64,000 nt of DNA from Escherichia coli (GTDB lineage Bacteria; Pseudomonadota; Gammaproteobacteria; Enterobacterales; Enterobacteriaceae), in the NCBI RefSeq assembly GCF_044324785.1, contig NZ_CP172127.1, one strand, 5' to 3'. The notes beneath the pieces were generated by a model, which saw only the letters and a list, made by a program, of their open reading frames with translations, was not told where the DNA came from and searched no databases. Position numbers and translations under genes: made by a program. Each line of letters opens with the position of its first letter. The stretch's first letter is position 1. Of this stretch, positions 1-64,000 are shown one piece after another.

Positions 1-90
1 TTTTTTTCGCAATTGTTTCCGCAATTTCTTTCGCGTTTTTTTTCGCAATTGTTTCCGCAATTTTTTGCGCAATTGTTTCCCGAGTTTTTG
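1..90. repeat. Tandem direct repeats (12-bp core, 36-bp higher-order unit) inside the 3' part of the edge gene
   Basis: gcaatt recurs at 9, 21, 45, 57, 69; positions 8-25 are identical to 44-61 (cgcaattgtttccgcaat). The repeats are in frame with the minus-strand ORF. Confidence 0.8.
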
Positions 91-919
91 ATTTTAGACT
101 AACACCATCGATGTCAACCGGTGTTGTTTTCAGATCTCTCTGCGCGTCTTTCAAATTTGTCTTATAGAGATCGGGCACTTTATCGGCAGATAAGTATCCG
201 GATGAAGAAATCTGGTGTGTACGCATGGGGGGCTGTTCACAAAGCATCGAGGCTATATCGTCTTTAAACTCTTTTACATTAAAGTTATCGGCATTAACCT
301 TCCCTGTTATAAACCCCGCATCGGCAATTTTCTTCTCTAATTGTTTTGTACGTTTAGAATTATGAGCGTTGTTATCATAAAACTTTTCAAGAAGGGCCCA
401 CTCCTCAAGTTGCCTTATGTGATTTTTCAACTGTTGATGATCTATTTTATATTCATGTGTACTAGAATCATTTTGATTGCAGGAGTTACAGATTTTTAAG
501 CATAATTTTCCATCAGATTTATCATCTATGGTATCAGTGAAAATATAGGACACTTCAATACTCTGCCCGTACTTATCAGACATCTCATATGACCATTGCC
601 CCGTTCGTTTCGCATTCTTAATGAATTCGATGGACTCTGCAGGACAACCATGAAGAATGGGCAGAATTTTATCAGGATGCTTAATGAGTAAAATTATTAT
701 ATTTACAACGTTTGAAAAGAAATTTTTGCCATTTTTTATTTCATCGATTTTTTCCGCTGAAATGTTTACTAAGTTTTCATTTCCGGAAATGAAAAGCAAT
801 TTGCCATGTGGGCTTTTTTTAAATTGTTCTTCTGTTTTAGAAAAGACATCCTCTTTAAAAGGTGGCAACTCAGTACCAGTAATAAACGGTTTCAATAAAT
901 TCGAATTTGAAATTGTCAT
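1..919 (-). CDS. Hypothetical protein, 5' complete and 3' truncated by the window edge (at least 306 codons); AT-rich; C-terminal part encoded by in-frame tandem repeats (ETIAKK-like)
   Basis: Manual minus-strand translation: ATG at 919-917, GGAG about 8 nt upstream, no in-frame stop through position 2 in markedly AT-rich DNA. Start of protein MTISNSNLLKPFITGTELPPFKEDVFSKTEEQFKKSPHGKLLFISGNEN; end in window RETIAQKIAETIAKKNAKEIAETIAKK. Not in the ORF track because it lacks a stop inside the window. No family recognised. Confidence 0.6.
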   Translation of the reverse strand, partial: MTISNSNLLKPFITGTELPPFKEDVFSKTEEQFKKSPHGKLLFISGNENLVNISAEKIDEIKNGKNFFSNVVNIIILLIKHPDKILPILHGCPAESIEFIKNAKRTGQWSYEMSDKYGQSIEVSYIFTDTIDDKSDGKLCLKICNSCNQNDSSTHEYKIDHQQLKNHIRQLEEWALLEKFYDNNAHNSKRTKQLEKKIADAGFITGKVNADNFNVKEFKDDIASMLCEQPPMRTHQISSSGYLSADKVPDLYKTNLKDAQRDLKTTPVDIDGVSLKSKTRETIAQKIAETIAKKNAKEIAETIAKK

Positions 920-1027
920 ATCTTTGCTCCACTACAGGGTTATCCTGGAGCATGTTGTACATAACATCATGGGCAAAGAATACCAAAAATCGCTCATATC
1001 GATCGGGACAAATATTTAACAAATTCA

Positions 1028-1071
1028 GCCCTGACATTGAGCAGCTTTTTTGCGCTGCGTAGTGTCAGGGC
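1028..1071. terminator. Nested inverted repeat between malZ 3' end and the edge gene start; possible bidirectional terminator or insertion scar
   Basis: GCCCTGACA ... TGTCAGGGC outer 9-bp perfect inverted repeat enclosing an inner GCAGC-ttttttgc-GCTGC hairpin. No clean U-tract immediately after the outer stem. Confidence 0.35.
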
Positions 1072-1106
1072 TGGTGACTAACGACGTAACAAATAAAACA
1101 GATGCT

Positions 1107-2921
1107 TTAGTTCATCCACACCGTAGCCGAAATGGCAGGCAAAGCCAGAATCCCGTCTGTCAGTTGCCCATGGCCTTCTTTGCGTTGCCATTGCACGACA
1201 TTAAGAAACGGTGACGCGGGTAGCACCACTTCACAGGCCTCGCCACGGTTGATTGCCACCAGTACACGCTGCTGATTCAGCACGCGGACAAATACCACCA
1301 CGTTATCTTCCGCATACAGCACCTGACAGCCGCCACGACGCAGCGCCTGACTTTTCTTACGCAGCGCAATCATTCGCTGGTACAACGCGAATAACGCCGT
1401 ATCCTGCTTTTCCACCTGCCAGGGGAACGGTTTACGGCAAAACGGATCGTTTTTACCATCCAGTCCCACTTCATCACCGTAATAAATGCACGGTACACCA
1501 GGCCAGGTGAACAACCAGACCACCGCCAGCGGCAGGCGCGCAATATCCCGACCGAGCAGCGTTTTAAATCGCGCAGTATCGTGGCTATCGAGCTGATTAA
1601 ACATACGTAATTGCTGTTGATGAGAAAGCCCTGCGCGGTAATTATCCATCCAGGCCATACAGGTTTGGGCGTCAATTTGCTGCGGATCATAAGAGATATC
1701 GGTGTTGGCGAGAAATCCCCACAACGGGAATGTGAAGCCGCGATAGTTCATGGCGGCATCTTCCACATCGGCCTGTAACCATTGCCGTGCATCGCCAAAA
1801 TGTTCGCCGACAATATACGCTTCCGGCTGGGTTTCTTTCGCCGCTTCGGTGATCCCAGCAACGTGCTGCATATTATTGCGCGCCCCACCCGCCTCCCCCA
1901 GCATATGCACCACATCCAGCCGCCAGCCGTCCATACTCCACGGCGCTTTCAGCCAGTGGCGGACAATACTGTCTTCCCCGCGATAAATTTCATTCACCAG
2001 ACTTTCCGACTGATAATCCAGCTTCGGCAAGCTGGCATAGCCCAGCCAGTCGAGCGCCGTGCCATCATCACTAAACGAGTACCAGTCGCGCCAGGGCGAT
2101 TCGGGGTTGTGACAAGCTCCTCCCGAGCCACGATTGTGCCTGTCAAACCAGGCATGGGAATCGCCACTGTGGTTAAACACGCCATCCAGCACCAGCCGCA
2201 TTCCCAGCTGCTGCGTATTGTGTCGCAAACGCAGCAACGCTCCATCACCGCCAAACTGCGGATCGACATGGCGATAATCCTCGGTATCGTATTTATGTAC
2301 GCTGGGAGCTTTAAACACCGGATTGAGATACAGCGCCGTCACGCCAAGTTTTTTCAGATACGGCAGTTTTTCGCTGATACCGTCCAGATCGCCGCCATAG
2401 AACGTTGATCCGCCCGCCTGCGCCGTGACCGGTTCATCCCAGTCACGCAATATGATCTCTTGTCCGGCTGCGTGATGGTAATAGACATGATCCTGTTCAG
2501 CTTCACGAGGAAGACTACGGGCGAAACGATCAGGGAAGATCTGATAAAAAATCTGATCCGCAGCCCATTGTGGGCCGATATCCGGTACATCGACGGCAAA
2601 CTGCTCCAGTCGTGCCGGCGGCATTCGGCTGAAGCCCTGCGGTGTAAACCAACGCTGGCGATCGTGCCACAGCAATTTGAAACTATAACGCCGCCGAGGT
2701 AGTCCGCTGGAGAGATCGATCGCCGCCCGCCATGCGGTAACGCCAGGCTGCGGCTGACTGCGCTGCTTATGCATCGCTACTGACGTTTCTTCGTTGTCGT
2801 GTTCTGTACGCAGCATAATGCGCTGCGGTGGGTCTTCGCCCGTCAGCCACAGTGTAATGAGCAGTTGATCTTTGCTTTGTTTAACAAATGGGGGTACCGG
2901 CAGGTGCCATGCATTTAACAT
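1107..2921 (-). CDS. malZ: Maltodextrin glucosidase
   Basis: 605-aa ORF ([22 protein letters not shown]...) recognised as MalZ; second Met taken as start to give the 604 aa I recall. Confidence 0.93.
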
Positions 2922-3079
2922 CATAATTCCCCTGTGATGAAAATCTGATCACCTTGCCATAGCCTAATGCAGGATCACTCATCATCTGAAGGATATTTGG
3001 GGGAGGAGGACGGGGGCGGATAACTTTCGGAATAGCCGGATCAGGATTTCCTCCTGAACCGGCTTACAGAACGCAAGGA

Positions 3080-4453
3080 TTACTGGTTTTCAGCCAGCTG
3101 ACGATCGTGGCGGCGCTTAAACATCCAGCCAATCAACAGCACAACAATCCACGCGAAACCGACATACAGCGAGATACGCGTATCAGGGTGATAACCAATC
3201 AACCCGATAATAAAGAGCAGGAAAATCAAACCGCCGATGGTCGTTGCTACCCCACCCGGCACTTTAAATTTCAGCGCCTTAACTTCTTCTGGCGGCAAAC
3301 GGCGACGGAAGGCAATTTGCGACAGCAGGATCATAATCCACACCCACACCGTGGCGAAGGTTGCCAGCGAAGCGATTACCAGGAAGACGTTTTCCGGCAT
3401 GATGTAGTTCAGATACACCGCAAACAATAGCGCGGTAGTCATCACCAGCACCGTAACCCACGGAATACCGCGACGCGACGTTTTGCTGAAAATTTTCGGC
3501 GCGCTGCCCTGCTCTGCCATACCGTGGAGCATACGGCCTACGCCAAATACATCACTGTTAATTGCCGACAGCGAAGCGGTCAGCACAACAAAGTTAAGAA
3601 TGCTGGCGGCAAAGGTAATGCCCATATGCTGGAACGTCAGCACAAACGGGCTACCGGCAGTGCCAACCTGATTCCACGGGTAGATAGACATAATGACGAA
3701 CAGCGTACCAACATAGAACACCAGAATACGCATCGGCACGGAGTTAATCGCACGCGGAATCGATTTCTCAGGATCTTTCGCTTCACCGGCGGTAATCCCG
3801 ATAATTTCGATCCCACCGTAAGCAAACATCACCATTTGCAACGACATCACCATCCCAAGCCAGCCGTTACTGAAGAAGCCGCCGTTGCTCCACAGGTTAT
3901 GAATACCGGTCGGTTGCCCGCCGTTGCCAATCCCCCAGATGATGATGCCGAAACCGGCGACAATCATGATGATGATAGTGGCGACTTTAAAGAACGAGAA
4001 CCAGAATTCCAGCTCACCGAAGACCTTCACGCTCATCAGGTTTACGGCGCAAATGATCAGCACCACGCTCAGTACCCAAATCCAGTGCGGCACCGTCGGG
4101 AACCAGACACCCATATAGATACCAAAAGCGGTCACATCGGCGATGGCGACAATAAGGATTTCAAAGCAGTAGGTCCAGCCGGTAATGTAACCTGCCAGCG
4201 GGCCGAGGTTTTCCTGCGCATAACGGGAAAAAGAGCTGGCGGCCGGGTTATGTACCGACATTTCCCCCAGCGCACGCATAATGATATACGCTGCGATACC
4301 ACCGATAATATAGGCCAACAACACGCTCGGACCAGCCATTTTGATGGCGTCTGCCGAACCGTAAAACAACCCGGTGCCAATTGCTGAACCCAGTGCCATA
4401 AAGCGTATGTGGCGGGTACTTAGCCCACGCTTTAGCTTGTTCTTACTTTCCAT
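3080..4453 (-). CDS. proY: Proline-specific permease (APC family amino-acid transporter)
   Basis: [45 protein letters not shown]... recognised as ProY; multi-pass membrane protein. Confidence 0.93.
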
Positions 4454-4476
4454 CAATTCCTAACCCATCAACACAA

Positions 4477-4507
4477 TAAAAAACCACGGGGCATCGCAGC
4501 CCCGTGG
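4477..4507 (-). terminator. Putative intrinsic terminator after brnQ
   Basis: Perfect hairpin CCACGGGGC-atcgca-GCCCCGTGG at 4484-4507, followed on the minus strand by a U-run (plus-strand A-run 4477-4483). Confidence 0.55.
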
Positions 4508-4528
4508 TTAAAACAAATGTTCAGTGAT

Positions 4529-5848
4529 TTAGTGAGCGCTGGAGGTCACCTGACGACCTGCCGCGCGATCCCAGATAATGGCCAGAACCACCATCACCAC
4601 TGTTGGCATTAACCACGCCAGACCTTGTTCGGCCAGCGGTAAACGCTGCGCCCAGGACGGTAAGATATCGCTGAATGCAGATGCTTTGATCCCGTCGAGA
4701 ATACCAAAAAGCAGGCTGATAAACATCGGCGGAGCAATCACGCGGGACGAATTATGCCACCATGAGCGTGTAAAACTTAATACAACCAGTGCGATACACG
4801 GCGGATAAATGGCGGTCAGCACCGGTACGGAGATCTGAATCAGCTGGCTCAAACCGAGGTTAGAAACCACCATCGAGAAGCCGCCGAGGATAAACACCAG
4901 CGTACGATAAGAGAGCGGTACGTACTGGGCAAAGAATTCTGCACAAGCACAGGTCAGGCCAACTGCCGTGACCAGGCAGGCGATGAAGATTAACGCCGCC
5001 AGCAGGAAGCTACCGCCGCCGCCAAAGGTGTGCTGAACGTAAGCATGCAGAATAGCAGCGCCGTTTGCAGACTGATCGACCAACGACGCGCTGTCTGAAC
5101 CCAGACGGAACAGCGCCAGGTACAGCAGAGTAAGACCAACACCCGCCATCAGGCCAGCCCAGACGGTATAACGGGTCAGCAGACGCGCTTCAGTAACGCC
5201 ACGAGAACGCGCCGCGTTAACAATAACGATACCAAACACCATCGCGCCCAGCGTATCCATGGTCAGATAGCCGTTGACGAAGCCGTTAGAAAACGCAGCG
5301 TTTTGATAAGCCTCAGTCGCCGTGCTGATAGAACCCGCTGGCCAGACAATTGCGGCAACAGACAGGATGACCAGCGCGATAATTTTCAGCGGCGCAAGGA
5401 AGTTGCCCACGGTATCCAGCAGCTTGCCCGGATAGAGCGAAACCAGAATAACGATAGCGAAATAGACCAGGCTGTAGATAAACAGCGGCAGCGCGGAATC
5501 ACCCGTCAGCGGCGCAATCCCCACTTCAAAAGAAACGGTAGCTGTACGCGGCGTAGCGAAAAGCGGCCCCACAGCTAGGTAACAAACCGTTGCCAGCAGC
5601 ACGCCAGCGACTTTACCGATTGGCGTGCTGAGGCTGTCAACACCGCCGCCAACTTTTGCCAGCGCCACTACCGTTAGTACCGGCAGACCAACGGCAGTAA
5701 TGAGGAAGCCGAATGCCGCAGTCCAGACGTGTTCGCCTGCCTGCAAGCCGACCATTGGAGGGAAAATAATGTTACCTGCGCCGACGAACAACGCAAATGT
5801 CATAAAGCCCAGAGCGATGATATCGCGCGATCTTAATTGATGGGTCAT
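4529..5848 (-). CDS. brnQ: Branched-chain amino acid transporter (LIVCS family)
   Basis: 439-aa [45 protein letters not shown]... recognised as BrnQ. Confidence 0.93.
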
Positions 5849-6198
5849 AAATCATACTGCCTGTGGATGTGGTGTTGTAACGTTAAATTTTTGTGCCAAT
5901 CCCTGGGGATGATACAGCGGTATATTTAAACAATTTTAGCGGGAAATACTCCCAACCAGGCGCGGCGAAGAATAGTTTTTCGATTTACCGCGTTAATGCA
6001 GTCAGTATGACAGCACCTGAAGCGCAATTTAAACGCTTATAACGTTTTAAAGCAAGGAGGGATCTAAAAACCAGAGGTATATAGCGATAAGAAATCGCCA
6101 ACCAGTATAAAACACTATTTCCGTGAAAAAGACATGGCTAATCATGCGAACAAAAAATCACCAACCGTTGTAAAATCTAACGCCCGTATTTTGACTGC

Positions 6199-6228
6199 AA
6201 AGAAAATAAGCCAGCATCGGCTGGCTTA
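6199..6228 (-). terminator. Intrinsic terminator of the phoBR operon
   Basis: Hairpin AAGCCAGC-atcg-GCTGGCTT followed on the minus strand by a U-tract (plus-strand agaaaat), directly after the phoR stop. Confidence 0.6.
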
Positions 6229-6254
6229 TGGCAATAAAAGATGACAAAGGCGGG

Positions 6255-7550
6255 TTAATCGCTGTTTTTGGCAATTAAACGTTCCGGGATAACAAAACTG
6301 AAACGTGTTCCTTTTCCTACTGTACTCTCAATATTCAGGCGACTTTCGTGATGATTCACCGCATGTTTCACGATCGCTAACCCTAATCCGCTACCGCCGG
6401 TTTGCCGGGAACGCGCTTTATCAACGCGATAAAAACGCTCGGTCAGGCGCGGAATATGCTCCGGTGCAATGCCCGGTCCGTTATCTTCAACGCTAAATTC
6501 GGCACCGTGCGGCACTCGCTGCCAGCGTACGGTGATATGCGTGCCTTCAGGCGTATGATTCACGGCGTTATAGACCAGGTTCGAAATCGCACTGCGTAGC
6601 TGATCTTCGTTGCCAGACACCTTGAGGCCGTTATCTATCTCAAAGGTAAATGTCTGTTTTTTCTGACTCAGAGTCTGAGCCTCGCGCTCAACAACGCGCA
6701 GCATCATCGGCACATCAACCTTTTCATTGAGCAAATGCGTCGGTGCGGCTTCTATTTTCGACAGCGTCAGCAATTGCTTCACCAACCCTTCCATCCGCTG
6801 GGTCTGCTCGCGCATGGTGTGCAACGCTTTTTCACGTACCGCGCCTTCCAGCGGTTGCTCATCCATCATCTCCAGGTAACCCTGTAACACGGTCAATGGC
6901 GTACGTAACTCATGGCTCACGTTGGCAAAAAAGTTACGCCGCGCCCCTTCCAGTTGATGCATTTGCGTGACATCACGCGCCACCATGAGCAACTGTTTGT
7001 GGGTATAAGGCATGACGCGAATTTCCAGATGCCGCCCGGTGTTGAGCACCAGATTGAGCGGGCGAGAAAAATCACGCATTTTCAGATATTGCGTAAACTC
7101 CGGGTAACGCAGCAGGTTAAGGATGTTCTGCCCGTTATCTTCCGGCCAGCGCAAACCAAGAATCTGTTGCGCCAGACCGTTACACCAGAAAATACCGCCC
7201 TCTTCCGTGGTCAGCACCACCGCGTCGGGTAGCGACTCCGCGCCGCTACGAAAGCGTTTAATCAGATTGCCCAGTTCACGGCGGCGTTTTTTATTTCGCA
7301 GCTGCATCTGGTGTAAGCCGTATAGTAGCGGTTCCCAGCTACCACGCCCCGGTGGCGGGGTCATACTACGATCCACCCACAGCCACCATGAAAGGCGCAA
7401 TAAATTCCAGAAATGCCAGATAAGCAGTCCCGTTACCGATGCCAGCAAAAACCAGGGCAGGTAACCAAAAAATGCACCCAGGATGAAAGCCGGGAGGCAA
7501 CAAAGTAGCAGCTCCAGCACCAGCCTTTTCCACGACAGCCGTTCCAGCAC
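6255..7550 (-). CDS. phoR: Phosphate regulon sensor histidine kinase
   Basis: 431-aa ORF with N-terminal membrane segments and a C-terminal HisKA/HATPase region ([20 protein letters not shown]); recognised as PhoR. Confidence 0.95.
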
Positions 7551-7607
7551 GTAAGATACTCCAGTTAAGAAATCATAAGCCCTGCTCTGCGTCCGATGAG
7601 CAAGGCG

Positions 7608-8297
7608 TTAAAAGCGGGTTGAAAAACGATATCCTGTACCGCGCACGGTCTGCACCATGCGGTCATGCCCGCCGGGCTCCAGTGCTTTACGCAGGCGACG
7701 AATGTGGACATCGACCGTGCGGTCTTCCACATACACGTTAGTTCCCCAGACGTGGTTTAACAGCTGCTCGCGGCTGTACACGCGCTCAGGATGCGTCATA
7801 AAAAAGTGCAGCAGTTTAAATTCTGTCGGCCCCATCTCCAGTGGCTCTTCGCCCGCCATCACCCGGTGAGATGTCGGGTCGAGGCTTAGCCCCTGCATCT
7901 CGATCACCTCTTCCACCGCCATTGGCGAAATACGGCGCATTACCGCTTTGATTCGCGCCACCAGCTCCTTCGGCGAAAACGGCTTGGTGATATAGTCATC
8001 CGCACCGGTTTCAAGGCCGCGCACGCGATCTTCTTCTTCCCCTCTGGCGGTCAACATCACCACTGGAATATCCCGGGTCATCGACTCGCGCTTGAGGTGT
8101 TTGATGAACTGGATACCGGAGCCGCCAGGTAACATCCAGTCAAGGAGAATTAAATCCGGCCAGGGTTCATTCAGTTGGTTCACAGCACTGTCATAATCTT
8201 CCGCTTCGACCGGCTGGAAGCCATTTTGCTCGAGCACGAAGCAGACCATTTCGCGAATTGGTGCTTCATCTTCTACGACCAGAATACGTCTCGCCAT
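7608..8297 (-). CDS. phoB: Phosphate regulon response regulator
   Basis: 229-aa [32 protein letters not shown]... recognised as PhoB (receiver plus winged-helix domain). Confidence 0.96.
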
Positions 8298-8345
8298 GAT
8301 TTGCCCTGTTGTAATAAATAGGTTGCGATCATTAATGCGACGTCA

Positions 8346-8379
8346 TTATGCGTCAGATTTATGACAGATTTATGAAAAG
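8346..8379 (-). promoter_or_regulatory. Pho box (PhoB binding site) in the phoB promoter
   Basis: Minus-strand reading CTTTTCATAAATCTGTCATAAATCTGACGCATAA contains the tandem CTGTCATA-type pho box repeats, upstream of phoB and divergent from sbcD. Confidence 0.75.
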
Positions 8380-8486
8380 CTCGTCGCACATATTTTCAGG
8401 TTATTGATTTCCGTGGCGCAGAAAAAAGCAAATGGCATATCTGTTTGGGTATAATCGCGCCCATGCTTTTTCGCCAGGGAACCGTT

Positions 8487-9689
8487 ATGCGCATCCTTCA
8501 CACCTCAGACTGGCATCTCGGCCAGAACTTCTACAGTAAAAGCCGCGAAGCTGAACATCAGGCTTTTCTTGACTGGCTGCTGGAGACAGCACAAACCCAT
8601 CAGGTGGATGCGATTATTGTTGCCGGTGATGTTTTCGATACCGGCTCGCCCCCCAGTTACGCCCGCACGTTATACAACCGTTTTGTTGTCAATTTACAGC
8701 AAACTGGCTGTCATCTGGTGGTACTGGCAGGAAACCATGACTCGGTCGCCACGCTGAATGAATCGCGCGATATCATGGCGTTCCTCAATACGACCGTGGT
8801 CGCCAGCGCCGGACATGCGCCGCAAATCTTGCCTCGTCGCGACGGGACGCCAGGCGCAGTGCTGTGCCCTATTCCGTTTTTACGTCCGCGTGACATTATT
8901 ACCAGCCAGGCGGGGCTTAACGGTATTGAAAAACAGCAGCATTTGCTGGCGGCTATTACTGATTATTATCAACAACATTATGCCGATGCCTGCAAACTGC
9001 GCGGCGATCAGCCTCTGCCCATCATCGCCACGGGACATTTAACGACCGTGGGTGCCAGTAAAAGTGATGCCGTGCGTGACATCTATATTGGCACGCTGGA
9101 CGCGTTTCCGGCACAAAACTTTCCGCCAGCCGACTACATCGCGCTCGGGCATATTCACCGCGCGCAGATTATTGGCGGCATGGAACATGTTCGCTATTGC
9201 GGCTCCCCCATTCCACTGAGTTTTGATGAATGCGGTAAGAGTAAATATGTCCATCTGGTGACATTTTCAAACGGCAAATTAGAGAGCGTGGAAAACCTGA
9301 ACGTACCGGTAACGCAACCCATGGCGGTGCTGAAAGGCGATCTGGCGTCGATTACCGAACAGCTGGAACAGTGGCGCGATGTATCACAGGAGCCACCTGT
9401 CTGGCTGGATATCGAAATCACTACTGATGAGTATCTACATGATATTCAGCGCAAAATCCAGGCATTAACCGAATCATTACCTGTCGAAGTATTGCTGGTA
9501 CGCCGGAGTCGTGAACAGCGCGAGCGTGTGTTAGCCAGCCAACAGCGTGAAACCCTCAGCGAACTCAGCGTCGAAGAGGTGTTCAATCGCCGTCTGGCAC
9601 TGGAAGAACTGGATGAATCGCAGCAGCAACGTCTGCAGCATCTTTTCACCACGACATTGCATACCCTCGCCGGAGAACACGAAGCATGA
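8487..9689 (+). CDS. sbcD: Nuclease SbcCD subunit D (Mre11-like phosphoesterase)
   Basis: [31 protein letters not shown]... recognised as SbcD; start chosen at the internal Met to give 400 aa; stop overlaps the sbcC start by 4 bp (ATGA). Confidence 0.93.
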
Positions 9690-12600
9690 AAATTCTCAGC
9701 CTGCGCCTGAAAAACCTGAACTCATTAAAAGGCGAATGGAAGATTGATTTCACCCGCGAGCCGTTCGCCAGCAACGGGCTGTTTGCCATTACCGGCCCAA
9801 CCGGTGCGGGGAAAACCACCCTGCTGGACGCCATTTGTCTGGCGCTGTATCACGAAACTCCGCGCCTCTCTAACGTTTCACAATCGCAAAATGATCTCAT
9901 GACCCGCGATACCGCCGAATGTCTGGCGGAGGTGGAGTTTGAAGTGAAAGGTGAAGCGTATCGCGCGTTCTGGAGCCAGAATCGGGCGCGTAACCAGCCC
10001 GACGGTAATTTGCAGGTGCCACGCGTAGAGCTGGCGCGCTGCGCCGACGGCAAAATTCTCGCCGACAAAGTGAAAGATAAGCTGGAACTGACGGCGACGT
10101 TAACCGGACTGGATTACGGGCGCTTCACCCGTTCGATGCTGCTTTCGCAGGGGCAATTTGCTGCCTTCCTGAATGCCAAACCCAAAGAACGCGCGGAATT
10201 GCTCGAGGAGTTAACCGGCACTGAAATCTACGGACAAATCTCGTCGATGGTGTTTGAGCAGCACAAATCGGCCCGCACTGAGCTGGAGAAGCTGCAAGCG
10301 CAGGCCAGCGGCGTCGCGTTGCTCACGCCGGAACAAGTGCAATCGCTGACAGCGAGTTTGCAGGTACTTACTGACGAAGAAAAACAGTTACTTACCGCGC
10401 AGCAGCAAGAACAACAATCACTAAACTGGTTAACGCGTCTGGACGAATTGCAGCAAGAAGCCAGCCGCCGTCAACAGGCCTTGCAACAGGCGTTAGCCGA
10501 AGAAGAAAAAGCGCAACCTCAACTGGCGGCGCTTAGTCTGGCACAACCGGCACGAAATCTTCGTCCACACTGGGAACGCATCGCAGAACACAGCGCGGCG
10601 CTGGCGCATACTCGCCAGCAGATTAAAGAAGTAAATACTCGCTTACAGAGCACAATGGCGCTTCGGGCGAGCATTCGCCACCACGCGGCGAAGCAGTCTG
10701 CAGAATTACAGCAGCAGCAACAAAGCCTGAATGCCTGGTTACAGGAACACGACCGCTTCCGTCAGTGGAACAACGAACTGGCAGGTTGGCGTGCGCAGTT
10801 CTCCCAACAAACCAGCGATCGCGAGCATCTGCGGCAATGGCAGCAGCAGTTAACCCATGCTGAGCAAAAACTTAATGCGCTTGCGGCGATCACGTTGACG
10901 TTAACCGCCGATGAAGTTGCTACCGCCCTGGCGCAACATGCTGAGCAACGCCCACTGCGTCAGCGCCTGGTCGCGCTGCATGGACAGATTGTTCCCCAAC
11001 AAAAACGCCTGGCGCAATTACAGGTCGCTATCCAGAATGTCACGCAAGAACAGACGCAACGTAACGCCGCACTTAACGAAATGCGCCAGCGTTATAAAGA
11101 AAAAACGCAGCAACTTGCCGATGTGAAAACCATTTGCGAGCAGGAAGCGCGCATCAAAACGCTGGAAGCTCAACGTGCACAGTTACAGGCGGGTCAGCCT
11201 TGTCCACTTTGTGGTTCCACCAGCCACCCGGCGGTCGAGGCGTATCAGGCGCTGGAGCCTGGCGTTAATCAGTCTCGATTACTGGCGCTGGAAAACGAAG
11301 TTAAAAAGCTCGGTGAAGAAGGTGCGACGCTACGTGGGCAACTGGACGCCTTAACAAAGCAACTTCAGCGTGATGAAAACGAAGCGCAAAGCCTCCGACA
11401 AGATGAGCAAGCACTTACTCAACAATGGCAAGCCGTCACGGCCAGCCTCAATATCACCTTGCAGCCACAGGACGATATTCAACCGTGGCTGGATGCACAA
11501 GATGAGCACGAACGCCAGCTGCGGTTACTCAGCCAACGGCATGAATTACAAGGGCAGATTGCCGCGCATAATCAGCAAATTATCCATTATCAACAGCAAA
11601 TTGAACAACGCCAGCAGCAGCTCTTAACGGCATTGGCGGGTTATGCACTGACATTGCCACAGGAAGATGAAGAAGAGAGCTGGTTGGCGACACGTCAGCA
11701 AGAAGCGCAGAGCTGGCAGCAACGCCAGAACGAATTAACCGCGCTGCAAAACCGTATTCAGCAGCTGACGCCGATTCTGGAAACGTTGCCGCAAAGTGAT
11801 GATCTCCCGCACAGCGAAGAAACTGTGGCGCTGGAAAACTGGCGGCAGGTTCATGAACAATGTCTCGCATTACACAGCCAGCAGCAGACGTTACAGCAAC
11901 AGGACGTTCTGGCGGCGCAAAGTCTGCAAAAAGCCCAGGCGCAGTTTGACACCGCGCTACAGGCCAGCGTCTTTGACGATCAGCAGGCGTTCCTTGCGGC
12001 GCTAATGGATGAACAAACACTAACGCAGCTGGAACAGCTCAAGCAGAATCTGGAAAACCAGCGCCGTCAGGCGCAAACGCTGGTCACTCAGACAGCAGAA
12101 GCGCTGGCACAGCATCAGCAACACCGACCTGGCGGGTTGGCTCTCACTGTGACGGGGGAGCAGATTCAGCAAGAGTTAGCGCAAACTCACCAAAAGTTGC
12201 GTGAAAACACCACCAGTCAGGGCGAGATTCGCCAGCAGCTGAAGCAGGATGCAGATAACCGTCAGCAACAACAAACCTTACTGCAGCAAATTGCTCAAAT
12301 GACGCAGCAGGTTGAGGACTGGGGATATCTGAATTCGCTAATAGGTTCCAAAGAGGGCGATAAATTCCGCAAATTTGCCCAAGGACTGACGCTGGATAAT
12401 TTAGTCCATCTCGCTAATCAGCAACTTACCCGGCTGCACGGGCGCTATCTGTTACAGCGCAAAGCCAGCGAGGCTCTGGAAGTCGAGGTTGTTGATACCT
12501 GGCAGGCAGATGCGGTACGCGATACTCGTACCCTTTCCGGTGGCGAGAGTTTCCTCGTCAGTCTGGCGCTGGCACTGGCGCTTTCAGATCTGGTCAGCCA

Positions 12601-12829
12601 TAAAACGCGTATTGACTCGCTGTTCCTTGATGAAGGTTTTGGCACGCTGGATAGCGAAACGCTGGATACCGCCCTTGATGCGCTGGATGCCCTGAACGCC
12701 AGCGGCAAAACCATCGGTGTGATTAGCCACGTTGAAGCGATGAAAGAGCGTATTCCAGTGCAGATCAAAGTGAAAAAGATCAACGGCCTGGGCTACAGCA
12801 AACTGGAAAGTACGTTTGCAGTGAAATAA
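9686..12829 (+). CDS. sbcC: Nuclease SbcCD subunit C (Rad50-like SMC ATPase)
   Basis: 1047-aa ORF with Walker A (GPTGAGKTT), long Q/L-rich coiled coil, central CPLC zinc-hook motif and a C-terminal LSGGE signature. Confidence 0.95.
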
Positions 12830-12954
12830 CTATTCAGCAGGATAATGAATACAGAGGGGCGAATTATCTCTTGGCCTCGCTGGCCGTTATCCTGCAAGCT
12901 ATCACTTTATTGGCTACGGTGATTGGTAGCCGTTCTGGTGGTTGTGATGGTGGT

Positions 12955-14139
12955 ATGAAAAAAGTCATTTTATCTTTGGCTCTGGGCACGTTTGGTTTGG
13001 GGATGGCAGAATTTGGCATTATGGGCGTGCTCACGGAGCTGGCGCATAACGTAGGAATTTCGATTCCTGCTGCCGGGCATATGATCTCGTATTATGCGCT
13101 GGGAGTGGTGGTCGGTGCGCCAATCATCGCCCTCTTTTCCAGCCGCTACTCACTCAAACATATCTTGTTGTTTCTGGTGGCGTTGTGCGTCATTGGCAAC
13201 GCCATGTTCACGCTCTCTTCGTCTTACCTGATGCTCGCCATTGGTCGGCTGGTTTCCGGCTTTCCGCATGGTGCATTTTTTGGCGTCGGCGCGATCGTGT
13301 TATCGAAAATTATCAAACCCGGCAAAGTCACCGCCGCCGTGGCGGGGATGGTTTCCGGGATGACAGTCGCCAATTTGCTGGGCATTCCGCTGGGAACGTA
13401 TTTAAGTCAGGAATTTAGCTGGCGTTACACCTTTTTATTGATTGCTGTTTTTAATATTGCGGTGATGGCATCGGTCTATTTTTGGGTGCCGGATATTCGC
13501 GACGAGGCGAAAGGAAAGCTACGCGAACAATTTCACTTTTTGCGCAGCCCGGCCCCGTGGTTAATTTTCGCCGCCACCATGTTTGGCAACGCAGGTGTGT
13601 TTGCCTGGTTCAGCTACGTAAAGCCATACATGATGTTTATTTCCGGTTTTTCGGAAACGGCGATGACCTTTATTATGATGTTAGTTGGGCTAGGGATGGT
13701 GCTGGGGAATGTGTTAAGTGGCCGGATTTCAGGACGTTATTCACCACTGCGCATTGCGGCAGTAACTGACTTTATTATTGTGCTGACACTGCTGATGCTC
13801 TTTTTCTTCGGCGGCATGAAAACAACGTCGCTTATTTTTGCATTTATTTGTTGCGCGGGATTATTTGCCCTTTCAGCACCACTGCAAATATTGTTACTGC
13901 AAAATGCCAAAGGCGGAGAGTTATTAGGTGCCGCTGGTGGGCAAATAGCGTTTAACCTCGGTAGCGCCGTCGGCGCATATTGCGGAGGTATGATGCTGAC
14001 GCTGGGGCTGGCATATAATTACGTGGCGCTGCCTGCCGCCCTGCTTTCGTTTGCTGCGATGTCATCGTTGCTGCTGTATGGTCGCTATAAGCGCCAGCAA
14101 GCGGCGGATAGTCCGGTGCTGGCGAAACCACTGGGGTAG
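12955..14139 (+). CDS. araJ: MFS transporter AraJ
   Basis: MKKVILSLALGTFGLGMAEFGIMGVLTELAHNVG... recognised as AraJ; the track ORF extends 28 codons further upstream, the internal Met gives 394 aa. Confidence 0.9.
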   Translation: MKKVILSLALGTFGLGMAEFGIMGVLTELAHNVGISIPAAGHMISYYALGVVVGAPIIALFSSRYSLKHILLFLVALCVIGNAMFTLSSSYLMLAIGRLVSGFPHGAFFGVGAIVLSKIIKPGKVTAAVAGMVSGMTVANLLGIPLGTYLSQEFSWRYTFLLIAVFNIAVMASVYFWVPDIRDEAKGKLREQFHFLRSPAPWLIFAATMFGNAGVFAWFSYVKPYMMFISGFSETAMTFIMMLVGLGMVLGNVLSGRISGRYSPLRIAAVTDFIIVLTLLMLFFFGGMKTTSLIFAFICCAGLFALSAPLQILLLQNAKGGELLGAAGGQIAFNLGSAVGAYCGGMMLTLGLAYNYVALPAALLSFAAMSSLLLYGRYKRQQAADSPVLAKPLG

Positions 14140-14167
14140 ATTACTGTCACGGTGCGCGTTGCTTATT

Positions 14168-14272
14168 GCCGGATGAGGCGTGAACGCGTTATCGGCCTGC
14201 GGTTCCGGCACATTTTGCAGGCCTGATAAGACGCGGCATCGCATCAGGCATGATGCGCCAATTGCCTACGTT
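14168..14272. repeat. REP/BIME element between araJ and mak
   Basis: gccggatgaggcgtgaacgcgttatcggcctg ... aggcctgataagacgcggcatcgcatcaggc: typical REP palindromic units. Confidence 0.7.
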
Positions 14273-14274
14273 TT

Positions 14275-15183
14275 TTACTCTTGTGGCCATAACCACGCAG
14301 CGCCGCGTACGCCGCTGGAATCACCGTGCTTCGCCTTACGCACCGGCGTTTCACATTCGCCGCCGAAGACAAATTGTTTAATCAACTGCGGAACCGTTTG
14401 ATATAAACGGTCTACATTGCTCATCCCGCCCCCCAGGACAATCACATCCGGATCGAGAATATTCACGACATGTGCCAGCGATTTTGCCAGCCGCAGCTCG
14501 TAGCGACGCAATGCCAGTTCCGCTACCGGATCACTTTCTTCAACCAGGCGGATAATTTCACTGCCTTTCAGCGCATGTCCGCTCAAACGACGATAATCCG
14601 TCGCGAATCCCGTGCCCGAAATAAAGGTTTCAATACAACCTTGTTTACCGCAATAACAAGGGACTTCCTCGCGATAACGCAGTTCGTCTTCGTCCATCCA
14701 CGGTAGCGGATTGTGTCCCCACTCACCTGCCGTGCCATTGCCGCCGATATGCGCCCGCCCATTGAATGCCACGCCCGCGCCGCATCCCGTGCCGATAATC
14801 ACGGCAAATACCGTCTGCGCTCCCGCTGCCGCGCCATCTACTGCTTCTGAAACCGCCAGACAGTTAGCGTCATTTGCCAGCCGCACTTCCCGCTGCAACC
14901 TCGCGCTTAAGTCTTTATCGAATGGCTGACCGTTGAGCCAGGTTGAATTGGCATTCTTCACCACACCGGTGTAAGGCGAAATTGAGCCAGGAATGCCCAT
15001 ACCTACCGTTCCGCGCTGCCCCGTCGCCTGCTCCGCCATATCAACCAACGTGGCGATCGTTTCAATAGTCTGCCAGTAATCATCACGCGGCGTGGGCAGA
15101 CGATGGCGGTACAACTGCTCCCCTGCATCGCCCAGTGCAATCACTTCAGTTTTGGTGCCGCCTAAATCGATACCTATACGCAC
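14275..15183 (-). CDS. mak: Manno(fructo)kinase, ROK family
   Basis: [36 protein letters not shown]... recognised as Mak; GTG start at 15183 chosen to give 302 aa. Confidence 0.9.
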
Positions 15184-15307
15184 GGTACTCTCCTTATTTT
15201 TTTCAATATCAATAGCGTAGAGACGGACAACCGGATTGGCAATGCAAGGCCGCCGACAATTCGTTATCATGCCCGCTAAATTTAACGACAAGGCCGTGGA
15301 AATTATC

Positions 15308-16219
15308 ATGCTGTGGTTCAAAAATTTAATGGTTTACCGTCTTAGCCGCGAGATTTCGCTGCGTGCAGAAGAGATGGAAAAACAGCTAGCCTCGATGGCA
15401 TTTACCCCATGCGGCAGCCAGGACATGGCGAAGATGGGCTGGGTTCCTCCGATGGGATCGCACAGCGATGCGTTAACGCACGTTGCCAATGGTCAAATTG
15501 TTATCTGCGCGCGCAAAGAAGAAAAAATCCTCCCGTCTCCGGTGATTAAACAGGCGCTGGAAGCGAAAATCGCCAAACTGGAAGCGGAACAGGCGCGTAA
15601 GCTGAAGAAAACCGAAAAAGATTCGCTGAAAGACGAAGTGCTGCATTCTCTGCTGCCGCGTGCTTTCAGCCGTTTTAGCCAGACAATGATGTGGATCGAC
15701 ACGGTTAACGGTTTGATTATGGTGGACTGCGCCAGTGCCAAAAAAGCGGAAGATACGCTGGCATTACTGCGTAAAAGCCTGGGGTCGTTACCGGTTGTAC
15801 CATTGAGCATGGAAAACCCGGTTGAACTGACGCTGACCGAATGGGTACGCTCCGGCAGCGCAGCACAGGGCTTCCAGCTGCTTGATGAAGCCGAGCTGAA
15901 ATCACTGCTGGAAGATGGCGGCGTGATCCGCGCGAAGAAACAAGATCTGACCAGCGAAGAGATCACCAATCACATTGAAGCCGGAAAAGTGGTGACTAAA
16001 CTGGCGCTCGACTGGCAGCAGCGCATTCAGTTTGTGATGTGCGACGATGGTTCGCTCAAGCGTCTGAAGTTCTGCGACGAGCTGCGCGATCAAAACGAAG
16101 ATATCGACCGTGAAGATTTCGCCCAGCGTTTTGATGCCGATTTCATCCTGATGACTGGTGAACTGGCAGCGTTAATTCAAAACCTGATCGAAGGATTAGG
16201 TGGCGAAGCTCAACGTTAA
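15308..16219 (+). CDS. rdgC: Recombination-associated protein RdgC
   Basis: [45 protein letters not shown]... recognised as RdgC (303 aa). Confidence 0.95.
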
Positions 16220-16236
16220 TTGCTGATTTTCCTTTA

Positions 16237-16285
16237 ATGCCGGATGCGACGCCTGCCGCGTCTTATCCGGCGTACGAAGCTACAC
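16237..16285. repeat. REP element downstream of rdgC
   Basis: atgccggatgcgacgcctgccgcgtcttatccggcgtacgaagc. Confidence 0.7.
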
Positions 16286-16296
16286 CAGGCATATAA

Positions 16297-16752
16297 TTAT
16301 TCGCTACGGCGGGCAATAATTTTTAGCGCAGCAATATTATGCGTTTTACGCCGTAACTGATCTAATCGTCTCATCCCTATTCGCCTGTCAGCAGCACGCA
16401 GAATATTCACTAACCCCCATTTATCGCTGGTAAATTGTTTTGTTAACAGCTCCGCTTTTGGAGTATCAATATATTCACGCAATAAATCTGAAATTGAACA
16501 AATATCCGTCAGGTATGGATACCAGCAAGTTTCACCGTGAAAATTACGCACTCCACCGTTACCTGCAATAAAGTCTTTCGGGTAATCCCAGATCACGTTT
16601 TTATCCAACGTGATCCAATAACGAGGTAAATCGGTGCTTCCACCATTTTGGCTGCGCATGGGATAACGGGTACAGTGAATTTGCAGGTTGATCGTTGGCG
16701 TCAGTATGTCATAGATCTCCCGTTGTAACTTGCTCCATGGGCGTTGTGTCAT
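16297..16752 (-). CDS. Hypothetical 151-aa cytoplasmic protein, Trp/Tyr-rich, downstream partner of the 762-aa secreted protein
   Basis: ORF MTQRPWSKLQREIYDILTPTINLQIHCTRYPMRSQNGG...; no signal peptide or hydrophobic segment; its ATG overlaps the upstream gene's stop (ATGA at 16749-16752); AT-rich; no family recognised. Confidence 0.65.
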   Translation of the reverse strand: MTQRPWSKLQREIYDILTPTINLQIHCTRYPMRSQNGGSTDLPRYWITLDKNVIWDYPKDFIAGNGGVRNFHGETCWYPYLTDICSISDLLREYIDTPKAELLTKQFTSDKWGLVNILRAADRRIGMRRLDQLRRKTHNIAALKIIARRSE

Positions 16753-19037
16753 TGTTTTTCCTCAAGCCGGTGACGCGCTTCACTGCGAATTTTCCGCGTT
16801 GCCCCTGTTTTCACTAAATCACGTAACAGCGAAAGATCGGGTTGATCGACAAATAAGAGTAATGATGGATCCTCTTTTAACCACGTCGTTTTCACATCGG
16901 CAGCCAACTGTGGATTATTAATAACCAACGCCCGATCCTGAGGCTCAGTCAATGTCGTTAACAAAGACGCCGGGGTATGTGCGTTGCGCAATGCCGTTTG
17001 GCGCAAATGATCATTGCGACTTTGCAGCAATGCACGCCACCATTCATCATCTGATTTATCTTTTATCGTAGCCAGTTCCGCAAAAATATCGCTATCCTCA
17101 CTGTTCCAGCGGTGTAGTCCTCTTTCACTTTGCCTACGGGTGCTATTTTTCATACTGACAACAGCCAGCGCCCAGTCAGAGTTGAAGCGATACTGTTGAT
17201 CGAGTTTGTTGATAATTCCGGAAGGTAAATCTTTATTATCAAATAATTGGTTACGCATTCGATAGCGGTATTCAGCGGGTAAATCAACCAGTAAATCAAT
17301 GGCATTATTTAACATCTCTTCGTCAACAACACCATTATCAATCAGCGCCAGCTGTACTTCATAGACTTGCTCTTGATCTTCTTGCCGTTTGCTCATCATT
17401 AAATTTAATGTGCGTTGCCATAATTGTTTTTTATATTCCAGCGGCAACAATTTATCGCGTGCCAGCTCATCCCAGACGGAGGGAATATCATGCTGAGTGA
17501 GTAGATAACTAATCACTTCCTTCGACGTCAGATAACGCGCACCTTCGCGTAAATTGTGCACATCTTCCTTTGCCAGAGACAGTTGACGCGACTCAGGTAA
17601 CGCTATCAATAACGCCTTCACGATATTTTTATTTTCTTTATTATCCAGATACATTTGTTCTGCGATACGTTCAATATCCTCTGTACGCAGGGTTGCTGAC
17701 AGTTGAGTAATTTTTAGTTCAGTAAGCGTCCGGGCTAATGCTTCACGAACTTTGAGTGATTTATCTTTACTCAACATCACAGCTTGTTGTGCGATTAAAT
17801 CTGCTCCGGTAATTCTTTCGCGTAACTCCGGGTCTTCACTATTTATCAACTCATCGACCACTGCAGTCGGAACCAGCCAGGCGTAATCGTAATGGCTAAT
17901 TAATGTCTTGCGCACACTGAGAAAAGGGCTATGACTTAATGCCGCAACAATATCAGGAGAAAGATTATCCTGTCTGGCCTGCTCCAGCTGTACGCTCTCG
18001 ACGGGTACAGACATTAATTTTTTATTCACTTCGGCGGAAATGTTACTGTTTTTAACCAGCCCTCTGGCAACAGCTTCATCTTTAATTAATTCATCGGTAA
18101 GCAAATGCATCTGTTGAGCGGGCCAGGACTGCGCCATCGATTCACGCGTCTGGTCATCGGGGTGCTGTAGCAGTTGCAGCATAACGGCGGTTGACAAACT
18201 TTCTATATGAGTCAGAAAACGTGCCACCAGTGGATCTTCATGCTTTATTTTATCCGCAGGGAAATTATCGAGTTTCCCCGTTTCAATCCATTTTAATTTC
18301 TCATTAATTTCAGGAGCGGCTTTATCTCGAAAAAGAGGTAAACCCTGAACGATATTGTCTGCGACGCTGTCATAGTCAGGATACGCATTGGAAATATTAT
18401 CGGTTTCGATTTCACTATGATCATAAAGATTAGGCGTCACCAGTGAATAGGCTTTTTGAATATTCTCATCCCAGTTATATTCTTCACCACTTCCATCTTC
18501 ATTGATATAAAATTCAGCTTTAATGACTTCAAATTGCGTTGCTTTATCGGAAACAATAATGCCTCGCGCACTAATTCCCTTCATCACTTCAAAGTTATGA
18601 TCATTGTAATCAGCATAAACTAAACCTTTCGCTGTCATCTGTCCTTTGACATACGCGAAATCATGATTAATAAAGTTATCGACAATAACATTACCTAATA
18701 CAATCAGATGACCATTACCTGACAGATAATCATCATAATCGCCGGAAATCGTTAAATTACCGTTCACCACCAGTTTATTTTGATTGCTGAAGTTAGCGGG
18801 TAATGATAGGTCACCATTATGATAATACCAGCGGATATTATCTTTTAGCATATAAGCAGCTTCCATACTATCGTCGGTTGCCGCTTTAACCACGTTGCGC
18901 TCATCTGCCGTCATAAGATGAAAGTCAGAGGTGATAAGGTCCTCGCTACTGATCCACTCTGTGGCACATGCATTGCCAGTCATAAAAAACACGACCATAC
19001 AGATGACCAATATTTTAATTCTATTCATAATCTTCAC
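16749..19037 (-). CDS. Hypothetical 762-aa exported protein with Sec signal peptide, N-terminal Gly/Asn-rich probable beta-rich segment and C-terminal helical (HEAT/LRV-like) repeats
   Basis: N-terminus MKIMNRIKILVICMVVFFMTGNACA has a basic n-region, hydrophobic core and Ala-X-Ala-like cleavage site. The C-terminal half shows recurring D/P...LR...A...L patterns (SEDPELRERITGADL, SLKVREALARTL, DHLRQTALRNAHTPASLLTTL). AT-rich relative to its flanks. Not recognised as any K-12 protein. Confidence 0.7.
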   Translation of the reverse strand: MKIMNRIKILVICMVVFFMTGNACATEWISSEDLITSDFHLMTADERNVVKAATDDSMEAAYMLKDNIRWYYHNGDLSLPANFSNQNKLVVNGNLTISGDYDDYLSGNGHLIVLGNVIVDNFINHDFAYVKGQMTAKGLVYADYNDHNFEVMKGISARGIIVSDKATQFEVIKAEFYINEDGSGEEYNWDENIQKAYSLVTPNLYDHSEIETDNISNAYPDYDSVADNIVQGLPLFRDKAAPEINEKLKWIETGKLDNFPADKIKHEDPLVARFLTHIESLSTAVMLQLLQHPDDQTRESMAQSWPAQQMHLLTDELIKDEAVARGLVKNSNISAEVNKKLMSVPVESVQLEQARQDNLSPDIVAALSHSPFLSVRKTLISHYDYAWLVPTAVVDELINSEDPELRERITGADLIAQQAVMLSKDKSLKVREALARTLTELKITQLSATLRTEDIERIAEQMYLDNKENKNIVKALLIALPESRQLSLAKEDVHNLREGARYLTSKEVISYLLTQHDIPSVWDELARDKLLPLEYKKQLWQRTLNLMMSKRQEDQEQVYEVQLALIDNGVVDEEMLNNAIDLLVDLPAEYRYRMRNQLFDNKDLPSGIINKLDQQYRFNSDWALAVVSMKNSTRRQSERGLHRWNSEDSDIFAELATIKDKSDDEWWRALLQSRNDHLRQTALRNAHTPASLLTTLTEPQDRALVINNPQLAADVKTTWLKEDPSLLLFVDQPDLSLLRDLVKTGATRKIRSEARHRLEEKQ

Positions 19038-19130
19038 TGATATTTATATCAACCTTGATGAATTATGAATATATCGGAAATCGAAAAAATCCCAGCAAAG
19101 GAAATATTATTATGGGTTAAAGAGAGGACA

Positions 19131-19164
19131 TTTCAGAAAAATGCCCTCCCGTTCAAGGGGAAGG
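19131..19164 (-). terminator. Putative intrinsic terminator after ppnP
   Basis: Minus-strand CCTTCCCC-ttgaac-GGGAGGG stem-loop (one G-U pair) followed by a U-run (catttttct), downstream of the ppnP stop. Confidence 0.5.
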
Positions 19165-19171
19165 CGAGGAA

Positions 19172-19456
19172 TTACAGATAGCGGCACAGATAAGAGGTGG
19201 GTTCGGCAACTTGCAGATGAAACTCGCTGTGACCGGGAACATTAAACACCGAACCGGCTTCATACACCTGCCAGTCGGTCGCGTCAGGCAGTAACACATT
19301 CAGAGCGCCACTGATTACCGTCATCTCTTCCGGCTCAGCGGTGCTGAAGGTGTATTCGCCTTCAACCATAACACCCACGCTGGCGCGACCAGTGCTGCTG
19401 CTGGAAAAGCCGATCGATTTCACTTTGCCGGAAAAGTACTCATTACTTTGAAGCAT
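19172..19456 (-). CDS. ppnP: Pyrimidine/purine nucleoside phosphorylase (formerly YaiE)
   Basis: 94-aa [40 protein letters not shown]... recognised as PpnP. Confidence 0.93.
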
Positions 19457-19527
19457 AAACTGGCCCTGTCTGGTAGTTGAACATCTACTTCACTATAGGG
19501 GCCAGAGGCGCTGGCTGTCACGCAAAA

Positions 19528-20205
19528 TTACACCAGTAATTCCGCAGCTAGCCGTGCAATCAATACGTTAGACAGCAAGACAGGAACATCGAGCTGTTTT
19601 TGCAGTAAATCGCGATGACGCTGGTTAAATCCCAAACAATCCAGCATGATGACATCAGCCCCTTTTGCCAGTAATTCTTTCCCGGCATCAATGATTTTTT
19701 GTTCCGAATCATGAATGGGGTTACCCAATGAAAATACTGGCGGTTTCTGCAAAATTTGCCATTTTTGCGCCTGAACGGTCAGCAACTCCTCAACCGGTAC
19801 GATAACCCCCACCTGATGATCTTCAACAATAGAGGAAACCAGCGGTGGCAATATCCGCGACGGCTCAAGAAAGATCGTATTACGCGCGGTCATACTACTA
19901 ATGTTTGCTGTACTCATTAATATAATGACGTCGTAACCCTGATTATCGAGCACTTCAACCACACCTTGCAGGTCTCGTTCCACTTTACGACGCGAAACAT
20001 GGGCCAGCTGGTTGTCATTTAATAATGTGAGAATTGTGTCTTCGCCTGCTTCTGGCGCGTACTCCGCCATCACTTCTTCGCGGCTTAACTTCCCCAGCAG
20101 GCTATGATGGGAAATATTATCTTCGTCAATGTATTCTGTCAGGAGCGGCAAAACTTCCTGCATAGGTACAATGCCGATGGTCAGGATCGCCAACGACGCA
20201 CTCAT
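19528..20205 (-). CDS. aroM: AroM family protein
   Basis: 225-aa [43 protein letters not shown]... recognised as AroM. Confidence 0.9.
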
Positions 20206-20462
20206 TGTTCTTCCACCTTACTTTTATTTCGTCGTTAATTACCGGGCAAGCGCTAAGCACCACTGCTGACACTTACCTGTGCTACAAATGACAAAAAGCG
20301 TAGCAGCAGACCTGCACGGCATAATGTAAAGATTCCAAATGATTCCAGTAATGGATTGTTATTGTTTAATATTCTAATTATTTGAAAAACATGAATTGTG
20401 AAAAATGTGACGCAGATCCCTTGTGGTGGCACTCAGAATCCCTTCCGAGCAGTCTGATGCGG

Positions 20463-20663
<201 letters not shown>

Positions 20664-20703
20664 TTATTTCACGGGATGAACGTTAAGTATAGGCGCTCGA
20701 AAA

Positions 20704-21228
20704 TCAACAATTGATCGTCTGTGCCAGGGCACTGCGAATTTCAGAAATCACCTGGCTGGGTTCGTTTGTTGCGTCGATGATAATATGCGCAACTTCGCGA
20801 TAAAGCGCATCGCGTTCTTCCAGCACTTCCTGAACTTCTTCGCTCAGCGGTTTCCCCGTTAAGGTTGGCCGTAAATCTTCTTCCGGTGCAGCTTGCAGTC
20901 GGTTAACCAGGACTGATACTGGCGCACACAAATAAACCACGATCCCGTTATTTTGCATGAAGTGACGATTAAATTCCGTCAGAATAATGCCGCCGCCTGT
21001 AGCGATAACGGTGGATGGCGCAGTTACCGCTTCCAGCGCCGCCGTTTCTCTGGCGCGAAATCCCGCCCACTCTTCCCTTTCGACGATCTCCGCGACCGTC
21101 ATATTGAGCTGTGATTGCAACCACTGATCGGTATCGACAAACCGACGGTTAAGCGAATCGGCAAGGGCCATTCCGACCGTTGTTTTACCACAGCCCCGAG
21201 GCCCGATCAGAAAAAGAGGTTGTGTCAT
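20704..21228 (-). CDS. aroL: Shikimate kinase 2
   Basis: 174-aa [40 protein letters not shown]... with Walker A; recognised as AroL. Confidence 0.95.
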
Positions 21229-21392
21229 CGTGGGTTTTCCCCAATAGGTCGCAATGCGGCGAAAGCCGGTGTCATGAGAATAGCGATCATACCATCAAAC
21301 TAGTACAATTTCGATTGTAAAGAAAAAATTCCACTTAAAGTGAAAATCTCAATACATCCCTTACTATACCAATAAATATTCAAGAATGAAGT

Positions 21393-21410
21393 GTAAATAA
21401 TAAATTACAT
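21393..21410. promoter_or_regulatory. Candidate TyrR box upstream of aroL
   Basis: TGTAAATAATAAATTACA matches the TGTAAA-N6-TTTACA TyrR consensus with one mismatch; about 165 bp upstream of the aroL start, so its assignment to aroL regulation is tentative. Confidence 0.4.
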
Positions 21411-21869
21411 TCAGCCACGACTACGTTGCACTTCCAGCCACCACTTCTCCAGCTCCGCGGCAAAGGCCTGGCGGTCACGTTGTGAAAGGCTATCTGGTCC
21501 CCCGGTCTGGATCCCACTGGCGCGTAAGGTATCCATAAAATCGCGCATCGTCAGGCGCTCACGAATGGTCGCTGGCGTGTAACGTTCGCCGCGCGGATTA
21601 AGCGCCGCAGCGCCTTTCTCGATGGCTTCAGCAGCCAAAGGTATATCTGCGGTGATCACCAAATCGCCCGCTTCACACTGCCGGACAATTTCGTTATCGG
21701 CAACGTCGAAACCTGCCGCGACGCGCAGCGTACGAATAAATCGCGATGGCGGCACGCGTAAACTCTGGTTTGCTACCAGTACCAGCGGCATCTGCATACG
21801 TTCCGCCGCGCGATACAAAATCTCTTTAATTACATTGGGACACGCGTCGGCATCCACCCAAATTGTCAT
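21411..21869 (-). CDS. yaiI: UPF0178 family protein YaiI
   Basis: [50 protein letters not shown]... recognised as YaiI; internal Met chosen to give 152 aa. Confidence 0.88.
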
Positions 21870-21988
21870 AAAGTCATCCTTTGTTGGGTAATCCTCTATT
21901 GTGTCGCGCTTTTGCCTTCCGGCATAGTTCTGTTTATGCTTCTGCCAGCGATTATCAAAACAATGAATTTCACGGCAGGAGTGAGGCA

Positions 21989-22798
21989 ATGGAAAAGAAA
22001 ATCGGTTTTATTGGCTGCGGCAATATGGGAAAAGCCATTCTCGGCGGTCTGATTGCCAGCGGTCAGGTGCTTCCAGGGCAAATCTGGGTATATACCCCCT
22101 CCCCGGATAAAGTCGCCGCCCTGCATGACCAGTTCGGCATCAACGCCGCAGAATCGGCGCAAGAAGTGGCGCAAATCGCCGACATCATTTTTGCCGCCGT
22201 TAAACCTGGCATCATGATTAAAGTGCTTAGCGAAATCACCTCCAGCCTGAATAAAGACTCTCTGGTCGTTTCTATTGCTGCAGGTATCACACTCGACCAG
22301 CTTGCCCGCGCGCTGGGCCATGACCGGAAAATTATCCGCGCCATGCCGAACACTCCCGCGCTGGTTAATGCCGGGATGACCTCCGTAACGCCAAACGCGC
22401 TGGTAACCCCAGAAGATACCGCTGATGTGCTGAATATTTTCCGCTGCTTTGGCGAAGCAGAAGTAATTGCTGAGCCGATGATCCACCCGGTGGTCGGTGT
22501 GAGCGGTTCTTCACCAGCCTACGTCTTTATGTTTATCGAAGCGATGGCCGACGCCGCCGTGCTGGGCGGGATGCCACGCGCCCAGGCGTATAAATTTGCC
22601 GCTCAGGCGGTAATGGGCTCCGCAAAAATGGTGCTGGAAACGGGAGAACATCCGGGGACACTGAAAGATATGGTCTGCTCACCGGGAGGCACCACCATTG
22701 AGGCGGTACGCGTACTGGAAGAGAAAGGCTTCCGTGCCGCAGTGATCGAAGCGATGACGAAGTGTATGGAAAAATCAGAAAAACTCAGCAAATCCTGA
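21989..22798 (+). CDS. proC: Pyrroline-5-carboxylate reductase
   Basis: [45 protein letters not shown]... recognised as ProC (269 aa); Rossmann GxGxxG motif. Confidence 0.95.
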
Positions 22799-22814
22799 TG
22801 ATTTTTGCCGGACG

Positions 22815-23930
22815 TCAGGCCGCCACTTCGGTGCGGTTACGTCCGGCTTTCTTTGCTTTGTAGAGCGCCAAATCTGCCGATTTCAACCACTCGCGATAGT
22901 GACTCATTTGTGGATTCAGCGGCGCAACCCCCACACTAATCCGTAATGTTACCTGTGGCGTATTCGGCAAACGTAACGTGTTTAGCCCTTCATGAACCCG
23001 TAACATGGCGGTAATGGCGCTCTCAGCTGGTGTACCGGACATGATTACCGCAAACTCATCGCCGCCAAACCGACCAATCACATCGCTACCGCGCAGGGTA
23101 ATTTGTAACTGTCGGGTAAGCGCCACAATCGCTTCATCGCCCACATCATGGCCCCAGGTATCGTTGATGCTCTTGAAATGGTCGATATCGATAATCAGTA
23201 ACGTTGCATCGCGATTATGCCGCCGACAGTTATCAAATTCATTGCGTAACATAGTTTCCCAATGACGTCGGTTATACACGCCCGTCATGCCGTCGCGGGT
23301 ACTCATGACCTGCAACCTGCGTTTATGTTCCGCCAGTTTGGTTGCCGTCTGGTAGCTGACCCAGCCAAACAGCAGAGGATAAATGACAATAATGGGAAGG
23401 GAGAGCCACCATTCCAGCGGCGCACTATTGAACGACACGGTGATGCCCGTCAGTTCGAGGGTGACAAGGCAGGAAACCACCATCAACACCAGACCCGCGA
23501 CAAACAGACGGGGGCCGCCTGCCCCCATCAAATTCAGACACATAATCATCAACATCGCGGTGGAAGGCAGCACGTTTACGCCCATTACGCCTACCCACAT
23601 TCCCGCTAATACTGCATCGGTTTTTAAGTTGTAAATTTCCCGGCTAAGCGGATCGACGGCCCTGCTCGCTATCTGCCAGGCTAAATGCGGCCAGACGAAC
23701 GCCCAGCCGACCAACACCAGCCACCACCAGCCCGGCGGCGGGTGCGAAACCAGTGTTGAAGCAATCGGTAAGAACATGCCAGCCAGGCCAACCGCGCGGG
23801 GTAGTCTGACGCGACGGGCGAAGCGCAGCCCGGATCGCTGATGTTCGTTTTGAGGAGTTAAAGGAGGTTCCTCCCCATGCGCCGCCGCTTTTTTGAAAAA
23901 GTTTTCATCATTCATTATTTTTGGGAACAT
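22815..23930 (-). CDS. dgcC: Diguanylate cyclase (membrane-anchored GGDEF protein; AdrA/YaiC)
   Basis: 371-aa ORF with N-terminal membrane segments and a C-terminal GGDEF domain (RFGGDEFAVIM); recognised as DgcC/AdrA. Confidence 0.92.
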   Translation of the reverse strand: MFPKIMNDENFFKKAAAHGEEPPLTPQNEHQRSGLRFARRVRLPRAVGLAGMFLPIASTLVSHPPPGWWWLVLVGWAFVWPHLAWQIASRAVDPLSREIYNLKTDAVLAGMWVGVMGVNVLPSTAMLMIMCLNLMGAGGPRLFVAGLVLMVVSCLVTLELTGITVSFNSAPLEWWLSLPIIVIYPLLFGWVSYQTATKLAEHKRRLQVMSTRDGMTGVYNRRHWETMLRNEFDNCRRHNRDATLLIIDIDHFKSINDTWGHDVGDEAIVALTRQLQITLRGSDVIGRFGGDEFAVIMSGTPAESAITAMLRVHEGLNTLRLPNTPQVTLRISVGVAPLNPQMSHYREWLKSADLALYKAKKAGRNRTEVAA

Positions 23931-24031
23931 TCAGAAACAATTTTCCCAAATTATAGAGACGGGGCTAAAGGCAGAAGTATGAAATTTCGGGTGAGCCATT
24001 TTCGTAGCTCACCCGTTAGCACTATCAGGTA

Positions 24032-24352
24032 TCAGGCGGCTTTCTTGAGGCAGGCGCTCATAAACTTATTACGATCATCACCTTTCAGAGATTGTTGCGT
24101 TGCTTGATTATTACATTCGCGCATCTTTTGTTGCTGTGGCGTCAAACTTTTTTCACCAGGCGCAGACTTGCTGTTCTTCAGGCAATCACTCATGTAGGTC
24201 TTACGAGCATCCCCTTTCAACGCCTGCGCCGTCGCCTGCTGATTACAGGAGGTCATACGCTGTTGTTGCGGGGTTAAGGTTCTCTCGGCAGCGCCGACGG
24301 TGGTTAAAAAAACCAGTCCGAAAAGCAAGGTAACCAGTAATGTTATTTTCAT
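24032..24352 (-). CDS. psiF: Phosphate starvation-inducible protein PsiF
   Basis: MKITLLVTLLFGLVFLTTVGAAERTLTPQQQRMTSCNQQATAQALKGD... with signal peptide and duplicated motif; recognised as PsiF, downstream of phoA. Confidence 0.9.
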   Translation of the reverse strand: MKITLLVTLLFGLVFLTTVGAAERTLTPQQQRMTSCNQQATAQALKGDARKTYMSDCLKNSKSAPGEKSLTPQQQKMRECNNQATQQSLKGDDRNKFMSACLKKAA

Positions 24353-24470
24353 AGCACCATCCCTCTTCATGTTTTAACCATGAGCGTTTGCGCCCGTGAT
24401 CTGCCATTAAGTCTGGTTGCTAACAGCAAAAAAACCACCCGACAGCGAAAATTCACCGCCGGGCGCGGTT

Positions 24471-25886
24471 TTATTTCAGCCCCAGGGCGGCTTTCATGGT
24501 GTAGAAGAGATCGGTCTGGTCGGTCAGTCCAACGACATTGGCGGCATGTGGGCCATACGCCGCAATACGCAGCTGACTACCGGTATGTTCTTGTGAATCC
24601 TCTTCGGAGTTCCCGTAACTCATCACCATCACTGCGCCATCTTTGGTATTTAGCGCCTGGGTGAGGCCCGGCGCTTTGGTGTCCGGCGCGACAATCTGGC
24701 TGGCGTGGGCGTGATCAGCGGTGACTATGACCAGCGTGTTACCCTCCTTTTTAGCGAATTCCAGCGCACGTTGTACGGCTTCATCGAGATCGACCGTCTC
24801 GCCAATTTGCCCACAAGGATTCGCAGCGTGATCCTGTTTATCGATTGACGCACCTTCAACTTGCAGGAAAAAGCCTTTCTCATTTTTACTCAACAATTCA
24901 ATGGCTTTGTCGGTCATCTGCGCCAGGGTCGGTACGCTGTCATTACGTTGCGGATTAGGCGTACAGGTAACTGCGGGCTTGTCGATATTGCCGTGGTACG
25001 TTGCTTTCGGTCCTTGCCAGCGCACTGGCATATTGCCGTCAGCAAACAGTCCTAGCAGGGGTTTTTGCTGGTTCGCTTCCGTCACCGCATTCAGTGAGGC
25101 AGCATCGCTCACCAACTGATAACCACGCGCCTGTGCCTGTTCACGCAGCGTTTTTCCCTGCCATTCACCGGCGGTTGCCGTTTCAGCAAAGGTTTTTGCG
25201 CCGCCGCCAAGCGTAACATCGGCACGAGCGTTAAGCAGCTGTTCGGTAATCGATCCTCTCCCGCCTTTTTCTAGCGCGTTACCCGGACATTTTTCACTGG
25301 TCGCGCTGGGACCGTAGCATTTGCGCGAGGTCACATGCGCCACCAGCGCAGCGGGCGTGGCATCCTGCAACTCTGCGGTAGAAACGTTACCGGTCGCCAG
25401 ACCTGCGGCTTTTGCCATCTCCAGAATCGTTGGGTGATCTTTTTCATGAATATCGACGCCCAGCGCGCCGTTATAGGTTTTGACACCAGTTGACCAGGCG
25501 GTTGCTGATGCAGCCGAGTCGGTGACGTAGTCCGGTTTGCCGGTTTTTTTATTCAGCGCATAGTGAGTGTATTGCCCGGTAAGCGGTAATGCATCGATAC
25601 CTTTAAAAAAGCCGCCCGCACCTTCGGCATAATTGCGTGCAGCAGTAATTTCCGAGTCCCCCATCCCATCGCCAATCAGCAAAATAATATTTTTGGCAGG
25701 TTTATCGCTAAGAGAATCACGCAGAGCAGCGGTCTGATCACCCGTTAAGCGGCGAGCACCGCCGGGTGCAGTAATATCTCCCTGAGCAGCCCGGTTTTCC
25801 AGAACAGGCATTTCTGGTGTCCGGGCTTTTGTCACAGGGGTAAACAGTAACGGTAAGAGAGCCAGTGCAATAGTGCTTTGTTTCAC
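24471..25886 (-). CDS. phoA: Alkaline phosphatase
   Basis: [47 protein letters not shown]... recognised as PhoA; GTG start at 25886 taken to give 471 aa; the track ORF carries a 14-codon upstream extension. Confidence 0.96.
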
Positions 25887-25948
25887 TTTATTTTCTCCAT
25901 GTACAAATACATTAAAAAATAAAAACAAAGCGACTATAAGCCTCGGCC

Positions 25949-25966
25949 GTGACAGCTTTATGACAG
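25949..25966 (-). promoter_or_regulatory. Pho box of the phoA promoter
   Basis: Minus-strand CTGTCATAAAGCTGTCAC upstream of the phoA start, matching my memory of the phoA pho box (with one base difference from the K-12 sequence as I recall it). Confidence 0.75.
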
Positions 25967-25986
25967 CTGTTGAAAAGATTAACTTT

Positions 25987-26247
25987 TTACTGACGAGGAT
26001 GCTTCAATAACTTCTTTACATAATTGCGCAGCAGCTCCGTATCGTCGTCAGGAATGCTGGCATCGGGCTTTACCTCGTACAGTGCCCCCTCTACCTGATC
26101 AATCAACCTTTGTTGGTCATTTTGCGCCATATTGCGAAGCATTGCAGTGACGATAATCTCCAAAGCTTCTACCTGCGCGCACAGTTCTTTCGACTCTTCT
26201 TCTTTTTGGGCAAGCTTAAATAACAACTCAGCAATGAGATTTTTCAT
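25987..26247 (-). CDS. iraP: Anti-adapter protein IraP
   Basis: 86-aa [43 protein letters not shown]... recognised as IraP (YaiB). Confidence 0.93.
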
Positions 26248-26709
26248 GTCTGTATTTCCTTATCCAAAGTATGGAGAAGTTAACATTATGTTTCACAACT
26301 TCATAGTGTCTGGAAGTATTATTTTTATGACAAAGGAAATACTTTGCGCAAATATTTTTTGTTTGATTACCAGCGAAACGTTTCTCTTATTTAAATAATT
26401 ACCCACACAAAATATAGGCTTTTAATTATCAACCTTTATTATAAATAAAAGTTATGAAATATATTCTCTTCGTTAACTTATAATTAAGAGAAAAAAACTC
26501 ACTGCATGGCCATTTAAGCCAGGAATAAATTAGCTTCCCGTTCATCATTTTTGTGATCTTGCGCACATCATTGAGATAACGCACTTTCTTCACCAGTACG
26601 TTGCACGCTTTGTCAGCAGAAGATTGCAACATTCTGTCAGAAGGCCGCGAATCCCCCGTTTTGTCGTGGTAATGTATGCACTTTGTGTTAGACGGGATAG
26701 GTTTTTAAG

Positions 26710-27804
26710 ATGGAAAAACTGCGGGTAGGAATCGTTTTTGGTGGTAAATCAGCGGAACATGAAGTGTCTCTGCAATCGGCAAAAAACATTGTCGATGCCA
26801 TTGATAAAAGTCGCTTCGACGTTGTGCTGCTGGGCATTGATAAACAAGGGCAATGGCACGTCAGCGATGCCAGCAATTATCTGCTAAATGCAGACGATCC
26901 TGCCCATATTGCGTTGCGCCCTTCGGCGACCAGCCTTGCGCAGGTGCCTGGTAAACATGAACATCAGCTTATCGACGCGCAAAACGGTCAGCCGTTGCCG
27001 ACGGTGGATGTCATTTTCCCGATTGTCCACGGTACGCTGGGCGAAGATGGTTCCTTGCAGGGAATGCTGCGGGTCGCCAATTTACCGTTTGTAGGTTCTG
27101 ATGTTCTGGCTTCAGCGGCCTGTATGGATAAAGATGTCACCAAACGTCTGCTGCGCGATGCCGGGCTGAACATTGCGCCATTTATTACCCTGACGCGCGC
27201 TAATCGTCACAACATCAGTTTTGCCGAAGTGGAGTCTAAACTGGGGTTACCGCTGTTTGTAAAACCAGCTAATCAGGGCTCTTCTGTTGGTGTCAGCAAA
27301 GTAACCAGTGAAGAACAGTACGCAATTGCCGTCGATCTGGCGTTCGAGTTCGATCATAAAGTGATCGTTGAGCAAGGGATCAAAGGTCGTGAGATCGAAT
27401 GCGCAGTTCTGGGCAACGACAATCCGCAAGCCAGCACCTGTGGCGAGATCGTACTAACCAGCGATTTTTATGCCTACGACACCAAGTACATTGACGAAGA
27501 TGGCGCGAAAGTGGTAGTTCCGGCAGCCATTGCGCCAGAAATCAACGATAAGATCCGGGCGATTGCCGTTCAGGCTTATCAGACGTTGGGATGCGCAGGC
27601 ATGGCGCGTGTAGACGTGTTTTTAACCCCAGAGAACGACGTGGTGATCAACGAGATCAACACACTGCCTGGCTTCACCAACATCAGTATGTATCCGAAGC
27701 TGTGGCAAGCCAGCGGTCTGGGTTACACCGACCTGATCACCCGTTTGATTGAGCTGGCGCTGGAGCGTCACGCTGCGGATAACGCATTGAAAACCACAAT
27801 GTAA
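26710..27804 (+). CDS. ddlA: D-alanine--D-alanine ligase A
   Basis: 364-aa [50 protein letters not shown]... recognised as DdlA (ATP-grasp). Confidence 0.95.
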
Positions 27805-27860
27805 TTTTTAAATGCCTGATAACTTTTATTGGGCATTTAAGACTGATAGCAAACGTAAGA

Positions 27861-27965
27861 TTGCCTGATGCGCTTTGCTTATCAGGCCTACCAGATAATT
27901 GCAATATACTGATTTTGCATGATTTTGTAGGCAGGGTAAGGCGTTCGCGCCGCATCCGGCAAAAA
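27861..27965. repeat. REP/BIME element between ddlA and yaiZ
   Basis: tgcctgatgcgctttgcttatcaggcctac ... aggcgttcgcgccgcatccggcaaaa: two REP units. Confidence 0.7.
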
Positions 27966-28006
27966 CAACGAGCACTTTGTCAGCCCCCAGAACGCCCAAT
28001 CCTCTG

Positions 28007-28219
28007 TTATTGGGCGTTTTCAGTTTCTTCATCGCGACGACGAATAATCAACCCCGCCAGCCAGAAACTAATCACCCACGTCACCAGACCGACGACATAG
28101 GTCTGCCAACCTTTTGCTTCAAATCCCAGTAAACCCACCACGCCATTAAGAATGAATATAAGGCCAATGGCGAACGCATAGTAGTGCCAGTCACGGCGGA
28201 TTTTTACAGGCAAGTTCAT
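28007..28219 (-). CDS. yaiZ: Small inner-membrane protein YaiZ
   Basis: MNLPVKIRRDWHYYAFAIGLIFILNGVVGLLGFEAKGWQTYVVGLVTWVISFWLAGLIIRRRDEETENAQ (70 aa, two transmembrane helices); internal Met chosen as start. Confidence 0.8.
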   Translation of the reverse strand: MNLPVKIRRDWHYYAFAIGLIFILNGVVGLLGFEAKGWQTYVVGLVTWVISFWLAGLIIRRRDEETENAQ

Positions 28220-28478
28220 GGCAGCTCCGTTAACGAAAAACAACATCCTTGCATATTCTGCAACAACCGTCTGTGGCGTAGACAACATTTCCGTAATTGT
28301 TAATAAATTTAACTTAAGGTTGTCATTTTGTGACTCACGACGAAGATTCACGCTTCGGGAATATTCCCAACATCAATTTACCATGATTCTGATATTGACA
28401 ATCTTAATGTCCTGTCAGACTTGCCATAAGCCGCTGGTATCACACCAGAAGAGAAGCAGATGACTTCCGGAGGTTTTT

Positions 28479-28787
28479 ATGGCTGATTTCACCCTGTCAA
28501 AATCGCTGTTTAGCGGAAAATATCGCAATGCCTCTTCAACGCCTGGCAATATTGCCTATGCGTTGTTTGTGCTGTTTTGCTTTTGGGCTGGGGCGCAATT
28601 GCTGAACCTATTAGTGCATGCGCCCGGCGTCTATGAGCGTTTAATGCAGGTCCAGGAAACAGGTCGCCCACGGGTGGAAATTGGTTTAGGTGTCGGCACC
28701 ATTTTCGGGCTGATCCCGTTTTTAGTAGGCTGCCTCATTTTTGCAGTGGTGGCGCTATGGCTGCACTGGCGACATCGCCGCCAGTAA
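28479..28787 (+). CDS. yaiY: Inner-membrane protein YaiY
   Basis: 102-aa [48 protein letters not shown]... recognised as YaiY. Confidence 0.85.
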
Positions 28788-28845
28788 GATTTACGTTGCC
28801 AGATAGGGCCTAAAACGCCTTATCTGGCATGACATTCCTGTTTGA

Positions 28846-29940
28846 TCACTGTTTCATACAACGCGCCCGCCGTTCGTCTACGCGCTTCGCAAACCAGGCC
28901 GTAGTCAGGTTGCGGGTGATTTTCGGGCTTTCCAGTTGAATGCCAGGCAACATTTCGCGGGGTAGTGATTTACCCGTTTTCGCTTCGGCAAGTTGATAAA
29001 CTTTCTTGTACAGCGCCGTCTCCTCAAAAGAGAAGCTGTCCCCTTTCTCTAACTGGCGGCGAATTTCACTGTCGCTCATCCCCAGTTTTCCCGCCAGTTT
29101 GCGCGTTGCCAGTTCGGTTTTCCCGGGCTCTTTACTGTCGTAACGAATTAAATCACCGTCCAGTGCCAGCTTCACGCCGCTGGCCTTACTGACCGCGTTC
29201 TGAAACGCGGCATTACGGCTGGCGTACCAGCCAGCGTTAAAATCAGCAAAACGGTATATCGGCGCGCTATAGCTGGCGGGATAATTCAGTAAATGGTAAG
29301 TACCAAACCACAACCCGCCGCGGCGACTGAAGACTTCCTGACGGACTGTACCGTCCATTTTCCACGGATACCCTTTGGTATGCTGTTCGGCAAAGGCAAT
29401 GCTGACCTGCATCGGCCCACCGGTGCGCACCGGATTAAGCGAACCAAACAACGTCTGCCCCATTGGCACCATGCTGATCAGATCGTCAAAAATCGCGCTC
29501 AATTGCTTTTCAGTACGCACCGAATCTAACCGTTCGCTATAGCTTTTGCCGTTTGGCGATTTGATTTTTAGCGCGGTATGCACCAGAAAAGCAGGAATGT
29601 GCATCCGTTCAGCACGACGGTCAATCTCTTGCCAGGCGATCTTGCTTAAGCCCGGAACGGCCGGATCTGCCTGATAATTTGACTCCTGCTGCGCCACCGC
29701 CAGCACCGAGCAGACGTTTTCCAGCGTCGGTGCCAGCCCCTGACTTTCAAACGTGGTGGCGAGATCTTTCGCCCAGGCATCGCGGTCTTTCACGCTCGCA
29801 GGCATCTTCTGCCGCACGACGCTCGCCACATCTATCGCTTTTTCGCCCTTTTTCAACGGTTGCGGAGCCTGACTACTACACCCCGCTAAAACCAGAACCG
29901 CCAACAATGACAGCGAAGATAGATGATTGACGCGCGACAT
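28846..29940 (-). CDS. yaiW: Surface-exposed outer-membrane lipoprotein YaiW
   Basis: 364-aa ORF MSRVNHLSSLSLLAVLVLAGCSS with a lipobox (LAGC); recognised as YaiW, immediately downstream of sbmA. Confidence 0.9.
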   Translation of the reverse strand: MSRVNHLSSLSLLAVLVLAGCSSQAPQPLKKGEKAIDVASVVRQKMPASVKDRDAWAKDLATTFESQGLAPTLENVCSVLAVAQQESNYQADPAVPGLSKIAWQEIDRRAERMHIPAFLVHTALKIKSPNGKSYSERLDSVRTEKQLSAIFDDLISMVPMGQTLFGSLNPVRTGGPMQVSIAFAEQHTKGYPWKMDGTVRQEVFSRRGGLWFGTYHLLNYPASYSAPIYRFADFNAGWYASRNAAFQNAVSKASGVKLALDGDLIRYDSKEPGKTELATRKLAGKLGMSDSEIRRQLEKGDSFSFEETALYKKVYQLAEAKTGKSLPREMLPGIQLESPKITRNLTTAWFAKRVDERRARCMKQ

Positions 29941-29952
29941 TACTTCTCCTTT

Positions 29953-31173
29953 TTAGCTCAAGGTATGGGTTACTTCCTGAATTTTGTCACCATCCAGCTC
30001 ATGTTCAAAGCTGCGCAGACGTTTGTAGATAGACATCAACTCAACCAGTGTGGTCCATGAGTTAATCAGGTACTGGAAAGCTCCGCGAACCTGACCAAAA
30101 ACGTTGGTAATCTGCGTCATCAGGCCGAGTGTAATCGTACCGGCAACAATTGACGGAAACAGCAAGAACAAACCGAAAACGTTATCGACCTGCAAATAGA
30201 GAATGCGGGCGATGTTGAAATACATATAGTGAAAATAGAGGCGGAAATAGTTTTTCCGTACGGCGCAAAACAGCTCGCGTACCGTAGGCGGCGTCGCGCG
30301 CGTGGCATCGTCTTCACCATAAACCAGCTCTTTACGGTAGGCAGCCTCTACTCGCTGGTTTTTAAACTCCAGCCCCGGCAGTTTGATCCCTACCACTGCC
30401 AGTAATCCGGTCCCCATCAGCGACCAGACGATAGCGGCAATCACCAGACCATACGGAATGTGCCCGACAATCGGCAGCTCCGGCACATGCGCGGAGAGCG
30501 TTACCAGCACCGGCAGGAAGGCGATCAACGTCATGATGGCGTTGATAAAACTGACGCCCATATTCTCCAGCGTTGAAGCAAAACGCATGGTGTCTTCCTG
30601 CACACGTTGGGCGGCACCTTCGATATGACGCAGTTGTTGCCAGTTCGCCATGTAATATTCGTTCATCGCTGTACGCCAGCGGAACACGTAGTGACTGACA
30701 AAGAAGTTGTTCAGCACACTGATCACTACCGCGATCAGCGCAATCCCCAGAAAGACGCCCACTTCGCGGTAAAATTGTTCGATGGTGACTTTATGCGGCG
30801 AACTTAGCGCGGTTTGAATCAGATCATAGAACGGCGCATACCAGGCGTTGACGGCGACCCCGACTTCCACCAAAAACCAGGTGACGAAGATGATCAGTGC
30901 AGTACCGAGTATTGACCAGTATTGCCAACGATGCGGGCTGTAGATAAACCAGAACAATGCAAAAAGTCCTACGCAAACAATGTAGTAAGCGTAAAAAATC
31001 AGGAAATCCAACGACCAGAAACGCGCGGCGCTAATCGGGATCTGCCCGGAAGCTCCGGTGATACGCGCCACCCAATCACCCCCACCGGCTTGCCAGAAGA
31101 TAACGGCAATCAATGCCCAAACAAAGGCCGAGAGAAAAAACGGTCCCGGCTTTGGGAAAAAAGACTTAAACAT
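29953..31173 (-). CDS. sbmA: Peptide antibiotic/peptide uptake transporter SbmA
   Basis: [40 protein letters not shown]... recognised as SbmA (406 aa from the second Met). Confidence 0.93.
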
Positions 31174-31524
31174 ATGCACTCCTGCTAACTTCTTATCGTT
31201 TTAACAACTGCTGTGTATTAACCGCATGACCGCTACAAAGCGTCAGCCAAATGAAACCGCCCATTGTGACCCATAGCAAGGCGCTTAGTTCGCCAGCCTT
31301 GCCATAAGAATTGTTTCGACGGATTTCACAAACCAAAGATTGTTTACATAAGCGGATTAACACGCGCAGGATCACAAATGCAGGCATTGGTGAGCAGGAA
31401 AAAGATCGTGTTTACGCGCCGTTACGTTTTTAACACTATTATTGCACTAATTCGCCCTTTGCAATCCATCAATGAGTAGTATAAATACGCTCAGTTACCT
31501 TCATTCAATCTATGGACACCACCG

Positions 31525-32682
31525 TTGAAACGTAGTCTGCTTTTTTCTGCCGTGCTGTGTGCGGCGTCATTGACCTCCGTCCATGCGGCGCAGCCGATCA
31601 CTGAACCGGAGTTTGCCTCTGATATTGTCGATCGTTATGCCGATCATATTTTTTACGGCAGCGGTGCCACGGGGATGGCGCTGGTTGTTATCGACGGTAA
31701 CCAGCGCGTCTTTCGCAGTTATGGCGAAACGCGACCTGGTAATAACGTTCGCCCGCAGCTGGATTCGGTCATACGTATTGCTTCCCTCACCAAGCTAATG
31801 ACCAGTGAGATGCTGGTGAAATTGCTCGACCAGGGGACCGTGAAGTTAAACGATCCGCTAAGTAAATATGCTCCGCCAGGCGCACGCGTACCGACTTACA
31901 ATGGGACTCCCATTACGCTGGTGAATCTGGCAACCCATACCAGCGCCCTGCCCCGTGAACAGCCCGGTGGCGCGGCACATCGTCCGGTATTTGTCTGGCC
32001 AACGCGCGAGCAACGCTGGAAATACCTTTCCACTGCCAAACTAAAAGCCGCGCCGGGCAGCCAGGCCGCGTACTCCAACCTCGCATTCGATCTGCTGGCA
32101 GATGCACTGGCGAATGCGTCCGGCAAGCCTTATACCCAGTTGTTTGAAGAGCAGATTACCCGTCCATTGGGGATGAAAGACACCACCTACACCCCCTCGC
32201 CGGATCAGTGCCGCCGTTTAATGGTTGCTGAGCGCGGTGCCAGTCCGTGCAATAACACGCTGGCGGCAATTGGCAGCGGCGGAGTCTATTCCACGCCTGG
32301 CGATATGATGCGCTGGATGCAGCAGTATTTGTCATCTGATTTTTATCAGCGCAGTAACCAGGCAGATCGCATGCAGACGTTGATTTATCAGCGAGCGCAG
32401 TTTACAAAAGTGATTGGCATGGATGTCCCCGGCAAAGCGGATGCGCTTGGTTTAGGCTGGGTATATATGGCCCCGAAAGAGGGTCGTCCAGGGATTATTC
32501 AGAAGACAGGTGGTGGTGGCGGTTTCATTACCTATATGGCGATGATCCCGCAGAAGAACATTGGCGCATTTGTGGTGGTCACTCGTTCGCCATTGACGCG
32601 CTTTAAAAATATGAGCGATGGCATCAATGACCTGGTGACCGAACTGAGCGGGAATAAACCGTTGGTCATCCCCGCGTCCTGA
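31525..32682 (+). CDS. ampH: Penicillin-binding protein AmpH (class C beta-lactamase-like DD-peptidase)
   Basis: 385-aa ORF with signal peptide and SxxK motif (IASLTKLMT); recognised as AmpH. Confidence 0.93.
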   Translation: MKRSLLFSAVLCAASLTSVHAAQPITEPEFASDIVDRYADHIFYGSGATGMALVVIDGNQRVFRSYGETRPGNNVRPQLDSVIRIASLTKLMTSEMLVKLLDQGTVKLNDPLSKYAPPGARVPTYNGTPITLVNLATHTSALPREQPGGAAHRPVFVWPTREQRWKYLSTAKLKAAPGSQAAYSNLAFDLLADALANASGKPYTQLFEEQITRPLGMKDTTYTPSPDQCRRLMVAERGASPCNNTLAAIGSGGVYSTPGDMMRWMQQYLSSDFYQRSNQADRMQTLIYQRAQFTKVIGMDVPGKADALGLGWVYMAPKEGRPGIIQKTGGGGGFITYMAMIPQKNIGAFVVVTRSPLTRFKNMSDGINDLVTELSGNKPLVIPAS

Positions 32683-33365
<683 letters not shown>

Positions 33366-33379
33366 AACCTATTTCTTCA

Positions 33380-36301
<2,922 letters not shown>

Positions 36302-36452
36302 TTGTCATCCCTCCTCAGGGACGTAATAAGTTGATCCATCAATTATCAATGCATAGAAAACATATTATGTTTCGCGTTGACGATTATGCGGCGTTATAGA
36401 GGAATGGTTCAATTATTCTTTCCCCTAAGTCCGATTGCGGACATATATAAAG

Positions 36453-37647
<1,195 letters not shown>

Positions 37648-38025
37648 AAAGCACGTGAACACACACACAGAAAGAAATAACAAAAACACAATATTTCAAT
37701 ACGTTAATGAAAGCGTTAATTTTAAAACATAGACCATGAAAATATAAAACAACCATAACAGACAAATAATGTATCAATAAGCAATGAACTTTAAGTTATT
37801 CACTTTTTGAAAACGTCACCAAATCCCCAAAAACAATAATCTATGGCTATAAATAAAAATTAAAAATATTTTCAATGAATATAAATTTATTGCTATTTCT
37901 ATTACAAAGATGTCCTGGCCTCTCTTTCATTCTCTTCTTGTCAACATCGCGACAACTTTCGTAAAACATCCCCACCCTGCTTCAGGTATACTATGCCCCT
38001 CGATTCCACAAACATCAGGCAGACC

Positions 38026-39000
38026 ATGACAGACTTAATCCAACGCCCTCGTCGCCTGCGCAAATCTCCTGCGCTGCGCGCTATGTTTGAAGAGACAACA
38101 CTTAGCCTTAACGACCTGGTGTTGCCGATCTTTGTTGAAGAAGAAATTGACGACTACAAAGCCGTTGAAGCCATGCCAGGCGTGATGCGCATTCCTGAGA
38201 AACATCTGGCACGCGAAATTGAACGCATCGCCAACGCCGGTATTCGTTCCGTGATGACTTTCGGCATCTCTCACCATACCGATGAAACCGGCAGCGACGC
38301 CTGGCGGGAAGATGGACTGGTGGCGCGTATGTCGCGCATCTGCAAGCAGACTGTGCCAGAAATGATCGTCATGTCAGACACTTGTTTCTGTGAATACACT
38401 TCTCACGGTCACTGCGGTGTGCTGTGCGAGCATGGCGTCGACAACGACGCGACTCTGGAAAATTTAGGCAAGCAAGCCGTGGTTGCAGCTGCTGCAGGCG
38501 CAGACTTCATCGCCCCTTCCGCCGCGATGGACGGCCAGGTACAGGCAATTCGCCAGGCGCTGGACGCTGCGGGCTTTAAAGACACGGCGATTATGTCGTA
38601 TTCGACCAAGTTCGCCTCCTCCTTTTATGGCCCGTTCCGTGAAGCTGCCGGCAGCGCATTAAAAGGCGACCGCAAAAGCTATCAGATGAACCCAATGAAC
38701 CGTCGTGAGGCGATTCGTGAGTCACTGCTGGATGAAGCCCAGGGCGCAGACTGCCTGATGGTTAAACCTGCTGGAGCGTACCTCGACATCGTGCGTGAGC
38801 TGCGTGAACGTACTGAATTGCCGATTGGCGCGTATCAGGTGAGCGGTGAGTACGCGATGATTAAGTTCGCCGCGCTGGCGGGTGCTATAGATGAAGAGAA
38901 AGTCGTGCTCGAAAGCTTAGGTTCGATTAAGCGTGCGGGTGCGGATCTGATTTTCAGCTACTTTGCGCTGGATTTGGCTGAGAAGAAGATTCTGCGTTAA
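38026..39000 (+). CDS. hemB: Porphobilinogen synthase (delta-aminolevulinic acid dehydratase)
   Basis: [45 protein letters not shown]... recognised as HemB; internal Met chosen to give 324 aa. Confidence 0.95.
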
Positions 39001-39039
39001 TGTTCATTATGCCGGGTTATCCAACCCGGCATTTCCCCC

Positions 39040-39891
39040 TTACCCCGCCCGATAAAACGGTTTATCCCCAAGGATCGTCGCCCGATGCATTATCCGCCGC
39101 TGTGGCAGGTAATCCGCATTGGCATAGTGCTGGGTTACGCGGTTATCCCAAATCGCAATATCATTTGGTTGCCAGCGCCAGCGCACCTGAAACTCCGGTT
39201 TGGTGATGTGGGCAAACAAAAAACCTAACAAGGCTTCGCTCTCTTTCTCGCTGACATCAACAATTCGCGTGGTAAAGCCTTCATTCACAAACAGCGCCTG
39301 TTTACCGCTCACCGGATGCGTTCGCACCACCGGATGTAGCAACGGCGGATTTTTCGCGACCGCCTCGCGCCAGCGTTGATGCTCCTCCTCCGTTTTGCGG
39401 TATTTGTATTCCGGGAACGATTTACGGAAATCATGCTCCGCACGCAGCCCGCTCAACAGCTGGCGGAAGGGAACAGAGAGCGCCTCATAGGCCGCAATGC
39501 CGCTGGTCCAGAGCGTATCGCCGCCGGTTGAGGGTAACTCTTTCGCCGCCAGAATCGCCCCAGCAGGAGGCGTTTCAATAAATGTCACATCGGTATGCCA
39601 GTTGTCGTTATCCGGCGGATTATCGTTATGAGTATCCAGTACGATAATCTCGTCAACCCCTTCGGCATGAGGGTAAACAGGATGAATATGCAGTTCGCCA
39701 AAACGTTGGGCCAGCGCGCGTTGCTGCTGCGGCGTAATGGCCTGTTCACGCAGAAACACCACCTGATGGCGCAGTACCGCATGGTAAAGCTGTTCAAACT
39801 GGTTATCACTTAACGGGCGCGTCAGGTCAGCACCCGTAATTTGTGCGCCAATATACGGCCCCAGCGGGGTAATGCTCAGACGTTCACTCAT
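39040..39891 (-). CDS. tauD: Taurine dioxygenase (alpha-ketoglutarate dependent)
   Basis: 283-aa [51 protein letters not shown]... recognised as TauD. Confidence 0.95.
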
Positions 39892-40715
39892 TGTACTTCT
39901 CCATGCCAGGGCGTCAGGCGGCGCTGTAACGCGCGCAGACCCAGTTCTAAAAGAAAGGCGATAATCGCAATCACCGCGATCCCCGCCAGCACCACGTCAG
40001 TCGCGAGAAATTCACCCGCTGACTGAACCATAAATCCTAAACCGCGCGTCGCGGCAATCAGCTCCGCCGCCACCAGCGTAGACCAGCCCACACCCAGACC
40101 AATACGTAATCCGGTGAGGATTTCCGGCAGCGCGCCGGGCAAAATGACAAACCACAGCACCTGCGCACGGCTGGCACCCAGAGACTGGGCGGCACGAATG
40201 CGAACCTGCTGCGCGCTTTTCACCCCCGCCAGCGCCGACATCGCCACCGGTGCAAAAATCGCTAAATAGATCAGTAAGATCTTCGAGGTTTCGCCAATAC
40301 CAAACCAGATCACCATCAGCGGCAAATAAGCCAGCGGCGGCACCGGACGATAAAGCTCGATTATCGGATCCAGAATGCCGCGCACCGTCGGGCTTAGCCC
40401 CATGGCGATCCCGACCGGAATACCGATCAACACCGCCGCGAGTAGCGCCAGCAAAATGCGCGTCAGGCTGGCGGCCAGATGCTGCCACAAGGTGGCGTCC
40501 ATAAATCCTTGAGGTCCGGCAATAGTAAGCAGTTTTGCCAGTACCTGTTGCGGCGGCGGTAAAAACAGCGGGCTAATCAGTTGCAGCGCCGCCACTGCCC
40601 ACCATACAGTGAGTAAAATCGCTAACGTGCCAATGCTTAAGGTCACCTGACGCGAGAGCGGCCAGCGCCATTTCAGCCGACGCGAATGCAGTTTTTCATT
40701 GATGAGCACACTCAT
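39888..40715 (-). CDS. tauC: Taurine ABC transporter permease
   Basis: 275-aa membrane ORF; start overlaps the tauB stop and its stop overlaps the tauD start by 4 bp each; recognised as TauC. Confidence 0.93.
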
Positions 40716-41479
40716 GAGAATGCCTCCCGTTGCTCAAATACGCGGCTTAAAACATATTCGCGCATGGCGATGAATTGTGGATCGGACTTGATGCTGCGGC
40801 TCGGTTCCCCGGCAACAAAGCGGCGGGCGAAGTTGAGCGGCAGCCGCTCCAGCACACGGCCAGGGCCGGGTGAAAGCAGAACCAGTTCGGTTGCCATAAA
40901 CACCGCTTCTTCTATATCGTGGGTAATCAACAGCACCTGCTTACCTGTCTCCTGCCAGAGTTTCAGCAGCAGAGTTTGCATCTGGTCGCGGGTGAAGGCG
41001 TCCAGCGCACCAAACGGTTCGTCGAGTAATAACAGCTGGGGATTCGCCGCCAGCGCGCGGGCAATCCCCACCCGCTGACGTTGACCGCCGGAAAGCTGCC
41101 AGATGTAGCGTTTTTCTGCCCCTTCCAGCCCCACTTTTTTCAGCATATGGTGCGCGATTTCCAGTCGCTGCATTTTCTCAACACCTGCCAGTTGCAGGCC
41201 GAACGCCACGTTGTCCCGTACATTGCGCCACGGTAGCAGCCCTTCATTCTGAAAAACTACGCCACGCTCTGCTCCCGGCCCCTCAATGCGTTTGCCCGCC
41301 AGTTGAATACTGCCGTGCTGATAAGGCACAAAACCGGCAATCAGATTCAGCAGGGTGGTTTTACCGCAGCCGGACGGCCCCAGCACCACCAGTAGCTCGC
41401 CGCTTTCCAGCGTCAGGTTGATATCTTCCAGCGCCGGTTTGCCGCCATAATCGGCATAGAGATGAGAGATTTGCAGCAT
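40712..41479 (-). CDS. tauB: Taurine ABC transporter ATP-binding protein
   Basis: 255-aa ORF with Walker A (GPSGCGKTT) and ABC signature ([15 protein letters not shown]); recognised as TauB. Confidence 0.95.
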
Positions 41480-41491
41480 CTGCGCCTCCTT

Positions 41492-42454
41492 TTATTGCAC
41501 GAAGCGCGAGGTAACGTACTGGCTGTAATCGTTCGCTACAGCCGGGACTTTGCCCTGCTCTTTCAAAAACTGCGCGGTGTCGATGATCGCTTTGTTCACC
41601 GGTCCGATCAGTTCTGCCGTTTGCTGCTGCGGCGTCAGATAGGTATTCCCCTTCACCAGCCCCGGAACGTCACCTTCAGGCACGCCGCTTAACCGCGCCA
41701 GTTTGCTGATGTTTTCAGGCTGTTTCAGCCACGCGTCTGGGTTAGCAATGTACGGTTGCTGAGCATCGATGGCGCTTTTGGCGAACGCTTTCACGACCTC
41801 TGGATGTTTCTCGGCAAAATCTTTGCGCACCACCCAGACGTCCAGTGTCGGCGCGCCCCACAGCCCGACCTGTTCAGAATCGGTCAGCACCTTGCCGTCT
41901 TTTTCCAGGGCGTTAACCGCCGGTGCCCAGACATAAGCACCATCAATGTCTCCCCGTTGCCATGCGGCGATAATCGCGGGTGGCTGCAGGTTCACTATCT
42001 CCACTTGTCCGGGTTTTATACCCCAGTGTTTCAGCGCCGCCAGCAGGCTGTAGTGGGTGGTGGAGATAAACGGTACGGCGATGCGTTTGCCAATCAGATC
42101 TTCCGGTTTGCTGATAGTTTTCTTTACCACCAGCGCTTCGGAGTTACCCAGTTTTGACGCCAGCAAGAAGACTTCAATCGGCACCTGTTGGCTGGCTGCA
42201 ACCGCTAATGGGCTGGAACCGAGGTTGCCGATTTGCACGTCGCCTGAAGCCAGCGCCCGCACGATGCTGGCTCCGCTGTCAAACTTACGCCAGTCAACGC
42301 TCGCCCCACTCTCTTTAGCAAAGGTGTTATCAGCCTGAGCCACTTTCGCCGGTTCAGCGGAGGTTTGATAGGCCACGGTGACGTTCACCGCCTGTGCCTG
42401 AAAAGCGATGAATGCCAGTGCGGCAAGAAGTGTGTTACGCGATGAAATTGCCAT
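41492..42454 (-). CDS. tauA: Taurine ABC transporter periplasmic binding protein
   Basis: MAISSRNTLLAALAFIAFQAQAVNVTVAYQTSAEPAKVAQ... recognised as TauA; internal Met chosen to give 320 aa. Confidence 0.92.
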   Translation of the reverse strand: MAISSRNTLLAALAFIAFQAQAVNVTVAYQTSAEPAKVAQADNTFAKESGASVDWRKFDSGASIVRALASGDVQIGNLGSSPLAVAASQQVPIEVFLLASKLGNSEALVVKKTISKPEDLIGKRIAVPFISTTHYSLLAALKHWGIKPGQVEIVNLQPPAIIAAWQRGDIDGAYVWAPAVNALEKDGKVLTDSEQVGLWGAPTLDVWVVRKDFAEKHPEVVKAFAKSAIDAQQPYIANPDAWLKQPENISKLARLSGVPEGDVPGLVKGNTYLTPQQQTAELIGPVNKAIIDTAQFLKEQGKVPAVANDYSQYVTSRFVQ

Positions 42455-43060
42455 GATTGTCTGCTCCCCTGTCTTGTTATAGGAGCAGTATTCAGGAATA
42501 AAAACATTCATTAAAAGAATTAGTCGTTATCGCACAGATGATTTTATTCTTAGCAAAAAAGCGGCAAAGGAAAGATTAAATATGCAATTACACCCACTCT
42601 GACAATTCAGTAAGTTACTGCACTTCATTTTATTAATGCATAAACAAGCAGATTATAATGTCTTTTATTTTATTAACAGCAATACATATAATGAAACCAT
42701 CATATTCACATCGCATATATAACTGTGTCATTCTCAATCAACCACATAATATATTCACATCATGTATATAATCCATATTTGCGCATAGAACATATTTTTA
42801 AATGTAATTAATTGACAAACTAAATCACATCTAAATACAATATATAAAACAAAATAACTATACAAACCAAACACACAAACACTTAACATATGAACTACAT
42901 AAAAGATTACGCAGTCGTATCCACGTACCTGAAAGCCCCTTATTTTTCAGCTATCAGTAATTTTTAACACTTAAATATTAGCATCTATCTGCGCCAGAGA
43001 TTACGTCTCTGCGGGCATCGTTGTGCTTGTAGTATAATAAATAAAATGGAGTGTCATTAA

Positions 43061-43732
43061 GTGGATAAGGTTTTAGATTCAGCCATCCTTTCTTCAGCAA
43101 ATAAAAGAAAGGGTATCCTTGCTATTGGCGCACATCCTGACGATATAGAATTGGGCTGTGGCGCGTCGCTCGCTCGTCTTGCAAAAAAAGGGTTCTATAT
43201 TGCAGCGGTAGTGATGACATCGGGTAATTCCGGCGTGAGTGAAATAATTAATCGACATCAGGAATCACTCGAAGCATTAAACATTTTGGGGTGTCAACAA
43301 ACTATTCATTTTAATTTTGCTGACACCCGTACTCATTTACAACTTAATGATATGATTTCCGCTCTGGAAGATGTCCTTAAAAAACAAATTCCGTCTGATG
43401 TAGAAATCATTCGTGTATACACCATGCATGATGCTGACCGCCATCAGGATCATCTTGCAGTCTATCAAGCCTCAATGGTTGCCTGTCGCGCTATTCCGCA
43501 AATTCTCGGCTATGAAACGCCAAGTACCTGGCTTTCATTTATGCCACAGGTTTTTGAATCCGTGGAAGAGGAATATTTCACCATTAAACTGGCTGCATTA
43601 AAACAGCATAAGAGCCAGGGCCATCGTGATTATATGCGCCCGGATCGCCTGCGTGCAGTTGCACAATTTCGCGGGCAACAGGTCAATAGCGATCTGGGTG
43701 AAGGCTTTGTAATTCATAAAATGATTCTTTGA
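43061..43732 (+). CDS. yaiS: PIG-L/LmbE-family N-acetylglucosaminyl deacetylase-like protein
   Basis: ORF from GTG at 43061 with GGAG 9 nt upstream; AHPDDIELGCGA motif typical of the PIG-L/LmbE deacetylase fold; recognised as YaiS-like. Exact start is uncertain. Confidence 0.8.
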   Translation: MDKVLDSAILSSANKRKGILAIGAHPDDIELGCGASLARLAKKGFYIAAVVMTSGNSGVSEIINRHQESLEALNILGCQQTIHFNFADTRTHLQLNDMISALEDVLKKQIPSDVEIIRVYTMHDADRHQDHLAVYQASMVACRAIPQILGYETPSTWLSFMPQVFESVEEEYFTIKLAALKQHKSQGHRDYMRPDRLRAVAQFRGQQVNSDLGEGFVIHKMIL

Positions 43733-43741
43733 GCAAATTGC

Positions 43742-44938
43742 ATGAAAACCTGGATATTTATCTGTATGTCCATAGCAATGTTGCTATGGTTTTTAAGTAC
43801 GCTAAAACGTAAACCCAGTCAAAAGAAAGGCTGTATTGACGCCATTATACCTGCGTATAACGAAGGCCCGTGTCTGGCACAGTCACTGGATAATCTGCTG
43901 CGTAACCCTTATTTTTGCCGGGTAATTTGCGTAAACGACGGCTCCACGGACAATACCGAATCGGTCATGGAGGAAGTCAAACGCAAATGGGGCGACCGCT
44001 TTGTTGCCGTCACGCAAAAAAATACCGGTAAAGGTGGTGCGCTGATGAATGGCCTCAATTACGCCACCTGCGACCAGGTTTTTTTAAGTGATGCCGACAC
44101 CTATGTTCCGCCCGATCAAGACGGAATGGGCTATATGCTGGCAGAAATTGAGCGCGGTGCCGATGCCGTAGGCGGCATTCCCTCTACTGCGTTGAAAGGC
44201 GCGGGTCTGTTACCACACATCCGCGCGACCGTAAAGTTGCCGATGATTGTTATGAAGCGCACGCTACAGCAGCTCGTGGGCGGCGCACCGTTTATTATCA
44301 GCGGTGCCTGCGGGATGTTCCGTACTGATGTATTGCGTAAGTTCGGTTTCTCGGATCGTACTAAAGTCGAAGACCTTGATCTCACCTGGACATTGGTGGC
44401 AAACGGCTACCGTATTCGGCAGGCGAATCGCTGCATCGTATACCCGCAGGAATGCAACAGCCCGCGTGAGGAGTGGCGTCGCTGGCGGCGTTGGATTGTG
44501 GGCTACGCGGTCTGTATGCGCCTGCATAAAAGACTTTTATTTAGCCGCTTCGGTATCTTCAGTATATTTCCTATGCTGTTGGTTGTGCTTTATGGCGTTG
44601 GGATTTATCTCACTACCTGGTTTAATGAATTCATCACCACCGGGCCGCATGGTGTGGTGTTGGCAATGTTTCCGCTTATCTGGGTCGGCGTAGTTTGTGT
44701 TATTGGTGCTTTTAGCGCCTGGTTTCATCGTTGCTGGTTGTTGGTGCCTTTAGCGCCGCTTTCCGTTGTGTATGTATTATTAGCTTATGCCATCTGGATT
44801 ATTTATGGACTTATTGCCTTTTTTACTGGACGCGAACCTCAGCGCGACAAACCCACCCGCTATTCCGCACTGGTGGAAGCGTCAACCGCTTATTCCCAAC
44901 CTTCTGCTACAGGAACTGAAAAACTATCTGAAGCTTAA
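43742..44938 (+). CDS. yaiP: Family 2 glycosyltransferase with C-terminal transmembrane segments
   Basis: 398-aa ORF; GT2-like N-terminal domain (AIIPAYNEG, VICVNDGSTDNT, LSDADT) followed by hydrophobic helices; recognised as YaiP-like. Confidence 0.85.
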   Translation: MKTWIFICMSIAMLLWFLSTLKRKPSQKKGCIDAIIPAYNEGPCLAQSLDNLLRNPYFCRVICVNDGSTDNTESVMEEVKRKWGDRFVAVTQKNTGKGGALMNGLNYATCDQVFLSDADTYVPPDQDGMGYMLAEIERGADAVGGIPSTALKGAGLLPHIRATVKLPMIVMKRTLQQLVGGAPFIISGACGMFRTDVLRKFGFSDRTKVEDLDLTWTLVANGYRIRQANRCIVYPQECNSPREEWRRWRRWIVGYAVCMRLHKRLLFSRFGIFSIFPMLLVVLYGVGIYLTTWFNEFITTGPHGVVLAMFPLIWVGVVCVIGAFSAWFHRCWLLVPLAPLSVVYVLLAYAIWIIYGLIAFFTGREPQRDKPTRYSALVEASTAYSQPSATGTEKLSEA

Positions 44939-45497
44939 TGTTAAAGAGAAAAACATTCAGATTGCAGACCAGGTAATTATTGATGAAACTGCAGGTGAAG
45001 TTGTTATCGGCGCGAATACCCGTATTTGTCATGGTGCCGTTATTCAGGGTCCGGTAGTGATTGGCGCAAACTGCCTGATAGGTAATTATGCGTTTATTCG
45101 TCCTGACACAATAATCAGCAATGGCGTAAAAATTGGTTTTGCCACCGAAATTAAAAATGCGGTTATTGAAGCGGAATCAACGATTGGTCCGCAATGTTTT
45201 ATTGCTGACTCGGTAGTTGCAAACCAGGCATATTTGGGCGCACAAGTACGTACCAGTAATCATCGTCTGGATGAACAGCCTGTGTCTGTTCGAACTCCAG
45301 AGGGAATTATCGCTACCGGATGCGATAAATTAGGTTGTTATATCGGGCAGCATTCACGCCTTGGCGTACAAGTTATTATTTTGCCCGGGCGAATTATTTC
45401 CCCGAACACGCAACTTGGCCCACGCGTGATTGTAGAACGTAATTTACCTCCCGGAACTTATTCACTCCGACAAGAACTTATCCGTACAGGAGATTAA
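44787..45497 (+). CDS. yaiX: Hexapeptide-repeat (left-handed beta-helix) acyltransferase, apparently intact
   Basis: 236-aa ORF with repeated [LIV]-G-x-x-x-x hexapeptides (VIGANTRICHGAVIQGPVVIGANCLIGNYAFIRPDT...). The only in-frame ATG starts (44787, 44805) lie inside the 3' end of yaiP, so the true start is uncertain. Confidence 0.7.
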   Translation: MPSGLFMDLLPFLLDANLSATNPPAIPHWWKRQPLIPNLLLQELKNYLKLNVKEKNIQIADQVIIDETAGEVVIGANTRICHGAVIQGPVVIGANCLIGNYAFIRPDTIISNGVKIGFATEIKNAVIEAESTIGPQCFIADSVVANQAYLGAQVRTSNHRLDEQPVSVRTPEGIIATGCDKLGCYIGQHSRLGVQVIILPGRIISPNTQLGPRVIVERNLPPGTYSLRQELIRTGD

Positions 45498-45498
45498 A

Positions 45499-46272
45499 AT
45501 GATAAAACGGACGTTATTAGCGGCGGTCATTTTTAGCGCATTGCCCGCTTATGCCGGGTTAACTTCCATTACCGCGGGCTACGATTTCACCGATTATTCT
45601 GGCGATCATGGCAACCGTAATTTAGCGTATGCTGAACTGGTGGCGAAAGTTGAAAACGCAACGCTGCTTTTTAATCTTTCCCAGGGGCGTCGTGATTATG
45701 AAACTGAACATTTCAATGCCACTCGCGGTCAGGGTGCGGTCTGGTATAAATGGAATAACTGGCTGACAACCCGAACGGGTATTGCCTTTGCGGATAATAC
45801 GCCGGTCTTTGCCCGCCAGGATTTTCGTCAGGATATTAACCTGGCACTGTTGCCAAAAACGCTTTTCACGACCGGTTATCGCTACACGAAATATTACGAT
45901 GATGTCGAAGTCGATGCCTGGCAAGGCGGCGTATCACTCTATACTGGCCCGGTGATCACCAGCTATCGCTATACCCATTATGACTCCAGCGATGCAGGTG
46001 GTAGTTACAGCAATATGATTTCCGTGCGTCTGAATGACCCCCGCGGCACTGGTTATACTCAACTATGGCTAAGCCGCGGCACAGGTGCTTACACCTATGA
46101 CTGGACGCCAGAAACACGCTACGGCAGCATGAAGAGCGTCAGTTTGCAACGTATTCAACCGCTGACTGAGCAACTTAATCTCGGGCTGACGGCAGGTAAA
46201 GTGTGGTACGACACCCCAACCGATGATTATAACGGTCTGCAACTTGCAGCCCATCTGACCTGGAAATTCTGA
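45499..46272 (+). CDS. yaiO: Outer-membrane beta-barrel protein YaiO
   Basis: 257-aa ORF MIKRTLLAAVIFSALPAYAGLTSITAGYDFTDYSGDHGNRNLAYAEL... with signal peptide and C-terminal Phe; recognised as YaiO. Confidence 0.9.
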   Translation: MIKRTLLAAVIFSALPAYAGLTSITAGYDFTDYSGDHGNRNLAYAELVAKVENATLLFNLSQGRRDYETEHFNATRGQGAVWYKWNNWLTTRTGIAFADNTPVFARQDFRQDINLALLPKTLFTTGYRYTKYYDDVEVDAWQGGVSLYTGPVITSYRYTHYDSSDAGGSYSNMISVRLNDPRGTGYTQLWLSRGTGAYTYDWTPETRYGSMKSVSLQRIQPLTEQLNLGLTAGKVWYDTPTDDYNGLQLAAHLTWKF

Positions 46273-46384
46273 TTCCTTCTGCCGCCCGCTATCCGGGGCG
46301 GCCTTCCCTGCCGATTAGCCCCACCACCTTTCCTCTTTGTTTTCCGACCACATTCACCGGATAAATTTTATTCTCCAGTGTTAT

Positions 46385-46435
46385 ATACTATAGGGGGGTA
46401 TGCATTGACATATAGAATACCCCCCCTATAGTATA
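46385..46435. promoter_or_regulatory. frmRAB promoter-operator: inverted repeat with G6/C7 tracts flanking a TTGACA -35-like hexamer (FrmR operator)
   Basis: ATACTATAGGGGGGTAT (46385-46401) and ATACCCCCCCTATAGTAT (46417-46434) are near-perfect inverted repeats separated by gcattgacatataga, 26 bp upstream of the frmR start. Confidence 0.75.
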
Positions 46436-46460
46436 TTGCATGCAGATGATGAGGTGCGAA

Positions 46461-46736
46461 ATGCCCAGTACTCCGGAAGAGAAGAAAAAGGTCCTTACTC
46501 GAGTTCGTCGTATTCGGGGGCAGATTGATGCTCTGGAACGGTCGCTGGAGGGTGATGCCGAATGCCGTGCCATACTCCAACAGATCGCTGCCGTTCGGGG
46601 CGCGGCTAACGGGCTGATGGCAGAAGTGCTTGAAAGCCATATCCGGGAAACGTTTGACCGAAATGACTGCTACAGCCGCGAAGTCAGCCAATCCGTTGAC
46701 GACACTATTGAACTGGTTCGTGCCTATCTTAAATAG
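46461..46736 (+). CDS. frmR: Formaldehyde-responsive repressor FrmR (CsoR/RcnR family)
   Basis: [65 protein letters not shown]... recognised as FrmR (91 aa). Confidence 0.93.
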
Positions 46737-46740
46737 CTGA

Positions 46741-47880
<1,140 letters not shown>

Positions 47881-47971
47881 TTTCCCGCAGGTTTACCCGT
47901 CCAGTTCAGACGGGGTTCTTAATACTCTCCCCGGGCAGCCGTCCGGGGGATTAACCGTGAGATAATGACTG

Positions 47972-48805
47972 ATGGAACTCATTGAAAAACATGCCAGCTT
48001 TGGCGGCTGGCAAAATGTGTATCGGCATTATTCCCAATCACTGAATTGTGAAATGAATGTCGGCGTCTATCTCCCACCAAAAGCCGCGAATGAAAAATTG
48101 CCGGTACTGTACTGGCTTTCGGGCCTGACCTGTAACGAGCAGAATTTCATTACTAAATCGGGGATGCAGCGTTACGCGGCTGAGCACAACATTATTGTTG
48201 TTGCGCCAGACACCAGTCCACGAGGCAGCCATGTCGCAGATGCCGACCGTTACGATCTCGGGCAAGGTGCCGGGTTTTACCTGAACGCAACGCAAGCGCC
48301 GTGGAATGAACATTACAAAATGTATGATTATATCCACAACGAGCTGCCGGATTTAGTAATGCAACATTTTCCGGCAACGACCAGAAAGTCTATCTCAGGT
48401 CATTCTATGGGTGGGCTGGGCGCGCTGGTGCTGGCGTTACGTAACCCAGATGAATATGTCAGCGTCTCGGCGTTTTCGCCCATTGTCTCCCCATCGCAAG
48501 TACCGTGGGGACAGCAAGCCTTTGCCGCATATCTTGGTGAAAATAAAGATGCCTGGTTGGATTACGATCCGGTGAGTCTTATTTCACAAGGTCAACGCGT
48601 TGCGGAAATCATGGTTGATCAGGGGTTGAGTGATGATTTTTACGCAGAACAGCTGCGGACTCCAAATCTTGAAAAGATCTGCCAGGAGATGAATATCAAG
48701 ACGTTAATCCGTTATCACGAGGGTTACGACCACAGCTATTATTTTGTCTCCAGTTTTATTGGCGAGCATATTGCCTACCACGCCAATAAACTGAATATGC
48801 GTTGA
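47972..48805 (+). CDS. frmB: S-formylglutathione hydrolase
   Basis: 277-aa ORF MELIEKHASFGGWQNVYRHYSQSLNCEMNVGVYLPPKAANEKLPVLYWLSGLTC... with GHSMGG esterase motif; recognised as FrmB. Confidence 0.95.
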   Translation: MELIEKHASFGGWQNVYRHYSQSLNCEMNVGVYLPPKAANEKLPVLYWLSGLTCNEQNFITKSGMQRYAAEHNIIVVAPDTSPRGSHVADADRYDLGQGAGFYLNATQAPWNEHYKMYDYIHNELPDLVMQHFPATTRKSISGHSMGGLGALVLALRNPDEYVSVSAFSPIVSPSQVPWGQQAFAAYLGENKDAWLDYDPVSLISQGQRVAEIMVDQGLSDDFYAEQLRTPNLEKICQEMNIKTLIRYHEGYDHSYYFVSSFIGEHIAYHANKLNMR

Positions 48806-48818
48806 TAATAGTGCACGG

Positions 48819-48920
48819 CTGCCGGATGCGGCGTGAACGCCTTATCCGCCTACATTTCGCCCGCAGGCCGTAGGCATGATAAGACGCGGCAGCGTCGTAT
48901 CAGGCATCTGCGCACGACTT
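48819..48920. repeat. REP/BIME element between frmB and yaiL
   Basis: gccggatgcggcgtgaacgccttatccgcctac ... gcctgatacgacgctgccgcgtcttatcatgcctac-type units readable on either strand. Confidence 0.7.
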
Positions 48921-48928
48921 ATCTATGT

Positions 48929-49468
48929 TTACCACATCAAATCATCAGGCACTTTGAAGTCGGCATACGGATCGTCTTCATCCTGCTCTTCGGCACTGAG
49001 CGCGCTGTGCAACACAATACTGCTGGCATCACGCTGAGCAATTTTATCGGCAACGCTGGCAGGAATAATGGCGTATTCACCTTCGCTATTGTTATCGACC
49101 AACAAGCGGGCAATCGCCAGACGACCATTAATCAACTGCGCTTGCGTGAGCTTATCGACAAAGATTTTCTTAATCAGATTACCGTCAGTGAAGTTAAAAC
49201 CAATATCGCCATTAGCAATGGTGATTCGGTTCATTTCAATGAGCTGCTTCACCTGAGCTTTATATTCTTTCGCCAACGCCGCTTGTTTTTGCTGCTCGCT
49301 AAGCTGTTTATCACGTTCAAGCTGTGCCTTTTTATTTTCTTCTACCGCCGCCCGAGCTTCACGCGCCTGAACGCGCGATTTTTTCGCCGTTCTCTCGACC
49401 TTCGCCGCTTTTTTGCTGGTGACTAATCCTGCTTTGAGCAACTGCTCTTGTAAGGTAAGTTTTGCCAT
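48929..49468 (-). CDS. yaiL: DUF2058-family nucleoprotein/polynucleotide-associated protein YaiL
   Basis: MAKLTLQEQLLKAGLVTSKKAAKVERTAKKSRVQAREARAAVEENKK... recognised as YaiL; internal Met chosen to give 179 aa. Confidence 0.88.
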   Translation of the reverse strand: MAKLTLQEQLLKAGLVTSKKAAKVERTAKKSRVQAREARAAVEENKKAQLERDKQLSEQQKQAALAKEYKAQVKQLIEMNRITIANGDIGFNFTDGNLIKKIFVDKLTQAQLINGRLAIARLLVDNNSEGEYAIIPASVADKIAQRDASSIVLHSALSAEEQDEDDPYADFKVPDDLMW

Positions 49469-49569
49469 CTTTGTTTCCAAACCCGCTGAATAATTTTTAG
49501 CGAGTATACCTGTAAACGCCGTAGGTGTATTGGGGGCAAGTCCCTTTCGCCCCTACTTAATAAGGCGCG

Positions 49570-50781
49570 TCAGGCATCGGCGCACGGCTGCATTCGTGAT
49601 CTCCGGCTCATCAAAATAAACACCGCCAACCCCGCAACAAGAATACCCGGCGCAGAAGCGGCCATTACGCCAACTGTGCCAGTACCTAATGCCAGCATTT
49701 TCCCGGCCAGTAACGGACCGCTCATAGCCCCCAGACGCCCTACCGCCACGGCTGTTCCCACACCTGTTGCGCGAATCTGCGAACTGTAAAACAACGGTGC
49801 CAGGGCATACAAAACGCTTTGCCCACCTGTCGCAAACAACCCCGCGACGAATCCCGCCAGCAACATACCGTTAAATGACGACACCGTTCCCAGCGCCAGC
49901 AGCGAAGCTAACATGCCGCTATAAATCAGTAGCGACATGGTTACTGGACGCAGCTTATCCATCAATGCGCCCAACATTAACGTCCCGCTTGCCGCACCCA
50001 TTTGCAGTGCAAACATCACCCCTGCCGCCTGCGATGGCTGGAATCCTTGCTCCACCAAAAGCAGCGGTAGCCAGTTGATCAACATGTAGACCACCAGCAG
50101 AGTGAAGAAATAACACAACCACAGCAGCAGCGTCGCGGTTGCCGTTTCTGGCGCAAATAACGCACGCAGTGGTGGCGCAGCCTGTTTTTCGCCAGCGAAA
50201 ACCGCCGACTCCGGCAGCCAGCGCATTAATAGCGGCACCAGAATCAACGGCACCACACCACCTACCCAAAACACCGTTTGCCATGCTAAGTTTGCCCCCG
50301 CGAAACCCAGCGTCGCCGCCAGCGCCGCGCCAATGGGGACACCGCAATACATCAGGCTCACTGCCGTCCCACGAAAACGTGGCCCCGCGGCTTCAGACGT
50401 CAGGGCGATCAGATTCGGCAACGCCGCCCCCAGCCCGACACCGGTCATCAGCCGCGCAAAGACCAGCGAGGGAAAATCCCAGGCAATCGCCGTTGCCAGT
50501 GAGAACAAACCAAACAGCGCAACTGAGCCAATCAAAATTCGCTTGCGACCATAACGGTCCGCCAGCATTCCGCCAACCAACGCGCCGGGTAGCAAACCGA
50601 GTATTCCGGCGCTGAATATCCAGCCCATTTGCATTTTATCGAGTGCAAAAGCCTGGGCGATGCCACCCGCCGCAATGCCAGCCGCCTGAAGATCCAGCCC
50701 TTCCATCAGAGCGACCAAAAAACAAAGCCCGATAGTCAGCATCAGGCGGGATGAAGATGATGAAGGGGTACGAGTCGACAT
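49570..50781 (-). CDS. mhpT: 3-(3-hydroxyphenyl)propionate transporter (MFS)
   Basis: MSTRTPSSSSSRLMLTIGLCFLVALMEGLDLQAAGIAAGG... recognised as MhpT; internal Met chosen to give 403 aa. Confidence 0.9.
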   Translation of the reverse strand: MSTRTPSSSSSRLMLTIGLCFLVALMEGLDLQAAGIAAGGIAQAFALDKMQMGWIFSAGILGLLPGALVGGMLADRYGRKRILIGSVALFGLFSLATAIAWDFPSLVFARLMTGVGLGAALPNLIALTSEAAGPRFRGTAVSLMYCGVPIGAALAATLGFAGANLAWQTVFWVGGVVPLILVPLLMRWLPESAVFAGEKQAAPPLRALFAPETATATLLLWLCYFFTLLVVYMLINWLPLLLVEQGFQPSQAAGVMFALQMGAASGTLMLGALMDKLRPVTMSLLIYSGMLASLLALGTVSSFNGMLLAGFVAGLFATGGQSVLYALAPLFYSSQIRATGVGTAVAVGRLGAMSGPLLAGKMLALGTGTVGVMAASAPGILVAGLAVFILMSRRSRMQPCADA

Positions 50782-50873
50782 AAGATGAACCTCGTTGCGA
50801 GTGCAGGTGAATCGCGACTGATACATTGCCAGCCACGTAATCAGAACCATTTAATGACTGCCTACGGGCGAAA

Positions 50874-50911
50874 TGTAGGCCGGACAAGACGTTTACGCCG
50901 CATCCGGCAGT
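50874..50911. repeat. REP element between mhpE and mhpT
   Basis: gtaggccggacaagacgtttacgccgcatccggcag. Confidence 0.65.
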
Positions 50912-50956
50912 CGTGTTGGGATGGGCATACAAAATGCACGTTCTCGGCAGTCATCA

Positions 50957-51966
50957 TTATTTGTTGTTGCGCAGATCCAGCGCCACGTCGACGATCATAT
51001 CCTCCTGGCCGCCAACCATCCGGCGTTTGCCCAGCTCAACGAGAATATCCACCGCGCTTAAGCCATAACGCGCCGCCGCCGTTTCACAGTGACGCAGGAA
51101 GCTCGAGTAAACACCAGCGTATCCCAGCGCCAGCGTTTCGCGATCGACTCGTACCGGTCGATCCTGCAACGGACGCACCAGGTCGTCAGCGGCATCCATT
51201 AACGCATAGAGATCGGTCCCATGCTGCCAACCCAGTTTATCCGCGGCGGCAATAAACACTTCCAGCGGCGCGTTACCTGCGCCCGCGCCCATTCCCGCGA
51301 GACTGGCATCGATTCGGTCGCAGCCCTCTTCCACCGCCGCGATAGAGTTCGCCACGCCAAGACTCAGGTTATGGTGAGCGTGCATGCCGGTTTGCGTTTC
51401 TGGTTTCAGCACTGCTTTCAGAGCGCGGAAACGGTCACGGATATCGCTCATGTTCATCGCACCGCCAGAATCCACCACATAAATACAGGTCGCACCGTAG
51501 CCTTCCATCAGCTTTGCCTGCTTTGCGAGATTCTCCGGCGTGGTCATATGGCTCATCATCAGAAAACCAACGGTGTCCATTCCGAGCTCGCGGGCATACT
51601 GAATATGCTGGGCGGAAACATCGGCTTCGGTACAGTGCGTTGCCACACGAACCACCCGCGCGCCAGCCTGCCAGGCATTTTTCAAATCGTGAATAGTGCC
51701 GATTCCAGGCAGCAACAACGTCGCGATTTTGGCGTGCTTCACCACATCCGCCGCTGCTTCAATCCATTCAAGGTCGCTATGTGCGCCGAAACCATAGTTA
51801 AAGCTGGACCCCTGCAAACCGTCGCCATGGGCCACTTCAATCGAATCCACGCGGGCATCGTCCAGTGCTTTGGCAATCTGGCGAACGTTTTCCAGCGAAT
51901 ACTGATGACGAATGGCGTGCATACCGTCACGCAACGTGACGTCCGAGATATATAGTTTTTTACCGT

Positions 51967-51970
<4 letters not shown>
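50957..51970 (-). CDS. mhpE: 4-hydroxy-2-oxovalerate aldolase
   Basis: 337-aa [55 protein letters not shown]... recognised as MhpE. Confidence 0.95.
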
Positions 51971-53732
<1,762 letters not shown>

Positions 53733-54599
53733 TTAAGGGCGTGCGAGGAAATTCAGCACCAGTTGATTGAAAGCGTCGGCATGTTCCCACTGCGCCCAGT
53801 GACCACAGTCGCGGAAGATATGCAGTTCAGAACCGGCAATGCCGGACAGCAGACGCAGACCCGCATCCATCGGCACAAAGCGGTCGTTGCGCCCCCAGAC
53901 AATCAGGGTTTGCGCTTTGATTTCCGCCAGACGTGGGCCAAAATCCGGGAACTGTTTCGGATTGGCTTCCAGGCTCTTAACGAAGTTTTCCAGGTGATCG
54001 CGGCGCGACAGCATATTATTCAGGCGCGCTTCAAACAGGGCGTCGGTCAAATCGCTGGTATCAAAAACGAAGATATCCATCATCAGCTTCAGGTTTTCGA
54101 TAGTCGGCTGACGATAAAGCTGATTCAGTCGCTTAATACCTTCGGTTGGCATCGGCGTAAACAAACTCATGCCGCCCGTACCACCGCCCATCAGCACCAG
54201 TTTGCCGACGCGCTCCGGCCAGTTAAGGGTGAACGCCACAGAACTATGGCCGCCCATCGAGTTGCCCAGCAGGTGGATTTTGGCGATATCCAGTTGATCC
54301 ACCACGCTTTTCAGGATTCGTGCATTAAGATCCGATCGCGAACCATTATTAACGATCGAATCGCTCTTACCCCAACCCGGGCAATCCAGCAGGATCACCC
54401 GGTAGCCCGCCTCTACCAGCGGATCGATATTGCGGCTGAAGTTCGCCCAGCCAGTAGCACCCGGGCCGGAACCGTGCAGCAGGACAACGGTTTCGTCGCC
54501 TTGTCCGCAGTCATTAAAATGGATGCGCAGCGTTTTACCCGCTTCTTCTACATTCAGAAAACGGCTGGTGGCGGCTTCGGTTTGTGGCTGATAACTCAT
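53733..54599 (-). CDS. mhpC: 2-hydroxy-6-ketonona-2,4-dienedioate hydrolase (alpha/beta hydrolase)
   Basis: [51 protein letters not shown]... with GNSMGG nucleophile elbow; recognised as MhpC; start taken at MSYQ (288 aa), the track ORF has a longer upstream extension. Confidence 0.9.
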
Positions 54600-54616
54600 C
54601 ATCTTCTCCTGCATAT

Positions 54617-55561
54617 TCAGTTCTCTGTTCTGGCGCTTAACGAGCCAAATCCGGCAATCCACTCCGGGATTGGGCGGTAATAACGCCCTTCGCTACGCCA
54701 GTTGCCAAACGCAGAAATAGCGGCAAAAGCGGCGACCCAGGTTTTGATTTCATGTGTCGACTTTCCGGCAATGACGGAAAGCTCTTCGTTACTGACGGCA
54801 TCCAGTTCCTGTATGCGTCCCTGCTCCAGCAAAGTCATGAACTGGTTATCCCAAATCGGGTTGAGCGGATGCAGCGTTCTCTGATCCTCAACAAACTTCT
54901 CAGCGGCGCTAATCACCCGTTGCTGACGCAATTCGCGCTCACTGGCGGGTAAATCTTTCCCGCTCCCCAATAGACGGTCGCGCATATGGGCATCGGCTTT
55001 CGCCAGTTCTGGCACCGGCGGCTGATGGGAAAGCCCACCGGACCCAAGGAACAGCACGCGTTTATTGAGAGTGCTGGTGAAACGTCCAATGGCTTCCCCC
55101 AACATGCGGGTACGCTGGAAACCGGGCAACGGCGTGGCGACACCGTTGATGAACACAGGCAGAACCGGCACCTTATCCAGCCCACCGAGCAGGAACTCCA
55201 GCGGCTGGGCGAACCCGTGGTCCACCTGCATACAGTAAGAAACGGCAAGATCGATCCCGCTCTTCATGACGGCATGCGCACAGGCCTCCGCCAGCTCCAC
55301 AGGCACGGGCAGCTCACCTGCCGCACTGCCGAAATCACCAATTGCCGTCGCTCCAACGCCTAAACAGAACGGTGGCATCACGTCATAGAAAAAGCCGTTG
55401 TAGTGATCTGGCGCAAACAGCACCACCAGTTCAGGGGAGAAAGCCGCAATACGCTCGCGGGCGCTGGCAATCACGCCATTGACCTCATCGAGTACCTCTT
55501 GCGCCGGGTCGATATACCCCACCAACGGCGAGTGGGAAAGACAGTGAAGATAAGCGTGCAT
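54617..55561 (-). CDS. mhpB: 3-carboxyethylcatechol 2,3-dioxygenase (extradiol dioxygenase)
   Basis: 314-aa [58 protein letters not shown]... recognised as MhpB. Confidence 0.95.
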
Positions 55562-55562
55562 A

Positions 55563-57227
55563 TCAGGCTACCTTTTCGACAGAAACGTCGGCATCAGGGC
55601 GGGTCAGCGTCATTACCGACGCCAGTTTATTCAGCGTATTGCCCAGGGTTTGCGGAATGGCGGTGGCGGCAACAAAGCGATCCGGGCGCATCACCACCAG
55701 CGAAGCATTGTGTTGCGCGAACCAGCTACGCAGGCGACCTTGCGTATCGCCCACGCGTAGTACGCCGTCGTGGTTATCCTGTGCGGTATGAATTTGCACT
55801 TCCGGCACCACCTGAATGAAGCGTGTGCCCAACGCGCGCCACTGCTGGATTTGCTCGTCGCTCATCCCCCACAGTGGATTGCATCCCCAGCCAATTACCG
55901 CGAAGTTCGCGCCGATCGCGTTATCGAGCAGCGTCACGTCGCCGTTTTCCAGCGTGACTTTCGGCTGAATAAACATCTTGCCGACCGGAGAGTGCTTCGC
56001 TTCAGCCTCACGCACCAGCGCACCGCCGTAATATTGCGGCATCGGCTTGAAGCGCATTTCGAGGAAGTAGCGTTTTACTGGCGGCAGATAATTCAGCAGC
56101 CAGGAAATGCCGTCACGTAACGTACCCTGCCAGCGTTTCGGCGGAGCCAGCACGTTGCCCGCCGTCACAGACAGGTCAATCATCGCTTTGGCGTGATCGC
56201 GACGTTCTTGTTGATAGGTATCGAGCAGCGCATCGCGGGCTTTCCCCTGGATAACCAACGCCAGTTTCCATGCGAGGTTAAAGGCGTCGCGCATACCACT
56301 GTTATAGCCCTGCCCCTGCCACACCGGCATGATGTGCGCGGCATCGCCCGCCAGCAGTACGCGATCAATACGAAAACGTTGCGCCAGTCGCGCGTTGTGG
56401 GTGTAGACACGCTGGCGAATCAATTCAACATTGTCCGGATTAGGCAGCACTTTGCTTAACAGCTTGCGCATATTTTGCGGCTCACGCAGCTGTTCTTCGG
56501 TTTCTCCCGGCATCACCATAAATTCAAAGCGACGTACCGCATGAGGCAGCGCGGCAGAAACATACGGGCGCACCGGATCACAACACAAATAGATATGCGG
56601 CGTACTTAACGGATCGTTGGCGATATCTACCACAATCCACTGATTTGGCGCAGTTTTACCTTCAAACGGCACATTCAGGGTGCGACGGACAAAACTTGCC
56701 CCACCATCACAGGCCACCAGCCACTGGGCTTTGACCGTTTCCCGCTGCCCTTCTTCCGTTTTCAGGTGCAAGGTCACTTCGTCATCTTGCTGGCTGAAGG
56801 CCTCCAGCTCGCGGGAAAACAGGCAGCGCACATTCGGAAAACGCGACAATCCTTCCAGCATCACCGCATCGACCTGAGGCTGAATAAAGGCGTTACGGCG
56901 CGGCCAGCCAAATTCATCGGTCATTGGCTGAATATCAGCAAAACAGCGACCTTTTGGGGTGAGAAAACGCATCGCGTGCCACGGCGTAGTGTGCGGCAGA
57001 ACATTATCGACCAGGCCAACCGACTGCATGGTGCGCAGCGCCTCGTCATCAATACCAATCGCACGCGGGTAGTCGATCAACTTATCGAGTTTCTCCACCA
57101 CCAGCACGTCAATGCCCATCTGGCCGAGATAGTTCGCCATCATCAGCCCGACCGGACCGGCACCAGCGATCGCCACCTGAACGCTATGGTTAACAGCAGG
57201 CTGGATGTCAGGGTGTTGTATTGCCAT
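55563..57227 (-). CDS. mhpA: 3-(3-hydroxyphenyl)propionate hydroxylase (FAD monooxygenase)
   Basis: 554-aa [49 protein letters not shown]... with FAD-binding GxGxxG; recognised as MhpA. Confidence 0.95.
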
Positions 57228-57417
57228 TTCAGTACCTCACGACTCGGACAAAATGCCGTTGCGCGCACAGTACAGCGCAACTTATTTTGTTAAAAACATG
57301 TAAATGATTTTTTATTGTGCGCTCAGTATAGGAAGGGTGTTTTCGGCTACAATCAAAACATGCCCGAATGTGCACCAGGTGCACCACGTTGTTTTAACTA
57401 TAGAAATGTCAATTAAT

Positions 57418-58251
57418 ATGCAGAACAATGAGCAGACGGAATACAAAACCGTGCGCGGCTTAACCCGCGGTCTAATGTTATTAAATATGTTAAATAAACT
57501 TGACGGCGGTGCCAGCGTCGGGCTGCTGGCGGAACTCAGCGGCCTGCATCGCACCACTGTGCGGCGACTGCTGGAGACGCTGCAGGAAGAGGGATATGTC
57601 CGGCGTAGTCCCTCCGATGACAGTTTCCGTTTGACCATCAAAGTGCGGCAATTAAGCGAAGGATTTCGTGACGAACAGTGGATTTCTGCACTGGCGGCCC
57701 CGCTGCTGGGCGATCTGTTGCGCGAAGTGGTTTGGCCAACAGATGTGTCCACCCTGGATGTTGATGCAATGGTGGTACGCGAAACCACCCACCGTTTCAG
57801 CCGCTTATCCTTTCACCGGGCAATGGTCGGGCGACGGTTACCGCTTCTGAAAACCGCCTCGGGCCTGACCTGGCTGGCCTTTTGCCCGGAACAAGAACGC
57901 AAGGAATTAATCGAAATGTTAGCCACCCGTCCCGGTGATGACTATCAACTGGCACGGGAACCGTTAAAACTGGAAGCCATTCTGGCGCGGGCGCGCAAAG
58001 AGGGGTACGGACAGAACTACCGCGGCTGGGATCAAGAAGAAAAGATCGCCTCTATTGCCGTACCGCTGCGCAGTGAACAACGGGTGATTGGCTGTCTGAA
58101 TCTGGTGTATATGGCGAGCGCAATGACCATTGAACAGGCAGCGGAAAAGCATCTTCCGGCGCTACAACGGGTGGCAAAACAGATCGAAGAAGGGGTTGAA
58201 TCGCAGGCTATTCTGGTGGCCGGACGGCGAAGCGGCGTGCATTTACGTTGA
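57418..58251 (+). CDS. mhpR: Transcriptional activator of the mhp operon (IclR family)
   Basis: MQNNEQTEYKTVRGLTRGLMLLNMLNKLDGGASVGLLAELSGLHRTTVRRLLETLQEEGYV... recognised as MhpR; internal Met chosen to give 277 aa; divergent from mhpA. Confidence 0.9.
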   Translation: MQNNEQTEYKTVRGLTRGLMLLNMLNKLDGGASVGLLAELSGLHRTTVRRLLETLQEEGYVRRSPSDDSFRLTIKVRQLSEGFRDEQWISALAAPLLGDLLREVVWPTDVSTLDVDAMVVRETTHRFSRLSFHRAMVGRRLPLLKTASGLTWLAFCPEQERKELIEMLATRPGDDYQLAREPLKLEAILARARKEGYGQNYRGWDQEEKIASIAVPLRSEQRVIGCLNLVYMASAMTIEQAAEKHLPALQRVAKQIEEGVESQAILVAGRRSGVHLR

Positions 58252-58327
58252 CACCATCGAATGGCGCAAAACCTTTCGTGGTATGGCATGATAGCGCCCG
58301 GAAGAAAGTCAATTCAGGGTGGTGAAT

Positions 58328-59410
58328 GTGAAACCAGTAACGCTATACGATGTCGCAGAGTATGCCGGTGTCTCTTATCAGACCGTTTCCCGCGTGGTGA
58401 ACCAGGCCAGCCACGTTTCTGCGAAAACGCGGGAAAAAGTGGAAGCGGCGATGGCGGAGCTGAATTACATTCCCAACCGCGTGGCACAACAACTGGCGGG
58501 CAAGCAGTCGTTGCTGATTGGCGTTGCCACCTCCAGTCTGGCCCTGCACGCGCCGTCGCAAATTGTCGCGGCGATTAAATCTCGCGCCGATCAACTGGGT
58601 GCCAGCGTGGTGGTGTCGATGGTAGAACGAAGCGGCGTCGAAGCCTGTAAAGCGGCGGTGCACAATCTTCTCGCGCAACGCGTCAGTGGGCTGATCATTA
58701 ACTATCCGCTGGATGACCAGGATGCCATTGCTGTGGAAGCTGCCTGCACTAATGTTCCGGCTTTATTTCTTGATGTCTCTGACCAGACACCCATCAACAG
58801 TATTATTTTCTCCCATGAAGACGGTACGCGACTGGGCGTGGAGCATCTGGTCGCATTGGGTCACCAGCAAATCGCGCTGTTAGCAGGTCCATTAAGTTCT
58901 GTCTCGGCGCGTCTGCGTCTGGCGGGCTGGCATAAATATCTCACTCGCAATCAAATTCAGCCGATAGCGGAACGGGAAGGCGACTGGAGCGCCATGTCCG
59001 GTTTTCAACAAACCATGCAAATGCTGAATGAGGGCATCGTCCCCACTGCGATGCTGGTTGCCAACGATCAGATGGCGCTGGGCGCAATGCGCGCCATTAC
59101 CGAGTCCGGGCTGCGCGTTGGTGCGGATATCTCGGTAGTGGGATACGACGATACCGAAGACAGCTCGTGTTATATCCCGCCGTTAACCACCATCAAACAG
59201 GATTTTCGCCTGCTGGGGCAAACCAGCGTGGACCGCTTGCTGCAACTCTCTCAGGGCCAGGCGGTGAAGGGCAATCAGCTGTTGCCCGTCTCACTGGTGA
59301 AAAGAAAAACCACCCTTCCGCCCAATACGCAAACCGCTTCTCCCCAGGCGTTGGCAGATTCTTTAATGCAGCTGGCGCGACAAATTTCCCGACTGGAAAG
59401 CGGGCAGTGA
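58328..59410 (+). CDS. lacI: Lactose operon repressor
   Basis: GTG start at 58328 giving VKPVTLYDVAEYAGVSYQTVSRVVNQASHVSAKTREKVEAAMAELNYIPNRVAQQLAGKQ... (360 aa). The C-terminal region differs from my memory of K-12 at three positions (LPPNTQTASPQ…RQISRLESGQ versus LAPNTQTASPR…RQVSRLESGQ). Confidence 0.97.
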   Translation: MKPVTLYDVAEYAGVSYQTVSRVVNQASHVSAKTREKVEAAMAELNYIPNRVAQQLAGKQSLLIGVATSSLALHAPSQIVAAIKSRADQLGASVVVSMVERSGVEACKAAVHNLLAQRVSGLIINYPLDDQDAIAVEAACTNVPALFLDVSDQTPINSIIFSHEDGTRLGVEHLVALGHQQIALLAGPLSSVSARLRLAGWHKYLTRNQIQPIAEREGDWSAMSGFQQTMQMLNEGIVPTAMLVANDQMALGAMRAITESGLRVGADISVVGYDDTEDSSCYIPPLTTIKQDFRLLGQTSVDRLLQLSQGQAVKGNQLLPVSLVKRKTTLPPNTQTASPQALADSLMQLARQISRLESGQ

Positions 59411-59423
59411 GCGCAACGCAATT
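59403..59423. promoter_or_regulatory. lac auxiliary operator O3
   Basis: GGCAGTGAGCGCAACGCAATT overlapping the lacI stop codon. Confidence 0.85.
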
Positions 59424-59444
59424 AATGTGAGTCAGCTCACTCAT
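59423..59444. promoter_or_regulatory. CRP (CAP) binding site of the lac promoter
   Basis: TAATGTGAGTCAGCTCACTCAT; the TGTGA…TCACT half-sites are intact, and the central gtCagc differs from the gtTagc I recall for K-12. Confidence 0.9.
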
Positions 59445-59458
59445 TAGGCACCCCAGGC

Positions 59459-59488
59459 TTTACACTTTATGCGTCCGGCTCGTATGTT
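59459..59488 (+). promoter_or_regulatory. lac promoter P1 (-35 TTTACA, -10 TATGTT)
   Basis: TTTACA at 59459-59464 and TATGTT at 59483-59488 with 18-bp spacing; wild-type (not UV5) -10; the spacer carries gcGtccggctcg versus the gcTtccggctcg I recall for K-12. Confidence 0.9.
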
Positions 59489-59494
59489 GTGTGG

Positions 59495-62607
<3,113 letters not shown>

Positions 62608-62613
62608 TAATAA

Positions 62614-63912
<1,299 letters not shown>

Positions 63913-63920
63913 GCAATCAA

Positions 63921-63956
63921 TGTCGGATGCGGCGCGAGCGCCTTATCCGACCAACA
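63921..63956. repeat. REP element between lacY and lacA
   Basis: gtcggatgcggcgcgagcgccttatccgaccaacat. Confidence 0.7.
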
Positions 63957-63977
63957 TATCAGGACGGAATGATCGCA

Positions 63978-64000
63978 ATGAACATGCCAATGACCGAAAG
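63978..64000 (+). CDS. lacA: Galactoside O-acetyltransferase, 5' fragment (truncated by the window edge)
   Basis: atgaacatgccaatgaccgaaag encodes MNMPMTE, the LacA N-terminus; only 7 codons fall inside the window. Confidence 0.8.

Follow-up and report, generated by a model that had tools for sequence, protein, structure and literature searches.

An extra C in the known FrmR operator of Escherichia coli frmRAB: slippage allele or homopolymer error?

Introduction

In the Escherichia coli DNA analyzed here, a stretch of 64,000 nt from contig NZ_CP172127.1 (referred to below as the window), the control region of the frmRAB operon carries two homopolymer tracts of unequal length, six G on one side of the -35 element and seven C on the other. 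This asymmetry raises the question of whether it is the normal state of the operator, a genuine mutation within it, or a sequencing or assembly error, and what the additional base would do to regulation by FrmR.

The FrmR operator system of frmRAB is already known. The E. coli promoter Pfrm carries an extensive inverted repeat that has its center at -29 relative to the predicted start of transcription and is built from two FrmR sites of type 1 in tandem, in each of which a 9-bp G/C-rich stretch separates the halves of an ATAC/GTAT dyad; two FrmR tetramers were proposed to bind it (Denby 2016, PMC5146963). In Salmonella, the operator was described as a C6 tract with a flanking T/A-rich inverted repeat, which is needed for tight binding, and two FrmR tetramers bind each operator DNA with a KDNA of ~1 × 10−7 M (Osman 2016, PMC5016687). 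The frmRA operator of Salmonella Typhimurium thus resembles that of Escherichia in its C6 run and in the two FrmR tetramers per DNA (PMC4528141, PMC5016687), whereas the Escherichia operator is described as two tandem sites. Length variants of the Salmonella operator are absent from the Osman 2015 and 2016 studies (PMC4528141, PMC5016687). Formaldehyde is the direct effector of FrmR (Osman 2016, PMC5016687); it cross-links Pro2 to Cys35 in the repressor, upon which the DNA is released (literature). Both DNA binding by FrmR and its release by formaldehyde were described for wild-type sequences (PMC5146963, PMC5016687).

FrmR belongs to the CsoR/RcnR (DUF156) family of repressors. For CsoR, the spacing of the TAC-X9-GTA dyad equals the width of the tetramer (Tan 2014, PMC3902906), and the tandem type-1 operator of RcnR in E. 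coli is given as TACT-G6-N-AGTA (Iwig & Chivers 2009, as cited in Denby 2016 and Tan 2014). The RcnR and CsoR sites share with those of FrmR the A-form-like G/C runs and the TAC/GTA dyads at a fixed, tetramer-wide spacing, but they serve other repressors that respond to metals instead of formaldehyde, and their flanking sequences differ.

Results

The frmRAB operon and its operator-promoter in the window

Three genes downstream of the unequal tracts make up the operon:

46461-46736, plus strand: frmR, leading gene of the operon, encoding its autoregulated repressor (FrmR equivalog model NF008464, score 189 bits, cut-off 133)
46771-47880, plus strand: frmA, S-(hydroxymethyl)glutathione dehydrogenase (open reading frame; annotation and Pfam matches in homologous genomes)
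47972-48805, plus strand: frmB (fghA), S-formylglutathione hydrolase (open reading frame; PF00756 and fghA annotation)

On the RcnR model, whose cut-off is 138 bits, the FrmR protein of the window scored only 68. Gene order in the region agrees with that of annotated genomes, in which frmR is named as such, and the upstream gene yaiO ends at 46272, before the operator.

Read directly from the sequence, the operator-promoter at 46383-46436 is ATATACTATAGGGGGG-TATGCATTGACATATAGAATA-CCCCCCCTATAGTATAT, and its elements are the following:

46383-46398, plus strand: left arm of the inverted repeat, ATATACTATAGGGGGG, complementary to 46421-46436
46421-46436, plus strand: right arm of the inverted repeat, CCCCCCTATAGTATAT (repeat search)
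46385-46401, no strand assigned: distal FrmR site (site I), ATAC-TATAGGGGG-GTAT, spaced by the canonical N9 and including the G6 run (definition of Denby 2016)
46405-46410, plus strand: -35 hexamer TTGACA (promoter scan), between the repeat arms and between both FrmR sites
46417-46434, no strand assigned: FrmR site II (promoter-proximal), ATAC-CCCCCCTATA-GTAT with N10; the wild-type ATACCCCCCTATAGTAT is N9
46420-46426, plus strand: C7 run, one C above the wild-type C6; a single C gap at 46420 against seven compared loci
46427-46432, plus strand: predicted -10 hexamer TATAGT inside site II (promoter scan and cross-species conservation)

A repeat search returned arms of 16 nt that are 100% complementary and stand 22 nt apart; the chance expectation of a perfect 16-nt inverted repeat within 221 nt is ~6 × 10−6 (~24,000 arm pairs / 4^16). 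The single C between TATGCATTGACATATAGAATA and CCCCCCTATAGTATAT is the base of the C run that lies outside the perfect repeat, so that a G run of six bases (46393-46398) faces a C run of seven. The dyad halves are located at 46385-88 (ATAC) and 46398-401 (GTAT) for site I, and at 46417-20 and 46431-34 for site II. In pattern searches of the 64-kb window, ATAC-N9-GTAT occurred a single time, at site I, and ATAC-N10-GTAT likewise once, at site II. The unequal arms therefore amount to one FrmR site, site II, with a non-canonical internal spacing.

The locus is unquestionably the frm operator, located upstream of frmR-frmA-frmB and with a 16-nt inverted repeat that brackets TTGACA, and its C7 allele is off consensus at one of the two sites, where the ATAC-N9-GTAT pattern of site I gives way to N10. 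Judged as type-1 sites of the CsoR/RcnR family, the runs of 6 and 7 fall within the range of 3-8, and with respect to the stated dyad distance of 6-9, site I (9 bp) is inside and site II (10 bp) just outside. An alternative reading of the inverted repeat as a terminator or RNA hairpin was rejected, as no terminator-like site was found and the repeat is located upstream of the predicted transcription start.

In the promoter scan, TTGACA and TATAGT are separated by a 16-nt spacer and match the consensus at 11 of 12 positions. The assignment of TATAGT as the -10 element is consistent with the repeat center at -29 from the predicted start given by Denby. An alternative -10 hexamer, TAGTAT (46429-46434), would stand at a spacer of 18 bp in the window and 17 bp in the wild type. 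Pfrm of K-12 (PMC5146963) is the same locus, with the same tandem ATAC/GTAT sites forming an inverted repeat around the -35 element, and the 151-nt region of the window differs from that of the K-12-derived NEB5-alpha by one base only. K-12 has C6, N9 at site II and a 15-bp TTGACA/TATAGT spacer, versus C7, N10 and 16 bp in the window.

A first-pass annotation of this DNA had described a frmRAB control region at 46385-46435 with an inverted repeat bracketing a -35-like TTGACA and with unequal homopolymer arms. The gene identities, the perfect 16-nt repeat and the two run lengths bear out each of these points, and the coordinates were essentially right. Its view of a single operator palindrome with two half-sites has to be replaced by two tandem ATAC-N9-GTAT type-1 sites (PMC5146963), and it had overlooked the effect of the extra base on the -35/-10 spacer. 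The explanations it had suggested, a change in FrmR binding or a sequencing error at the homopolymer, are the same two between which the evidence is weighed below.

Conservation of the dyad spacing across species

We compared 80 loci with frmR homologues, from 80 species of gamma-, beta- and alphaproteobacteria. In 69 of them, TAC-N9-GTA was found within 120 nt upstream of frmR (88 sites, arranged in tandem in 19 loci), compared to three occurrences of N8 spacing and five of N10 in the 80 loci. The length of the G/C run varied from 4 to 6 bases, or the run was interrupted (e.g., GTGGAG); site II of E. albertii, for example, is ATACTCCCCTATAGTAT. Since N9 is kept in 69/80 loci while the run varies between 4 and 6, the conserved quantity is the spacing of the dyad, not the homopolymer. 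Three of the five N10 sites represent the distal site of one Citrobacter/Klebsiella-type frmR family, and by analogy with this family N10 may be tolerated at an FrmR site.

TATAGT is present inside the proximal site in all enterobacterial loci, and TTGACN is kept at the -35 position in other genera. The distance between TTGACN and TATAGT is 15 bp in every Escherichia species and 17 bp elsewhere, with the exception of Erwinia (16 bp).

Separately, frmR homologues with 88-91% identity to E. coli FrmR are spread over unrelated genera, including Edwardsiella anguillarum (plasmid NZ_CP006665.1), Klebsiella grimontii, Pantoea, Providencia and Aeromonas, and at least one of them is plasmid-borne. They have tandem ATAC-N9-GTAT sites without homopolymers, and look like a mobile formaldehyde-detoxification module.

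The wild-type state among E. coli

The operator element was found in 5,415 of 5,426 complete E. coli genomes searched with the 151-nt query. The K-12 strains MG1655, DH5alpha, NEB5-alpha and C600, and nearly all other genomes, gave a 150-nt match with one gap, i.e., G6/C6, which is the state of ~99% of the 5,415 genomes. Direct reading of NEB5-alpha, O157:H7 and ~30 diverse loci returned G6-21nt-C6 in every inspected locus except those retrieved as length variants. Internal SNPs differ between E. coli operators, while both runs and the 21-nt distance are constant. An independent set of 93 operators on metagenome contigs, mostly of Illumina type, comprised 91 with G6/C6 and two with G5/C6 (both at 1-4x coverage), and none with C7. 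The other Escherichia species are also G6/C6. These sequence comparisons identify symmetric G6/C6 as the canonical form of the E. coli operator and the C7 asymmetry as a departure from the normal state. In O157:H7 strain 611, the -35 element is TTGATA, together with C6.

According to the first-pass annotation, its reading would fail if other strains showed the same asymmetry as a conserved wild-type state, and this is not the case, given G6/C6 in K-12, in ~99% of genomes and in all near relatives. The stronger proposal that G6/C7 is a conserved, designed E. coli state that tunes FrmR binding can be set aside with near certainty: K-12, ~99% of the 5,415 genomes, 91 of the 93 metagenome contigs, the other Escherichia species and the close relatives of the window all have G6/C6, and a search for support beyond the window sequence itself found none.

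A second homopolymer of the intergenic region shows what a run free to vary looks like. Located at 46318-46328 and ~90 nt upstream of the FrmR sites, this poly-C region has the sequence GCCCCACCACC in the window, and in other E. coli it is C7, C8, C9, C10 or interrupted (CCCCACCACC, CCCCACCCCC, CCCCAACCCG). This run falls outside the FrmR sites and, on the genomes compared, is naturally hypervariable, unlike the fixed operator runs. It varies far more than they do, which indicates that the operator runs are under constraint (purifying selection).

The extra C against the closest relatives

The set of complete RefSeq genomes searched for E. coli lacks the window's own genome, and its best matches were 98.7-99.0% identical to the window. 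Exact-protein look-up retrieved four near-identical relatives (99.9-100% identity):

ENA scaffold ERZ28576316 scaffold_13
GCA_037978695.1
GCA_044695065.1
GCA_028598205.1

All four have C6 on the same window-specific upstream haplotype. The alignment with the ENA scaffold showed one mismatch and no gaps over 1-22829, 100% identity over 23392-36452, 17 mismatches and one gap, the extra C, over 37648-47501, and one mismatch plus the same gap over 45562-64000. The extra C is therefore the sole single-base indel over ~63 kb against the closest relative. All of the 69 other homopolymers of at least six bases in the window, four G/C 6-mers included, agree with the relatives. On this evidence, the extra C is derived and private to the source strain among its near relatives.

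These data bear in both directions on the most serious rival reading, namely that a homopolymer was miscounted in sequencing or assembly and that the true operator of the organism is G6/C6. As the longest G/C run in the window, C7 is its most error-prone base call, and all four relatives have C6. One of the relatives, GCA_028598205.1, illustrates such errors, with 11 gap positions in 18 kb, mostly at homopolymers; this is the pattern of an error-prone assembly, and the window is unlike it. An error would have to have struck a sequence that is otherwise indel-free over ~63 kb against the closest relative and concordant at the 69 other homopolymers of six or more bases, while leaving intact the G6 run 22 nt away, which presents the same context on the opposite strand.

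Two further differences from the relatives were noted. At 46362, between yaiO and frmR, the window has GGATAAATTTT and the ENA scaffold has GGAAAAATTTT at its position 892, a T/A SNP that is the only difference besides the extra C within 5.8 kb around frm; the K-12-derived NEB5-alpha agrees with the window. An IS5-family insertion of 1,195 bp (36453-37647; transposase open reading frame 36521-37513, NF033581, 367 bits) is located between an autotransporter gene and hemB. It is missing from all near-identical relatives and is the sole other length difference from the ENA scaffold, and its flanking alignments overlap by 4 bp, which is consistent with a target-site duplication.

Run-length variants in other genomes

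We surveyed the 5,415 complete genomes for run-length variants with synthetic G7/C7, G5/C5, C7 and C5 operators on the two main haplotypes, which gives the following lower-bound counts:

C7: at least 23 genomes (K-12-like background 3, exact GCATA/GCG core 14, one extra SNP 6)
C8: 1 genome (81EVA)
G7: 3 genomes (Nord1, A12, A35)
C5: 11 genomes (both backgrounds)
G5: at least 9 genomes (both backgrounds)

Length variants in total amount to ~0.9% of the complete genomes. C7 is present sporadically on several local haplotypes, and its carriers on the K-12-like background are ETEC1716, B-2207 and WP5-S17-ESBL-10.

Several features of this set suggest that many of the calls are technical. Variants affect both runs and go in both directions; the laboratory strain K-12 DHB4 is among them, with C5; FORC_081 combines G5 with a frmR annotated as frameshifted in the same assembly; and single projects yielded differing variants, namely C7 in ETEC1716 with G5 in ETEC1706, and G7 in A12 and A35 with C7 in A39. 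NCTC9038 is a further carrier that hints at technical noise. The scatter of plus-one and minus-one variants over ~0.9% of complete assemblies, the cases of DHB4, FORC_081 and the ETEC pair, and the metagenome contigs, on which two low-coverage G5 calls were the only variants, thus add to the case for an error in the window. An excess of C7 over G7 could have served as an argument against error, since the arms present an identical 16-nt context on opposite strands, but it was rejected: the C-run counts had used a looser 76-78-nt core, and the raw 23 versus 3 becomes 8 versus 3 in a like-for-like tally on the 151- and 152-nt backgrounds, which is not significant.

One case in favor of a genuine allele is MRE162, of which three out of three substrain assemblies (UK, FRA, NOR) have C7. 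A 20-kb comparison of MRE162 with its nearest genome, J31, returned four SNPs and a sole indel, the additional C, a pattern that matches the difference between the window and its relative. In the same two genomes, tauC is frameshifted by annotation, and since this is common to MRE162 and J31, the pseudogene is a feature of the lineage, not an assembly artefact.

A C7 clade comprising the strains MRE162, G5, X14-3 and VTB97448v, linked by the 5'-UTR SNP GATGATGAGG to GATAATGAGG, was considered and rejected, as the SNP also occurs on 14-15 metagenome contigs with C6. In the 20-kb search with MRE162, 24 genomes ranked ahead of X14-3, and none of them belonged to the C7 carriers identified. Both results indicate that C7 is sporadic and does not define a clade.

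The recurrence of length variants on many backgrounds, in a series from C5 to C8, at a base shared by an operator and a promoter spacer, where such switches are classically found, raises the idea of a contingency (phase-variation) locus that toggles frmRAB by high-frequency slippage. We consider this very improbable: runs of 6-7 nt are short for a contingency locus, the variants reach only ~0.9% and are each private to a strain, 6/6 is the fixed state in ~99% of genomes, and the upstream poly-C run (C7 to C10, or interrupted) varies far more than the operator runs, which speaks for purifying selection on the latter instead of switching.

Taken with the indel-free ~63 kb and the 69 concordant homopolymers, the reproduction of C7 in the three MRE162 assemblies and its presence elsewhere in at least 23 genomes favor a genuine slippage allele (C7) in the known FrmR operator, which we judge slightly likelier than a homopolymer error, with a probability of roughly 0.55. 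The error reading is a substantial competitor, at somewhat below even odds, and readings other than these two together retain very little weight.

Three combinations of the variants with other changes were recorded. The C8 of 81EVA (NZ_CP138397.1) brings site II to N11 and the TTGACA/TATAGT spacer to 17 bp; WP5-S17-ESBL-10 (NZ_AP022105.1) carries FrmR P5L (CCG to CTG; WP_096997743.1) besides C7; and the swine isolates PEC145 and PEC411 have C7 together with a change of the -35 element from TTGACA to the weakened form TTGAAA.

Predicted effect of the extra C on regulation

If genuine, C7 most likely arose from C6 when replication slipped in what is the region's longest G/C homopolymer. The literature shows FrmR tetramers, of which two are proposed per operator, to repress through the tandem type-1 sites; site I lies just upstream of the -35 element and site II over the -10 element. 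As read from the sequence, the extra C changes site II from N9 to N10, makes the TTGACA/TATAGT spacer 16 bp long instead of 15, and places the downstream GTAT half-site of site II one base further from site I. The first of these changes is predicted to weaken FrmR occupancy at site II, which covers the -10 element. The optimal spacing between -35 and -10 elements is 17 bp, and the C7 allele would bring the core promoter nearer to this optimum. Together, both effects would modestly raise the basal expression of frmRAB, with partial damping by autoregulation, since the operon starts with frmR. The expected gain from the longer spacer presupposes TATAGT as the -10 element; with TAGTAT in this role, the C7 allele would have 18 bp in place of 17 and a weaker promoter.

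A literature search found no paper on Pfrm run-length variants, and no experimental data on the run length or on the -10 element used; Rohlhill 2017 and Woolston 2018, which reportedly hold direct mutational data on Pfrm, lay outside this search.

Discussion

The element itself is an ordinary finding, a textbook-level and structurally characterized repressor-operator system; what sets the window apart is a rare and apparently derived insertion of one base, a minor allele if genuine, with an effect on regulation that is predicted from sequence. The useful outcome is that the canonical G6/C6 symmetry has been established and that the ATAC-N9-GTAT spacing, not the run length, is the conserved quantity across proteobacteria. 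Since ~1% of "complete" assemblies carry plus-one or minus-one variants at the frm runs, a single-base asymmetry at these runs needs read support before it is interpreted.

Loss of FrmR function is an experimentally tested route to resistance. The frmR alleles P5R, E6stop, G47S and V86D are loss-of-function alleles that confer resistance to formaldehyde and methenamine (PLoS Pathog 2026, PMC13029678), and the causes identified to date for formaldehyde resistance in the clinic are FrmR substitutions and plasmid-borne frmA, from a protein-only screen (PMC13029678). The outcome predicted for C7 would be the same as for these alleles (PMC13029678), derepression of frmRAB, but they act in trans, in the protein, whereas C7 would act in cis, in the operator.

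It is conceivable, if rather unlikely in our estimation, that slippage repeatedly generates C7 and C8 as genuine cis-derepressing alleles and that exposure to formaldehyde occasionally selects them, with methenamine therapy, formalin in farming and aquaculture, and laboratory decontamination as possible selecting exposures. Three observations hint in this direction: the series C6, C7, C8 has spacers of 15, 16 and 17 bp; the C7 strain WP5-S17-ESBL-10 has P5L at the residue of the proven P5R (PMC13029678); and TTGAAA in two C7 strains could be compensatory. If C7 and C8 are real and derepressing, they would constitute a cis-regulatory route to formaldehyde and methenamine tolerance, which current surveillance, directed at the FrmR protein and plasmid-borne frmA (PMC13029678), would miss.

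Neighboring genes

Further upstream in the window, an open reading frame at 44787-45497 (236 aa, acetyltransferase, yaiX-like) overlaps the end of yaiP (43742-44938). In relatives, the yaiX-like gene is annotated with 193 aa and starts inside the 236-aa frame; the longer frame probably reflects merely an upstream in-frame start codon.
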